A stretch of 61,467 bases of DNA, counting the filler, from Actinomycetota bacterium (lineage in GTDB: Bacteria; Actinomycetota; Acidimicrobiia; Spongiisociales; UBA4744): the NCBI GenBank assembly GCA_013152275.1. It is 6 parts of 6 records of this genome, joined end to end, with 100 filler letters (N's around TTAATTAATTAA, not from the genome) between each part and the next. Parts side by side here need not be neighbours in the genome. Positions count along the whole stretch, not along the records: positions 1 to 21,725 come from JAADGS010000012.1; 5 more parts are not named here. One strand, given 5' to 3'. Positions 1 to 61,467 of the stretch are shown here, in pieces. Below the pieces are notes generated by a model. It searched no databases. It saw nothing but the letters and a program-made list of their open reading frames with translations, and was not told where the DNA came from. Position numbers and translations under genes: made by a program. Numbering within the stretch: the stretch's first letter is position 1; each line of letters opens with the position of its first letter.

Positions 1-790
1 TAGTCAACTCCTCATACACCCTGGGATGCGTCTTACCGAAACCGACAGCCAGGTAACCCCCATTGGACTCAGGCTGCTTCTGCTTGATGATATCGGCCTC
101 GATCGTCACACCGATATGATTCGCCTGACCGGTCAGATCCGCCGACGCCTCATAATTCGTACCATCCACCGTGAACGCCCCGTTGCGCACATAGCACCAC
201 AACACCGTGAACATGCCGAGCTGATGAGCGAGCTCGAACGCCTCGGACACCTCTTGCAGCTGACGCATCGATTCTTGGGAACCGAAGTAGATCGTGGCAC
301 CGACAGCGGTGGCACCGAGGTCGAAAGCCTTCTCCACCGATCCGAACATCACCTGGTCATAAGTGGCCGGATAGGTGAGAAGCTCGTTGTGATTGATCTT
401 GACGATGAACGGGATCTTGTGCGCATACCGTCGCGACACGGCACCAAGCACACCGAACGTACTCGCCACCGCATTACAGCCACCCTCGATCGCCAACTCG
501 ACGATGTTCTTCGGGTCGAAATAGGCAGGATTGGGAGCGAACGACGCCGCTGCCGAATGCTCGATCCCCTGGTCGACAGGCAGAATCGAGATGTACCCGG
601 TCCCCGCCAACCTGCCATGGTCATACAACGACTGCATGTTGCGCAGCACCTGCGGTGACCGGTCCGTCTGCGCGACCACACGGTCGACGAAGTCGGGACC
701 GGGCAGCTCCAGGCTCTCCTTCGGAATGCCCTCCGATTCATGCGTCAACAGATCCTCGGCGTCGTCACCCAGCAGCTTCTCCAGATCCAT
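1..790 (-). CDS. fbaB: Class I fructose-bisphosphate aldolase (DhnA type), 3' end runs off window
   Basis: Manual minus-strand translation: [17 protein letters not shown]...[30 protein letters not shown]...[11 protein letters not shown]...GATIYFGS...[30 protein letters not shown] upstream. Absent from the ORF track because it has no stop in the window. Confidence 0.9.
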
Positions 791-960
791 ACGATCATCT
801 CCATCGTTCGTACAACAAAACCAACCCATTATGACCCACAACAGACGTCGAGTGCCAGACCGACGAGCGGGAAGGCCTCCACTCTCGTATCGCGTCATAT
901 GAGGGCAACGGCTCTACGCGGTGGCGATTCTTGTTCGGATCGGCAGGCTTGGCGAGCTGG

Positions 961-1665
961 TCAGATGGCTCGGCCGATACCGGCCAGGTGGGTGTTGAAG
1001 TCGGACCGGGGGTCGTTCCTGCGTTTGGAGAGGAACGAATCCAGTTCCATCGCGTCGCCCAGGGCAGTCCCCGAGGCGATTTCACGGGCCAGCGCCTCTT
1101 CCCGTCGAAGGGCGACCGCGGCACGGTCGAAGACTGCTTCGAGGTCACCGGCCTCGAGGACGACCAGACCGTCCGCATCCCCGAACACCCACATCCCCGG
1201 AGCGACGTCGACTCCGCCGATCGACACAGGCTCCCCGACGACACCGATGCCCTTCATGGGAGCCGGAACCTTGAGCGGACCCACCGGGTGGGAACCTCGA
1301 CAATGGACAGGGACCCGCAGATCCACGAGATCGACGATGTCTCGCACCAGTCCATCAACCACAAACCCCGCCAGCCCTTTCCGAACCGCCTCGGTTCCGA
1401 TCAGATCACCGATCAGCGCCACATCCGCCATACGGTTGGCGATCACCACAACGTCGTTCGGAGCGGCTCGGTGGACCGCCTCCAGAATGGAAACCAGGTC
1501 GTTGTTCGCTTCGACCGTGATCGCCGGACCGGCCAACCTGCCATGCAGGTCGAGAGGCCGCAGTCCCGGCGACGGCAGTCCCACCTCGATCCCGCCCCGG
1601 AACGCAGCGTCGGCCAGCAGCGAGGTGCTGTAGTGCTCCCTGAACAGATACGAATAGTCTGTCAT
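961..1665 (-). CDS. RraA/HMG-aldolase family protein
   Basis: STSLLADA, LAGPAITV, ALIGDLI, GFVVDGLVRD, VFGDADGLVV motifs; GGAG RBS. Confidence 0.8.
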   Translation of the reverse strand: MTDYSYLFREHYSTSLLADAAFRGGIEVGLPSPGLRPLDLHGRLAGPAITVEANNDLVSILEAVHRAAPNDVVVIANRMADVALIGDLIGTEAVRKGLAGFVVDGLVRDIVDLVDLRVPVHCRGSHPVGPLKVPAPMKGIGVVGEPVSIGGVDVAPGMWVFGDADGLVVLEAGDLEAVFDRAAVALRREEALAREIASGTALGDAMELDSFLSKRRNDPRSDFNTHLAGIGRAI

Positions 1666-2045
1666 GATTCTCCTTCCGGCGTCTCCATCCCCAGGCGGCC
1701 ACCGGACCGGGCTCGGCGCCCTGCCATCACCCGACCGAGAACACCGCTACACCACCCCATCTCTTCACTCGGCTGCGGTCGCAAGGATGAGTCGGCTCGC
1801 GTCACTCCTCAGGATCGAAGGCTAACGGCCGAGCTTCAACTCCATCGAGTTCGGTTCGCCACCACAATCGTTCACCGCCCTCGTCCAGGCACACCGGTGC
1901 CGGCCGGCGACGACGCCGATCATGATGCCGCACGAGCGTCCACCGCAGACCTCCTCTTCCGAGGCGAGACAGAGCATCCCGCGCGATGACCGGGTCGTCA
2001 ACCGGTGGAAAGACCCGCCCGCGATCGGCCCGATTGCGCTTGGTC

Positions 2046-2691
2046 TCACCGCAGGTGGATGATGTTGCCGGTGATGAGTCGGGCATGGTCGGACACGAGA
2101 TAGGCGATAACGTCGGCAACCTCCTCCGGTTGAGCGATATGGATGAGCGCGGAGCTGTCATCGACGGCTCGGCGGACCTGGTCGGTGACCCACCCGGTGT
2201 CGGTGACCGGCGGGTAGAGGACGTTCGCGGTGATACCCCGGCCGGCGAGCTCGAACGCAGCGGACATCGTGTAGTTCTCCAAGGCGGATTTGGCGGCACC
2301 GTAGGAAACTTCCTCGGGGAAGCCGAGAGAGCCTCCCGAGGTGAGCGCGATGATCCTCCCCCACGACAGTCCGTGACGGGCATGTCGCAGAGCAAACTCC
2401 GAGATCAACAGCGCCGTGGCTCGAGCGTCGACCAAGAACTGTTTGTCGATCGCCGCCGTCGGCGATCGCTTGAACAACATGCTCTGCGTCACGACCACGG
2501 TTGCGCCGAAACGTGTCCGGGATCCCGGGATCAGTCGCGTCCTCGATACGAAGATAGGTGATGAGCACTGCTGCCCCACAGGCGGCCAGACAAGAGGCGG
2601 TGACCCCACCGATGCCGTGATTGGCACCGGTGACCACCGCCACACGACCGGACAGATCAACGAACGGGAACGAAGAAACATGAGACGACAT
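2046..2691 (-). pseudogene. SDR-family oxidoreductase with internal deletion/frameshift
   Basis: N-terminus VAVVTGANHGIG in one frame; YGAAK catalytic motif and ITGNIIHLR C-terminus in another; frames meet at 2451-2460 with the central segment missing. Confidence 0.75.
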
Positions 2692-2916
2692 CAACAAACC
2701 TCCAAGCCGGAAACGGAACCAACGATGGAACAGGAGGTCTGAGTCGCTACATGCCGGGGCGCACCGTAGCGCTTCCCAAACCAGGATGACCGCACCAGCC
2801 GGCTATCCGGGCATCAGAATGTCCGTGTGGGCGACCCACCCTCATAGACCGGGGCCGAGTCACCCGGCTCCAGAACCAGGGCCGGTCCCGGCAACCGACT
2901 CGGCCGGTGCAAGGAC

Positions 2917-3987
2917 TCAGGATCGACCGAGAGAGCGCTCGGCCTTCTCTCCGATCACCGTCTCCTTGGGAGGCGAGACGTGACGATCCACGGCCGCAGC
3001 GATCCGTCGCAGCTCGTCCATCATCGAGGAGAACCCCTCCAGGGTCAGGCTCTGCTTGCCGTCGCTGAGTGCCGAATCCGGGTCGTTGTGAACCTCGACG
3101 ATGACCCCGTCGGCTCCCGCGGCCACCGCCGCTCGGGCCAGATACGGGACCAGGCTCCGATCCCCGGCCGCATGGCTGGGGTCCACGATCACGGGAAGGT
3201 GGGTCCGTTGTTTGAGCACCGGCACGGCACTGACATCGAGAGTGTTTCGCGTGGCCGTCTCGAACGTTCTGATCCCGCGTTCGCACAGGACGACTCCGGG
3301 ATTCCCGGCCGCCACGACATACTCGGCCGCCAAGAGAACCTCTTCGATCGTAGATGCGATACCTCGTTTGAGGAGGACCGGACGCGGCTGTGCGCCAACC
3401 TCGGAGAGCAACCTGAAGTTCTGCATGTTCCGCGCACCGATCTGGAGCATATCGGCGTAGCGACCAACCAGCCCGACGTCTTCCGGGGCGACCACTTCGG
3501 TGATGACCGGCAGGCCCGTCTCCTCGCGAGCTTGGGCCAACAGCACCAGCCCTTCCTCGCCGAGGCCCTGGAAGCTGTACGGTGAGCTGCGCGGCTTGAA
3601 AGCGCCCCCTCGAAGCATCCGGGCTCCGGCAAGCGCCACTGCCACACCCACGGCGGAAAGCTGCTCCTTGCTCTCGACCGAACACGGTCCGGCCATCACC
3701 ACGACCTCGTCTCCACCGATTCGCAAATCCCCGACCCTGATCTCCGAGGGCTCAGGGTGATGCTCTCTGGACACTTGCGGGTACGGCGCCGCCACGGCGC
3801 GGATCTCGGCCACACCGGGCATCTCGGCGAGATCTGCAGTGAGAGCCGGCCCATCACCGCCGATGAGCCCGATGTGGGTCTCCTCACCGATCTCGGTCAC
3901 CAAGGGCCTCGCCCCTTGACGTTCGATGAAACGGACCACCGCGGCCTTGTTCTTCAGTGAGCAGTTTCTCTCCAGAACGACGATCAC
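2917..3987 (-). CDS. aroF: DAHP synthase, class I-beta, with N-terminal regulatory domain
   Basis: [47 protein letters not shown] motifs; start overlaps trpA stop. Confidence 0.92.
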
Positions 3988-4769
3988 GCCGATTCCTCCT
4001 CGACCCGTAGCCCATCGAGGAATGTACCCGGATCCTCGCCCCTATCGATCGCGTCGATCAGGGCGCTCCCCACGATCACCCCGTCGACGTGGCCGGACAG
4101 GGCTTCGACCTGACTCCGGCTGCGAACGCCGAACCCCGCCATCACCGGCAGCGACGTCGCCGACCGAACCCGGTCCAGATACGCGAACTCCTCGACACCC
4201 AGCACGGCCTCGCCGCCGGTGACCGCGGTCCTGGTCACCGCATAGACGAATCCCCTACTCGTCGTGGCAATCCGGGCGAGACGCCCAGAAGATGTGGTGG
4301 GCGTGACGAGCTTGACCAAGGCCAGACCCACGGGCTCCAACACCTCCACGATCGGAGCGTCCTCCTCCAAAGGAAGATCGGGGACGATCAAACCCGACGT
4401 GCGGGTGTCGATCATCGCCGATGCGAGCCGATCGAGACCGAATGCCAGGAAGGGGTTGTAGTAGCCCATCAGCAGATGAGGGGCGCCCAGACTCTGCAGC
4501 CGATCTGCGAGCAGTTCGAAGATCCACTCCAGGGTGACTCCGTTGCCCAGCGCGACGTGACTCGCCTGCTGGATGGTCAGCCCATCGGCCATCGGATCTG
4601 TGAACGGCACCCCGATTTCCACGACGGTGGCCGACTGCGCCACCGCCGCCAGGATGTCCGGGAAGGACTCCAGCGTCGGGTAGCCGGCCGTTATGTAGGC
4701 ACAGATGGCGGGACCCGAAGAACCCCGAATCGCGTCTGAGATCGCCTTGGAACCAACCGACTCAGACAT
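3984..4769 (-). CDS. trpA: Tryptophan synthase alpha
   Basis: [42 protein letters not shown]. Confidence 0.95.
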
Positions 4770-5982
4770 GTGAAACCTCCCCGGTCAGAAGTTGGAGATC
4801 CTTGTCTCCCCGCCCCGAGAGGCCGATGACGATCCGGCCACCCTGGTGATCCCTTGCCCACCGCCGGGCACCGGCAAGGGCGTGCGCCGACTCGAGTGCG
4901 GGAAGAATCCCCTCCACCGCGCTGCACTCGTGCAGCGCATCGAGGGCCTCGTCGTCGGTCACCGACTCGTATCTCGCCCGGCCCAGGTCGCGCAAGAGGG
5001 CATGCTCGGGACCGACCCCCGGGTAGTCGAGGCCGGGAGCGATCGAGTGTGTTTCGAGAATCTGACCGTCGCCATCCTGCAGGAGTGGTGTCATGGCGCC
5101 GTGCAGCACGCCCGGGCTGCCGGCGCCGAGAGTGGCCGAATGCGGATCACCGGCACGACCTCGTCCGGCAGCCTCGATCCCCAGCAACTTCACCTCTGCG
5201 TCACCCACGAAACCGCGGAACAGCCCGATCGCGTTCGATCCGCCTCCCACACAGGCAACCGCCACGCTGGGGAGCCCAACCCCCGAGGCGAGCAGTTGCG
5301 CCCGAGCCTCGTTGCCGATGACCGACTGGAACTCGCGCACCATCCACGGGTAGGGATGTGGACCGACGACCGACCCCAGCAGGTAGTAGGTGCCTTCGGG
5401 GTCGGCAACCCAGGCGCGCATCGCCTCGTCGATCGCCGCCCGCAGCGTCTGGTCGCCCGCCTCGACGAGGATCACCTCTGCGCCGAGCAGTTTCATCCGC
5501 TCCAGATTGGGTTTCTGACGCCGGGCATCGATCACCCCCATGTACACGGTGCAGGGAAGTCCGACCCTGGCGGCGGCGGCGGCGGTGGCGACACCATGCT
5601 GCCCTGCTCCCGTCTCGGCGACGATTCGTTCGACACCCAGTCGACGAGCAATGAGCGCCTGGCCCAATGCGTTGTTGATCTTGTGGGCGCCCGTGTGACA
5701 GAGATCCTCTCTCTTGAGATAGACCTCCGCTCCCCAGCGCGCACCGAGCGACGGGGCGGGGGTCAGCGCCGTGGGACGTCCGATGAAGTCACGCTGTTCC
5801 CTCTCCAACTCGCCAAGAAACGTGGGATCGCCGAGCAGCTCCACCGCGCGACGCTCGAGCCTCTCCAGCACTCCGATCAGCGTCTCGGGAACGAATGCTC
5901 CTCCATACGGTCCGAACCGACCTCGTGGTGGTGGCCTCCCTTCGACCAATCGGTCCAGGAGCGAAGCAGCCGTGTCGGTCAT
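4762..5982 (-). CDS. trpB: Tryptophan synthase beta
   Basis: LKREDLCHTGAHKIN, AETGAGQHG, CVGGGSNA, GLDYPGVGP, LSGRGDKD. Confidence 0.97.
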   Translation of the reverse strand: MTDTAASLLDRLVEGRPPPRGRFGPYGGAFVPETLIGVLERLERRAVELLGDPTFLGELEREQRDFIGRPTALTPAPSLGARWGAEVYLKREDLCHTGAHKINNALGQALIARRLGVERIVAETGAGQHGVATAAAAARVGLPCTVYMGVIDARRQKPNLERMKLLGAEVILVEAGDQTLRAAIDEAMRAWVADPEGTYYLLGSVVGPHPYPWMVREFQSVIGNEARAQLLASGVGLPSVAVACVGGGSNAIGLFRGFVGDAEVKLLGIEAAGRGRAGDPHSATLGAGSPGVLHGAMTPLLQDGDGQILETHSIAPGLDYPGVGPEHALLRDLGRARYESVTDDEALDALHECSAVEGILPALESAHALAGARRWARDHQGGRIVIGLSGRGDKDLQLLTGEVSHV

Positions 5983-6599
5983 GTTCCCACCAATCCTTTC
6001 TCGGTCTCTCGGACCGCTTCAACAAACGCTCGGATCCGGCCCGGGTCCTTCACACCGGGCTCGGACTCCACACCACTACTGACATCGACACCAAAAGGGT
6101 GAACCGTCCTGATGGCCTCGCCGACATTGTCGGGATCGAGACCTCCTGCCAGCGTCACCCGGCCCCGACGGGCGACGCCGAAGGCACGGGTCCAGTCGAC
6201 CGTACGCCCCGCACCGCTGCGGCGCCCCTCGTAGACGAGCCTGCAATCGGTCGAGCTCCCCAGGTACGTGTCGAGTTCGGCCTGGACACGCTCCGACTCC
6301 CGGAACACCGGCAGCAGCCGCCTGCCGTCCAGATCCTCGAGATACGCGTGATCGGCCTGGACGACATCCGCATCGAAGACAGCGAGCGCCCGCGCGAGTT
6401 CGCCGGCCGTCGGACGAAGGAACACGGCCACCCGATCGATGCTCCTTGGAAGCTCTGGTGCAAGTCGGACTGCCTGTTCCGGTGTGACCTGCCGGAGGGA
6501 GGACGCGAACACGAACCCGACCGAGTCGGCGCCGGCTTCTGCCGCCGCGATCGCCCCAGGGAGGTCGGTGATGCCACAGATCTTGACGTGGATTCTCAT
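5979..6599 (-). CDS. trpF: Phosphoribosylanthranilate isomerase
   Basis: VKICGIT, LAGGLDPDNV, GVDVSSGVE...GVKD. Confidence 0.92.
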   Translation of the reverse strand: MRIHVKICGITDLPGAIAAAEAGADSVGFVFASSLRQVTPEQAVRLAPELPRSIDRVAVFLRPTAGELARALAVFDADVVQADHAYLEDLDGRRLLPVFRESERVQAELDTYLGSSTDCRLVYEGRRSGAGRTVDWTRAFGVARRGRVTLAGGLDPDNVGEAIRTVHPFGVDVSSGVESEPGVKDPGRIRAFVEAVRETEKGLVGT

Positions 6600-7420
6600 G
6601 ACACCGACCTCGCCCGTATCGCATTCCGGCCGGCGGCGATCATGGCCCTGGTGGCGACGCCCGGCTCATCCGAGGTCACCAGCGCCGTTCCGACCAGAGC
6701 CAGCCGGTATCCGAGGCGAGCAGCCGCCGCAGCATCTGCAAGAGTTCTCACACCGCTCTCCGCGACCCGGGGAAGGTGCTCGGGAAGCAGCGGGGCCAGG
6801 GATGCCAGACGTGTCGAGTCGACGTCCAGCGTGCTCAGGTTTCGAGAGTTCACCCCGACCAGGACACCGGCGTCGAACACGGCCGAGGCCACCTCGAGGT
6901 CGCTCTCATCGAAGATCTCCACGAGAGCGAACATGCCGAACTCGTCGGCGATCGCCGTCATCTCCTGCAGAAGGGAGGAATCCATCATCTTTGCGATGAG
7001 TAGCACCCCCGATGCGCCGGCCGCTCGAGCCTGGATCACCTGGATCGGATCCACCAGAAAGTCTTTGCAGAGCACCGGCACGTCCACCGCCGAGGCCGCC
7101 GCCTCCAGGTACTCGAGGTGGCCGTCGAAGCGCTCCGGCTCCGTCAAGACCGACACGGCAACGGCGCCGGCCTCTGCATAGGACCGGGCGAGCTTCACCA
7201 CGGCGCCCTGCGGGTCGCCATCTCTGAGAAGCGGACCGTCGGCCGGGCTGGTCAGCTTCGTCTCGGCGATCAGATCGAAGCCATCTGGGGACAGGATCAG
7301 AGGCCGAGCCGGTCGGGCGGACGCGGCGCGCGAGGTCAGCCCCATCACCCCGAAGCGGCGGCGCGCCGCTTCGGCCCGGCTGCGGCTGGAATCGGCCATC
7401 GTGGTGAGGAAGTCAGACAT
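6596..7420 (-). CDS. trpC: Indole-3-glycerol phosphate synthase
   Basis: IAETKLTSP, SVLTEP, LCKDF, GVNSRNL, AESGV. Confidence 0.93.
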   Translation of the reverse strand: MSDFLTTMADSSRSRAEAARRRFGVMGLTSRAASARPARPLILSPDGFDLIAETKLTSPADGPLLRDGDPQGAVVKLARSYAEAGAVAVSVLTEPERFDGHLEYLEAAASAVDVPVLCKDFLVDPIQVIQARAAGASGVLLIAKMMDSSLLQEMTAIADEFGMFALVEIFDESDLEVASAVFDAGVLVGVNSRNLSTLDVDSTRLASLAPLLPEHLPRVAESGVRTLADAAAAARLGYRLALVGTALVTSDEPGVATRAMIAAGRNAIRARSVS

Positions 7421-8423
7421 GGTTCGTCCCGCCGAGACGGCCGAGGAGATCCGACGCCCGCCCGTCGTCGATGGCGGCCGACGCGCTCGCCAGTGCTCGA
7501 ACCGGATCCTGATCGCGCCCGGTCACTCGAAGGGCGAGCGACGCACCCAGAACGATGGCGTCGCGGTGGGGCCCGTCCTCCCCCTCGAGAACCCGGCGGA
7601 GCGCTCCGGCGTTGAATGCGGGGTCGCCGCCTGCCAGGTCCTCGGCCAGGCATCGTCGCAGTCCGAAGTCGGCCGGATCCTCCACCGAGTCGATAACGGA
7701 GCCGGGGGTCACGTCGAACATGGAGTACGGTCCCATCGGGGTGGGCTCGTCCCAGCTCAGCGCACCGTTCACGACAAAAGCCCGTTCGATCGGCATCTCG
7801 GACAGCGTCGCTGCGAGCATCCGGGCGGCGTCGAGACTGTACGCGCCGATCACGGCGAACGGTGGTGTCGCCGGATTGGCCAGCGGTCCGGCGAGATTGA
7901 AGATCGTTCGGACTCCCAGAGCCCTTCGCACCGGTGCGATGGACTTCATCGCAGGGTGATAGGCAGGAGCGAAGAGGAAGGTGAAGCCCGTGTCGCCGAA
8001 CACGCGTGCCGCCTCCTTCGCGTCCCAGGGAACACTCATCCCGAGGGCGGCGAGCACGTCGGCGCTGCCACTCCGGCTCGAGATCGACCGATTCCCGTGT
8101 TTGATCACCGGAACGCCTGCTGCCGCGGCGACCAAGGCCGAACCGGTGGAGAGATTGAGACTCCCCGACCCGTCGCCGCCCGTCCCGACGATGTCGACCG
8201 CCGCAGCGTCGACAGGAATGTCGGGGCGAATGGCGATCTCACGCAGCCCGAGGGCGAACGCCCTGACCTCATCGGGCGTCTCACCTTTGGCTCGAAGGCC
8301 GGCGAGCGCGGCCGCGGCCAGAACCGGGTCCAGATCCGGGTCGGTCAGATGGCCGAGCATCACGCGGGCCTCGCGTTCGGTGAGATCGACGCCGGAGAGC
8401 ACTTTGTCGATGAGCACCCTCAT
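7413..8423 (-). CDS. trpD: Anthranilate phosphoribosyltransferase
   Basis: DIVGTGGDG, KHGNRSISSRSGSADVL, RTIFNLAGPLANP. Confidence 0.95.
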   Translation of the reverse strand: MRVLIDKVLSGVDLTEREARVMLGHLTDPDLDPVLAAAALAGLRAKGETPDEVRAFALGLREIAIRPDIPVDAAAVDIVGTGGDGSGSLNLSTGSALVAAAAGVPVIKHGNRSISSRSGSADVLAALGMSVPWDAKEAARVFGDTGFTFLFAPAYHPAMKSIAPVRRALGVRTIFNLAGPLANPATPPFAVIGAYSLDAARMLAATLSEMPIERAFVVNGALSWDEPTPMGPYSMFDVTPGSVIDSVEDPADFGLRRCLAEDLAGGDPAFNAGALRRVLEGEDGPHRDAIVLGASLALRVTGRDQDPVRALASASAAIDDGRASDLLGRLGGTNHV

Positions 8424-9034
8424 GACGAGACCACCGCGAGAGCCTCGGAGGCGTTCACCGGGTCGAGATCGAGAAAGTTCTGCAAAAGCCGGTCACCCGC
8501 CGGGGTGAGCACGCTCTCCGGGTGGAACTGGACCCCCTCGATCGGCAACTCCCGATGCCGGATGCCCATGATCTCTCCCTCCGACGTGTAGGCCGAGATC
8601 ATCAGCTCGGAAGCAAGACCCTCTTCGGCCACGGCCAGGGAGTGGTATCTCCCCGCCTGCAACGGGTTGGAAAGTCCCTGGAAGATGGTGCGTCTGTCGT
8701 GATACACGGGCGACGCCTTCCCATGCATGAGCGTCTGCGCGGGACCGACCGTGCTTCCGAACACGGCGGCCACCGCCTGATGACCAAGGCACACACCCAG
8801 GATGGGGATCCGCTCGGCGAAGGCCTCGATGATGGCCATCGAGACACCGGCGCCCTCCGGTCGGCCTGGTCCCGGCGAGACGACCACGTGACTGGGCTCG
8901 AGAGCCATCGCGCCGTCCACCGTGATCTGGTCATTGGTCCTGACGCTCACCTCGGCGCCCAAGGTCATGAAGGCTTGAACCAGGTTGTAGGTGAATGAGT
9001 CATAGTTGTCGATCATCAGTACGTGGCGATTCAT
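8420..9034 (-). CDS. trpG: Anthranilate synthase component II (glutamine amidotransferase)
   Basis: IDNYDSFTYNL, SPGPG, GVCLGHQ, RYHSL, QFHPES. Confidence 0.95.
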   Translation of the reverse strand: MNRHVLMIDNYDSFTYNLVQAFMTLGAEVSVRTNDQITVDGAMALEPSHVVVSPGPGRPEGAGVSMAIIEAFAERIPILGVCLGHQAVAAVFGSTVGPAQTLMHGKASPVYHDRRTIFQGLSNPLQAGRYHSLAVAEEGLASELMISAYTSEGEIMGIRHRELPIEGVQFHPESVLTPAGDRLLQNFLDLDPVNASEALAVVSS

Positions 9035-10395
9035 AGGCCCTCCTTTGCCAGTGCGAAGGCTGCTCCGAGCGCTGCCGCTTTGGACAGGACTTCTTCGTAT
9101 TCACGCGCCGGGTCGCTGTCGGCAACGATCCCCGCACCCGCCTGGTAGCTGTATCCGCCCTCTCCGAAGACCATCGTGCGGATCGTGATGGCCTGGTCCA
9201 TCGAGCCGCCATGGCCGAAGTACCCCACGGAACCGGAGTAGAGACCCCGGGACACCGGTTCGAGATCATCGATCAGCTCGATGGCCCGCAGCTTTGGCGC
9301 TCCCGACACCGTTCCTGCAGGGAACGTGGCACGGAAGAGATCCAGAGCGTCGAGGCCGGGACGCATCTCGCCGGTGACTCCGCTCACCATGTGCATGACG
9401 TGGCTGTAGCGCTCGACGGTGCGGTACGGATCGACCTTGACCGACCCGGCCACCGCCGTGCGGCCGAGATCGTTGCGCGCCAGATCCACGAGCATCACAT
9501 GCTCGGCGGCCTCCTTCGGGTCGGCCAGGAGCTGACGCTCCAGGAGCTTGTCGTGCTCGTCGCCGTCGCCTCGCGGGCGAGTGCCGGCGATCGGCCGAAG
9601 CTCGGCTCTCGTGCCGCTGAGTTTGGCGAGTGCCTCCGGGGATGAGCCGACCACTTGGAGATCCTCGAAGTCGACGAAGTACATGTACGGGGACGGATTC
9701 AGCAGGCGGAGTGCCCGATATGCGGCAAAAGGCTCGAGAGATGTCCTGCCCGCGAAGTTGATCGAAAGGACCAGTTGATAGACGTCCCCGGCGGTGATGT
9801 GCCGTTTCACCGTCCCGACGCCCGAGATGAACTGATCCCTCGACATGCTCAGCACCGGCGGCTCGTGGCTTCTCGAGCCGTTGCGCACCTCGACGGGGCC
9901 ACGCAGAATCCTGATCACTTCCCTGCGGAGTGCAGCCCGGTCGGATTCCGCCCCGGCATGGAGAAGTGCGATGCGCCGGGTCAGGTGGTCGAAGACCAGG
10001 ATCGACTCGGTCGCCATATAGGCACCTTCGGGATGCATCGAGAGGTGCGGTGCCGGCGGTAACGGATAGAAACGTCGAACCAGGTCGAACGCGGCGACAC
10101 CGACGAGACCGCCGGAGAAGGGCTGATCCGGCATGAAGGGACCGCACTGCGGTGCTCTCTCGAGCGCGATTCTCAGACCGTCGAGCGGTTCGCGCGACAC
10201 GAGCTCACCGCCGACGCTCACACCCTCCCGGTCGATGGCGACATGCAGGGTCTCACCGAAGCCGATGAACGAATACCGACCTTGATGTCCCCCCTCCACG
10301 CTCTCGAGTAGGTAGCGGGGGCCCAACGGCTCCAACCGCAGATACGCCGAGACCGGTGTGTGCAGGTCGGCTGCGATGTCGAATGGTGTCTGCAT
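9031..10395 (-). CDS. trpE: Anthranilate synthase component I
   Basis: LLES, NPSPYMY, PIAGTRPRG, EHVMLVDLARNDLGR, PAGTVSGAPK. Confidence 0.95.
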   Translation of the reverse strand: MQTPFDIAADLHTPVSAYLRLEPLGPRYLLESVEGGHQGRYSFIGFGETLHVAIDREGVSVGGELVSREPLDGLRIALERAPQCGPFMPDQPFSGGLVGVAAFDLVRRFYPLPPAPHLSMHPEGAYMATESILVFDHLTRRIALLHAGAESDRAALRREVIRILRGPVEVRNGSRSHEPPVLSMSRDQFISGVGTVKRHITAGDVYQLVLSINFAGRTSLEPFAAYRALRLLNPSPYMYFVDFEDLQVVGSSPEALAKLSGTRAELRPIAGTRPRGDGDEHDKLLERQLLADPKEAAEHVMLVDLARNDLGRTAVAGSVKVDPYRTVERYSHVMHMVSGVTGEMRPGLDALDLFRATFPAGTVSGAPKLRAIELIDDLEPVSRGLYSGSVGYFGHGGSMDQAITIRTMVFGEGGYSYQAGAGIVADSDPAREYEEVLSKAAALGAAFALAKEGL

Positions 10396-10437
10396 GTCTC
10401 CTCAATCCTTTGCGATGTGAGGAGTGTTTGCTGCATC

Positions 10438-10470
10438 AGGAAACCCACCTCACGTTCCTCCGAGGTGGGC
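10438..10470 (-). terminator. trp attenuator terminator hairpin
   Basis: Minus strand GCCCACCTC-GGAGGAACGT-GAGGTGGG-TTTCCT, between the leader peptide and trpE. Confidence 0.75.
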
Positions 10471-10511
10471 TGGTGTGTTCTGTGTTCAGACAGGTTTGGT
10501 ATCGCCACCTC

Positions 10512-10565
10512 TTATCGGGACGACCACCACCACTGCTGGACTGAACAGGTGTTTCTCATACTCAT
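10512..10565 (-). CDS. trpL: trp operon leader peptide MSMRNTCSVQQWWWSSR
   Basis: Three tandem TGG codons in a 17-aa ORF about 120 nt upstream of trpE, followed by terminator/antiterminator sequences; alternative start at 10559. Confidence 0.88.
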   Translation of the reverse strand: MSMRNTCSVQQWWWSSR

Positions 10566-10575
10566 TGAAGCCGTA

Positions 10576-10604
10576 ACCGTACTGGGCGATCGGGCCGGGA
10601 GCAA
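10576..10604 (-). promoter_or_regulatory. Putative sigma70-type promoter of trp operon
   Basis: TTGCTC-17 nt-TACGGT, ending 10 nt before the trpL ATG. Confidence 0.55.
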
Positions 10605-10709
10605 GCGGTCGCATGGCTTCAGGCGATGCCGGGGGTTATTTCATCCGCATCGGCACGGCTGATGGCCCCCTCGCCGAGGGGCATCGAGGGGCTTGCGATC
10701 GAAGTCGGG

Positions 10710-13451
10710 TCATCCGGTGTTGCGAAGACCGGCTGCGATACCGTTGACCGTCAAGAGCAGTGCTCGTTGCAGAAGTGGGTCGTCGCGATCTGTGTTCCGT
10801 GAACGCGCGAGCAGGTTGACCTGGAGGTGGTGGAGGGGTTGCAGATAGGTGTCTCTGACCCGCAGCGTACGTTGAAGGACGGGGTTGGCCTCGAGCAGTG
10901 TCGGTTCGTTCGTGATGGCGAGAATCTCGTCGATCGTCCGGTGGTATTCCGCTTCGATCGTGTCGAAGAGGTGGCGATGGTCTGCCGGGACGAGAGCCTG
11001 CACGTACCGTTGAGCGATCCCAAGATCCGTCTTGGCGAGCGTCATCTCGACATTTGATATGAAGGTTCGAAAGAAGGACCAATGTGCAAACATCTCGCTG
11101 ATCGCCGCCCCATGTCCCGCACGACGCGCGGCAGCGAGTCCCGACCCAACCCCAAACCATCCTGGGATGATCTGACGCGACTGTGTCCAACCGAACACCC
11201 AGGGGATCGCCCTGAGATCGTCGAGCGACCCGGCGCCATTGGGACGCCGCGACGGACGTGAACCGATATTGAGCGCCCCCAACTCGTCGACCGGCGTCGC
11301 AGAAAGGAAATACTCGACGAGATCCGGACTCTCGATCAGATCTCGATAGGCCGCATACGCAGCATCGCTCACCACATCCATCGTGTCATGCCATCGAACG
11401 AGCTGCTCCTCGGGTTGACGAGGCGACTGATGGAGCAGCGACGCTTCGATGACCGCCGACAGCGCCAGCTCGAGGTTTCGGGCGGCAAGCTCGGGAAGGC
11501 CGTACTTGTCGGCGATCACCTCACCTTGTTCGGTGATCTTGATCGGCCCGTCGACGGTCCCGTACGGCTGGGCGAGGATCGCTTCGTGCGTCGGTCCACC
11601 ACCCCGACCGATGGTGCCGCCGCGTCCGTGGAACAACCGCAGCACGACACCATGTTTTCTGGCGATGTCCCGCAGCCGTTGCTGCGCCTTGTAGATCTCC
11701 CACTGCGATGTGGTGATGCCACCGGCCTTGTTCGAATCCGAATAACCGAGCATCACCTCTTGAATGTCGCCACGAAGGCGAACGATCTCACGGTATGGCT
11801 TGACGCTCAGGAGTCGGTCGAACAGGTCGCCTGCCATCTGGAGCTCTTCGGTGGTTTCGAGTAGCGGCACGAAACCGAGCTCGGCAACATGTCCCGGGAC
11901 GTCGATGAGTCCCACTTCACGAGCCAAGACGGCGGCCGCAAGGACATCGTCGACGTCCCGTGTCATCGAGATGATGTAGCTCTCGATGAGGTCGGAGCCG
12001 TACCGGTCCTTGACATGCCTGATCGTTCGGAACACGTCGAGGGTGGCGGCCGTCTCCTCACTCACCGCCGCCGCGGTCGTGGTCAACGGCCGCCGACCAT
12101 CCAACTCCACGGCCAGTTTCTCGGCTCGACCGGCGGCATCGAGCACCCGATAGGGAGTACCGAGACGGTCGAACAACTCGGCGATCGCCTCATGGTGTTT
12201 CGCTGCGAGCTGCCGGATGTCCATCGTCGCCAGATGAAACCCGAACGTCGCCGCCGTACGTGTCACCCGGGCGACCATGCCTGCAGCGACCAGACCACCA
12301 CGGTTCGCGACCAGCGACCGGTGGAGCACGGCGAGTTCCTCGAGGACTTCACCGATAGTGGAATACCCCCTGCCAGGAACATGGCGGGAACCCGATGTCA
12401 TACGCTCACGGGTGTTGACGAGCCGCTGATGGATGTAGGCCAACTTGAGCCGATACGGCTCCTCCGCGTTGAGGACACCGAACCGCTCATGCACTCGCGG
12501 CAGCAGCGACCGGTCCACCTCGAGGCTCGCACGCAACTCGTCGCTCACATCCCGGATCCTCGACGACGTCGACAGATCCGTGGCCAGCGCCTCAACTGCA
12601 CCGATCAGGTTACGCATCGCGTGGTCATGCTGAGCGGCCAATACGTCACCCGTGACTGCCGCCGTCACGAATGGGTTCCCATCCCGGTCGCCGCCCACCC
12701 ACGTGCCGAATCGGATCGGCGTGCGATCGATCGCGACGTCGATCCCCAGACGCCTCATCTCGGTGGCGTACCCGTCGAGGACCTCCGGCACAGCCCCCCG
12801 GAACAGCTCGTCGAGGTAGTAGATCACCGACGCTGCTTCGTCTCTGGGATCTGGACGATCCCGGCGAAGCTCGTCCGTCTGCCAGATGAGGTCGATCAGC
12901 TCGGCGAGACGCCGGTCGATTCGACGCTTGTCGGCCTCCGTGGCCCGCGTATCGAGACGCTCGTCGAGCAGTTTGGCGACGGTGTTGAGCTTGGTGAGGA
13001 TCGAACGTCGCGACGCCTCGGTCGGGTGAGCCGTGAACACGGGACGCAGTTCGAGCCGTTCCAGCATCCGCTCGACGTCGGCTCTGTCCAACCCGGCAGC
13101 GTCGACCTGGTCGACCGTGCTCTCCAACCAGCCGCGCTGCCGTCGGGTGCGAGCCGCCAGCTCGTCCAACCGGTGTGTCTGCTCGGCAACGTTGGCGAGA
13201 TAGAAATAGGCGGTGAATGCCCTCACCAGCGTGCTCAGGGTCGCCAGATCAAGACCGCCGAGCAGCACATCGAGAGCGTCGTCGCGCCCGGCCGTCTCCG
13301 TGTCCCGCAGTCTCCTGGTGATCGCCCGCACGTCCTCGACGAGGTCGAGCAGATCAGGGCCCTCCTGACGCACCAGCGAATCCCCCAGCTGGTTCCCCAG
13401 CCGCCGGATATCCGCCCGCAACGCCGCATCTCGCTTGTGAAGGTCCACCAC
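10710..13451 (-). CDS. ppc: Phosphoenolpyruvate carboxylase
   Basis: VFTAHPTE, WVGGDRDGNP, VMLGYSDSNK, FHGRGG, RAIPWVF, AGLRNTG C-terminus; start trimmed to GTG (VVDLHKRD). Confidence 0.95.
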   Translation of the reverse strand: MVDLHKRDAALRADIRRLGNQLGDSLVRQEGPDLLDLVEDVRAITRRLRDTETAGRDDALDVLLGGLDLATLSTLVRAFTAYFYLANVAEQTHRLDELAARTRRQRGWLESTVDQVDAAGLDRADVERMLERLELRPVFTAHPTEASRRSILTKLNTVAKLLDERLDTRATEADKRRIDRRLAELIDLIWQTDELRRDRPDPRDEAASVIYYLDELFRGAVPEVLDGYATEMRRLGIDVAIDRTPIRFGTWVGGDRDGNPFVTAAVTGDVLAAQHDHAMRNLIGAVEALATDLSTSSRIRDVSDELRASLEVDRSLLPRVHERFGVLNAEEPYRLKLAYIHQRLVNTRERMTSGSRHVPGRGYSTIGEVLEELAVLHRSLVANRGGLVAAGMVARVTRTAATFGFHLATMDIRQLAAKHHEAIAELFDRLGTPYRVLDAAGRAEKLAVELDGRRPLTTTAAAVSEETAATLDVFRTIRHVKDRYGSDLIESYIISMTRDVDDVLAAAVLAREVGLIDVPGHVAELGFVPLLETTEELQMAGDLFDRLLSVKPYREIVRLRGDIQEVMLGYSDSNKAGGITTSQWEIYKAQQRLRDIARKHGVVLRLFHGRGGTIGRGGGPTHEAILAQPYGTVDGPIKITEQGEVIADKYGLPELAARNLELALSAVIEASLLHQSPRQPEEQLVRWHDTMDVVSDAAYAAYRDLIESPDLVEYFLSATPVDELGALNIGSRPSRRPNGAGSLDDLRAIPWVFGWTQSRQIIPGWFGVGSGLAAARRAGHGAAISEMFAHWSFFRTFISNVEMTLAKTDLGIAQRYVQALVPADHRHLFDTIEAEYHRTIDEILAITNEPTLLEANPVLQRTLRVRDTYLQPLHHLQVNLLARSRNTDRDDPLLQRALLLTVNGIAAGLRNTG

Positions 13452-13533
13452 GCGAGCGTACCAACGGCCCGCCACGGCGCCCAGTCCACCGCCTCGGCTT
13501 CGCACTCGCGTTCCGCGAGGAGGCCGGCGGTGC

Positions 13534-15102
13534 CTATTCCTGCCGTCGCTCGCCGGCAACGCTGCTCGAGCGGCCGATCGGTAGATCGATGGCGAACGCC
13601 CAACTCGCCTTGGCCCGTTCGAATCGGAGCGAACCTCCCGCCGCGACCGTCAGAGTGTGGGCATAGGTGATGCCGAGTCGGTCGCCCATCTCCGGTGGCA
13701 TCACCTCGGAATGGGCGAGAAGGCTCCACGCTTGGCCGAGGGGTGTCCTCGAGTCGATATCGGGTCCCGGACCCAGATCACAGACGCGCAGGCAGACGCC
13801 GGCGGGGATCGATCGAACCGAGATGGTGACGGGCGGTGTGCCGTATCTTCGGCTGTTCTCGATGAGTTCGTAGAGGGCGATCGTGAGTGGAAGGGGATCA
13901 CAACGGACCACCAGACTTCGCTCCCCTTCCACCGTCACCAGCGACTCCAGACCGGGTCTGGCACCAAGCAGGTAGCTGTCGATCAGCTCTCCGATCGTGA
14001 CCGCCACCACGGACCGCTGAGGTCCTCGCTGCAGCCGTAACACCGAGCTGATCCGGTCCAAGAGTTGCTCGATCCGAGCGCCTGCATCCCGAATCGCCAC
14101 AGCGGCCTCCCGCAGGTCTTCGCCCTCCAACTCCCCCTTGGCGATCAACTCCGAATACCCCACGATCGGCGACAATGGGGTCCTGAACTGGTGATTGGCC
14201 GACTCCATGAACCGCCGGTGCTGCTCACCCGCCAACACCTGACTGGTTACGTCCTCGGCGTAGACCATCAGCAGGGCCGGATCGTTCATCTCCCGATGCA
14301 ACGACGCTCCGATCCGCAGGAACGTCTCCCTGCCGGTGGTCGAAGGCACCACGTAGAGCGATGGCGGCCCCGGCTCGCCTGAGGTCACCATTCCCGCGAG
14401 CACCTCTCCCAATCGCTGGCCGGGGACCGCCGACCCGCCAAAGCGAGCGATCGTCGTATGTTCGGTGTCGGCGAGTCCGAAACGCCGGGCCGTCTCGTTG
14501 GCGAACAGGCAACGCAGCGAGTCTCCGTCGTACAAGGCGAAACCGATCGGGGCCTCCTCGGCGATCCCGGCCGCAAGCGTCCTCGCCCGAGTCGACTCCC
14601 TCTGCCAGTACTCGGACAAGGCCCGCCCCCAGATCAGCAACCCGATGAATGCCAGGAACACACCCAACCGAACCACGCTGGTGACGGTCACATCGTTGGC
14701 GCCCGCGATCACACCCAGATACACCACCACGGCGGCAACCGCCATCCAGATGATCCGTCGAAGCGGGCTGGTCACCGCCTCCCAAACAACCACGATCAGC
14801 ATTGCGAAGAAGAACGGGCTCTCGGTGCCCCCGTCCAGCGCAACGATCACACCCACCAGCACCAGCGAGCCCACACCACGGATCAGATACACGCCGCCTT
14901 TACGAACCAACGCGATCCGATCGGCGAGAGTGTCCAACCCCGTTCGCCAGAGCAGCAGAATGCCGGCAACGATCAGCGTACCGACCGGGTGCAGCACATC
15001 ACCAAACATGGCGAGCACAAGCACATGGACCGTGACAATCGGTCCAACCGGGTCAAAACTCTCAAACCACGTCTGCCATCGTGGAATTCGGCTTTCGATC
15101 AA
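13534..15102 (-). CDS. Membrane sensor histidine kinase (multi-TM, PAS-like, HisKA, divergent HATPase)
   Basis: About 5-6 hydrophobic helices; PAS-like EEAPIGFALYD...FANETARR...EDVT; H-box ANHQFRTPL; N-box LIENSRRYG; G1 DLGPG. Confidence 0.8.
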   Translation of the reverse strand: MIESRIPRWQTWFESFDPVGPIVTVHVLVLAMFGDVLHPVGTLIVAGILLLWRTGLDTLADRIALVRKGGVYLIRGVGSLVLVGVIVALDGGTESPFFFAMLIVVVWEAVTSPLRRIIWMAVAAVVVYLGVIAGANDVTVTSVVRLGVFLAFIGLLIWGRALSEYWQRESTRARTLAAGIAEEAPIGFALYDGDSLRCLFANETARRFGLADTEHTTIARFGGSAVPGQRLGEVLAGMVTSGEPGPPSLYVVPSTTGRETFLRIGASLHREMNDPALLMVYAEDVTSQVLAGEQHRRFMESANHQFRTPLSPIVGYSELIAKGELEGEDLREAAVAIRDAGARIEQLLDRISSVLRLQRGPQRSVVAVTIGELIDSYLLGARPGLESLVTVEGERSLVVRCDPLPLTIALYELIENSRRYGTPPVTISVRSIPAGVCLRVCDLGPGPDIDSRTPLGQAWSLLAHSEVMPPEMGDRLGITYAHTLTVAAGGSLRFERAKASWAFAIDLPIGRSSSVAGERRQE

Positions 15103-15233
15103 GGGAATACCACCATATGGACTCTTCCTTATTCCATCTGATCCACTGCACCCCCATTACATCTTGGATGAGCGCCCTGCCCACGCCACCCGGCCACCTC
15201 GCGGCTCACGCCGGCCACCCCGTCATCACCACA

Positions 15234-15264
15234 GCCCAATCCGACAGTTCCCGCCGGATTGGGC
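15234..15264. terminator. Perfect 10-bp stem hairpin, possible terminator or processing site
   Basis: GCCCAATCCG...CGGATTGGGC; no U-tract. Confidence 0.4.
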
Positions 15265-15502
15265 CGGGTGATCCGAATCGACCCATTGCGTCTGTCGACC
15301 TTTCACAGCCGATAGCAGCAGCCGTCAAGCACCCCCCACGGTCCTGGGTCGACCTGAGATTGCGAGCGATATGAAGTACCAGGCACCAGCATCACTCAAC
15401 AGACTTCCTGGCTCGAGCCGAACGCTGCGTGGCCGGATCACCCGGAGACGGCGGAGAGCTGCCGACTCGCTTTCTCAGTTCACGGTGTTACCGGATGTCG
15501 GA

Positions 15503-15595
15503 TCAGCTCATGTCGCTGATCGACGCCAAAGCGGGAAGAGCGGTGACGAGGACGCTTGCCAGCGTCAGAACGAGCACGATGATACGACGGCGCAT
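15503..15595 (-). CDS. 30-aa secreted peptide precursor MRRRIIVLVLTLASVLVTALPALA|SISDMS
   Basis: Strong SD AAGGAGGT 6 nt before ATG; basic n-region, hydrophobic h-region and P-A-L-A signal peptidase I site; below the ORF-track length cutoff. Confidence 0.75.
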   Translation of the reverse strand: MRRRIIVLVLTLASVLVTALPALASISDMS

Positions 15596-15634
15596 TGAGG
15601 GACCTCCTTGAGCCCGACTGCTGTTTCAGCGTCG

Positions 15635-15668
15635 AGTATGCGGAAAGCCCGTCTCTCAGATATCTCAC
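15635..15668 (-). promoter_or_regulatory. Putative SARP-type promoter of the peptide gene
   Basis: Heptamer direct repeat GTGAGAT/GAGAGAC with 11-bp period, then 10 nt, then CATACT (-10-like). Confidence 0.4.
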
Positions 15669-15697
15669 GCGCCGGTGCCGGCCGACCAAACCTTCCG

Positions 15698-18600
15698 TCA
15701 TGATGCGCGCGGCTTTTGCCCCCGAGTGGCGAGGCGGTGGCCTGCGTTGCGCAGCGCGACCAGGTCACGGCCCACCGTTGAAGCGCTTACGTTCAACACT
15801 CCGGCCAACTGGTCGATCGAGGGCACGGCACCTTGGTCACCGGCCTCGGTCATCAGCCGCCACAGCCGTCTACGGCGGCGGTCGATGGGAGAAGACACCT
15901 GTTCGTCCTCGGGGTCCGTGACCGTCCAGGTAACTTGCCGCAATTCGTCGTCGGCCAGAGCCCGCCCGATCGGCGTCCCGGCTGCCGGGAGCAGCACCTC
16001 GACGGTGTGTGGGGAATACTGGTTCCACGCCGCCACGATCTCCCGGTGCTCGGCAACCCGCTCCAAGGCGCCCTCACGATCTTCGGCCGGAAGTCCTTGA
16101 AGAGTTGCATTGAGCAGCCGATATGCCTCTGCTGCAGCACGACGGGCCTCTTGACGTTGTCCGGCAGCCCTTGCGGCAACGGCATGACGGTGATGGATCA
16201 AGTGGACACGCTCAACCCCCGGCACGAGCTGCTCGACCGCTTGACGAGTGACGGCAAAGGCTTCCTGCACATGCCCGCCGGCCAGTAGCGTGGCCCCGCG
16301 AATCGAGAGCAGCTCAACTGCCAGGGACACGAGTCCTGTCTCGACGCATATCCGGTCCGCCCGATCGAGAGCGACAAGAGCATCCTGGTGATTGCCTGTG
16401 GCCAAGTGAAGGAGGGCAAGAGAGCGGAGGTGTTGGCCTTCGAGGAAGCGGTTGCCGGTCCCGGTGAGGGTCAGGTAGCTCTCTTCGAGCAGCCGCTCGG
16501 CCTCGTCGGGTCGGTCCTGGAGGAGAGCAACCCCCGCCAGGACCTCCATGCACTGTGCTTGGCGGGCCCGATCCCCGATATTCAGGAAATGGGTCATCGC
16601 CCTCTGAGCGTCTGCCGTGGCCCGTCGGCAGTCACCGAGGAGGCTCTGGCGGACCGAGGCGGCGTTGACGCGGACCATCGCCTCCCCCCGAAGGTCGCCG
16701 AGTTCGGCGAAGATGCGCGCCGCTTGCTCATACCCGGAGAGGGCGCCGGCCACCTGGCCGAGGAAGTAGTGGAGGTTGCTCTGATTCACCCAATTGACTC
16801 CCTCCCCGTGCCGGTAGCCGATCTTCTGGCAGATCTCGATTGCCCGCCCGTAATGGACGAGAGACCCGTCGGTGTCTCCCAGCTGGCGAAGCGCCCGCGC
16901 CTTGCTGCCGAACACCTCTGCCTCTCCGCGCAGATCGCTCGACTTTTCGAAAAGAGCGAGCGCACGTTCCAGGTGAGGGAGTGCCTCGGTGGACCGTTGC
17001 ACTTCCACCAACGTGCTGCCCAACTCGATGTGAGCTTCGGCTCGTCTCTGGTCGTCGCCCCTCGCCGCCACCACTGCCGCCTCGAGCTGGGATACCGCCT
17101 CCAGGGGATGCCCCGACCAACGTTGGCACGTGCCAAGCGCCACGAGAGCCGCCGCCAACGCGCCTCGATCTCCCCGACGACGCTCCGCATCCACCGACTG
17201 TCGCGCCGACTTCTCGGCCTCGGCGAAGCGCCCGGTGTGAGCGAGAAGCCAGGCCCTGCGTCGCTCGAGGTCGCCTCGCAGCGAAGGCCTCTCCTCGACC
17301 AGTCTCGCCATCCCCTCGATCACTTCGGCCTGTTCGTTTCGACGCCCCAGCACACTGAGAACGGTCTCGAGATGTCCCGCCAACCGATATCGGTCCCCCG
17401 GCAACCACTTCGCGTACGCGGCCGCTTCCTGGGCCGCCTGAAAGTGCTGCCGGGCAGTCGCAAAGGCGTGGAGCTCTTCGGCCCGAATACCTGCTTCGAG
17501 CAGGAAGTGGGCGGCCCGCTCGGGGATCCCACCCTCCCAATAGTGGTAGCCGATGGCGTCGACGTCTTCTGCGTCGATGTCGACCAGCGCCGCCGCCACA
17601 CGCCGGTGCAGCTCCACCCTGTGGCCCTCGTCGAGGCTCTCGTAGACGACCTCGCGCACCAGATCGTGGGATACCCGGTAGCGGCTGTCGCCTTCCTCTC
17701 GGATGAGACCACGATGTATGAGATCGTCCATGGCGTCCAAGACGGACGCCCGTGGGAGTCCGACAACAGCTGCCAGCATCGCCAGATCGACCGCGCCGCC
17801 GCACACGGCGGCGACCTTGAACACGGCATGGGCGTGCTCACCGAGCAAGGATGTGCGGGCGTCGATCACCGACCTGACCCGAGGAGCGACTGCAATGGTC
17901 CGACCGGCGAGTTCCCGCTCGAGTACTCCGCCCGGATCACCGCCGACTTCGAACAGACCCTGATCGCGCAGAGCCAACAGAGTCTCCAACGTGAAGAGAA
18001 CATTTCCTCCGGTCCGACGATGCAGGCGGGCCGCCACCATCGGTTCCATACTGGTCAAACCCAGAATGGCCTTGACCATGTCGCCCAATTCGAACACCGA
18101 CAAGGGAGACAGCACAACCCGACCAAGACCGGCGACACGATCCAGGTCACGAAGCACATCCCACACTTCCGGATCGCCCCGACCCTCTTCGCTTCGATAG
18201 AGCAGCAACAAGAGGATTCGGGACTCGGCAAGCCGGGGCCCGAGCTGGGTGAGGACACCAAGCGTGTCCTGGTCGGCCCAGTGCACGTCGTCGACGATCA
18301 CGAGGTGAGGAGCGATCCTGCCCAACGCGCCAAGTGTCAACACGAGCGCCTCCTGCATCCGTGTCGACTCCTCCGCCGGGCGAAGCGGAGTAGACGTGGA
18401 TGGCAGGACGTTCCGCTTACCGAGACGGGGAGCGAGCCGCATCGCCTCGGTCAACCAGACCGGTTTGAGTTGCTCAGAGAGCTGTTCGGCCCGCAATGGA
18501 CTGATCGACTCCAACACCTCGACGAGCGGGCCGAACGGACGCAACGTCCCCTGCACGCAGGTTCCCCAGCTGACCTCGAATCCACGCCAGCGGGCAGCGT

Positions 18601-19555
18601 CCGCCGCCTCCAGCGCCAGCCGGGTCTTACCTATTCCGGGTTCCCCTTCCACCAGCACAACTCCACCCGGCCCGGCCAACACCCGTTCCAAGTGGCCGAT
18701 GAGGCTACGCCGTTCCTCTTCCCGACCCACAAAGGGGATGCCGGACCGGCTCCCCAGAAGCGTCGCGCGCTCTTCCCCCTGCAACGGCCGGATTGCAGCA
18801 CGCCGCTGCCGGAGGATGCGCCGGTACAGCTCGACGGTGGGCTCGGAAGGCTCCGTGCCCAACTCCTCGGCCAACACCGACCGGCACCGTTCAAACTGCT
18901 GGACGGCGTCGCTGGTCCGCCCCAGCAAGAAGCAGAGTCGCATGACCTCCTGGTGCGCCTCTTCTCTGAGCGGATCGTGGTGGGTGAGTCGCCGCGCGTG
19001 CGCCAACGCCTCCTCATAGGCGCCCTGGGCCTTGGTCACCTCGACCAGACGGCTGAGAGCCACCAGGTAGCGTTGGCGGTAGTGATCCTGTTCGACCACC
19101 ACCCAGTTGTCGAAGAACCCGGCCAGGAAGTCGCCTCGATACAGCTCCACACAGGCACGCAGGGCGGCAGCGTCGCCGGCGCGCCCGAGCTGGGTGTCAC
19201 GGCGGGAGATCTCCAGCGAATCGAAGAGGTGATCGAACTCCTCGACATCCAACCAGTACGGTGCGGTGGTGTCGAACGCGAGAGTGTCTGCGGTGGTCGC
19301 CAAATGTGAAGCCGAACCATCGCTTACCGTATCCTGAATCTGCCACAGGGTATGGCTGAGGCGGCGTCGAGCCCGCCCCTCGGGAAGGTCGGGCCAGAAG
19401 GAACCGGCCAGCAAGTCACGCTGCAGGGGCCGCCCTCGATGCATCACCAGGTGAGCGAACAGCGACCGTCCGACACGCGATGCGATGGGCGGCAACGCCT
19501 TGCCGGCACGTTCCATGAAGAAGCCCCCGAACAGGTACACCCGCAGTGGCTCCAT
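15698..19555 (-). CDS. AfsR/SARP-like large regulator: wHTH + BTAD + P-loop ATPase + TPR repeats + C-terminal DUF1670-like HTH
   Basis: LRVYLFGGF; LYRGDFL; DPLREEAHQEVMR; FVGRE; Walker A GEPGIGKT; Walker B VIVDDVHWAD; TGGNVLF; long TPR-like region; C-terminus RLMTEAGDQG...LAGVLNVSASTVGRDL...G..LATRG. Start trimmed from 19972. Confidence 0.88.
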   Translation of the reverse strand: MEPLRVYLFGGFFMERAGKALPPIASRVGRSLFAHLVMHRGRPLQRDLLAGSFWPDLPEGRARRRLSHTLWQIQDTVSDGSASHLATTADTLAFDTTAPYWLDVEEFDHLFDSLEISRRDTQLGRAGDAAALRACVELYRGDFLAGFFDNWVVVEQDHYRQRYLVALSRLVEVTKAQGAYEEALAHARRLTHHDPLREEAHQEVMRLCFLLGRTSDAVQQFERCRSVLAEELGTEPSEPTVELYRRILRQRRAAIRPLQGEERATLLGSRSGIPFVGREEERRSLIGHLERVLAGPGGVVLVEGEPGIGKTRLALEAADAARWRGFEVSWGTCVQGTLRPFGPLVEVLESISPLRAEQLSEQLKPVWLTEAMRLAPRLGKRNVLPSTSTPLRPAEESTRMQEALVLTLGALGRIAPHLVIVDDVHWADQDTLGVLTQLGPRLAESRILLLLLYRSEEGRGDPEVWDVLRDLDRVAGLGRVVLSPLSVFELGDMVKAILGLTSMEPMVAARLHRRTGGNVLFTLETLLALRDQGLFEVGGDPGGVLERELAGRTIAVAPRVRSVIDARTSLLGEHAHAVFKVAAVCGGAVDLAMLAAVVGLPRASVLDAMDDLIHRGLIREEGDSRYRVSHDLVREVVYESLDEGHRVELHRRVAAALVDIDAEDVDAIGYHYWEGGIPERAAHFLLEAGIRAEELHAFATARQHFQAAQEAAAYAKWLPGDRYRLAGHLETVLSVLGRRNEQAEVIEGMARLVEERPSLRGDLERRRAWLLAHTGRFAEAEKSARQSVDAERRRGDRGALAAALVALGTCQRWSGHPLEAVSQLEAAVVAARGDDQRRAEAHIELGSTLVEVQRSTEALPHLERALALFEKSSDLRGEAEVFGSKARALRQLGDTDGSLVHYGRAIEICQKIGYRHGEGVNWVNQSNLHYFLGQVAGALSGYEQAARIFAELGDLRGEAMVRVNAASVRQSLLGDCRRATADAQRAMTHFLNIGDRARQAQCMEVLAGVALLQDRPDEAERLLEESYLTLTGTGNRFLEGQHLRSLALLHLATGNHQDALVALDRADRICVETGLVSLAVELLSIRGATLLAGGHVQEAFAVTRQAVEQLVPGVERVHLIHHRHAVAARAAGQRQEARRAAAEAYRLLNATLQGLPAEDREGALERVAEHREIVAAWNQYSPHTVEVLLPAAGTPIGRALADDELRQVTWTVTDPEDEQVSSPIDRRRRRLWRLMTEAGDQGAVPSIDQLAGVLNVSASTVGRDLVALRNAGHRLATRGQKPRAS

Positions 19556-20005
19556 CACACGCATCCAGGCCGTCAACCGATCCGCACCCTGAACGGGCGC
19601 AGGTTTCATGGGCACTCTAATAGGGACGCGAGGTGAACGCCGGGTGCCCCGGTGCGTGCCTTCGGTGCGCGCTCGACCTTGCACACCTCCGCGAATTCGG
19701 CCGGATGCCGTTCTGTCAACCGGATGACGAATGATCTTCGATGAGTCCGGACGGGAGCATCGAGTACCGGCAGAGATCCTGCCGAAACCCGGTGCGATCG
19801 AGCGATCTCGGTGCCGCCATGTCCGCGTGGCACCTCGGGCAAACGTCATCCGCGCCGGCCGGAAAACGATCCAGGCTCGACGGTCGCGTTCCGAACGGTG
19901 ACATCCTGGGCACCGAAGCGACCCGACGAGGAAGGCGACCGACAAGGCCGGGGTATGCGTCCACGGCGGCATGATTGCACGTTGCTCTCGGGCGCTGCGG
20001 AGGCT

Positions 20006-21205
20006 CTACCCGCGAAACGTGTCTGCCCACCGTTGCCAGGCTTGAAGCCATGTTCGTTCGAGTGCGCCGACCGTCTCCGAGTGCGCCCGGAAGGTGGCCA
20101 AGTCATTGATGCCAGGGGTGTCACCGGTGACTGGCGGTGGTCGTTGCTTGGCTTCCCATAGCCGCTGCCACGCACGCTGGGTCGATCCGCTGGATACCTC
20201 TCGCCCCAGAACCCAGTAGGCGAGGGTCTCATCGATGGCCGCTTGTCTCAATGCCACGTCGCTGAACCACTCTGTCTTCTCGGCGAGAGAAGCGAGTTGG
20301 TTCACCATGGCGGTACCCGACTGTCTCGCTCGCTCTCGAGGTTGACGGGCAAGCTGCATCTGGGCTCGGATGGAGGCCTCCCACAGACGACCCATGTCGA
20401 CCACGGGGTGGCGACGCGGGCTGGGCGGTCGCCCCCGGCGAAGCTCGCCGGTCAGCCAGGCTCCCTCGACAAGTACTGCCTCCACAAGTGCCCGGGGCGC
20501 CTCCAGCCCCACGGCCGGTGGTAGGTCCAGCTCCTCGGGTCGCTCATAGGGGTGGGCGGCGGCCAGAGCGGACAGCAACTCCGCCCGCCCTTCCCAATAG
20601 GGGACCAGATCCTCGACTCTTCGCAACGCTATCCCCGCACTCGACACACCCCGCCCGACGACCGTGACCGTCACAGAACGCCGCTCCGTGTCCGATCGGA
20701 CCTCGGCCTGCAACGCCCACAGCACCCCCTCCCTCCGCAGAAGCGCATCCAGCTCCACGCCATCAACGATCAGCACCACCACTGCCACCTCATCGGCCCG
20801 CTCAGGATCGGGTTCGTTCACCCCGGCGTGGTCGAACAACCGGTCTCGCTCATCGGCCAACACCTCTGCCGGCCCCGGGGGCTCTCCGACCGAAGTCGTT
20901 ACACCGACCCATGGGCCCCCGGACGCGACCGCATCGCCATACACGAGCGAGATCGACACCCATTCCCCATCCGCCTGGTGGGAGTCTGCCAGCGCTCTGG
21001 CGGCCGGCTCCGGTGTCACCAGCTCGAACACGGGGAACACAGGCAACGCGAACAGCTCGTCACGCTGTCGGCGCATCCGCTGTCGAGCCTGTTCGACGAA
21101 CGCCGCATGTTCGGGATCCGGCGGCAACGACTCCATCACCACAGCCTGCCACGTTCCCCAGCACCGCACAACGACGATCCACCACGGCCGGCCCTCCTCA
21201 GACAC
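20006..21205 (-). CDS. Hypothetical protein (399 aa)
   Basis: Long ORF with protein-like composition; no recognised motif; start uncertain. Confidence 0.55.
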   Translation of the reverse strand: MSEEGRPWWIVVVRCWGTWQAVVMESLPPDPEHAAFVEQARQRMRRQRDELFALPVFPVFELVTPEPAARALADSHQADGEWVSISLVYGDAVASGGPWVGVTTSVGEPPGPAEVLADERDRLFDHAGVNEPDPERADEVAVVVLIVDGVELDALLRREGVLWALQAEVRSDTERRSVTVTVVGRGVSSAGIALRRVEDLVPYWEGRAELLSALAAAHPYERPEELDLPPAVGLEAPRALVEAVLVEGAWLTGELRRGRPPSPRRHPVVDMGRLWEASIRAQMQLARQPRERARQSGTAMVNQLASLAEKTEWFSDVALRQAAIDETLAYWVLGREVSSGSTQRAWQRLWEAKQRPPPVTGDTPGINDLATFRAHSETVGALERTWLQAWQRWADTFRG

Positions 21206-21725
21206 TCTGGGCCGGAGTCACTCGACCCGCTGCCGCAGGCCCACCGGAACCGCCCACAACCTCCGTTGGATCAACAGCGACGGAGAGCGCCGCCGGTCCG
21301 AGGACGACCCCTGCAACGACTTCGGGCCACCCTCGCCGTCATCATGCGCTCCTCGTCCGCGTAGCCCTGATGGAGGCCCCGATGAAGAGCAACGTGATGC
21401 CTGGTCTTTGGAACCCTGATGGCGCAGATCAACGATGCCTTGCTCGATTGGCCAGACACACTCGTCGAGTATCCGGAACCGGCATGGAGGGTACGTAGGG
21501 CCCTCGAAACGCTCGGCCCCTCGGTGACAGGTCGGGACATGGACGGCACCATCGACCGCTTCCAGTGGGCAGAGCGACACCCGCAGTTGTAGGGCGTATG
21601 AGGAACCGAGGACCGTTTGGCCGAGACGCATCGGTCGGCGCACGCACTCTGGTTCGAGCAGGCCAGGCCCGACCCAGAACTGGCCAACGGCCTCCACACA
21701 ATCCGGTGCGACATCGCCGGCGAAC

Positions 21726-21825
21726 NNNNNNNNNNNNNNNNNNNNNNNNNNNNNNNNNNNNNNNNNNNNTTAATTAATTAANNNNNNNNNNNNNNNNNNN
21801 NNNNNNNNNNNNNNNNNNNNNNNNN
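21726..21825. other. Artificial scaffold linker (N-run with TTAATTAATTAA)
   Basis: 100 nt, six-frame stop core. Confidence 0.97.
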
Positions 21826-21976
21826 CGGGGTCGGTTCTCGCGACCACATCGCGTCCACATGATGCTGAGAAACACCGAGAAGAGACGCGAAATGATGAGA
21901 GCCGGAAACCCATAGTGCACAAGGCTTCTCGTCCTATCACCCCGATTCTGCGCAGACGGACCAAGGCCTCCAGAAA

Positions 21977-22023
21977 CCTTCACACGGCAGAGGTCACTGG
22001 TTCGATCCCAGTAGCGCCCACCA
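21977..22023 (+). mobile_element. 3' fragment of tRNA-Val(CAC), probable att core of an integrative element
   Basis: CC-TTCACAC-GGCAG AGGTC ACTGG-TTCGATC-CCAGT AGCGCCC-A-CCA: anticodon loop, T-arm, 3' acceptor strand and CCA present; D-arm and 5' acceptor strand (GGGCGCT) absent upstream. Confidence 0.85.
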
Positions 22024-22033
22024 GAGAACGCCC

Positions 22034-22132
22034 TTACAGGGCATGATGATTCTGGTTCTCGGAGTTCATCGACACGACGTTTGAACCGTCGGGTGTCCGT
22101 CTGGTGTCCGTCAGAGCCCCGGATCGGAGCTT
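22034..22132 (-). pseudogene. Relic of a tyrosine integrase C-terminal tail
   Basis: Translates KLRSGALTDTRRTPDGSNVVSMNSENQNHHAL*, collinear with RLRAEARTDAGRAPEGSNVLSMNTDAPGRHSL* of the integrase ending at 25555. Confidence 0.75.
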
Positions 22133-22336
22133 GCCGGACTGGGATTATGACTAGCGTCGGCCACGCAGGCATCCTGATGTGGGCGACTGCACGACAGCGA
22201 AATGCGGCGATGAGGCTGGATGGCCTATGCCTGCCGGACGTGAGTGCTCTACCCGCCCAGCATACGGGCTCGAGTCGATCGGGGTACCCAGCGTGCGGCC
22301 TTCCCGAAGGGCTCGCCGTGAAAAGAGGAGACGCAG

Positions 22337-23170
22337 ATGCCGCTAGACGGTCGATTCCCAATGTATCCAGGGCGCGCCTGGGGATTCCTCTACGGACGTG
22401 GTCCTTCGACAGTGGTGCTCTGGGTCGAGGAATCCCCCCTTGCATCTTCGACGCCGGAGGATCTGGAGACCTTCGTGCAACTGTTCGATGACATTCGCCA
22501 ACGTGTTCGACCGCCCAACATGGCGGCAACTCATGACGCGATCGTCTCGGCTGGCTGGGAGGACCGAGGAACACTGATGTACCAGGTCAAATCGGGCCTA
22601 CTTCTCGTCGATGCAGCTGCTCTTGCGGAGATGGCTGACGAACTGTGGCATGAGCGGGAGGGAATCCTGGCAGAGGCCGGTGGCCGTCATCCGGAGAGTG
22701 GAAGTGAGGTTTGGGCTCAGTGGGTCGCCGTCACAACACGGCGCAGCGCCACGGTGCGGGGTTCTCGGGCTCTTGCCCTGGCGGCCGTGGAGGCCCTAGT
22801 CAACGAGCTGCTCGCTGCTCAACACCCGGACGAATACGCTGCCTGGGAGATCAAGAAACGCATGGGGTTTCGCCAGAAGCTCGTGAGCCTCCTCGGACTT
22901 CACGGTATGGATCCAGACGACGTGCCGTGGTTCGAGGCATTAGAAGAACATGCACAGCTGCGCAACAGCATGATTCACCACCGGCCTGGATGGATCGTCG
23001 ACGACAGCGACGCGCATTCTGTAGAGCCCAACGATGACATGACTCAGGAGAGCCTGACCGAGACCCTCGAAGTCGTTCACCAGGCGATCGGTGGGTTGTT
23101 TGCGCTCTACGGAGCGCAAACCCCGGAGACGCACCGTCCTGAATGGCTCAGACGTACCGCCGGATGGTGA
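22337..23170 (+). CDS. Hypothetical protein with HEPN-like RxxxxH motif
   Basis: GAGGAG RBS; helical C-terminal half with AVEALVNE and LRNSMIH. Confidence 0.6.
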   Translation: MPLDGRFPMYPGRAWGFLYGRGPSTVVLWVEESPLASSTPEDLETFVQLFDDIRQRVRPPNMAATHDAIVSAGWEDRGTLMYQVKSGLLLVDAAALAEMADELWHEREGILAEAGGRHPESGSEVWAQWVAVTTRRSATVRGSRALALAAVEALVNELLAAQHPDEYAAWEIKKRMGFRQKLVSLLGLHGMDPDDVPWFEALEEHAQLRNSMIHHRPGWIVDDSDAHSVEPNDDMTQESLTETLEVVHQAIGGLFALYGAQTPETHRPEWLRRTAGW

Positions 23171-23377
23171 TGATGGAGCATCTAACGTTGAGGTTCGCTC
23201 CACAGAGCGACTAGGTCCCGTCACGCCGTGGTGGTTCACAGCACAGATCACCCCACCTGGTCCTGTCAACGCTTCGAACGCCGAAGGTCCGGGATCAGCT
23301 CATCCTGAGCGCATGGTCTTTCGCTTGATGGCGAATACCGTGGGTCGGGTCGATCAGTCTGGCGGATGGCCCCTGAA

Positions 23378-24505
23378 TCACAGGAAGTTGACGTATCGCC
23401 ATCGTAGGCGGTCAATGAACTCGAGGTAGACGAGAGTGGTGGTGAGTACGTTGAAGGACAGACTCCCTAGGCCCTGTGGCACGTGAGCGAGTGGGTCGAG
23501 CGTTGCACCCCATCCCCCGAACGGACTGCCGTCGGAGAGTTCCGGCGCATTGAAGAAGACCAGGGCCGTCTTGATGCCCAGGTCTCGGATCCCTGCCACG
23601 AGCTCCACCGTCTTAGCAGTCGGGCGCGGCGACCCCAGTGGCTCGGAATGGACAACGACGAACACGTCGCCTTGAGCATGTTCAGGAGAACCCTCGATCC
23701 GAAAGCTGCTTCCGCGGTCGTACCCGAACTCCGTGAACAGGGGACTGACCCACTCGTAGGTCAGATGCAGCGTGCCAACCATTGCTAGAACGCGACCCAC
23801 ATCGTGATCGAGGGTCTCCTGAAGGGGCACCTCCCGAGATTGCTGGAATTCGTGGGCCTCCAAGAGGGAGTCAACGAGAGATTCGAAATCGGCAGCAGCG
23901 AGAGGTTCCATCTCACTCCGAAGTGGGTCGTGGCGGTGTCCCAAGGGTCGGCCGCGAAAGGCCGGTCCGTCCACGCGTATGCTCCTATGTCGGGGCATCC
24001 GTTCGAGTGCCTCCTCTAATGTCGACGTCGCGCGGATCCGAAGGGTCATCTCTTTCTGGCCCTCATCGGCCTTTCGGGCAAGAGTTTCAAAGCCACCGAT
24101 GCGATCGACGAGCTCCCGGACGTCTTCGGCAAGAAATGCATCAGCCGCCTCGATGTAGACCGCTAGGTACACCGGCTCGGGGGAGCCGTACCAGAAGCGC
24201 ACGTGGTCCAGTGAGAGACCGCGCACCGCGATGTCGCTCTGATCTTGAGGATCAAACGCCTCGAGGGTTTCCGTCCGGATTCCTTTCGCTTGGATCCACA
24301 CGCGCACCTGGCTCACAACCGGGTCAGCCGCTAAGGGCCTTTCGTAGAGGTGAAGGCCGAGATCAAGCGAGGCGCGATCATCTGGGTATTCCGGCAGTAG
24401 GCCGTGGGCCGCGAGAAGCGCCTTCAGCTTGCTTCGATACTGCATCTCGAACGCGTCGTGAGCGCCTACTCGCACCATGAACGCATATTGCCACGAACTG
24501 GCCAT
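23378..24505 (-). CDS. DUF4365-like PD-(D/E)XK nuclease-domain protein
   Basis: DRASLDLGLHLY...VWIQAKG...W....EPVYLAVY pattern. Confidence 0.7.
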   Translation of the reverse strand: MASSWQYAFMVRVGAHDAFEMQYRSKLKALLAAHGLLPEYPDDRASLDLGLHLYERPLAADPVVSQVRVWIQAKGIRTETLEAFDPQDQSDIAVRGLSLDHVRFWYGSPEPVYLAVYIEAADAFLAEDVRELVDRIGGFETLARKADEGQKEMTLRIRATSTLEEALERMPRHRSIRVDGPAFRGRPLGHRHDPLRSEMEPLAAADFESLVDSLLEAHEFQQSREVPLQETLDHDVGRVLAMVGTLHLTYEWVSPLFTEFGYDRGSSFRIEGSPEHAQGDVFVVVHSEPLGSPRPTAKTVELVAGIRDLGIKTALVFFNAPELSDGSPFGGWGATLDPLAHVPQGLGSLSFNVLTTTLVYLEFIDRLRWRYVNFL

Positions 24506-24779
24506 GATTGCCCCAGGCCCTCCCTGGGTGACACCGCGGATTAGGTGCCTCGGTTTGCGCTAGAACGACGCCACGGGGCGCACCGATCACCGAATCGCCG
24601 GCAGTATCGTCCAGTGCCGCGGGTGCGGGAGAACGGCACCTGCGGTGCTGCCGGCCGGGTTAGGCGCCGACCACGGATCGTGGCTGGCTGGCAAGCGGGG
24701 CTCTATTCTCTTCTGGGTACAGGGCCAGTAGCTTGGAGACAGCGAGGAAGTCAGGAGCCTGCATGTCAGTCGAGGCGAT

Positions 24780-25259
24780 GTGACCGACCATCCAACACTC
24801 ATTCACGAACGGGTTGACCTGGCCCGGCGAAACGCGAATCCGACCGTCATCTGCCGCATGCGATCAGGCTGGGCGGTGCTCGGCGACCACCAGTTCTTCA
24901 CGGGTTACTCGCTGCTCTTGGCCGACCCGGTCGTGAGCCATCTCACTGATCTCGATGACGCAACCCGTTCGGTCTTCCTATCCGACATGGCTCTGCTCGG
25001 AGAAGCACTCCATGAGTGCACAGAGACCTTCCGTGTCAACTATGAGATTCTCGGTAACGGCGACGCCGCCTTGCATGCTCACCTCTTCCCCCGATACCTG
25101 CACGAACCCGATCGATACCGCCGCGGACCCGTCTGGGGCTATCCCTTGGAACAAAGGACGAGCGTCGTATTCGACGCCTCGGTGCATGGCGATCTCCAGC
25201 GGAGCATCGCCTCATACATCACCCACCGACTGAGCCATCGATCGAGTCAGCAGTCTTGA
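24780..25259 (+). CDS. HIT family hydrolase
   Basis: GYSLLL, RVNYEILGN, LHAHLFPRY. Confidence 0.85.
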   Translation: MTDHPTLIHERVDLARRNANPTVICRMRSGWAVLGDHQFFTGYSLLLADPVVSHLTDLDDATRSVFLSDMALLGEALHECTETFRVNYEILGNGDAALHAHLFPRYLHEPDRYRRGPVWGYPLEQRTSVVFDASVHGDLQRSIASYITHRLSHRSSQQS

Positions 25260-25554
25260 TCACAGCAGCCGCTCTCGCCAGATATACGCCATATGCCCAC
25301 CGGGCTAAACCGGCCAGAACGGGATCTCTGGAATCGGTGCCGACGGTCGTTGAGCGAAGTGTTCACGTGTTCTTTCCGTCGGCGAATCACGAGCTTGAGG
25401 GTGCGCGGCCGAAGCGATCCACCTCGAGCTTCTCTCCAGGTGGTACGAGGTCGCTCCCGTGGTCTGGTCGTTCGAAAGCCACGCCGTGTCCATGTTCTCA
25501 GAGTCCGTCGGCGTGTCGGCAAGGGTGAGACCTAGCTACACCGATGCGAGCCCG

Positions 25555-26611
25555 TCATAGCGAGTGACGGCCCGGGGCGTCGGTGTTCATCGACAGGACG
25601 TTCGACCCCTCCGGCGCCCTCCCGGCGTCTGTCCGCGCCTCGGCGCGGAGCCGATCGAGACCCTCCATCGCGGCCTCGTCGATCCCCTCGTAGAGGTGTC
25701 CGTAGACGTCAAGAACGGTCCGTGTGCTCTCGTGTCCGAGCCGGTCGGCGATGTATCTGGGGGATTGGTTCTCGGCGATGAGCATCGCCACGTGGGTGTG
25801 GCGGAGGTCGTGTGGGGTGCACGGCGGACCGACGGAGGTTTCGACGGCGGGGTTCCAGTGTCGGCGACGGAATCGGTTGTAGTCGAGGGGTCCTCCCTGG
25901 GCGTGGGAGAACACGAGATCGGAGGCAGATGGGTATTCGGTGAGGTGGATGGCCAGTTCTTCGCACAGGAAGGTGGGGATGCCAATGGTGCGGTAGGCCT
26001 TCTTGGACTTTAGGGGACCGGCGACCATTCTCCATGACCCCTGCCGGCTGAGCTGCTCGTCGACGCGGAGCGTGCGACGGAGCAAGTCCAGGTCATCCGT
26101 TCGGAGGGCGGCGAGCTCGCCGAAGCGCAGTCCCGTGTAGGTGCCGGTGAGGATCAACGCTCGGTAGCGGGGTGTGATGGTGTCGGCGAGGAGGGTGATC
26201 TCGTCGGGGGAGAGGAACCGTTTCTCGGTCTGTTCGATCTTGGGCAGGTCGACGTCCCGGCATGGGGTGGCGGCGATGAGGCCGCCGTTGACGGCGTCGT
26301 TGAGAATCCTTCCGAGGAGCTGGTAGGCCTTGCGGATAGTGGCGGGGGCGTACCCGTCGGCGTCGAGGTCCGACACCCACGCTTGGACGTCGAAGAGGGT
26401 GATGGCGCCGATGGGCATGTCGGCGAAGGTCGGCATGACCAGGCTGCGTAGGTATGACTCGTCACGGGCTTTGGTCGAGTCGCGCCGGTTCACCCACCCG
26501 GCGGTCGCCTGCTGGGCGAAGTCGGCGAGGCGGATCCGTCCGGCTCGAGGGTCGATGTAGGTGCCGGCGAGTTTGCGGGCCTCGATGGTGATGAGGAACC
26601 GTTCAGCGTCG
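25555..26611 (-). CDS. Tyrosine recombinase/phage-type integrase, 5' end cut by gap
   Basis: Open frame to the gap (DAERFLITIEARKLAGTYIDPRAG); catalytic GLRFGEL, LKSK, HDLRH, LGH, VYGH. Confidence 0.93.
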
Positions 26612-26711
26612 NNNNNNNNNNNNNNNNNNNNNNNNNNNNNNNNNNNNNNNNNNNNTTAATTAATTAANNNNNNNNNNNNNNNNNNNNNNNNNNNNNNNNN
26701 NNNNNNNNNNN
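26612..26711. other. Artificial scaffold linker
   Basis: N-run with TTAATTAATTAA. Confidence 0.97.
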
Positions 26712-26940
26712 TAGGTGATGTTGATTCCTATCTCGTCGTAGAGGGAGCCTCAACGACGAGAAAGGAGCAACCATCCGCAGACGACGAGCAGTCGGCATGA
26801 AACAAGCACACCAGAACCGAATCGACTACGACACAGACAACCCGCCCAAGACCCGACCATGAATGCGGTTGGGAATCAGGCGACTTCTATCAAAGAGTCA
26901 GATACACCTCAGGGTGGCTCCAGTTACCATCCGAAGGCAG

Positions 26941-27351
26941 ATGTTGTTGCGCTGGGTCCTTGTCGCTGCCGGTGTGCTTGCCGCCTCATGGGTGGTGATG
27001 ATCGCGCTCGCACGCCGGCTCCCAGCCGGGCCGGCCAAGGATCTCGCCACTGTCCTTCCGGCCTGTGTGACCACCGCACGCCGCCTCCGTAACGATTCAC
27101 GAGTGCCGACACGAGTGAAGGCCGCGGTCGCCTTCGCCGGACTGTGGGTGCTATCACCGATCGATCTGATCCCGGAGTTCCTGCCGGTGATCGGACCACT
27201 CGATGACATCGTCGTGGTCGCGCTCGTGTTGCGCTACACGGCCCGACGGATCCCACCACAAGCACTCCTCGACGCGTGGCCCGCGGAACGACGAATCCTC
27301 GAACGACTCGCCCCCTCGATCGCAACATTTACAGAAGCGGGTTTTCACTAG
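26941..27351 (+). CDS. YkvA/DUF1232 family membrane protein
   Basis: VLSPIDLIPEFLPVIGPLDD motif. Confidence 0.85.
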   Translation: MLLRWVLVAAGVLAASWVVMIALARRLPAGPAKDLATVLPACVTTARRLRNDSRVPTRVKAAVAFAGLWVLSPIDLIPEFLPVIGPLDDIVVVALVLRYTARRIPPQALLDAWPAERRILERLAPSIATFTEAGFH

Positions 27352-27959
27352 TGGATGGCACGCTGTTCCTCTGGATCAACCGACTCGCCGACCGCACCGG
27401 TTGGGCGCATGGATTCTTCACCGGCTACGCGAGATATGGGATCGTGCTGTTTGTCGTCCTGCTGGTGGTCGCGTACCTTGACGCCCGGCACCACAACGAC
27501 CTTCGAGCACTTGCCGGCAGCATCTGGGCCGGCGGTGCCGCTCTGGTCGCACTCGGTCTGGGACAGGTTATCGGCAGTGCGATCGATCGTGCCCGACCAT
27601 ACGACGCGATGGCCGGTGTCCATCTTCTCGTCGGCAAGACAACCGACTTCTCGTTCCCGAGCGACCATGCCACCGCGGTCGGGGCCGTCGCGATGGGATT
27701 GCTCCTCGCGAACCGGCGCTGGGGTATCGTCGCCGGCATCGCTGCCGTCCTCATGGCCTTCGCACGCGTCTACGTCGGCGCTCACTACCCGGGTGATGTC
27801 CTCGCCGGGCTCGCGCTCGGCGCTTTCGTCGCAGCCGCCGGAAACGTCGCCGTCATGCCTCTGTTGAATCGGCTCGTTGAGCGACTCGGCCGCACACCCC
27901 TTCGGCCCCTGCTGACCAATGCTGCTGCGGGAACCAGTCCCCAAAACGATGCCGGATGA
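27351..27959 (+). CDS. PAP2 family phosphatase (undecaprenyl-PP phosphatase-like)
   Basis: RARP, SFPSDHA, ARVYVGAHYPGDV; GTG start overlaps the upstream stop. Confidence 0.88.
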   Translation: MDGTLFLWINRLADRTGWAHGFFTGYARYGIVLFVVLLVVAYLDARHHNDLRALAGSIWAGGAALVALGLGQVIGSAIDRARPYDAMAGVHLLVGKTTDFSFPSDHATAVGAVAMGLLLANRRWGIVAGIAAVLMAFARVYVGAHYPGDVLAGLALGAFVAAAGNVAVMPLLNRLVERLGRTPLRPLLTNAAAGTSPQNDAG

Positions 27960-28266
27960 GCCTGGGATTGTCAGACGCTCCCTTGTCAGGCGGTGGTTCC
28001 CGAATCCGGCCATGTAGGCGGCGTGAGGTCACGCTGCCACGGAGTACGACCCGGCGGTCCGTCGCCCAGATGATTGCCGGGTCTCTCCGGCTCTCGACGC
28101 CCCTGGCTGCGTCCTCGGTCCTTGAAGCACAGCAGAGGGTGCACCTTCGGTCCGTGCCCTTGCCAGATGACGCCGAGTCCGCGCAGACACCCTGACACTG
28201 ATTGAGCGACACACCGCCGGCGAGTGGCGCCGGCCGTGTAGTAAACGCAGGTATCGCTCCTCCGAC

Positions 28267-29746
28267 CTACCGGTGCTGAGGGAATCCCAGATCGACACCC
28301 CGATGGATCGGATCGGGCCAACGGCTGATCAGCACCTTCGGGCGCGTGTTCGGGACCGTAGATCGAGTGGTCTCCGAACAGGGACTGTTTCCAGCCGCCG
28401 AACGAATAGAACGCGAGAGGAACCGGGATCGGCACGTTGATGCCCACCATCCCGACGAGCACCTCATGCTGGAACTTGCGGGCCGCTCCACCGTCGTTGG
28501 TGAACAGCGCCGTGCCGTTGCCCCACTGGTTCTCGTTGACCATCCGGATGGCGTCCTCGAAGCTCTCGGTGTGCACCACGCCGAGTACCGGACCGAAGAT
28601 CTCGTCGCGGTAGATGGTCATGTCGGTGGTGACGTTGTCGAACAGGGTGGGCCCGAAGAAGTAGCCGCCTTCGCAGCCCTTCAGGCGGAGGCCGCGACCG
28701 TCGACGATCAGGTCCGCTCCTTCTTCGACGCCCGTGTCGACGTACCCGGCAACCCGGTCACGATGCTCTCTCGTGATCAGGGGACCGAGCTCCGAGCCGG
28801 CATCGAGTCCGGGACCGATCACGAGTCGGGCGATTCTCTCCTCGATCTTCGGAAGGAGCCTTTCGGCGGCATCTCCGACCGTCACGATGACCGAGATCGC
28901 CATGCACCGTTCGCCGGCAGAGCCGTAGCCGGCCGACACGGCGGAGTCCGCCGCCAGGTCCATGTCGGCATCGGGCAGCACGATCATGTGGTTCTTGGCG
29001 CCGGCGAGCGCCTGGACCCGCTTGCCTGCGCGCGTGGCGGTTTCGTAGATGTGGCGGGCGACAGGTGTCGAACCCACGAAGCTGATGGCTGCGATGTCGG
29101 GATGTTCGAGCAATCGGTCCACCGCCACCTTGTCGCCCTGCACCACGTTGAACACGCCGGCGGGTAGGCCGGCGGCCGCGAACCATTCGGCGGCGAGCAT
29201 CGACGCGGAGGGATCCTTCTCCGACGGCTTGAGCACGAACGTGTTCCCGGTGGCGATGGCGATGGGGAACATCCACATCGGAACCATCGCAGGGAAGTTG
29301 AACGGAGTGATCCCTGCAACGACGCCGAGCGGCTGGCGCACGGTCCACGTGTCGACGCCCGTCGACACGTTCTCCGAATACTCGCTCTTCAACAGGTGAG
29401 CGATGTTGCAGGCGAACTCGACCACTTCGAGACCACGGTTGATCTCACCGAGGGCATCGGGCAGCGTCTTGCCGTGCTCGAGGGTCACGGCGCGCGCCAT
29501 GTCCTGCTTGTGCCGGCTCACCAGCTCCCGGTACGCGAACAGGATCTGCTGGCGCCTGGAGAGCGAGGTCTCGCGCCAGCCCGGATAGGCCCGCGCCGCA
29601 CCGGCGACCGCCCGGTCGACCTCCTCGACGGTCGCGAAGGCAACCTGCGCCGATTGCTCGCCGGTCGCGGGGTCGTAGATCGCTCCGTGGCGGCCTGACG
29701 CGCTCTCATAGGGCCGGTTGTCGATCCAATGGGTGATTGTGTTCAC
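28267..29746 (-). CDS. mmsA: CoA-acylating (methyl)malonate-semialdehyde dehydrogenase, frameshifted near C-terminus
   Basis: ITPFNFPAMVP, FVGST, GAKNH, GSAGERCMA, EIFGPV, GINVPIPVP; the natural C-terminus TRPKVLISRWPDP..GVDLGFPQHR* lies in another frame after about 28348. Confidence 0.85.
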
Positions 29747-29761
29747 ATGCCACTCCTGCAG

Positions 29762-30736
29762 TTAGGTGATGGCCGTCCGCACCGTGTCGACGATGCGATC
29801 GACCGACGGTATCGCGAGATCCTCCAGGCAGTCGGTTGCCGGCAGGGGGATGTGCGGTGTGGTGATCCTGACGATCGGCCCGTCGAGGTCCCAGAAGATC
29901 TCTTCCGCAACGATCGACACGACTTCGGCGCCCCAGCCGACCAGCCGAGGGTTTTCCTCGACGGTCACCAAACGCGACGTCTTGGCGACCGAGCCGAGGA
30001 CCGTTGCGGTGTCGAGGGGCACCAGGGAGCGCAGGTCGATCACCTCCGCGGAGATCTGCTCCTTCGCCAGCAGGTCGGCCGCTGCGACCGCCTTGGGGAC
30101 CATGGCGGCGAGCGCGACGATGGTCACGTCCGAGCCCGAGCGAAGAATCCGTGCGGTCCCGAGCGTGTCGACCAGCTCCCCGTCGGGGACTTCTCCCTTG
30201 GTCGCGAACAGCGCCTTGTGTTCGAAGAACACCACAGGATCGGGGTCGCGGATCGCAGCGGCGAGCAGCCCGATGACATCGGCCGGATTCGACGGGGCCA
30301 CGACCTTGAGTCCTGGGACCGCCATCGCCCAGTTCTCCAGGCTCTGGGAGTGCTGACCGCCGAATCGGGCGCCGCCTCCGTTGGCGGTGCGGATGACGAG
30401 CGGAAGGGACACCTGTCCTCCGCTCATGTATCGGGTCTTGGCGATCTGGTTGGCGACGATGTCCCAGCACGTCGCCAGGAAGTCGCTGAACATCAGCTCG
30501 CCGATCGGTCGGAGCCCGTTCATGGCGGCGCCCATGATCATGCCGGTGATCGCTTCCTCGGAGATCGGGGTATCCCGTACGCGTTCCGGCCCGAAACGAT
30601 CGAACAGGCCGGCGGTGGTCTTGAACACGCCACCCGCCTTGGCGACATCCTCGCCGATGAGCACAACGGAAGAGTCTCGCTCCATTTCCTGTGCGAGGCC
30701 CCGTGCGACGGCGTCTCGATAGCTCAGTTCCGCCAT
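29762..30736 (-). CDS. TPP-dependent 2-oxoacid/acetoin dehydrogenase E1 beta
   Basis: GEDV, DTPISE, GQHSQ, FFEHK, IDLRSLVPLD; start MAELSYR. Confidence 0.9.
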   Translation of the reverse strand: MAELSYRDAVARGLAQEMERDSSVVLIGEDVAKAGGVFKTTAGLFDRFGPERVRDTPISEEAITGMIMGAAMNGLRPIGELMFSDFLATCWDIVANQIAKTRYMSGGQVSLPLVIRTANGGGARFGGQHSQSLENWAMAVPGLKVVAPSNPADVIGLLAAAIRDPDPVVFFEHKALFATKGEVPDGELVDTLGTARILRSGSDVTIVALAAMVPKAVAAADLLAKEQISAEVIDLRSLVPLDTATVLGSVAKTSRLVTVEENPRLVGWGAEVVSIVAEEIFWDLDGPIVRITTPHIPLPATDCLEDLAIPSVDRIVDTVRTAIT

Positions 30737-31731
30737 GAGGAACCTCCATCTGCCCAGAGATCGGTGAGAAGTACATCGGGGGAGGGGACCGGCGTTCGTT
30801 TGGCGAGCTCGGTCGCTTCGTCGACTTCGATGGTGGCCGCCTCCTCGATTCGATCGAGCCGGCCGCCGGCGATTCCGCGCTTCTCGAGAAGCGCGCGATA
30901 GGTGACGATCGGGTCCTTGGCCTTCCACGCACGGACCTCTTCCTCCGGCCGGTACTTGCCGGGGTCGGCACGAGAGTGGCCTCCGTGCCGGTACGTCTTG
31001 GCCTCGATGAGCGCCGGGCCTTCACCACGCCGGGCTCGGGCGATCGCTGCGACCGCCGTGGCGAAGACCGCTTCGACATCGTTGCCGTCCACGATCGTGC
31101 CTTCCAGACCGTACGCGGGGGCACGGTCTGCAGCCGGGTTCGGCACCGCAGTGACATCGGCGATCGGCGTGTACTCCATGTAGAGGTTGTTCTCGCAGAC
31201 GAACACGACGGGCAGCTTCCAGACCGAAGCGATGTTGAGCGCCTCGTGGAACGCACCGATGTTGGTCGTCCCGTCACCGAAGAAACACACCGAGACCTGC
31301 GAGGTGCCGCGCACCTTGGCCGCCCATGCGGCCCCGGCGGCGATCGGGAGGTGGGCGCCGACGATTGCATAGGAGCCCATGGCGCCGACGGACACATCGG
31401 TCAGGTGCATGGAACCCCCCTTCCCGCCGCAGATGCCGTTTGCCCGGCCGAGCAGTTCGCCCATGAGCGCACCCATCGGGGCGCCGCGCAGCAGCGTGTG
31501 GTTGTGGCCGCGGTACGTGCAATAGGTCATGTCGCCTGCCTGCATCGCCTGGGCGAACCCGGCGGCGACGGCCTCCTGCCCGAGGCCGAGGTGCGTGGTT
31601 CCCTTGACGAGGCCCTGCAGGAACAGGTCATAGGCCCGTTTCTCGAAATACCGGGCCCGAACCATGGCCGTGTAGAGGCTCATCTGGGTGGCCGTCTCGA
31701 TGGTGACGGCATCGTTCGGAGGTGTGTCCAT
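30724..31731 (-). CDS. TPP-dependent dehydrogenase E1 alpha
   Basis: HLGLGQEA, YRGH, GKGGSMH, FFGDG...ENN, TYRHGGHS. Confidence 0.92.
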   Translation of the reverse strand: MDTPPNDAVTIETATQMSLYTAMVRARYFEKRAYDLFLQGLVKGTTHLGLGQEAVAAGFAQAMQAGDMTYCTYRGHNHTLLRGAPMGALMGELLGRANGICGGKGGSMHLTDVSVGAMGSYAIVGAHLPIAAGAAWAAKVRGTSQVSVCFFGDGTTNIGAFHEALNIASVWKLPVVFVCENNLYMEYTPIADVTAVPNPAADRAPAYGLEGTIVDGNDVEAVFATAVAAIARARRGEGPALIEAKTYRHGGHSRADPGKYRPEEEVRAWKAKDPIVTYRALLEKRGIAGGRLDRIEEAATIEVDEATELAKRTPVPSPDVLLTDLWADGGSSWRN

Positions 31732-32107
31732 GTGTTCCTCTCAGAGAATGAAGACGATATCCGATGCGCGGTGCATGCCCGAGCACGCTAGTGGCTCGCC
31801 CGGCAACCGTTGCGACGTTCTGCCGGCCAGGAACGCCCTTTGCCGCGTTCTGCGCCTCGATGCACCTGCCGGAGCGCCTTCGTTGTGCGGGTCTTGCCAT
31901 CGATACCGGATCGACTCGACGACTCGACTCGAACGAAAGGGCCGGGTCGATCCGTGTCGACGACGTGTTCCTGCCTCGGCATCGACACCCCGAGCGTCAT
32001 CGCCCAAGGCACTGGTGCAGCAGACGGTGTGTCGGCTTCGCGCGCGCTGGATCAAGCCCGGCTCCGCTGTCGGGCACTCCCAGGAAACGGAAACCGGAAG
32101 GTTTCGG

Positions 32108-32157
32108 TTGACGGGGATGCAGGTGAGTCCGTATGCTCTCATTTAATCGATTATCGA
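32108..32157 (+). promoter_or_regulatory. Promoter with probable GntR/FadR-type operator
   Basis: TTGACG-18 nt-TATGCT followed by the palindrome TCGAT-T-ATCGA (32147-32157) near the predicted transcription start. Confidence 0.6.
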
Positions 32158-32226
32158 AGATAGAGGATTCGATACCGAAATGCACGTAGGCCGCGAGACG
32201 CAGAGCCGACCCGCTCGGGAGGTGTC

Positions 32227-33102
32227 TTGGACAAGTTCCTGATCTCTTCCTTCAACGGCATCACGCTCGCCGCCCTTTACTTCATCGTGGCGAGCGGCTT
32301 CAGCCTCATCTTCGGTGTCATGCGCATCGTCAATCTGGCCCACGGTTCACTGTATCTCGCAGGCGCCTACCTGGGGTGGGAGGTTGGCGACGCCACCGGC
32401 AACTGGTGGTTGGGGCTCCTCGTCGGGGCGCTCGCAATGATGCTCCTGGGCATCATCCTGCAGGTGGGGATCTTCAGTTGGATGCAGGGTGAGGATCTTC
32501 GACAGGCGATGATCACCATCGGCATCTCGATCGTCATCGCCGACCAGATGCTCGCTCGCTACGGGGGATTCGCCTACCAGTTCCCCTATCCCGACTTCCT
32601 CAGAGGCGCCACGCTGATTCCCCTCCTCGGGATTCGCTATCCCACCTACCGGCTCTTCCTGGTCGTGATCGCCATCGTGCTGGGGGTGCTCCTGTGGCTT
32701 CTCCTGTCCAAAACCAAGCTCGGCATGACGATTCGAGCGGGCATCGACGATCGGGACATGCTCTCGGCCCTCGGTGTGAACGTCGCCCGGGTGTTCGTCG
32801 TCGTGTTCGCCCTCGGAGCATTCCTGGCGGGCTTCGCCGGAGTGATCGGGGGGACGGCGTTCTCCATCATCCCCGGAGAAGATGCCCGGTTCCTCGTGGC
32901 GTCGCTCGTCGTGGTCATCGTCGGTGGCATGGGCAGCCTCGGTGGCGCGGCAATCGGCGCCCTCCTCGTCGGCATGGCCAGCCAGTACAGCCTGGCCTAC
33001 GTGTCCACCTACGCGCCCCTGGTCACGTTTGCGCTGATGACCGTCGTCCTGGCCCTTCGGCCGCGGGGTCTGTTCGGTCGGGAAGCGCGAGAGGGGACCT
33101 AG
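32227..33102 (+). CDS. Liv-type ABC transporter permease (LivH-like)
   Basis: GFSLIFGVMRIVNLAHG, TKLGMTIRA, VVIVGGMGS. Confidence 0.9.
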   Translation: MDKFLISSFNGITLAALYFIVASGFSLIFGVMRIVNLAHGSLYLAGAYLGWEVGDATGNWWLGLLVGALAMMLLGIILQVGIFSWMQGEDLRQAMITIGISIVIADQMLARYGGFAYQFPYPDFLRGATLIPLLGIRYPTYRLFLVVIAIVLGVLLWLLLSKTKLGMTIRAGIDDRDMLSALGVNVARVFVVVFALGAFLAGFAGVIGGTAFSIIPGEDARFLVASLVVVIVGGMGSLGGAAIGALLVGMASQYSLAYVSTYAPLVTFALMTVVLALRPRGLFGREAREGT

Positions 33103-33109
33103 CAGGATC

Positions 33110-34138
33110 ATGGATCGAATCGTTGCCGAGTTGAAGGACTGGAGGGTCGCCGTCGGGGTGGTCCTGGCAGTGTTTCTGGTCCTGCTTCCGATGCTCGTGT
33201 CCGAGTTCTGGGTGACCGAGATCGCCAGCAAGTCGCTCTGGATGGGCATCATCGCGCTGAGTCTGATCTTCCTCGTCAAGTTCGGCGGGATGATCTCGTT
33301 CGCCCAACTGGCGACTGCAGGACTCGCCGGGTACGCGGTCGCGTACGTCAGTTACCACGAGACGGGGAGCTGGCTGCTCGGCGTCGTCCTCGGAATCCTG
33401 GTAGCGACGCTCGGCGGGGCCCTCTTCGGACTCATCTCCGTACGCACCGAGGGGATCTATCTGCTGATGATCACCCTCGCGCTCGGGATGCTGGTGTTCT
33501 TCTTCGCGAACCAGAACTGTGAGATCTTCAACTGCCATCGGGGCATCGGTCCCGTGCCGCCTCCCAAGATCGGGCCACTCGACCTGACGTCGGCGAATCC
33601 CTTCTACTACTTCTCGTTGGTCGTCGCGGCGTTCGTGTACGGACTCGTGCGCTATGTGGGCCGGGCGCCGTTCGGCCTGGCCCTACAGGGGATACGGGAC
33701 AACCCTCGGCGGATGCGCTCCCTCGGGTACTGGGTGGGCCTGCACAAGGTGTTGGCGTTCGGTTTCGCCGGCTTCATCGCCGGCCTGGGCGGCATCCTGA
33801 TGGTGTGGCACCGGGTCAACATGTCCCCGACGGTGGTCGACCTGACCCGCAACATCGACATCCTGATCGTTGCGGTCGTCGGAGGCATCGCGTATGCAGA
33901 GGGGGCATTCCTCGGCGCAGTCTTCTTCAACGTGGCAGATACCTTCACGGCGGAGTTCTTCACCCGTGAACGGTTCAACACGATCATCGGGCTGGTCTTC
34001 ATCGCGCTGCTGATCCTCTCGCCCAACGGGCTGTTGGGGATCCCGGCCCGTGTTCGCCGGGCGCTGCGACGTGCCCCGCCCAAGGGGGTCGCCGTGCTTT
34101 CGGAGGGAGAGGAGACCGTGGAATCAGAGCATTCATGA
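33110..34138 (+). CDS. Liv-type ABC transporter permease (LivM-like)
   Basis: GIYLLMITLA, PFGLALQGIRDN...SLG. Confidence 0.9.
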   Translation: MDRIVAELKDWRVAVGVVLAVFLVLLPMLVSEFWVTEIASKSLWMGIIALSLIFLVKFGGMISFAQLATAGLAGYAVAYVSYHETGSWLLGVVLGILVATLGGALFGLISVRTEGIYLLMITLALGMLVFFFANQNCEIFNCHRGIGPVPPPKIGPLDLTSANPFYYFSLVVAAFVYGLVRYVGRAPFGLALQGIRDNPRRMRSLGYWVGLHKVLAFGFAGFIAGLGGILMVWHRVNMSPTVVDLTRNIDILIVAVVGGIAYAEGAFLGAVFFNVADTFTAEFFTRERFNTIIGLVFIALLILSPNGLLGIPARVRRALRRAPPKGVAVLSEGEETVESEHS

Positions 34139-34207
34139 CCTCGAAGACATAACGGGACAACACCAAGGGAAGACCGTGACGGGACGACCCGAAGGAGGGA
34201 GACTCGG

Positions 34208-35617
34208 ATGAGTGAGAACTGGAGAAGATCGTGGGCAGTGCTGGCCCTGTTCGTCGTGTTGGCGCTGATCGCCGCCGCCTGCGGCGGAGCCACCACCGCA
34301 ACAACAACGACGGCCGCACCATCTGCGAACGCAACAACCACGAGTACCACGGCGGCTGCCACGCAGCAGAGTGGTGACGTCATCAAGCTGGGCGTGCTCG
34401 CCACGCTCGAAGGACCGTTCGTCGAACCCGGCAAGGACGGCATCCGGGGTGTCTACATGGCACTGGCCGAATTCGGTGGCGACAGTGAGGGCAAAGGCGC
34501 AGTCGTCGCCGGCCACCCGATCGAAGTGTATGTCGAGAGCACCGACGCCACGGCCGAAGTGGCTCGTGACAAGGCCCGCAAGTTGTTCGAAGAAGACAAC
34601 GTGGACATCATCATCGGACCACTGTCCGGCGATGAGGGCATCAACCTGGCCCGCTATATGCAAGGTGTACCGGACAAGACGATGTTGAACGGTACGTCCG
34701 CAGCGCAGGACACGACGATGGATCCGGCCATCCGTTCGAAGCAGTTCTTCCGCTGGGGCACCGACGGTGTCCAGTGGCAGGCGGGCCTCGGCAGCTATGC
34801 CTACAACGAAAAGGGCTACCGCAAGATGGTGACCCTCGGCGAGGACTACTCGTTCCCCTACAGCCAGGTCGAAGGCTTCATGATCGAGTTCTGCCGAGAG
34901 GGTGGCACCGTGGCGAAGAAGCTGTGGACCCCGCTCGGTGAGACGGACTACAGCTCGATCATCGCCGAGATCCAGGGCATCTCCGATCTCGACGCCGTGT
35001 ACGTCGCCCTGGGCGGCAACGACGCCATCAACTTCCTGACGCAGATGCTGGACTTCGGTCTGGATCTGCCTCTCGTCGGCGGTTCGATCACCGTCGACCA
35101 GTCGATCCTCGGAGCGAAGGCTCCCCGGATCCGGGAGGTCGTGATCGGCACGCCTGCGGCAGGTCCCATCGCCGACGATATCCAGGACCAGGTCTACGTG
35201 GACTGGGTCAAGGCGTATCAGGACCTCTGGGAGGAGGGCAAGGACTACCCGCTCACCGGGATTCGGTTCCCGCTGCCGTCGCTGTTCGCACATGGCTACT
35301 ACGTGGATGCCAAGGCGGCCCTGCTGGCGCTCGAAAAGGTCGATGGTGACCTGTCGGGTGGGCAGGAGGCCTTCCGTGAGGCGCTCCGTGGCCTCAAGTA
35401 CGAGTCCCCGACCGGCATGGTCAGCGTGGACAAGAACCAGAACGCGATCGCGAACGAGTACGTGACCGAGGTCACCGAACGTGCCGATGGCGTGCTGTAC
35501 AACAAGCTGGTCAAGGTCGCCGAGCAGGTGAACCAGACACTTGGTGAGCCTGAGGACTTCTTCTTCCCGAACGGGACCTACCAGGGTCCATCTCGAGAAT
35601 ACCCAAGCTGTCCGTGA
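34208..35617 (+). CDS. ABC substrate-binding lipoprotein (Liv/PBP1 type)
   Basis: Lipobox IAAAC, Thr-rich linker, IIGPLSG, DYSFPY. Confidence 0.88.
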   Translation: MSENWRRSWAVLALFVVLALIAAACGGATTATTTTAAPSANATTTSTTAAATQQSGDVIKLGVLATLEGPFVEPGKDGIRGVYMALAEFGGDSEGKGAVVAGHPIEVYVESTDATAEVARDKARKLFEEDNVDIIIGPLSGDEGINLARYMQGVPDKTMLNGTSAAQDTTMDPAIRSKQFFRWGTDGVQWQAGLGSYAYNEKGYRKMVTLGEDYSFPYSQVEGFMIEFCREGGTVAKKLWTPLGETDYSSIIAEIQGISDLDAVYVALGGNDAINFLTQMLDFGLDLPLVGGSITVDQSILGAKAPRIREVVIGTPAAGPIADDIQDQVYVDWVKAYQDLWEEGKDYPLTGIRFPLPSLFAHGYYVDAKAALLALEKVDGDLSGGQEAFREALRGLKYESPTGMVSVDKNQNAIANEYVTEVTERADGVLYNKLVKVAEQVNQTLGEPEDFFFPNGTYQGPSREYPSCP

Positions 35618-36390
35618 CGGATAACGCGAGCCCAGAAGCGAACGTCCCCGCCCTGCACCTGCAGGGCGTGGGGCGTCGCTTCGGCGCGCTGCAGGCCGTA
35701 CGAGATGTGACGATGGAGATCGCCGAAGGAGAGCGGCGTGCGATCCTCGGCCCGAACGGGGCAGGCAAGACGACGCTCTTCAACGTGATCGCAGGCGATT
35801 TCCTGCCCACGTCGGGCGACGTCTACTTCTTTGGTGCCAAGATCACCGATCTGCCGGCGCACAAGCGGACCCGGATGGGTCTGGCTCGCACGTACCAGAC
35901 GTCGCTGCTCTTCGGCGGACTGACCGTTCGCGACAACATTTTCCTGGGTGTCCGGGGGGTCAAACCGAGACGGCTCAGCCTCCGGCGCCCGACCAAGAAC
36001 GATCGTGACCACGCCGAGGTGGAGCGACTGGCCGAGTCGGTCGGGCTGACAGCCGTTCTCGACACAGGTGTCGACTCGCTGTCCCATGGGCAGCAGCGCC
36101 AGTTGGAGATCGCCATGGCATTGTCGTCGTCTCCCCGGTTGCTCCTGCTCGACGAGCCTGCGGCAGGGCTGTCTCCGAGTGAGCGCGCCGATCTGTTGGC
36201 CCTTCTGGGAGGGCTGCCTCGGACGATCACCGTGATTCTCATCGAGCACGACATGGATGTGGCCCTGCAGGCGGCCGACTGGGTGACGGTGATGCACAAC
36301 GGGTCGATTTTTGCCGAGGGGGATCCGGACAAGATCCAAGACAACCAGGTCGTCCTGGACATCTACCTGGGGGCGCGCGGACATGAGTGA
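35614..36390 (+). CDS. ABC ATP-binding subunit (LivG-like)
   Basis: GPNGAGKT, LSHGQQR, LLLDEP, IEHDM. Confidence 0.92.
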   Translation: MTDNASPEANVPALHLQGVGRRFGALQAVRDVTMEIAEGERRAILGPNGAGKTTLFNVIAGDFLPTSGDVYFFGAKITDLPAHKRTRMGLARTYQTSLLFGGLTVRDNIFLGVRGVKPRRLSLRRPTKNDRDHAEVERLAESVGLTAVLDTGVDSLSHGQQRQLEIAMALSSSPRLLLLDEPAAGLSPSERADLLALLGGLPRTITVILIEHDMDVALQAADWVTVMHNGSIFAEGDPDKIQDNQVVLDIYLGARGHE

Positions 36391-37120
36391 GGCACTGCTC
36401 GAAATCAAGTCGCTCAACGTCTACTACGGGCGCAGCCACGTGCTGCAAGATGTCGACCTGACGGTCGGAGACGAGCCGATCTCGCTGATCGGCCGAAACG
36501 GCATGGGAAAGACGACACTCTGCAACGCGATCATGGGACTCATTCCGGCGGCCTCGGGCAGTATCGTGTTCGATGGAGCCGAGTTGACCAACCGAAAAAC
36601 CCACTGGATCGCCGGACAGGGCCTGGGATACGTGCCGCAGGGTCGGCGCCTGTTCCCCTCCCTCACGGTGGCGGAGCATCTGAGGCTCGTTCAGAGGAAG
36701 GGCAGTGCCAACGCGTGGGATCTCGATCGTGTGTACGAACTGTTCCCACCCCTGGCGGACCGCCGGGCGTTCGGCGCCTCGTTGCTCTCGGGCGGTGAGC
36801 AACAGATGCTGGCCATCGCGCGGGCGCTGTTGCTGCATCCCCGTCTGCTGGTGATGGACGAGCCGTCGGAAGGCCTCGCACCGGTCATCGTCGATCAGCT
36901 CGTCGAGATTCTGCAAGGGTTGAAGGAGCACGGAATCGGGTTGCTGCTCATCGAGCAGAACCTGGGTGTCGCGACGAGCGTCTCGGACCGCCTTGCAGTG
37001 ATGGTGGGTGGACGAATTGCACTCGAAACGACCTCCGAACGGATGCTCACGGATCGTGACGCGCAGCGCCAGTACCTGGGTGTCAGCCCGCACGGAGAAG
37101 AGCAGGAACACGAGGATTGA
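36383..37120 (+). CDS. ABC ATP-binding subunit (LivF-like)
   Basis: GRNGMGKT, LSGGEQQML, MDEPSEGLAP, IEQN. Confidence 0.92.
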   Translation: MSEALLEIKSLNVYYGRSHVLQDVDLTVGDEPISLIGRNGMGKTTLCNAIMGLIPAASGSIVFDGAELTNRKTHWIAGQGLGYVPQGRRLFPSLTVAEHLRLVQRKGSANAWDLDRVYELFPPLADRRAFGASLLSGGEQQMLAIARALLLHPRLLVMDEPSEGLAPVIVDQLVEILQGLKEHGIGLLLIEQNLGVATSVSDRLAVMVGGRIALETTSERMLTDRDAQRQYLGVSPHGEEQEHED

Positions 37121-37122
37121 CA

Positions 37123-38361
37123 ATGGCAACAGTCGTATTGCTTGGAACGCTCGATACGAAGGCGACCGAATACGCCTTCTTGAAAGACAGGATCGCCGAA
37201 GCGAACTGTGATGTCGTCGTGATCAACGCAGGGGTGCTCGGCGACCCCGACTACCCGACCGACTACTCGCGTGCCGACGTGGCGGCCGCCGCCGGAGTGG
37301 GTCTCGATGATCTGGTGAATGCCGGCGACAGGGGAGCGGCGGTCGAGGCCATGGCGCGAGGTGCCGCCGTGATCGTCCAGGACCTGTACCGGCAAGGGCG
37401 CCTCGACGGGATTCTCGGCCTCGGGGGATCGGGCGGCTCATCGTTGATCAGCTACTCGATGCGCCTGCTTCCGATCGGTGTGCCGAAGCTGCTGGTCTCG
37501 ACGATGGCATCGGGCGAGACCCGCCCGTACGTCGGCACGGCCGACATCGCCATGATGTACTCGGTGGTCGACATCGCGGGCATCAACGAGATCTCGGCGA
37601 GGATCCTGGGGAACGCGGCCGCGGGCATCGCAGGTATGGCGAAGGCCCACGAGGCCTATGTTCCTGCGGACACGGGGAAGCCGCTCGTCGGAGCGACCAT
37701 GTTCGGGGTGACGACGCCGTCGGTCACCGTGGCCCGAGAATGGCTGGAGGATCACGGCTACGAGGTGCTCGTCTTCCACGCCACGGGGACCGGGGGACAG
37801 TCGATGGAAGCGCTCATGGAGAGCGGCTACATCACCGCATCCCTGGACATCACGACCACCGAACTCGTCGACGAGCTGGTCGGCGGTGTGCTCTCGGCCG
37901 GACCGGACCGGCTCGAGATGGCCGGTCGGCTCGGCATACCGCAAGTCGTCTCGCTCGGCGCGCTCGACATGGGCAACTTCGGACCGATCAACACGGTTCC
38001 GGACGAGTACAAGGACCGCAACCTCTACGTGCACAACCCCACGGTCACGTTGATGCGGACCACTCCCGAGGAGTGTGCACGGCTGGGCCGCACGATCGCC
38101 GCCAAGTTGAACCAGGCCAAAGGCCCCCTCACGGTGTTCATCCCGCTCAAGGGCGTGTCGGCGATCGCCACGGAGGGGGGCGTGTTCTACGACCCGGAGG
38201 CCGACGAGGCGCTGATCACCGAACTCGAGGCCCACCTCGACCCCTCGGTCGAGGTGATCGAGATGGACACCGATGTGAACGACCCGGAGTTCGCCACCGC
38301 CATGGCGCAACGCCTCGACGAGCACTATCGGGCCTGGGCGGCGTCACGCCCGCAAGCCTGA
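37123..38361 (+). CDS. Tm-1-like ATP-binding domain protein (UPF0261)
   Basis: [45 protein letters not shown]. Confidence 0.88.
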
Positions 38362-38395
38362 CCACAACAGCTACAAGAGAGAGGGGAGGAGGACC

Positions 38396-39223
38396 ATGAC
38401 CATGACGGGACAAGAGGCGCTGGCGAAGTTGCGCAAGACGCTCGACGGCGGCGGCGTGATCATCGGAGCGGGAGCCGGTACCGGTATCTCGGCGAAGTGT
38501 GCCGAGGCCGGCGGGACGGATCTCATCATCATCTACAACTCCGGTCGGTATCGCATGGCGGGACGAGGCTCGCTCGCAGGGCTCATGCCCTACGGCGATG
38601 CGAATGCGATCGTGATCGACATGGCCAGCGAGGTGCTGCCGATCGTGAAGCACACACCGGTCCTGGCGGGGGTGTGTGGCACGGACCCGTTCCGGCTGAT
38701 GGACAAGTTCCTCGACGAGGTGGAGGAGACGGGGTTCGCCGGTGTGCAGAACTTCCCGACGGTCGGCCTGATCGACGGGACGTTTCGCAAGAATCTCGAA
38801 GAGACCGGGATGGGCTACGGCCTCGAGGTCGAGATGATCCGTCTCGCCCACGAAAAGGGCCTGTTGACGACTCCGTACGTGTTCGACGAGGAGTCGGCCC
38901 AGGCGATGGCGGAGGCGGGGGCGGACGTCGTCGTGGCCCACATGGGGCTGACCACGAAGGGCTCGATAGGCGCCGAGACCGCCCTGACGATCGAGGGAGC
39001 GGCCGAACGTGTGCAACGCATACGTGATGCAGCGGTCGCGGTGAGAGACGACATTATCGTCTTGTGCCATGGAGGTCCCATCGCCGAGCCGGAGGATGCC
39101 GAGTACGTCCTTCGCAACACGAGCGGTGTCGCGGGGTTCTTCGGCGCATCCAGCATGGAGCGCCTGCCCACGGAGATCGCCATGACCGCAAACATGAAGA
39201 GGTTCAAGAGCATCAGTCGCTAG
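38396..39223 (+). CDS. TIM-barrel PEP-hydrolase-like protein (Tm-1 C-terminal-like)
   Basis: [55 protein letters not shown]. Confidence 0.88.
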
Positions 39224-39254
39224 GAGGCCGGCGCCGATCGGCAAAGGAGACAAC

Positions 39255-41042
39255 ATGGCAGACGAGAGCAAGATCGTAAAACAGTTCCTTGGCGACGAGG
39301 ACTTCCCGATCGATTGGGACAACGAGGGGGAGAAGGGTCTCTTCTGGGTCTACGACGACCTGCACTGCCCGCAGCCGTTGTCCCCGATGTACTTCGACAT
39401 CGGAGGATGGTGGCTGACCTGCGACCACATGTTCCGCAGATTCGGCACACCCTTCGCTTCCGACTGGATCGCCAAGAACGTCAACGGGTATCTCTACACC
39501 GCCGCGGTACCGGCCGATCCGGACTTCAAGGTCGAAGCGATGGAATACGGCAACGTGTACTACCCGCGGGTTCCCAAGGACGATCCGGAATACGCTTCCA
39601 AGATCGGCGCCTATCTGGGTGCGGTCCTGCCGACATATGGACAGAATTTCGCCGATTGGTGGCGGGACCGGTTGGTGCCCGAGATGCGCAGGAACTTCGA
39701 CTATCTGGAGGATCGCATCGATCGCTGGGAGGAGATCCCACTCATGGAGTGGGCGACCATCCTCGAAGATGCGATGGACATCCACGACCGTCACTGGAAG
39801 ATCCACTGGATGCTGAACTTCGCTCAGCTCTCGGCCACGCTCAACCTTCAGGCCGTCATGGAGGAGGTACGGGGCGAGGCGGATCCGGTGCTCCTGGGCC
39901 GGTTGCAGAACTCCGCCGAGGACCGCAACTGGGACTCGATCGGGGCGTTGTGGAAGATGAAGGAGGAGATCAAGGGCGACGCCGAGTTGTCGGAGATGTT
40001 CGCCAAGGACACCGGGACGGAGGTGCTCGAAGCCCTCGAGGCATCCGAGCGGGGCCGCACGTTCATCGCAGAGCGGCTCAAGCCGTATCAGCGTGAGTTC
40101 GGTTGGCACGCCGTGTGGAGTCACGAGTTCATCTTCGCCACCCGGTTCGAGAGGGCCCAGCCGGTGCTCGAAGTCATCAAGGGCTATCTCGAGACCGACT
40201 ACGACTACCCGTCCACGGTGAAGCACCTCGCGGAGGATATCGCCGCGGCCTCGGCCGAGATGCTCGAGGGTCTCGAAGGTGAGGCGCTCGAGAAGATGCG
40301 AGTGGCCAACGAGATCAACCTGAAGATGGCTCCGCTGACGCCGGACCATCATTTCTACATCGACCAGGGCAGCAACGCCCACGTGCGGCTGGTCCTGGTG
40401 TGCATCGGCCGGCATCTGGTGAAGATGGGGGTTCTCGACGAGCCGGACGACGTGATCTACCTGAAGTACAACGAGCTGCGGTACTTCATGGGCGATCCGG
40501 AGAACTTCGATGCGCGCGGCATCATTGCCAAGCGAAAGGCCGAGCGAGAGGCCGCCTACGCGGTCCGGCCGAAGGACTGGATCGGCACGGCGACCGAGTC
40601 CCAGCTCGAGTTCCCCTACCTGGGCCTCTGGGGATTCCCGGATCGGCTCTACATGGAGCAGCCGGAGGCCGAAGATCAGATCGCGGGTCTGGCCGCCTCG
40701 CCGGGTGTGTACCAGGGAACCGCCAAGGTTGTGCTCAGCGTCGACGAGTTCGACCTGGTCAACAAGGGCGACATCCTGGTGTGTCAGATGACCAACCCGG
40801 CCTGGGTGACGCTGTTCACCAAGATCAGTGGCCTGGTGACCGACGCGGGTGGTCTCACGTCACACCCGGCCGTGCTTGCCCGTGAGTTTGGAATCCCGGC
40901 AGTGATCGGGACCTCGGTGGCGACGGAAAAGATCAGAACGGGCGACCGCCTCCGGGTCAACGGTTCGACTGGCGTCGTGGAGATCCTCTCCGAGGGAGAC
41001 AAGGAGGGAGACGTTATCGGGTCTGACCTATTCAGGACATGA
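39255..41042 (+). CDS. PEP-utiliser phosphohistidine-domain protein (phenylphosphate synthase alpha / rifampin phosphotransferase C-half-like)
   Basis: C-terminal ASPG...GDILVCQMTNPAW...GGLTSHPAVLAREFGIPAVIG; no ATP-grasp domain recognised. Confidence 0.85.
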   Translation: MADESKIVKQFLGDEDFPIDWDNEGEKGLFWVYDDLHCPQPLSPMYFDIGGWWLTCDHMFRRFGTPFASDWIAKNVNGYLYTAAVPADPDFKVEAMEYGNVYYPRVPKDDPEYASKIGAYLGAVLPTYGQNFADWWRDRLVPEMRRNFDYLEDRIDRWEEIPLMEWATILEDAMDIHDRHWKIHWMLNFAQLSATLNLQAVMEEVRGEADPVLLGRLQNSAEDRNWDSIGALWKMKEEIKGDAELSEMFAKDTGTEVLEALEASERGRTFIAERLKPYQREFGWHAVWSHEFIFATRFERAQPVLEVIKGYLETDYDYPSTVKHLAEDIAAASAEMLEGLEGEALEKMRVANEINLKMAPLTPDHHFYIDQGSNAHVRLVLVCIGRHLVKMGVLDEPDDVIYLKYNELRYFMGDPENFDARGIIAKRKAEREAAYAVRPKDWIGTATESQLEFPYLGLWGFPDRLYMEQPEAEDQIAGLAASPGVYQGTAKVVLSVDEFDLVNKGDILVCQMTNPAWVTLFTKISGLVTDAGGLTSHPAVLAREFGIPAVIGTSVATEKIRTGDRLRVNGSTGVVEILSEGDKEGDVIGSDLFRT

Positions 41043-41749
41043 GTGCTCCAACCGGGCATCATCCGGATCCTGTGGAGCGCAACGTACTGAGTGCGCAGGT
41101 GAAGGACCGGATCTTGCAGCAGATCCTCGAAGGTGAGCTGGCACCCGGGTCTCGTATCGTCGAGACCCGGATTGCCCGCGAGCTCGGAACGAGCCAGGCC
41201 CCGGTGCGCGAGGCGCTCCGGGACCTGGCGACGCTCGGCCTCGTGGACATGGAGCCCTATCGCGGGGCTCGTGTCCGGCGGCCGACGAAGGTCGAGCTCG
41301 TGGAAGCGATGGAGGTGCGCGCAGAGTTGGAGGCACTCGCCGCCAGACGGGCCGCCACCCGTGTCGACGACGGCGTGTTGGCGGATCTCCGAGCATTGAT
41401 CGACGAGATGCAGCGCTTCGCAGACGTCGGGGACACGCATGCCCATGCGTTGAACAACACCGAATTCCACGCGACCGTGGTGCGAGCATCCGGCAACAGG
41501 ACCCTGGAGCGGACATGGTCGATGCTGGAGCCGTACGCTCGCACCTACGTCACCGCCATGGCCCCCGGAACCGACCTGACATGGCTCACGCAGCGCCATG
41601 TCGGCATCGTCGAGGCGCTCGAAGCTCGAGATCCCGAGCGAGCAGCCGAGGCCATGCGGGTCCATGCCCGTGAGGCCCAGGAACTGATCCTGGCCATGGA
41701 TGAATCGATGTTCGGCAAGAAGACCTCCGGCGCCGAGGGGGATGATTGA
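41039..41749 (+). CDS. GntR (FCD) transcriptional regulator
   Basis: ILEGELAPGSRIVE..IARELGTSQAPVREAL; NTEFH...SGN. Confidence 0.92.
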   Translation: MSAPTGHHPDPVERNVLSAQVKDRILQQILEGELAPGSRIVETRIARELGTSQAPVREALRDLATLGLVDMEPYRGARVRRPTKVELVEAMEVRAELEALAARRAATRVDDGVLADLRALIDEMQRFADVGDTHAHALNNTEFHATVVRASGNRTLERTWSMLEPYARTYVTAMAPGTDLTWLTQRHVGIVEALEARDPERAAEAMRVHAREAQELILAMDESMFGKKTSGAEGDD

Positions 41750-41974
41750 GCCCGACGAGTGGAGACAACCGACGCCGCCTGCACGAGCCGAGCGCACGCC
41801 GAGCGGCCTTGGCCTCCTGAGCGTTCACACCGCCCTGTCGATGCGCGGTGTCGCACCACCGGGAGCCTCGGGGCCGGAGCCGGCCGACCGGTCTCGGTCC
41901 AGTGCTCACAACAGTCTGAGAAGAAGAGAAACGATGCGGTCATCACCGATGCGCCGCGAGTAGGGAGCAGAATC

Positions 41975-42853
41975 ATGTTGCAACTGTCTGAGGAGATGTC
42001 CGCCGGGGATGCACGCCTGCGGGTGGATGTCTACGGATCCCACCCCATCGACCATGTGCTGGAGGACATGAGCTTCCTCAACTACCGGTTGGCCGATGTG
42101 CGCCTCGAGCCCGAGGTCACGCTGAGCGCTCCGGGCATCGTCTGGAACCAGGAAGGCGCCAAGGCGATCTCGTACGACGGCAACGTCATGACCTTCGACG
42201 GCGACTGGGCCGAGGGGCCACTCCAGAAGGTCATCGTGACCATGCTGGCGTTGCGGATGGAAGCCGTCGGCCTGCACCCGTTTCACGCTTCCGCGGTGCG
42301 GTATCGTGACAAGACGATCGTCTTCCTGGGCGGTGAGTCGAACCACGGCAAGAGCATGGGTCAGATCGAGGCGTGCAGGCGCGGCGGGCGGCTCGTGTCC
42401 ACGGAGACGACCGTGATCGACGAGTCCGGACGAGCGGTCATGGGATCCAAGGACGTGTTTCTGAAGAAGCGGGCCAAGGGAACCGAACGAGCGGACAAGG
42501 CCGCACCCAATCAGGGAGTGACCAAGTTCTTCGGCGAGATGCCCACGTGGGAGACCTATGAGGAGCCGAGCAAGGTCGACGTCGTGATCGTACCGGCGAT
42601 CGACGGCAACTTCGCACCCAGCATGGTGGAGATGATTCCCTTCGAGGCGCAGTTTCAGACGCTGCACTCGTTGCAGAACTACTTCCTGCTGAACGAGCTG
42701 CTCGCTCCCGGATGGCCGATGCCCATCGTCGACACCGAAGCTCTCCGCAAGAAGCGTGCCGGCTTCGTGCAGTCGTTCTGCGATCTCCCGTACTTCTTCA
42801 TCCGCGCCGCCACACCCCAGGTGCTGATGGACGAGGTCGACAAGGTGATCTGA
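41975..42853 (+). CDS. Hypothetical HPr-kinase-like P-loop protein
   Basis: FHASAV...IVFLGGESNHGKS...LVSTE resembles the HprK-related H-A-S, Walker A and DD arrangement. Confidence 0.55.
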   Translation: MLQLSEEMSAGDARLRVDVYGSHPIDHVLEDMSFLNYRLADVRLEPEVTLSAPGIVWNQEGAKAISYDGNVMTFDGDWAEGPLQKVIVTMLALRMEAVGLHPFHASAVRYRDKTIVFLGGESNHGKSMGQIEACRRGGRLVSTETTVIDESGRAVMGSKDVFLKKRAKGTERADKAAPNQGVTKFFGEMPTWETYEEPSKVDVVIVPAIDGNFAPSMVEMIPFEAQFQTLHSLQNYFLLNELLAPGWPMPIVDTEALRKKRAGFVQSFCDLPYFFIRAATPQVLMDEVDKVI

Positions 42854-42925
42854 GAGGAGTTCGATGGAGGTGGGTGCAGGCAACCCGGCGTCGGATCGGT
42901 CGGTCGTGCGAAGAGGCGAAACGCC

Positions 42926-43789
42926 ATGATGCAGGCCTTCGGATACGCGCGGCCGCACAGCCTGTCGGAGACTCTGAGCCTGCTGAGCGAACACGGCTCG
43001 CAGGCCCGCGTCCTCGCCGGCGGAACCGACCTGATCGTCGGTATGCGGTCCGGGAAACTGTCGGCGCGCATGGTCATCGATCTCAAGCGGGTCGGTGAGC
43101 TGCAGCCGGCGATCACCGAGCAGGATGGTGCCGTGCGGATCGGCGCAACGGTCGTGCTCACCGACGTGATCGAAGACGAACGCGTCAAGGATGCCTTCCC
43201 CGCCTTGATCGAGGCGGTGTCGGTGGTCGGATCGGTCCAGATTCGCAACCGAGCGACACTTGCCGGGAACATCTGCAACGCATCGCCCGGCGCGGACACG
43301 GTCCCCGCCCTGATGATCTACGACGCGGTCGTGAACGTGGTGAGCGAGTCGGGTGAGCGTCGGGTCCCACTCGTCCGGTTCTTCGTCGGGCCGGGGCAGA
43401 CGGTGCTCGGCCCGGGCGAGATCGTCACGTCGATCGATCTGCCGATTCCCGACCGGCCCGTCGGGGCCGCATTCGAGCGGATCGCCCGCCGGAGGGGGAT
43501 GGACCTGTCCGCAGTCAATGTCGGCTGTCTGGTCGCAGGAGATGGCGTCACCCGTTTCGCCTACGGCGCCGTCGGCCCGACGGCCTTCGCCGTCGAGGAT
43601 CGGAGCGGCCGTCTGGCAGACCCCGACTTGGGCGAGGAAGAGAAGGAGCACCTCTTGAGCGATCTCGCTGCGCAGGCCCGTCCCATATCCGACCTGCGGG
43701 CAAGCCGCGAGTACCGCCAGGCGATGCTGCCGGTGCTCAGCAAACGGGCACTTGCGGCCGCTCTTGGACGGCTGACGGGATGGTTGTGA
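42926..43789 (+). CDS. Molybdenum hydroxylase FAD subunit (CoxM/XdhB-like)
   Basis: LAGGTDL, QIRNRATLAGN, PISDLRASREYR. Confidence 0.92.
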   Translation: MMQAFGYARPHSLSETLSLLSEHGSQARVLAGGTDLIVGMRSGKLSARMVIDLKRVGELQPAITEQDGAVRIGATVVLTDVIEDERVKDAFPALIEAVSVVGSVQIRNRATLAGNICNASPGADTVPALMIYDAVVNVVSESGERRVPLVRFFVGPGQTVLGPGEIVTSIDLPIPDRPVGAAFERIARRRGMDLSAVNVGCLVAGDGVTRFAYGAVGPTAFAVEDRSGRLADPDLGEEEKEHLLSDLAAQARPISDLRASREYRQAMLPVLSKRALAAALGRLTGWL

Positions 43790-44268
43790 TGCAGACAGGG
43801 ACCATTCCGATCTCCTTCACCGTCAATGGCAGGCGATGCTCGCTGGAGGTGGCGCCCCACCACACGCTCCTGGATGTCCTTCGTGACCAGTTGGAGCTCA
43901 CCGGCACGAAAGAGTGCTGTACGGAAGGCGAGTGTGGCGCCTGCACGGTGCTCGTCGACGGTCGTTCGGTCAACTCCTGCCTCATGCTGGCCGCAGAAGC
44001 GCACGGAGCCGAGATCATGACGGTCGAGGGTCTCGCAACCGACGGCCGGCTCGCTCCGCTGCAGGAGGCGTTCCTCGACGAGGGTGCCCCGCAGTGTGGA
44101 TTCTGCATTCCCGGCCAGTTGATGTCGGCCCACGCCCTGCTGAACCAGAATCCTCACCCCGTCCTCGAGGATGTCCGCGAGGCCCTGGCGGGCAACCTCT
44201 GTCGATGCGCGGGATACGTGCAGATCACCAAGGCGGTGCTCGCCGCCGCCGAAAAGGGGGACCGATGA
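43789..44268 (+). CDS. Molybdenum hydroxylase 2Fe-2S subunit (CoxS-like)
   Basis: GTKECCTEGECGACTV, QCGFCIPG, GNLCRC. Confidence 0.93.
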   Translation: MQTGTIPISFTVNGRRCSLEVAPHHTLLDVLRDQLELTGTKECCTEGECGACTVLVDGRSVNSCLMLAAEAHGAEIMTVEGLATDGRLAPLQEAFLDEGAPQCGFCIPGQLMSAHALLNQNPHPVLEDVREALAGNLCRCAGYVQITKAVLAAAEKGDR

Positions 44269-46508
44269 GCGCCAACGTCATCGGAAGCTCGCCTCGCAGG
44301 GTCGGTGGGATCGGGCGTGTCACCGGCGCCCAGGAGTACGTGGCCGACATCCGTCTGGCCGACGTGCTCCACGTCAAGCTCGTGCGCCTCGACTGTGCAC
44401 GAGCCCGGCTTCTCTCGATCGACGGTACCGCCGCGATGCGCGTTCGCGGGGTCCGTCTCGTGCTCACCGCCGCCGACCTGCCACAGCCGGTTCCCCGCTT
44501 CGGCCCCAAGTTCAGGGACCGGCCGATCCTCGCCGTCGCTGAGACCAAATACCATGGCGAGCCGGTGGCGGCGGTAGCCGCCGAGACGCGAGACGCGGCC
44601 GAGGAGGCGGCGCGCCTCGTCCACGTGGACTATGAGGTGCTCGACGGCGGTGTCTTCAGTGTGGCCGGGGCGCTCGATCCGACATCACCACTCGTTCAGG
44701 ATCCCGCGATTCGTCCGAACGACCCGCTCGCCGACACGAACACCCTACGCGAACACGATTTCGGCTGGGGCGATGTCGATGCGACGCCGGCGGATCTCGT
44801 CGTCGAGAACACCTACTCGTTCCCGATGGTCACCCACTTCACGATCGAGCCGCACGGCTTCATGGCGGCTCCCGACGGCGACGGGATCACCGTGTGGAGT
44901 TCCATCCAGCACCCGTACCTGCTGCAGAAGACCATCGCCGAGCTCTTGGATCTGCCTTTGGCCAAGGTGCGCGTCTTCGCTCCCGACCCCGGTGGAGGTT
45001 TCGGAGGCAAGCAGATCCCCAAGTATGAGCCTTTGCTCGCGTTCATGGCGCTGCGCACCGGGCGCCCGGTGCGGCTGATCCTGACACTGGCCGAGACCTT
45101 CCAGGCGGTTCGACGGGCTGCGACGGAGGTCCGGTTTCGCACCGGCTTCCTGTCGGACGGCACGATGGCGTTCCAGGACGTGGAGGCCAACTTCCTGATC
45201 GGGGCGTACGTCGACATCGCAGACCGTGTCGTCGGGAAGGCGAGCTACCTCGCCTGCGGCCCGTACCGTGTTCCGGCAGTGCGCATCAAGGCACGAACAC
45301 TCCTGTCGCACACGACGCCGAGCACCGCCTTCCGCGGGTTCGGCATTCCACAGATCACCTGGGCCAGGGAGTCCATCATCGATGAAGGGGCCCGTGCGCT
45401 CGGAATCGACAGGGTGGAGATTCGCCTGCGCAACCTCGCCCGTCACGGTGAGAGGTTCATTCCCGGCGACACTCCGGCCGACGGCGACTGGTCCCAGACC
45501 GTCCGAAAGGCTGCCGAGCTGATCGAGTGGGGGACCCCTCTCGTGCCCAAACGTGGCCGCGGACTCGCCCTTGGCCTCAAATCCGGGCCAACGACGGGCC
45601 TCTCCTACTCGACGGTGCGGTTCCTGGCAGACGGGAGCGCCCTCGTCCTCAGCGGCACGTCCGACATGGGTCAGGGTGCACGCACGGTCTTCGCGCAGAT
45701 CGTCTCCGAGGAACTCGGGATACCGCTCGAGCGGATCTCGGTCATCATGGGCGACACCGGGGTGATCCCCTACGATCAGCAGACGTCCGCAAGCCGTTCA
45801 TCGGTCCTCATGGGCACGGCCGTTCTGCGCGCCTGCCGGGACATCCAGGCAAAGCTGTGCGCCATGGCGTCACGTCTCTACGAGGTCGAGGAGTCCGAGA
45901 TCGTCGTCGAGCGCGGTGTCGTTCGCCTTCCCGGTCGTGATCTCCCGGCGGTGGATGTGCTCCAGTCCGGCCTCGGTCGCCTGGGCGGGGAGATCGTCGG
46001 GAACGGGGAGATGCGCAAAGATGTCGAACCCGACCATCCCCTCGGTGGTAGTGCCGCTTTCTTCGAGTTCAACTGCACGGCGTTCGAGGCCGAGGTCGAT
46101 GAGGAGACGGGCGAGATCCTCATCGTGCGCCATGTCACCGTGAGCGACGTCGGCCGAGCCCTCAACCCGCTCCAGGTCGAGGGACAGGACGACGGCGCGG
46201 CCATCATGGGTCTGGGCCACACGCTCATGGAACACATCGTTCTCGACGAGTCCGGCCGGATTCAGAATCTCGGCGCACTCGACTACCAGATCCCGACGAG
46301 CAAGGACCTTCCCCTCAAACTCACCGGCGAGACGGTCGAGAACGCCGACGGTCCGGGACCGTACGGCATCAAGGGGATCAGCGAAGGGGCCCTTCTGGCG
46401 GTGTCACCGGCCGTGGCGTCCGCGGTGACCGACGCCACGGGCGTGGTCATTCGCGATCTGCCGCTGACACCCGAGCGGGTGTGGCGGGCACTCGAGGAGA
46501 GGAGATGA
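44265..46508 (+). CDS. Xanthine-dehydrogenase-family molybdopterin subunit
   Basis: GGGFGGK, AFRGFG, DMGQG, TSASRS, GPYGIKGISE. Confidence 0.92.
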   Translation: MSANVIGSSPRRVGGIGRVTGAQEYVADIRLADVLHVKLVRLDCARARLLSIDGTAAMRVRGVRLVLTAADLPQPVPRFGPKFRDRPILAVAETKYHGEPVAAVAAETRDAAEEAARLVHVDYEVLDGGVFSVAGALDPTSPLVQDPAIRPNDPLADTNTLREHDFGWGDVDATPADLVVENTYSFPMVTHFTIEPHGFMAAPDGDGITVWSSIQHPYLLQKTIAELLDLPLAKVRVFAPDPGGGFGGKQIPKYEPLLAFMALRTGRPVRLILTLAETFQAVRRAATEVRFRTGFLSDGTMAFQDVEANFLIGAYVDIADRVVGKASYLACGPYRVPAVRIKARTLLSHTTPSTAFRGFGIPQITWARESIIDEGARALGIDRVEIRLRNLARHGERFIPGDTPADGDWSQTVRKAAELIEWGTPLVPKRGRGLALGLKSGPTTGLSYSTVRFLADGSALVLSGTSDMGQGARTVFAQIVSEELGIPLERISVIMGDTGVIPYDQQTSASRSSVLMGTAVLRACRDIQAKLCAMASRLYEVEESEIVVERGVVRLPGRDLPAVDVLQSGLGRLGGEIVGNGEMRKDVEPDHPLGGSAAFFEFNCTAFEAEVDEETGEILIVRHVTVSDVGRALNPLQVEGQDDGAAIMGLGHTLMEHIVLDESGRIQNLGALDYQIPTSKDLPLKLTGETVENADGPGPYGIKGISEGALLAVSPAVASAVTDATGVVIRDLPLTPERVWRALEERR

Positions 46509-47395
46509 CGGTGCACGAAGAAGTCGGACCGATCGCCAACATGCCTGCCGCCGAGATCGTCGAGGCGGCTCGACTCGTGAAGCAAGGTCGGCGTTTCTCG
46601 CTGGCGACCCCACGATTCCCGGGCATGCCTCTCTTCCCGGGCCATCCACCGTTTCAGGTCCTCAACTACCGCACCCCACCGGGGATTCGTGCCGAGGGTG
46701 CTCAACCGTGGGGACCTCCGAACGACGTGGGTCTCGGCTACATGGCCGAATATGTGATGGCCACGTCCCACTCGGGTGCGCATGTCGATGCTCTCGCGCA
46801 TATGACCATCGGTGAGGACGACCACTGGTACGGCGGCGGAAACACCGCCGAGCATCTGACCGACACGGGCCCATCGGTCGGCGACGCCGAGAAGCTCCCA
46901 CCGTTCTTCACGCGGGGAGTGCTGCTCGATGCCGCCGGGTATCGCGGCGTCCAGGCGTTGCCCGCGGGCTCGCCGATCGGTGCAGACGAGCTCGAGGCCA
47001 TCGCCGCCCGTGAGGGGGTCGAGGTTCGCCCGTGGGACACCGTCCTGATCCGTACCGGCTACCTGGCTTTCTGGCCGGACCGAGAGAAGATGGCCGAGCA
47101 CAGGACCGCCGGACCCGATCTCTCCGCCGGCGAATGGCTGCTCGAACGCGGCGTGGTCGCGACAGGAACCGACACGGAGACCTATGAGGTCCAACCGGCA
47201 CCCGACCGGGGGACGCCGGCCAACCCGCAGCCGGTCCACACCCGGCTGCTGATCGAGGCCGGCATCTACCTGATGGAGAGCGTGTATCTGGAGGAGCTCG
47301 CCACGGAGGGGATCCACGAGTTCCTCTTCGTCGCTCTGCCAGTCAAGATTCGTGGTGCAACCGGGTCGATGATCGACCCGCTTGCCGTTATCTAG
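46505..47395 (+). CDS. Cyclase / kynurenine-formamidase-like metal hydrolase
   Basis: HSGAHVDALAH, TRGVLLD, VH..LL...GIYLME, GATGS. Confidence 0.88.
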   Translation: MTVHEEVGPIANMPAAEIVEAARLVKQGRRFSLATPRFPGMPLFPGHPPFQVLNYRTPPGIRAEGAQPWGPPNDVGLGYMAEYVMATSHSGAHVDALAHMTIGEDDHWYGGGNTAEHLTDTGPSVGDAEKLPPFFTRGVLLDAAGYRGVQALPAGSPIGADELEAIAAREGVEVRPWDTVLIRTGYLAFWPDREKMAEHRTAGPDLSAGEWLLERGVVATGTDTETYEVQPAPDRGTPANPQPVHTRLLIEAGIYLMESVYLEELATEGIHEFLFVALPVKIRGATGSMIDPLAVI

Positions 47396-47408
47396 AAAAG
47401 AGGTGGGA

Positions 47409-48452
47409 ATGAAAGCGCTGGTCGTTACCGAACCGAACCGGTTCTCCGTCGAAGAGGTCGAGCAACCCGAGCCGGGGCCCTTCGAGCTGCTTTGCCGGGT
47501 TCGCGCGGTGACCATCTGCGGCACGGACGCGCACCTGCTGCGTGGCGACTATCCGGGGTTCTGGCCTCCCTCGTATCCGTTCATACCGGGTCACGAGTGG
47601 TCGGGCGAGGTCGTGGAGGTAGGACCTGGAGCCGAGCTTCTCGGTTGGAGCGTCGGCGACAGGGTCGCGGGAACGTCTCATGACGCGTGCGGTTTCTGTC
47701 AGAAATGCGTCGAAGGCCGCTACAACCTGTGTGAGAACTACGGGAACACCCGTCTGCACCGCCAATACGGCCACAACTGGCAGGGTTCCTTCGCCGAGTA
47801 CGTGGTGCACGGTGTGAAGAGCGTGTTTCACCTTCCCGATGCGCTGACGTTCAGCGAAGGCGCCACCCTGGATCCGGCATCGATCGCTCTACACACGGCG
47901 AATCGGGGCGGGAATCGTCCCGGAGACACCGTCGTGGTGATCGGCCCCGGTCCGGTGGGCCTGCTGGCCGCGGATGCGGCGAGAGCGAGGGGTGCGGGCC
48001 GCGTCATCGTCGCCGGCCGGGGCGGCCGGCTCGCCAAAGCCGCCGATCTCGGCAACGAGACCGTCGACGTCGAATCCGAAGACCCGGTTCGCGCGATCAG
48101 GAACATGACCGATGGTCTGGGCGCGGATGTCATCCTCGAGTGTGCGGGAGTTCCCCAGACGTTGCAGTGGAGTCTCGCCATGGCGCGAAAAGGTGGTCGG
48201 ATCGCGGTGGTGGGCATCCCGGTCGCGGGGGTCGAGCTCGCCCTCCAGGACCTCGTGCTGTATGAATACGAACTCGTCGGCGTGCGTGCCTCGGCAGGGG
48301 AGATGCGCCACGTGATTCCGCTCGTCGTCGACGGGCGCATCAGGGTGCGAGAGTTGATCACCCACCACTTTGCCCTCGACGACTTCGCCACGGCTCTGCA
48401 GACCTTCAATGAGCGTCGCGATGGCGCTCTCAAGGTCATCGTGGAACCGTAG
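47409..48452 (+). CDS. Zinc-dependent alcohol dehydrogenase (MDR)
   Basis: ICGTD, PGHE, CGFCQKC...C, GPGPVG. Confidence 0.92.
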   Translation: MKALVVTEPNRFSVEEVEQPEPGPFELLCRVRAVTICGTDAHLLRGDYPGFWPPSYPFIPGHEWSGEVVEVGPGAELLGWSVGDRVAGTSHDACGFCQKCVEGRYNLCENYGNTRLHRQYGHNWQGSFAEYVVHGVKSVFHLPDALTFSEGATLDPASIALHTANRGGNRPGDTVVVIGPGPVGLLAADAARARGAGRVIVAGRGGRLAKAADLGNETVDVESEDPVRAIRNMTDGLGADVILECAGVPQTLQWSLAMARKGGRIAVVGIPVAGVELALQDLVLYEYELVGVRASAGEMRHVIPLVVDGRIRVRELITHHFALDDFATALQTFNERRDGALKVIVEP

Positions 48453-48473
48453 ACACCGATCGGGGGATGTGAG

Positions 48474-48956
48474 TTGAGCAAGGTGTTCGTGTTTGCCTGC
48501 ACAGGGAACATCGGCAGATCGCCGCTCGCCGCGGCCATGGCCCGGCGGCGTCTCGCCGAGGCGTTGGGGGTCTCCGAGACCGAATTGGCGGACCGTGGGG
48601 TCGAGGTGACCTCGGTGGGTACGCACGCTCCACCGCGTCTTCGCGCGGCACGCTTCGCCGTCACCGCCGGTGACGAGGTGGGTGTCGACCTGCGAAAGCA
48701 CCGCTCCAGGCGGATGAACCGCAAGCTCGCCGAGACGGTGACCCGTGTGTACTGCATGGAACAGGGCCAGATCGAGCGTCTGGTGGCGAAATACCCTGTG
48801 TTGGAGGGCAAGGTGGAGATGCTCCGACCCGATGGGGAGCCGGTGCTCGATCCGCGAGGCAAGGACCTCGAGTTCCACCGGGAGGTTCGCGACCGTATCG
48901 GTGAGGCGCTCAGCCGGCGCATTCCGGAACTCGTGGCCCTCGTCGACAAAGAGTGA
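48474..48956 (+). CDS. Low-molecular-weight protein phosphatase family
   Basis: CTGNIGRS P-loop, VLDP. Confidence 0.82.
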   Translation: MSKVFVFACTGNIGRSPLAAAMARRRLAEALGVSETELADRGVEVTSVGTHAPPRLRAARFAVTAGDEVGVDLRKHRSRRMNRKLAETVTRVYCMEQGQIERLVAKYPVLEGKVEMLRPDGEPVLDPRGKDLEFHREVRDRIGEALSRRIPELVALVDKE

Positions 48957-48960
48957 CGCC

Positions 48961-49021
48961 CCCTCTTTCCTTCCCCCTCAGGGGGAAGTGGGCTCGGCGA
49001 GGGACGAGCCGAGGTCGATGG
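48961..49021 (+). repeat. Palindromic intergenic repeat unit
   Basis: CTTCCCCC-TCA-GGGGGAAG TGGGCTCGGCGAGGGACGAGCCGAGGTCGATGG, running into the gap. Confidence 0.85.
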
Positions 49022-49121
49022 NNNNNNNNNNNNNNNNNNNNNNNNNNNNNNNNNNNNNNNNNNNNTTAATTAATTAANNNNNNNNNNNNNNNNNNNNNNN
49101 NNNNNNNNNNNNNNNNNNNNN
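49022..49121. other. Artificial scaffold linker
   Basis: N-run with TTAATTAATTAA. Confidence 0.97.
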
Positions 49122-49162
49122 ATGGGGGTGTCGACATGAAGCGATCGGCGTGTCGCAAGAGG

Positions 49163-49281
49163 CTCTACCCCATCAACCTCGGCCAAAACCCCGAGGCCAC
49201 TTCCCCTGCTAGAGGAAGCAAGAACAGCGCCACTCTTTCCTTCCCCCTCCAGGGGGAAGGAATGAGACCCCATCGGCCTCG
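49163..49281 (-). repeat. Palindromic repeat units (one near-complete inverted copy plus partial copies)
   Basis: Reverse complement TCTTGCTTCCTCTAGCAGGGGAAGTGGCCTCGGGGTTTTGGCCGAGGTTGATGGGGTAGAG nearly matches 53173-53233. Confidence 0.88.
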
Positions 49282-49287
49282 CTGCGC

Positions 49288-49491
49288 TCAGGCCGGACGG
49301 AATCCCCGGTTGCGGGCCTCGGGCGGCTCATCCGGGCCGAACGACGACAGTAGCTTGCGGTCCAAGAGATCCTCGGCCTCGACACGGCCCTGCAGCAGCG
49401 CGAACTGCTCGTCGTCGTCGCAGTCGTAGAACACCATCGTGTCCCGGATCCCGATGTACCTGTTGTTCTCGAAACGTTGCAGCCTGGCCAT
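49288..49491 (-). CDS. Small hypothetical protein
   Basis: GGAG RBS; MARLQRFENNRYIGIRDTMVFYDCDD...EARNRGFRPA; directly follows the upstream gene. Confidence 0.7.
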   Translation of the reverse strand: MARLQRFENNRYIGIRDTMVFYDCDDDEQFALLQGRVEAEDLLDRKLLSSFGPDEPPEARNRGFRPA

Positions 49492-49499
49492 GACCACTC

Positions 49500-49955
49500 C
49501 TATCCGAACGGGCCTTGCGGAGTCGTTTCCTCACCGCGATCCCACTCTGCCCAGTCGAACCACTCGGCCAGTTCACTCTCGTCGGGCGGCTCGGCGACGA
49601 GATCCGCGTCGTCATCGTCGATGTAGGTCACATGCTCGATCCCGTCGTCCTCGATCGTCAACGCGAGGAACCCGACCGAGCGAAACTTGCCTCCCTCGTC
49701 CGGAAGCCACAAGGCGATCACACAGTCGTCGTTGCACTCCCCCCGGGACGCGACCAGACGCGGATAGCGCAGCCAAAGGTCGCTCAGGCCTTGCAGGGCC
49801 GCCTCGACTCCCACACCATCGAAAACATCGGAGGTGATCTCTTCTCCGAGCAGCTCCCCGACGCCGTCGAGGTCTCGCGCATTGAACACGTCGACCAGCG
49901 TGTCGCGATAGTTCTCGGCCTGCGGTTCCGATTCGAGATCAAAGACGTGTGCCAT
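49500..49955 (-). CDS. Hypothetical protein, possibly NTF2/SnoaL-like
   Basis: GGAGG RBS; VDVFNARDLDGVGELL N-terminal helix pattern. Confidence 0.65.
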   Translation of the reverse strand: MAHVFDLESEPQAENYRDTLVDVFNARDLDGVGELLGEEITSDVFDGVGVEAALQGLSDLWLRYPRLVASRGECNDDCVIALWLPDEGGKFRSVGFLALTIEDDGIEHVTYIDDDDADLVAEPPDESELAEWFDWAEWDRGEETTPQGPFG

Positions 49956-50107
49956 GTGAACCTCCGCTCGTGAACCACCGAACCGGTTCCCCGACTGAAA
50001 GCACCAACCCTGGCGGTGGCGCCGGCGAAAGCCTCCATGGCGGCACGGTCGACGGGGCGACGGAGAGCCACCCTGCCATCACCGCGCGGACGGCTATACG
50101 CCGCAGA

Positions 50108-51751
50108 TCAGATACGAACCGACTCACGGTATGACCCAAACACTTTCTTCATCGCCTCGACGATCTCGCCCTCGGTCGCCCGAACACGAGCAGCGTCGAC
50201 CATCAGTTCCATCAGATTGGCATCACCCCTTGCGCCTTCCTCGAGCGCCTTCAACGCCGCATCGACGGCCTCGGAATCTCTCCTGGACCGTAACGCCCGG
50301 ACTGCCTCGCACTGGTTCTTCTCGACCTCTTCGGGGATGACGAGCGTCTCGAGCGGCGTCTCGACGTCGTCGACGTACTTGTTCACTCCGACGATCGACC
50401 GCTCGCCGGTCCCGACGGCCTTCTCGAACTCATAGGCCGAGTCGGCGAGCGCGCCCTGGAAGAAGTTCTCCTCGATGCCGCGCAGCGTCCCGTCGAGAAT
50501 CGACCCGTCCCCCATCGCGAGGACCTTCTGCAAGATCTCCTCCGCCCTTGCCTCGACCCTGTCGGTCATCTCCTCCACGAACCACGAACCACCCAGCGGA
50601 TCGATCGTGTTCGCCACCCCGGTCTCCTCGGCGATGACCTGCTGGGTGCGCAGTGCGATCTCCGCGGCCCGTTCGGTCGGCAGCGCATACACCTCGTCGA
50701 GAGCGTTGGTGTGCAGACTCTGGGTACCGCCGAGCACCGCCGCGAGCGCTTCGATCGCGGTTCGGACCACGTTGTTGTCCGGCTGCTGAGCAGTCAAGGA
50801 CACACCGGCGGTCTGGGTGTGAAAACGTAGTTTGAGGGAGCGCTCGTCGGTCGTCCCGTACTTGTCGCGCATCCACCTGGCCCAGATGCGGCGTGCCGCC
50901 CTGAACTTGGCGATCTCTTCGAAGAAGTCGAGGTGGGCGTCGAAGAAGAACGACAGGCGCGGAGCGAAGTCGGGAATCTTCAGGCCCCGACGCAGGCACG
51001 CCTCCACGTACGCGAACCCGTCGCCGAGCGTGAACGCGAGCTCCTGGGCGGCGGTGGCTCCCGCCTCGCGGATGTGATAGCCGGAGATGGAGATCGTGTT
51101 CCACTGGGGCACTTCCCTGGTGCAGAACTCGATCATGTCGACGATGATCCGCATGTGCGGCGCCGGAGGGTAGATCCATTCCTTCTGGGCGATGTACTCC
51201 TTCAAGATGTCGTTCTGCAGGGTGCCGCGAACATCACGCCACGCGACGCCCTGCTCTTCGGCAGCCACGAGGAAGAGTGCGAAGAGCACCTCGGCGGGAC
51301 CGTTGATCGTCATCGACACGGAGACGTCTCCGAGAGGGATCCCTTCGAACAGGGTCTTCATGTCGTCGGCAGAGTCGACTGCGACACCGCAGTTGCCGAC
51401 CTCGCCGACCGACCTGGGATCGTCCGAGTCGATTCCCATGAGTGTCGGCATGTCGAACGCGACCGAAAGCCCGTTCTGGCCTTTCGCCAGCAGTGACCGG
51501 AACCGCTCGTTGGTCTCCTTGACGCCTGCGAACCCTGCGAACTGGCGTGTCGTCCACAGTCGCCCCCGGTACCCGGTCGCGTGAATGCCCCGCGTGTACG
51601 GAAACTGCCCGGGATAGCCGATGCGGGGATCGGGGTCGCCGTCGGCGGGAAGTCCGAGCGCCGGGACCTCTTCGAACGAGATGGTCTCAAAGCGCTTGCG
51701 GCGCTCGCGCCCCGCCGCGTACTCCTGCTCCCATCGCTCCCGGGCGCTCAC
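50108..51751 (-). CDS. icmA: B12-dependent acyl-CoA mutase large subunit, isobutyryl-CoA mutase type
   Basis: [45 protein letters not shown]; no fused B12-binding domain. Confidence 0.75.
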
Positions 51752-52014
51752 GCATCACCTCCGGTCGAGACTTCGGCACCGCAGTTCGGACAGACCGCCA
51801 CTTCGATGTCCCCCACGATGAACGAGATGCCACAGTCGGGACACGTGCGTCGCGGAGAAGACGGCCCGGACTCCGGTGGCGACTTCTGCCGCAGCGCATC
51901 GAGGCCCGCAGTCTCGCGCACCTCGTTGACCGCCCCACACGCGGGACACGGATACCGTCCCGGCCCCTGCACCGCGAACTGTGTCTGGCAGCGTCCGCAT
52001 CGAACCTGTGTCAT
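51748..52014 (-). CDS. Double zinc-ribbon protein
   Basis: Four CxxC motifs; GAGGAG RBS; stop overlaps the mutase start. Confidence 0.75.
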
Positions 52015-52202
52015 CGCTCACTCCTCATGGTCTCATGCTACCGAGTCTCGGGAACCGGGCACGACGCGGCGCCGCCGCTCTCGGTTTTCTGTCACGGGCA
52101 CGTTGCGCGGTCGGCCGCCTCGACGCCGTCGGGATCGTCACACGCCGTATCACCGCCCACGGCGCTACGATCGGTGGAGGCCGGCTCGGGAAGGATCGCC
52201 CG

Positions 52203-53126
52203 GTGGATTTCGCACTCATGACAGAACCGCAGATCGGTGGAACGTACGACGAGATCCTCGCCGCGGCACTGTGGGCCGAGCAGGCAGGCATGGTGTCGTT
52301 TGCCCGTTCCGACCACTACTACTCGAGTCGGGACCCCCGCCCCGACGCCACCGACGCGTTCGCGACCCTCGCCGGCCTCGCACGCGAGACGTCGCGCATC
52401 CGCCTGGCGGTGCTCGTATCTCCGATCACGTTCCGTCACCCGGCCGTGATCGCCAAGAACGCGGCGACGATCGACCAGATGTCCGCAGGCCGGTTCGATC
52501 TGGGCATCGGCACCGGATGGATGGAACTCGAACACGATGCGTTCGGGTTTCCGTTTCCTCCGTGGGCCGAACGATTCGAACGTCTCGAAGAGGCACTGGC
52601 GTACCTGGAAGCCGCCTTCGGACCCGGCCCGGGGACGCTGTCGGGTCGCTACTACGAACTCGATGCCGACGTCCGACCCAAACCGGCCGATCTGCGCATC
52701 ATCGTCGGAGGATCGGGAGCGCACCGCACACCGGCACTGGCCGGCGCCCACGCCGACGAGTACAACCACTTCATCGCATCTCCGGAGGAGATCGCCCCGA
52801 AGATCACCCGGATGCGCGAAGCGGCCACGGCGGCCGGCAGAGACCCCGACGCCGTCACCGTCAGCGTGATGGGTCCGGTGCTCACCGGCAAGGACGAGGC
52901 GAGCTACCGGCGCCGCCTCGAGAGTGCCGCCGCAGCCCGGGATCGGGACCCGGAGAACCTGGAACGGTCATGGTCGGACCACGGCATCCCCGTCGGCCCA
53001 CCGGCCCGGGTCAGGGAGGCGCTCGCAGCCCTCACCGAGATCGGTGTCACCAAGTTCTACGTCCAGCATCTCGACCTCGCCGACTTGAGCGGTCTCGACG
53101 AGACGCTGGAAGCGCTCGCCGGGTAG
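52203..53126 (+). CDS. LLM-class (probably F420-dependent) oxidoreductase
   Basis: RSDHY, LAGLARETSRIRL, FRHP, TIDQMSAGR..LGIGTGW...EH. Confidence 0.88.
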   Translation: MDFALMTEPQIGGTYDEILAAALWAEQAGMVSFARSDHYYSSRDPRPDATDAFATLAGLARETSRIRLAVLVSPITFRHPAVIAKNAATIDQMSAGRFDLGIGTGWMELEHDAFGFPFPPWAERFERLEEALAYLEAAFGPGPGTLSGRYYELDADVRPKPADLRIIVGGSGAHRTPALAGAHADEYNHFIASPEEIAPKITRMREAATAAGRDPDAVTVSVMGPVLTGKDEASYRRRLESAAAARDRDPENLERSWSDHGIPVGPPARVREALAALTEIGVTKFYVQHLDLADLSGLDETLEALAG

Positions 53127-53128
53127 AA

Positions 53129-53342
53129 CTTCCCGCTGAGGGGGAAGCAAAGAAAAGAACGACCCGCCCACCTCTTGCTTCCCCTAGCAGGGGAAGTGGC
53201 CTCGGGGCTTTGGCCGAGGCCGATGGGGTAGAGGATCTTGCTAGCAGGGGAAGTGGCCTCGGGGCTTTGGCCGAGGCCGATGGGGTAGAGAATCTTCCGA
53301 GCAGGGGAAGTGGCCTCGGGGCTTTGGCCGAGGCCGATGGGG
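53129..53342 (+). repeat. Tandem array of the palindromic repeat, 57-nt period
   Basis: 48-mer AGCAGGGGAAGTGGCCTCGGGGCTTTGGCCGAGGCCGATGGGGTAGAG at 53186, 53243 and 53300 (third copy cut by the gap), with 9-nt linkers GATCTTGCT and AATCTTCCG. Confidence 0.92.
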
Positions 53343-53442
53343 NNNNNNNNNNNNNNNNNNNNNNNNNNNNNNNNNNNNNNNNNNNNTTAATTAATTAANN
53401 NNNNNNNNNNNNNNNNNNNNNNNNNNNNNNNNNNNNNNNNNN
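53343..53442. other. Artificial scaffold linker
   Basis: N-run with TTAATTAATTAA. Confidence 0.97.
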
Positions 53443-53507
53443 CCCCTGAGGGGGAAGAAAGAAACGGGGATCTTGAAGTCGACCGTTCGCTGGGGCACGG
53501 TGGGCCC

Positions 53508-53882
53508 ATGGACCTCCCGCCGCGCCACCCGCTCGCCATCCAGCGGGCCCGCAGACTCCGCCGCGACATGACCGATGCCGAACGCGTCCTCTGGTGGCAC
53601 CTGTCGCACGGGGGCCTGGGAACCAGGTGGCGGCGACAAGCACCCATCGGCCGCTACATCGTGGACTTCCTCACGTACGGGCATCGCCTGATCGTCGAAC
53701 TCGACGGTTCCCAGCATGCGAACAGCAGCTATGACCGTGAACGAGACTCCTACCTTCGCGACCTTGGGTTTCGGGTCCTCCGTTTCTGGAACGAGGAGGT
53801 CTTCGAGGAAGTCGATGTCGTTCTCGACGCGATCCTCGCAGTGATGCAAGGTGATCTCAACGAGTGGGAAGGTCACATCTGA
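53508..53882 (+). CDS. DUF559 (Vsr-like) endonuclease
   Basis: ARRLRRDMTDAERVLW, RRQAPIGRYIVDF, IVELDGSQH, RD..L...GFRVLRFWN. Confidence 0.92.
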   Translation: MDLPPRHPLAIQRARRLRRDMTDAERVLWWHLSHGGLGTRWRRQAPIGRYIVDFLTYGHRLIVELDGSQHANSSYDRERDSYLRDLGFRVLRFWNEEVFEEVDVVLDAILAVMQGDLNEWEGHI

Positions 53883-53888
53883 CCCCTC

Positions 53889-53953
53889 TTCTTGCTTCCC
53901 CTGGCAGGGGAAGTGGCCGAGGCGAGGAACGAGCCGAGGTCGATGGGGTAGAG
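53889..53953 (+). repeat. Palindromic repeat unit directly after DUF559
   Basis: TTCTTGCTTCCCCTGGCAGGGGAAGTGGCCGAGGCGAGGAACGAGCCGAGGTCGATGGGGTAGAG; a partial unit CCCCTGAGGGGGAAG at 53443 precedes the gene. Confidence 0.88.
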
Positions 53954-54059
53954 CCGCCTCCCCGCCCTCAAGGAATCTGCCCTCTTGTCCGATGGTCTTC
54001 CCACGAGGCACGTGCTCCCCTACAATCGCACGCGTTCCCCCGCTATCGAAGGAATACTC

Positions 54060-55143
54060 TTGCGCACACGCATCCTCATCGTCGCTCTTGCCCTGATCGC
54101 CACTGCGTGTGCGAGTGGCGCGGCGCAGACCACCACGACCAGCACGACCACCCCGACGACGGCGCCGACGACCACGACGCTGCCTGCCGAGCCGGTCCTC
54201 TACACCTACTCCTACGCGGCGGGCGACTCCCACACCTACGACATCGATCTCGACCAGCACATCACGATGGACACGACCGTCGAAGGCGATCTGGGCCTGC
54301 TCGGTACCCAGGACAGCCCGAGCAGCGTCGACGTGCGCACCAACATCGCCGGTTCGCTCACCTACGACATCTCCGAGGGGCCCGAGCCGGACACGACGGC
54401 GCTGCACATCACGGGCGTCTTCGACGAGCTCGCTGTCGAGGGCACGATCGACGGTGTACCCGCATCGAGCCATGATCTCGACGACGGCACGGTCCCGAAC
54501 CTCATCGACGCCCGACACGACCATCATCCTCGACCAGTACGGCCATCCCGTCACGGTCAACGACGAGCCGCTCCCCGACGACATGCCGTTCTTCGGCGAC
54601 CCGTTCACGATGATCGGCAGTCTCACCTCGGGTGTGCTCGACAAGCCGTTCGGCCCGGCGTTCCCGGACCGCCCCCTCGCCCTCGGTGACACCTGGACCG
54701 ACGAGCAGTCCAAGTACCTCGCCGACGCAGACCAGACGGTCGTCAGCACGATCACCTACACGGTCACCGGCTTCGACACGATCGAAGGCTACGACGTCGC
54801 GTTGATCGAGTTCACCTCCGAAGCGTCCGGGATCGACATCGACCTCGGCGAGATGTTCCAGGCCCTGCTCGAAGGGTTCTCTTCGATGGCCGAAGAAGAG
54901 AACACCTCGATCGACGTCCCGACGATCGACTTCGTGATCTCGGTCGGCGAAAGTTCGGCGTTGGGCACCTACTGGTTCGATCAGGAAGCCGGCCTCGTCC
55001 GTCAGGTCGAGCAAACCTACACGGTCCCGCTGACGATGAACATGGCGATCGACTCCTCGGAGGGGACGGGTTCGACCACCATGCAGATGAACGTCGAATC
55101 GACGGTGCGAGCGTCCCTCGCCGAGCCGGGCACGCCGAGCTGA
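54060..55143 (+). pseudogene. Lipoprotein, frameshifted near 54510 (or sequencing error)
   Basis: Lipobox IATAC and Thr-rich linker in one frame; the acidic beta-rich continuation PDTTIILDQYG... in another. Confidence 0.7.
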
Positions 55144-55240
55144 GACTCCCCGGCCCGGCCGGCCGACTCCGAGCGCCCGCTACCATGGCCCCCGAACCGT
55201 ATTTTCCACTACGCGCATAGGGCTAAGTAGGCTGAGGGTC

Positions 55241-55996
55241 ATGTCCGACCAACCCCTCCTTCAGATCGAGAACCTGCACGCCGGCATCGACGGCACCGAG
55301 ATCCTCAAGGGCGTCGACCTGACGGTCGAGCGCGGCGAGATCCATGCGCTCATGGGCCCGAACGGCTCGGGCAAGTCGACGCTCGCCAACGTGCTCATGG
55401 GCAACACGGTCTACACCGTGACCGAAGGTCGCATCCTCTTCAAGGGAGAGGACATCACCGATCTCAGCCCCGACAAGCGGGCGCTCCTCGGCATGTTTCT
55501 CGCCTTCCAGTACCCCGAGGAGATCCCCGGCGTCACGCTGGTGAACTTCCTGCGGACCGCCCTGTCGAACCGCAAGGGCATCGACTACACGATCCTGGAG
55601 ATGCGCCTCGCGCTGACCGACGCGATGCGTGACCTGGGCATGGACGTCTCGTTCGCGGACCGATACCTCAACGAGGGTTTCTCCGGCGGGGAGCGAAAAC
55701 GCAACGAGCTGCTCCAGATGACCCTGCTCGAACCGGAGCTGGCGATCATGGACGAGACCGACTCCGGGCTCGACATCGACGCCCTCAAGATCGTCGCCGA
55801 AGGGGCGAGCCGCCTGGCGACCCCCGAACGTGGCTTTCTGATCATCACCCACTATCAGCGCCTCCTCGACTACATCACTCCGCATTTCGTCCATATCTTC
55901 TCCGACGGTCGCGTGATCACCTCCGGCGGACCGGACCTGGCGAAACTGCTCGAGGAACGCGGCTATGAGGGCTTCGTCGCCGAGGCCGCGGTGTGA
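55241..55996 (+). CDS. sufC: Fe-S assembly ATPase
   Basis: MGPNGSGKST, FQYP, NEGFSGGE, DETDSGLDIDA, ITHYQR. Confidence 0.95.
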   Translation: MSDQPLLQIENLHAGIDGTEILKGVDLTVERGEIHALMGPNGSGKSTLANVLMGNTVYTVTEGRILFKGEDITDLSPDKRALLGMFLAFQYPEEIPGVTLVNFLRTALSNRKGIDYTILEMRLALTDAMRDLGMDVSFADRYLNEGFSGGERKRNELLQMTLLEPELAIMDETDSGLDIDALKIVAEGASRLATPERGFLIITHYQRLLDYITPHFVHIFSDGRVITSGGPDLAKLLEERGYEGFVAEAAV

Positions 55997-57225
55997 ACGT
56001 GGACCTCTCGCACGTTCGCGACGACTTCCCGATCTTGTCGCGTCTGATTCACGGCAAGCCGCTCGTGTATCTCGACTCTGCGGCGTCGAGCCAGAAACCG
56101 ATCCAGGTCCTCGATGCCATGGACGACGTGTACCGCAACCACTATGCCAACGTGCACCGTGGCGCCTACACGCTCTCCGAGGAGTCCACGGCCGCCTATG
56201 AAGCGGCCAGGGCGACCGCGGCACGCTTCATCCATGCCGGCTCCCCGAACGAGGTCGCCTTCGTACGTGGCGCCACGTCGGGTCTCAACGCCGTCGCGTA
56301 CGGCTGGGGTCTGAACCATCTCGAGGCCGGCGACAAGATCCTGCTGACGCTGATGGAGCATCACGCCAACGTCGTGCCGTGGCAGCTCCTCACCCGCTAC
56401 ACGGGCGCCAAACTCGTCTACGCGCCGTTCACCGAGGACTACCGGCTCGACGTGGACGCGCTGGTCCGGCTCCTCGACGACGGCGTGAAGGTCGTCGCCC
56501 TCACCGCCATGTCGAACGTGCTCGGCACGATCCCGCCGGTCGCCGCGATCGCTGCGCTCGCCAGAGAGCGAGGCGCCCTCGTGGTGGTCGACGCCGCCCA
56601 GCTCGTCCCGCACTCCCCCGTCGACGTGGCGGCCCTCGACGCGGACTTCGTCGCGTTCTCGGGGCACAAGATGCTCGGGCCGACCGGCATCGGCGTCCTG
56701 TGGGGTCGCATGGATCGATTCGAGGAGATGGAACCGCTCGAGGGTGGCGGCGAGATGATCGAAGATGTGCAACTGGAATCCTCGACGTGGGCGCCGATCC
56801 CCCACCGTTTCGAGGCGGGGACCCCACCGTTCGTCGAAGCGGTCGGTCTTGCGGCGGCGATCGACTACCTGGAGGCGATCGGGATGGAGACGGTCGCCGC
56901 CCACGACAAGGAGCTGACCGCCTACGCGCTCGCCCGTCTCGGCGAAATCGACGGACTGAGGATCTACGGACCGCCGAACACCGACCAGCGGGGCGGGGTC
57001 GTCAGTTTCACGATGGAGGGCATCCACCCGCACGACATCGCGACGATCCTCGACGGGGACGGGATCGCCATCCGTGCCGGCCACCACTGCGCCCGCCCTC
57101 TGGCACGCTCGATCGGCGCGCCCTCCACGGCACGGGCCTCCTTCTACGTCTACAACCGGCCGAGCGACGTCGATGCCCTCGTCGACGGTCTGCACCATGC
57201 AAAGGAGATCTTCGGTGTCGCTTGA
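55993..57225 (+). CDS. sufS: Cysteine desulfurase
   Basis: YLDSAASSQKP, EHHAN, SGHKM, RAGHHCA. Confidence 0.95.
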   Translation: MNVDLSHVRDDFPILSRLIHGKPLVYLDSAASSQKPIQVLDAMDDVYRNHYANVHRGAYTLSEESTAAYEAARATAARFIHAGSPNEVAFVRGATSGLNAVAYGWGLNHLEAGDKILLTLMEHHANVVPWQLLTRYTGAKLVYAPFTEDYRLDVDALVRLLDDGVKVVALTAMSNVLGTIPPVAAIAALARERGALVVVDAAQLVPHSPVDVAALDADFVAFSGHKMLGPTGIGVLWGRMDRFEEMEPLEGGGEMIEDVQLESSTWAPIPHRFEAGTPPFVEAVGLAAAIDYLEAIGMETVAAHDKELTAYALARLGEIDGLRIYGPPNTDQRGGVVSFTMEGIHPHDIATILDGDGIAIRAGHHCARPLARSIGAPSTARASFYVYNRPSDVDALVDGLHHAKEIFGVA

Positions 57226-57718
57226 GGACCTCTACCGCCAGGTCATCCTCGACCACTATCGCAGCCCGCGTAACCGCGGGAGGATCGAGCACTGCGACGC
57301 GCACGGCGAAGGCCACAACCCGCTGTGCGGCGACGATATCTCCCTCGATCTCACCATCACCGACGACACGATCACCGGCGTCGCCATCACCGGCCAGGGC
57401 TGTTCGATCAGCCAGGCATCCGCGTCGATGATGTCCGAGGCGATCAACGGCAAGACGATCCCCGAGGTCGAAGCTCTGATCCGCCGGTTCAAGGCGATGA
57501 TGGACATCGAGCAGGGCGACGCCGGCCTCGACCCCGACCGGCCCGGCGCGGCCCTCGGCGACCTCGAGGCACTCCAGGGCGTGCGCAAGTTCCCGGTGCG
57601 GATCAAGTGCGCGGGCCTCGCCTGGACGACCCTCGAACAGGCGCTCGCAGACCGCAAGGACCCTACGCTCGCAGAGGAAGCCCCCGAGGCGAACAACGAA
57701 CCGAAGGAAACGGGGTAG
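57215..57718 (+). CDS. sufU: SUF NifU-like protein
   Basis: LYRQVILDHY, NPLCGD, GCSISQAS, RIKCA. Confidence 0.93.
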   Translation: MSLEDLYRQVILDHYRSPRNRGRIEHCDAHGEGHNPLCGDDISLDLTITDDTITGVAITGQGCSISQASASMMSEAINGKTIPEVEALIRRFKAMMDIEQGDAGLDPDRPGAALGDLEALQGVRKFPVRIKCAGLAWTTLEQALADRKDPTLAEEAPEANNEPKETG

Positions 57719-57911
57719 AGCCTCCCCCGCACGGCCGCGAGAACACCCCCATCGCCTCGAAGACTCGGCACTTCCCCCTGAAGGGGGAAGCAAAGAGTCG
57801 CTCACTTCATGCTTCCCCAAGCAGGGGAAGTGGCCGAGGTCGATGGGGTAGAGCCTCCCCCCGCGGGAACACCCCCATCGCCTCGAAGACTCGGCACTTC
57901 CCCCTGAAGGG
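57711..57911. repeat. Cluster of palindromic repeat units in alternating orientation
   Basis: GGGGTAGAGCCTCCCCC, then inverted ACCCCCATCGCCTCGAAGACTCGGCACTTCCCCCTGAAGGGGGAAG, then forward CTTCCCCAAGCAGGGGAAGTGGCCGAGGTCGATGGGGTAGAG, then the inverted unit again. Confidence 0.88.
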
Positions 57912-58011
57912 NNNNNNNNNNNNNNNNNNNNNNNNNNNNNNNNNNNNNNNNNNNNTTAATTAATTAANNNNNNNNNNNNNNNNNNNNNNNNNNNNNNNNN
58001 NNNNNNNNNNN
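57912..58011. other. Artificial scaffold linker
   Basis: N-run with TTAATTAATTAA. Confidence 0.97.
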
Positions 58012-58012
58012 G

Positions 58013-58918
58013 GCGTTGCGCAATTGGGCGCGCCTGCAGGATGACTACGACGCGATCTACTGTGTCGTCGATCTGCATGCCATCACGGTCGACTACGACC
58101 CGAAGGAATTCCGACAGACCCGCCTCAACACGGCGAAACTGCTCATGGCCGTCGGCATCGACCCGGAGCGGTCATTGCTCTACTACCAGAGCCAGGTGCG
58201 CGAGCACGTCGAGCTCGCATGGCTGCTGGCGACGATCACCTCGCTGGGTCAGCTCAACCGGATGACGCAGTTCAAGGAGAAGGCCGACAAGGGCGGCGAG
58301 AACCTTGGCCTGTACGCGTATCCGGTATTGATGGCGAGCGACATCCTGATTCACAAGGCCCACTACGTTCCCGTGGGGGAGGATCAGACGCAGCATCTGG
58401 AGGTGACCCGAGACCTGGCACAGCGGTTCAACACCCGTTTCGGTGAGGAGTTCCCGATCCCCGAGCAGATCACGCCGGAGATCGGTGCCAGAGTGATGTC
58501 GCTGAAGGATCCGACGGCGAAGATGTCCAAATCGGCTCCAGATGCGAGCTCGAGGATTCACATCATCGATCCACCCGACGTGATCCGAAAGAAGTTCAAG
58601 ACGGCCGTCACCGATTCAGGCCACGAGATCGAGTACGACACGCTGAAGAAGCCGGGCGTCTCCAACCTGCTCGACATCCTAGCGCTGTTCACCGGCCGCA
58701 CGATCGACGATCTCGTCGCTCAGCACCACGACATGCCCTACGGGTACTTCAAAGAGGTCGTCGCCGAGGCGGTGGTCGAAGGGCTCTCTCCCGTCCGTGA
58801 AGCGTACGAGGCGCTCGACGATGGTGAAGTGGATGTCATCATGCGCCGCGGGATGATCGTCGCCCGCGAGCGGGCCGAGAACGAGATGGCCTCGGTCCGG
58901 GCCAAGATGGGATTCTGA
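58013..58918 (+). CDS. trpS: Tryptophanyl-tRNA synthetase, 5' end cut by gap
   Basis: VDLHAIT, RMTQFKEK, YPVLMASDIL, VPVGEDQ, KMSKS; the HIGH motif falls in the gap. Confidence 0.95.
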   Translation, partial: ALRNWARLQDDYDAIYCVVDLHAITVDYDPKEFRQTRLNTAKLLMAVGIDPERSLLYYQSQVREHVELAWLLATITSLGQLNRMTQFKEKADKGGENLGLYAYPVLMASDILIHKAHYVPVGEDQTQHLEVTRDLAQRFNTRFGEEFPIPEQITPEIGARVMSLKDPTAKMSKSAPDASSRIHIIDPPDVIRKKFKTAVTDSGHEIEYDTLKKPGVSNLLDILALFTGRTIDDLVAQHHDMPYGYFKEVVAEAVVEGLSPVREAYEALDDGEVDVIMRRGMIVARERAENEMASVRAKMGF

Positions 58919-58988
58919 GATCCAGTTTGCCGGAAGTCGGTTTCCAGCCAAGGGATCACGTCCGCCTGGGGTTGCCGGCAGCCGGCGC

Positions 58989-59735
58989 TCAGAACGGCAG
59001 GTTCGGGGCGTAGAACAGTGCCAGCGTGGTGATCAGGTTGAACCCGGCGTGGGTGAAGATCGAGCGACTCAGGTTGCCGGACCGAACGGCAAGATAGCCG
59101 AGGATCGAGCCGACGATGAAGAGCTCCGGGATGACCACGGCTGCGGCCTGGATTGCGCCGGCGTCGAGAAGGTGGAACGCGGCGAACACCAGCGCCTGGA
59201 TGACGACCGCCGACACGACCGAGTGTTTTCGGAGGAGCGTGCGTAGCAGCAGTCCACGAAAGGCGAGTTCCTCCGTGACCGGGCTCAGGACGACGACGCC
59301 GAACAGCACCATGATCCTTGTCGGGATGTCTGACACGTCTGCAACCGCCTGCACGACATCCTGGGGGCTCTGGTTGATGCCGAGCGCCTGGGCAAGGGGT
59401 GAGAAGGCGAGTCCCAGCCCGACGAGCAGCGCTGCCCCGACCAGAAGGAACGCGACATCTCTGGCCTTGACGACGAGGCCGTAGTCGGTGGAGAGCTTCC
59501 CCGTGGCCCGTCGCTGGGCGATCCAGGCAAGAGCGAGCAACTCACCGAACACCTGCGCCGGGAGGATGATCCAGAATGCGGCCCGTGAGGGAATGCCCGT
59601 CGTCAACTGATCGAGGGGGATCGCTCCGGCAGCAACGGCTGCGATCGTCGCGATGACCGAGGTGGTGAGGCCGGCGACAAACACGAGGATGAAGTCGACG
59701 TAGGTGAAACGGCTCTGCGGAGTTTGGTCGATCAC
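58989..59735 (-). CDS. CPBP (Abi/CAAX) intramembrane protease
   Basis: EELAFRG, FAAFH, HAGFN. Confidence 0.88.
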   Translation of the reverse strand: MIDQTPQSRFTYVDFILVFVAGLTTSVIATIAAVAAGAIPLDQLTTGIPSRAAFWIILPAQVFGELLALAWIAQRRATGKLSTDYGLVVKARDVAFLLVGAALLVGLGLAFSPLAQALGINQSPQDVVQAVADVSDIPTRIMVLFGVVVLSPVTEELAFRGLLLRTLLRKHSVVSAVVIQALVFAAFHLLDAGAIQAAAVVIPELFIVGSILGYLAVRSGNLSRSIFTHAGFNLITTLALFYAPNLPF

Positions 59736-59927
59736 AGGCCGTGAGGGTAGCCGGGTCGCCCACCGGGGTGAGGCGGACGCTCACGGAGCGACGCCGGGCG
59801 CCGGTGGCTGCCGACACGCCGCGCGTCGGGTTCGCCGGCAGGGAGCGGTCTGTTGCGACTCCCACTTCTTGACACACACACCTAGCATGAACAAATCATG
59901 GTACTACCTACTAGGGAAGGAGTTGCC

Positions 59928-60362
59928 ATGGATACACGGGGGATTCGTGTAACCAGCGATCGTCGGTTGCTCGCACCGCTCGTCGCGCTGGTCGTGTTTG
60001 CCGCGACGCTCTTCGCGGTGGCGCCGCCTGCTGCCGCGACGTGTTCGGGGAACGTGGCGCGAACAACACCCTCAAACAAGCTGTTGGTGGCCAACTACCT
60101 GGCCTATTGGTCCACTTCCACTGATTCGGCCGGCGCGCCGTGTGTCGACGTGAACGTCATCAACGAGGGGTGGGATGACAACGCCTTCCGGGGCGCCTAC
60201 AAGGGGAGTGACGGGAACTGGCATCTTGGCACACTGGGATGGGTGGGGATCAATGAGGGCTATCTTGGCGTCGTGATAACCGACCTGACACCAACGGGGG
60301 TTCCCGTGAAGGCGGCGAACGAGTATGACGGAGGGAATTGGGACATCAGGATCCTTACCTAG
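59928..60362 (+). CDS. Small secreted protein
   Basis: AAGGAG RBS; Sec signal ending PPAAA|TC; two Cys; Gly/Trp/Asn-rich mature part. Confidence 0.7.
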   Translation: MDTRGIRVTSDRRLLAPLVALVVFAATLFAVAPPAAATCSGNVARTTPSNKLLVANYLAYWSTSTDSAGAPCVDVNVINEGWDDNAFRGAYKGSDGNWHLGTLGWVGINEGYLGVVITDLTPTGVPVKAANEYDGGNWDIRILT

Positions 60363-60467
60363 CCGGTTGGGCTCGGGTAGGTCACGAATGTCGTCTCACA
60401 CCCCTGGTTGCCCGGCGCTTCGCGTCGGCATCCTGCGGCGTCGTGCAGCCGGGGGGAGGCGGGTGTC

Positions 60468-61467
60468 GTGATTCGCAGTGTGGCGTTGCTCGTAGCCGCG
60501 CTGCTGGGCCTCTCGGCGTGTTCGGTGGCGACACCGCCAGGTTCCGGTTCGGGTACCGTATCGTCGGGTACCCCTGGGACGTCGAGTACCCAGGGGATGC
60601 CGCAGGCCGATATCCCGGAGGGGCTTTCGGCGGCGTTCCTTGCGTATCGGTATCCGGTTGACGGGGCCGACTGGGCGTTGGGGTGGCGGACCTATGAGCT
60701 GCCGATCGAGAAGCGGTTCTTGCGGTTCTTGGGGGCGTGTGTCGTAGACGCGGGGTATCGGGCGTTGGGCCGGGCGGTGCGAGAGGCGAAGAACGTCGGA
60801 GTCCCGTCCGAGGGTTGGTTGTTTCCGGATCTGGATGTGTTGCGGCAGCGGGGGTTCGAGTGGGATGACGCGGACCCGGCGCTGAGCGTGATCGGGTCGG
60901 TCAGTGACATGTCCGGGGTTTCTGCAGAAGAGCAGGACAGTTCCCTGGACATCCTGCGCGGTGACCTGGAACGTTGGCCGCAGTTCGGGATTCCGGCGAC
61001 GATCGATGCGGCGCGCGGGTTGAACGACGATGTGACCGCGTGTGAAGTGAAGGCGGGTGACGCGTCGTACGGCAGGCTCGAGGATGCGGATCTGGGGTTC
61101 GCGAGGCAGTGGTTGTTTGCGGTGCAGCGCATGGAGACCGACGATGCGGAGGTGTCGGCGGCGGCGGGCGACGCGTTGGTGTGCGCACGGCAGATCGATC
61201 CGTTGTTCGCCGATGCGTCGTCGCTGGTTGAGTGGCTCGCGATGTTGGACGGTGAGTCGATCAACCTGGACTACGGGGGCGCTTCGACCGAGGAGGTCGA
61301 TGCGAAGCGCCGTGCGTGGGGTCAGGCGTACGGTGTGTGTGTCGGACCGTTGGTGGAGGTGCGCAGGCGGAAGCGGCTCGTGTTGCGTGAGCAGATCGTC
61401 AACGAGCAGCTCCCGCAGCTTCTCGAGATTCAGGCGAGGCTCGATGCTGCCCTCGATGAACCGGCCG
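60468..61467 (+). CDS. Lipoprotein, runs off window
   Basis: GGAGG RBS; VIRSVALLVAALLGLSAC lipobox; frame open to the window end by manual translation; several spaced Cys. Confidence 0.75.
   Translation, partial: MIRSVALLVAALLGLSACSVATPPGSGSGTVSSGTPGTSSTQGMPQADIPEGLSAAFLAYRYPVDGADWALGWRTYELPIEKRFLRFLGACVVDAGYRALGRAVREAKNVGVPSEGWLFPDLDVLRQRGFEWDDADPALSVIGSVSDMSGVSAEEQDSSLDILRGDLERWPQFGIPATIDAARGLNDDVTACEVKAGDASYGRLEDADLGFARQWLFAVQRMETDDAEVSAAAGDALVCARQIDPLFADASSLVEWLAMLDGESINLDYGGASTEEVDAKRRAWGQAYGVCVGPLVEVRRRKRLVLREQIVNEQLPQLLEIQARLDAALDEPA

Follow-up and report, generated by a model that had tools for sequence, protein, structure and literature searches.

What does a 30-codon open reading frame do between the gene for a large regulator and that for a membrane histidine kinase? 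This arrangement lies in a 61,467-nucleotide window (the whole stretch of DNA analyzed) from an Actinomycetota bacterium of the class Acidimicrobiia. The original prediction read the three genes as an RRNPP- or Agr-like peptide circuit on an AfsR/SARP-STAND scaffold, with the peptide sensed by the regulator's TPR domain or by the kinase. Read from its sequence, the locus consists of a SARP-STAND-TPR regulator, a propeptide gene that follows it and is conserved, and, between the two, a SARP-type promoter that is likewise conserved:

15698..19555, minus strand: regulator, 1285 aa (Pfam, PDB sequence matches, AF2 model, Foldseek, motif conservation)
Regulator N-terminus: winged HTH and BTAD, together the SARP module; BTAD at residues 102-248 (Pfam)
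Regulator residues 274-448: AAA_16, a STAND-type NTPase (Pfam)
Regulator residues 304-311 and 419-428: Walker A and Walker B (motif conservation)
Regulator residues about 691-1180: TPR solenoid (TPR_12 and other Pfam matches, and the model)
Regulator residues about 1197-1280: C-terminal HTH, DUF1670/DeoR-like (Pfam)
15690..15700, minus strand: upstream box TGACGGAAGGT, overlapping the regulator stop codon (family form TGA(G)CG-nn-AGGT)
15650..15667, minus strand: direct repeat TGAGATA-n4-AGAGACG, 11-bp period, SARP-box-like
15635..15640, minus strand: candidate -10 hexamer CATACT, 9 nt past the second repeat
15609-15602, minus strand: Shine-Dalgarno sequence AAGGAGGT of the propeptide gene
15503-15595, minus strand: propeptide gene, 30 codons, 102 nt past the regulator stop
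15595-15524, minus strand: predicted signal peptide, codons 1-24, ending P-A-L-A
15523-15506, minus strand: predicted mature hexapeptide SISDMS
13534..15102, minus strand: membrane histidine kinase, 522 aa, start codon uncertain, beginning 400 nt past the peptide stop

The regulator is the sole BTAD gene found in its genome. Its BTAD matched Pfam with an E value of 5e-25 (PF00486 itself gave no match), and the best PDB sequence matches for residues 1-302 were AfsR and EmbR (aligned part 15-259). An AF2 model of residues 286-1285 (pLDDT 91) retrieved the STAND-TPR structure 6mfv as top Foldseek match, followed by LGN-type TPRs, and by this comparison the modeled NTPase region has a STAND fold; Pfam matched it to AAA_16 instead of NB-ARC (PF00931), which was not found at E 0.01. 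An HD-like motif has been described in AfsR (10.64898/2026.09.02.748808); here, His630 of such a motif is present in 67/68 regulators, with D or E directly after it in 52/68, and by its position is probably equivalent to AfsR H603. Asn924 and Asn964 are near-invariant and, in the model, lie on successive groove-lining TPR helices, which favors a peptide circuit. The C-terminal HTH was absent from the original prediction.

The short ORF is a real gene by the measure of conservation, and its near-perfect Shine-Dalgarno sequence and its spacing from the regulator stop were both confirmed. Like mini-ORFs lie behind 113 of 122 regulator homologues (110 passed our filter and three were read by eye); the same filter accepted 23 of 1955 long ORFs in the own genome (1.2%), this locus among them. 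As had been anticipated, these flanking ORFs pair a signal peptide with a short variable tail. Across the 110 loci measured, propeptides are 29-34 aa long (30 here), start 9-291 nt behind the regulator, and carry 75 different tails, of 6 aa in 76 loci, 7 aa in 33 and 8 aa in one; tail sequence tracks the regulator tree. The propeptide, single-copy in its genome, shows the n/h/c pattern and P-A-x-A consensus under hand-made rules, and cleavage is predicted after Ala24 from a conserved pattern: P at -4 in 98/110 loci, A at -3 in 101/110, and A at -1 in 110/110, the last following from the filter, which requires it. Measured over 31 disjoint pairs, the tail has a pN/pS of 0.25 and the signal core one of 0.37; by these sequence comparisons, the gene is under purifying selection. 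There is practically no likelihood that the ORF arose by chance or is what truncation left of a longer secreted protein: no point in support was found, synonymous changes exceed replacements, the filter background is low, and instead of a long secreted protein, all 110 measured loci keep a stop 6-8 residues past the cleavage site.

Regulator matches occur in 11 of the 12 families of the order, which favors a peptide circuit, and in 25/86 genomes of one family from another class, where the pair occurs too. Two single-contig genomes of family f28, G450 and G465, also carry it. A related-locus search of the genome contigs returned one locus only, and in a plasmid collection 38 records matched the TPRs weakly, no match reaching 80% coverage of the 600-aa query. 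In genomes with two regulators, each regulator is followed by a tail of its own, different from the other. At four loci (L068, and L153-L155 with arrays), a tail-like peptide has no signal core, and such leaderless tails beside intact regulators fit an intracellular receptor. Against a peptide circuit, both peptide and operator are missing beside the intact regulators of L049 and L056 (also beside the partial one of L098), and no relocated peptide copy was found in these incomplete genomes. No second gene was found conserved with the regulator-peptide pair across loci.

These variants also bear on a role for the peptide in the membrane. MgrB and SafA are the model for a reading in which the uncleaved 30-mer, or its signal half, tunes a kinase or another membrane partner. 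A positive N-terminus, one hydrophobic helix, a regulated promoter of its own and a frequent kinase neighbor all suit it, but we consider it improbable given the strong P-A-x-A cleavage consensus, a tail better conserved than the helix (identity 0.82 vs 0.71 for the signal core in the 31 disjoint pairs; Wilcoxon p 0.03), the many neighboring kinases without a membrane segment, and the leaderless variants, which lose the helix and retain the tail.

The SARP-type promoter before the peptide gene, consisting of the repeat and the upstream box, was not mentioned in the original prediction. SARP promoters carry direct repeats of 11-bp period, with some 8 bp between the 3' repeat and the -10, which in afsS is CACTGT (PMC10936776). 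The peptide promoter has this geometry, with an 11-bp period and, as the repeat is drawn, 9 nt to the hexamer. The repeat is found in 69-71 of 87 peptide loci, and the second base of the candidate -10 is A in 66 of 71 loci, its sixth base T in 61 of 71. Of 71 loci with the repeat, 58 also have the upstream box, which precedes the repeat by 32-36 nt in 51 loci and by 24-25 nt in 6. The box recurs in second promoter units of L053, L058 and L066, clear of any stop codon; we infer that it is a candidate site of the C-terminal HTH. Taken alone, the box occurs twice in the own genome, which is chance level, and no repeat follows the peptide gene in any of 110 loci. In the GDFHR group, the N-terminal recognition helix differs and the repeat differs too, in favor of a peptide circuit; against it, 16/87 peptide loci have no canonical repeat, and the AVVN group lacks it despite an unchanged N-terminal helix. 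No promoter of the peptide gene emerged from a scan with the sigma-70 consensus, as expected if the promoter is activator-dependent.

Scanned with a PWM, the own genome yielded 13 sites above 12 bits vs 18 and 15 in two shuffles. One site (38.2) stands out, the peptide promoter, which was itself in the matrix; with nothing else above shuffled background, we rejected a wider regulon there. The operator is single-copy in this genome and nearly always single in relatives, which again favors a peptide circuit. Because a SARP-type site precedes the peptide gene and is the sole one in the genome, the peptide gene is most likely switched on by the regulator in front of it, as afsS is by AfsR and comS by ComR.

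Co-folding with the TPR region and covariation of tail and TPR had both been proposed as checks. In complex predictions, the TPR region with the whole propeptide scored 0.43 vs 0.01 for the best control, a weak support that came without an interface and so cannot separate the tail from the hydrophobic helix as partner. The runs gave 0.14, 0.71 and 0.43, with contact agreement of at least 87% and partner pLDDT of at least 44; the score mark was reached by 116/157 solved and 2/215 mismatched pairs, and scores at the mark but no higher than 0.60 comprised only 18 solved pairs and both mismatched ones. Tail-class-specific columns number 11/135 in TPR A helices vs 3/136 in B helices, but the SARP module (16/252) and the NTPase region (19/416) come close to that frequency, so the covariation check showed none beyond kinship. 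Three family-5 peptide-binding proteins encoded in the own genome speak for a peptide circuit, a finding weakened by their presence in 11/14 control genomes.

With no covariation of tail and TPR found beyond kinship, with some regulators lacking a peptide, and with the peptide promoter as sole operator found in the own genome in the exact afsR-afsS layout, the hexapeptide could instead be an AfsS-like output: the regulator would sense another cue, and its product would act on a different receptor, whether in the producing cell or elsewhere. We hold this to be unlikely, though a serious contender, in view of the two-regulator genomes with their separate tails, the leaderless tails that persist beside intact regulators, the weakly predicted TPR-propeptide binding, and the lack of a second gene conserved with the pair.

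The co-oriented multi-TM kinase is present as predicted, with about five hydrophobic segments and short loops; HisKA is above the Pfam cut-off, and HATPase_c just below (22.4 vs 26.4 bits). Its several membrane segments, and co-oriented HisKA kinases behind the peptide in 34/113 loci (at least four separate groups; distant families 17/24), would suit an Agr/Com-like system with the kinase as peptide receptor. That reading is improbable, and the kinase-sensor half of the original prediction is not supported. The same kinase follows the peptide in only 4/113 loci, other kinases, often soluble, in 30/113, and none in 79/113; at 12 loci of this locus's tail group the kinase is soluble and belongs to another branch, and at two of these (L032/L033) the tail is identical; upstream of five unlinked homologues of the kinase there is neither such a peptide gene nor such a repeat; and no response regulator adjoins the kinase, nor a dedicated exporter the peptide gene. 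Since kinases recur at this place, this one counts as part of the module, probably as a co-transcribed, swappable output rather than as the peptide receptor.

Behind the own peptide gene, no structured RNA was found, the 110 nt after the stop containing no strong hairpin (z +1.6). In other lineages, alignment offers a lead only to a structured 3' RNA, and Rfam gave no match in five loci. Many lineages have no co-oriented gene behind the peptide and no second operator found, which counts against a peptide circuit.

On balance, we think it fairly probable that, after export and cleavage behind Ala24, the peptide is taken up again and bound by the TPR sensor of the STAND activator. The peptide transcript would be activated by the SARP module on the 11-bp repeat, with the C-terminal HTH bound at the upstream box; Sec would export the propeptide, and signal peptidase I release SISDMS, which would re-enter cells, probably via an Opp/Dpp-type importer. 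Seated in the concave TPR groove, the hexapeptide would, by our estimate, sooner relieve STAND autoinhibition than not, giving positive feedback as in ComR-comS; the opposite sign would make an inhibitory, Phr/AimP-like loop. Outputs would be genes on the same transcript or under an operator copy, here the histidine kinase and elsewhere other kinases, EAL or PAS proteins, or structured 3' RNA. Of the circuit first envisaged, conservation supports the pairing, the variable tail and an RRNPP-like logic on a SARP-STAND scaffold; sensing by the kinase is not supported.

More tentatively, with the balance tipping slightly the other way, this may be a family of NLR-type activators that encode their own diffusible ligand, with at least 75 peptide words in two Actinomycetota classes. 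Its plug-in outputs may, on the same tentative footing, include lineage-specific structured 3' RNAs, EAL/PAS proteins and kinases that were recruited on at least four occasions, and its leaderless, sometimes arrayed variants could, with similar reserve, represent a cell-to-cell signal made private and intracellular. As originally claimed, no published description of this regulator-peptide architecture was found in the literature searched; for Actinomycetota, reviews cover small-molecule signals, with no report for Acidimicrobiia (PMC10075063, PMC4748050). The system could be overlooked because the receptor exceeds the 250-500 aa window of RRNPP_detector and the ORF is too short for gene callers. 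As far as the literature searched reaches, the circuit, if true, would give an AfsR-like sensor its first natural ligand and Actinomycetota their first RRNPP-like communication. A six-residue synthetic peptide makes both the trigger of AfsR-like NLR-type regulators and peptide pheromones with cytoplasmic receptors in Actinomycetota testable, and dozens of natural receptor-tail pairs with one common promoter motif would be a ready orthogonal switch set.

Compared with known systems, this one is neither an RRNPP member nor an AfsR orthologue. With its membrane histidine kinase behind a small peptide gene, the locus recalls Agr and ComCDE, but the leader here is Sec-type, the kinase is not conserved with the peptide, and neither an exporter nor a cognate response regulator adjoins. 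With AfsR, the regulator shares the SARP module, P-loop STAND domain, TPRs and conserved HD-like His; it differs in length (1285 vs 993 aa), in matching AAA_16 rather than NB-ARC, and in adding a C-terminal HTH with its upstream box. AfsS is a cytoplasmic regulator, whereas the small gene here encodes a predicted cleavable secreted propeptide. Both layouts put the small gene directly behind the regulator and have a repeat of 11-bp period immediately before a weak -10 (PMC10936776). Among the hallmarks of AfsR-like large SARPs, the regulator has the winged HTH, BTAD, HD motif and C-terminal TPRs but not the NB-ARC (PF00931) NOD; the natural effectors of such regulators are unknown, and the main text of that study never says 'peptide' (10.64898/2026.09.02.748808). 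Like the RRNPP(A) systems ComR-ComS and PlcR-PapR, the locus sets a predicted cytoplasmic TPR regulator beside a small propeptide with a short variable C-terminal tail. It also has a probable output, gene or RNA, downstream of the peptide, much as arbitrium AimR-AimP-aimX has aimX. The operator lies within the propeptide promoter, as in comS (PMC6703854). By the RRNPP definition (PMC10075063), the propeptide is within 10-100 aa, the receptor has TPRs and the genes are adjacent, but the receptor falls outside 250-500 aa; no RRNPP receptor was among the Foldseek matches listed, and Pfam matched no RRNPP family. RRNPP systems belong to another phylum, Bacillota, and the receptor here is three to five times longer than theirs, with an ATP switch and a SARP activator module.

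The candidate peptide-communication module lies on contig C54 of its genome and comprises three features:

15698-19555, minus strand: regulator of 1285 aa, assigned from sequence and Pfam (BTAD, AAA_16, TPRs and a C-terminal DUF1670/DeoR-like HTH)
15503-15595, minus strand: propeptide ORF of 30 codons, 102 nt past the regulator stop, with SD AAGGAGGT, encoding a predicted signal peptide plus the tail SISDMS
13534-15102, minus strand: kinase of 522 aa, beginning 400 nt beyond the propeptide ORF (Pfam HisKA, with HATPase_c below threshold)

The ORF, its SD, both spacings and the same-strand layout of the original prediction were all confirmed in the sequence. The regulator is the sole BTAD gene found in this genome, and the propeptide gene is present in a single copy. 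Immediately downstream of the kinase are a phosphoenolpyruvate carboxylase gene and, behind it, a tryptophan biosynthesis operon (4762-13559, minus), whose genes we take from sequence motifs to be trpE, G, D, C, F and B; these genes are not kept as module neighbours elsewhere. Upstream of the regulator, a 399-aa ORF without a Pfam match (20006-21205, minus) has its only recurrence among the fetched loci in another genome of this genus. The peptide-kinase gap holds a perfect 10-bp hairpin (15234-15264) and a segment (15261-15407) that matches four other contigs at 73-77% and is probably a small dispersed repeat.

Genomes were searched with the regulator's C-terminal 600 residues (E 1e-20; a local query for genome family f28). 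The order gave matches in 97 of 401 genomes, the phylum in 12 of 401, and f28, which belongs to another class, in 25 of 86; close relatives of the regulator carry the source labels Acidimicrobiia or Actinomycetota. Loci were fetched only where the match reached the C-terminus, and matches cut by contig ends were excluded. The 273 loci compared contain 123 distinct regulator 3' ends, 122 of them with at least 330 nt downstream. Behind 113 of these 122 regulators lies a signal-peptide ORF with a short variable tail, as the original prediction had anticipated, a count that overstates independence because the sampled genomes are kin. An automatic filter (signal-peptide ORF of 26-40 aa behind the regulator) recovered 110, and L092, L241 and L271 were recognized by eye; in the window's own genome, the same filter is passed downstream of 23 of 1955 long ORFs, the module locus among them. 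Among the nine exceptions, L049, L056 and L098 have neither peptide nor operator, L253 has the operator and lacks the peptide, and L068 and L153-L155 carry leaderless forms. In the ninth, L085, an apparent insertion sequence end breaks off the propeptide gene after 14 codons, just past the operator.

Tails (residues after the predicted cleavage site) in the 110 loci have six (n = 76), seven (n = 33) or eight residues (n = 1) and take 75 forms, including SISDMS, AVVNIR, ILRPGH, NGDFHR, GTAYMI and GIKNLGL, with tail classes that agree with the regulator tree. Across 31 disjoint pairs (regulator identity 50-97%), the tail has a pN/pS of 0.25 and an identity of 0.82, compared with 0.37 and 0.71 for the signal core (p 0.03 for identity). 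The propeptide ORF is thus a genuine gene that accompanies its regulator. That it might be the truncated relic of a longer secreted protein, a concern attached to the original prediction, is ruled out by the fixed tail length of 6-8 residues and this tail pN/pS. Genomes of family f11 carry two paralogous systems each, with different tails (for example L010+L081, L012+L088, L009+L074). Their AVVN-tail copy has a different promoter and an altered C-terminal HTH, a divergence expected if cross-talk is avoided.

Between the regulator stop and the propeptide gene, 71 of 87 loci contain TGAGAYA-n4-(G/A)GAGAYR with an 11-bp period, as called by match score (two doubtful). Nine nucleotides past the repeat is an xA-xxx-T hexamer (A in 66 and T in 61 of the 71 loci). 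An upstream box, TGA(G)CG-nn-AGGT, is found in 58 of 71 loci, mostly 32-36 nt ahead of the repeat and in six loci at 24-25 nt, about one helical turn closer; it recurs in second promoter units remote from any stop codon. PMC10936776 describes SARP targets as direct repeats spaced by 11 or 22 bp, the 3' copy lying 8 bp from the -10; through a promoter of this kind, AfsR activates afsS. In our loci, a SARP-type promoter, recognized by its sequence, connects regulator and propeptide gene. Two co-change events suggest that the SARP module reads the repeat and the C-terminal HTH the box: the GDFHR tail group combines an altered N-terminal recognition helix with an altered repeat (CACGG, period unchanged), and the AVVN group combines a distinct SVRT motif in the C-terminal HTH with a different promoter. 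As a counterpoint, the AVVN group lost the repeat while its N-terminal helix is unchanged.

In the window's own genome, the peptide promoter is the one site that exceeds shuffled background, at 38.2 bits against 18.7 for the runner-up. Pattern searches of 72, 46 and 80 genomes mostly yielded a single site for each genome with a regulator, and it lay at the peptide gene. A few further two-part operators, remote from the regulator, occur in L141, L116, L143, L142 and L209; the genes behind them code for a patatin-like phospholipase, a HEAT-repeat protein, a Nal1-like protease and an EAL protein, and in one case the gene is truncated by the contig end. In L113, a 28-codon ORF (1726-1812) with an SD, basic N-terminus and hydrophobic middle lies 225 nt past an operator-like site and 15 kb upstream of the regulator on the same contig; it may encode a propeptide of a second type.

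Regulator residues 15-259 match AfsR and EmbR. In 68 regulators, both Walker motifs and His630 are conserved, with G-K in 66-68 and His in 67. An AF2 model of residues 286-1285 (pLDDT 91, pTM 0.72) is made up of a STAND domain, a winged helix, an extended TPR solenoid and, at the C-terminus, a beta-hairpin/HTH unit, and its best Foldseek match is 6mfv (STAND-TPR), followed by many LGN-peptide complexes. Asn924 and Asn964, on successive A helices, are near-invariant; such Asn ladders hold peptide backbones in LGN and RRNPP proteins. The proposed co-variation of tails with the TPR domain did not emerge beyond kinship: columns fixed in but differing between tail classes are enriched in A over B helices (11/135 versus 3/136), but are no proof of co-evolution, since the SARP module has them at a similar rate (16/252) and the NTPase region at one little lower (19/416). 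When residues 631-1182 were cofolded with the entire propeptide, the score was 0.43 versus 0.01 for the best control, and it came with no interface. The three runs scored 0.14, 0.71 and 0.43, their contacts agreed to at least 87%, and the partner had a pLDDT of at least 44. Among solved pairs, 116 of 157 reached the mark, as did 2 of 215 mismatched pairs; those reaching it at 0.60 or below comprised 18 solved pairs and both mismatches. The cofolding lends weak support to a TPR region-propeptide complex.

Of the 113 loci, 34 have a co-oriented HisKA kinase behind the propeptide, or 33 when only the 104 with at least 900 nt are counted. The order contributes 17 (of 89 loci) and the distant families another 17 (of 24). 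In other lineages this position is taken by PAS, EAL or LacI genes or by a convergent housekeeping gene (65 of 105 candidates scanned). The downstream kinases form at least four groups, parted by unrelated own-genome kinases (FastTree; deep nodes weak). The window's membrane kinase type occurs at four loci (its own, two of the genus and L031), while twelve loci of the SISDMS tail group have a soluble kinase of ~340 aa that is 20-29% identical to it in the core only; in L032 and L033 this soluble kinase sits beside the identical tail SISDMS. No such peptide gene or repeat lies within 1.5 kb upstream of five homologues of the window kinase in four other genomes. At the four membrane-kinase loci, the sequence behind the peptide stop forms no strong hairpin (z +0.6 to +1.6). 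The kinase as peptide sensor, one option of the original prediction, is not supported by this distribution. Different kinases were recruited repeatedly, many of them lacking a membrane sensor, which fits a slot for outputs of the activated transcript rather than a receptor, and from these sequences we judge the kinase to be a probable accessory output of the module.

In L068, the operator and SD precede only M-LRPGHGPS, its clade's tail minus the signal peptide. In L153-L155 (family f8), a duplicated operator is followed by 13-21-codon ORFs that lack a hydrophobic core, end in GVVSIK, GVVSIR, GRVSIK, GVVGIQ or a doubled SGSVIIR, and are arrayed three times in L153; in the TPR tree, the L153 and L154 regulators branch next to the SVVN group as its sisters. 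The leaderless form of L068 could also be read as decay. Tails that are kept and multiplied without export make sense if the receptor is cytoplasmic. The leaderless ORFs of L153 (250-970), L154 and L155 are parted by a repeated element, GCTCCGCTAGGGC, and the stretch behind the first operator of these arrays, with no clear ORF, may be RNA.

Three tail groups carry 3' elements. In the NWG group (L081, L086-L089, L095, L097, L202), a highly conserved two-hairpin element lies 115 nt past the peptide stop; its consensus folds at -46 kcal/mol with 32 pairs, of which a single one shows a two-sided change. The sequence of this element is conserved beyond terminator needs, and Rfam gave no match for L081. 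The PGH group (L048, L062, L063, L068, L069, L071, L268, L272, L273) has a conserved multi-hairpin element 170 nt past the stop, with C-rich loops and a strong hairpin at its end, and GDFHR loci have another (z about -4). The PGH and GDFHR transcripts are candidates for dual function.

The regulator-promoter-propeptide module is real and conserved, and a signalling function is likely. In the circuit we propose, the SARP module would activate the propeptide transcript at the 11-bp repeat, and the propeptide would be exported by Sec and cut after Ala24. The hexapeptide would be taken back up (the genome has three SBP_bac_5 genes, a common trait) and bind the TPR groove, binding would probably cause activation with positive feedback, and kinase expression would be the output. 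We lean towards this mechanism as a whole, with appreciable doubt. In known systems, STAND autoinhibition is relieved via a TPR sensor (10.64898/2026.09.02.748808), and ComR-XIP, once Opp has imported the peptide, binds its box in the promoter of comS (PMC6703854).

The module is apparently undescribed so far: full-text searches, covering mostly papers outside subscription, returned no account of an AfsR-like regulator paired with a secreted peptide and no match for AfsR, pheromone, signal peptide and TPR together. A term search of the available part of PMC9765709 gave no match, and PMC4748050 contains no report of quorum sensing in Acidimicrobiia as of 2016. The idea of RRNPP-like logic on a SARP-STAND scaffold is supported by the conserved pairing, the promoter and three of five RRNPP traits (PMC10075063). 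For a fourth trait, a Sec signal peptide with maturation to a short peptide, hand-made rules recognized an n/h/c pattern and a P-A-x-A consensus. The receptor length is outside the RRNPP range; the module would work alike, yet is not a member. AfsR-afsS is built similarly, but our module lacks an NB-ARC match, has an additional second HTH, and encodes as its small gene a putative secreted propeptide, with a signal peptide predicted from sequence.
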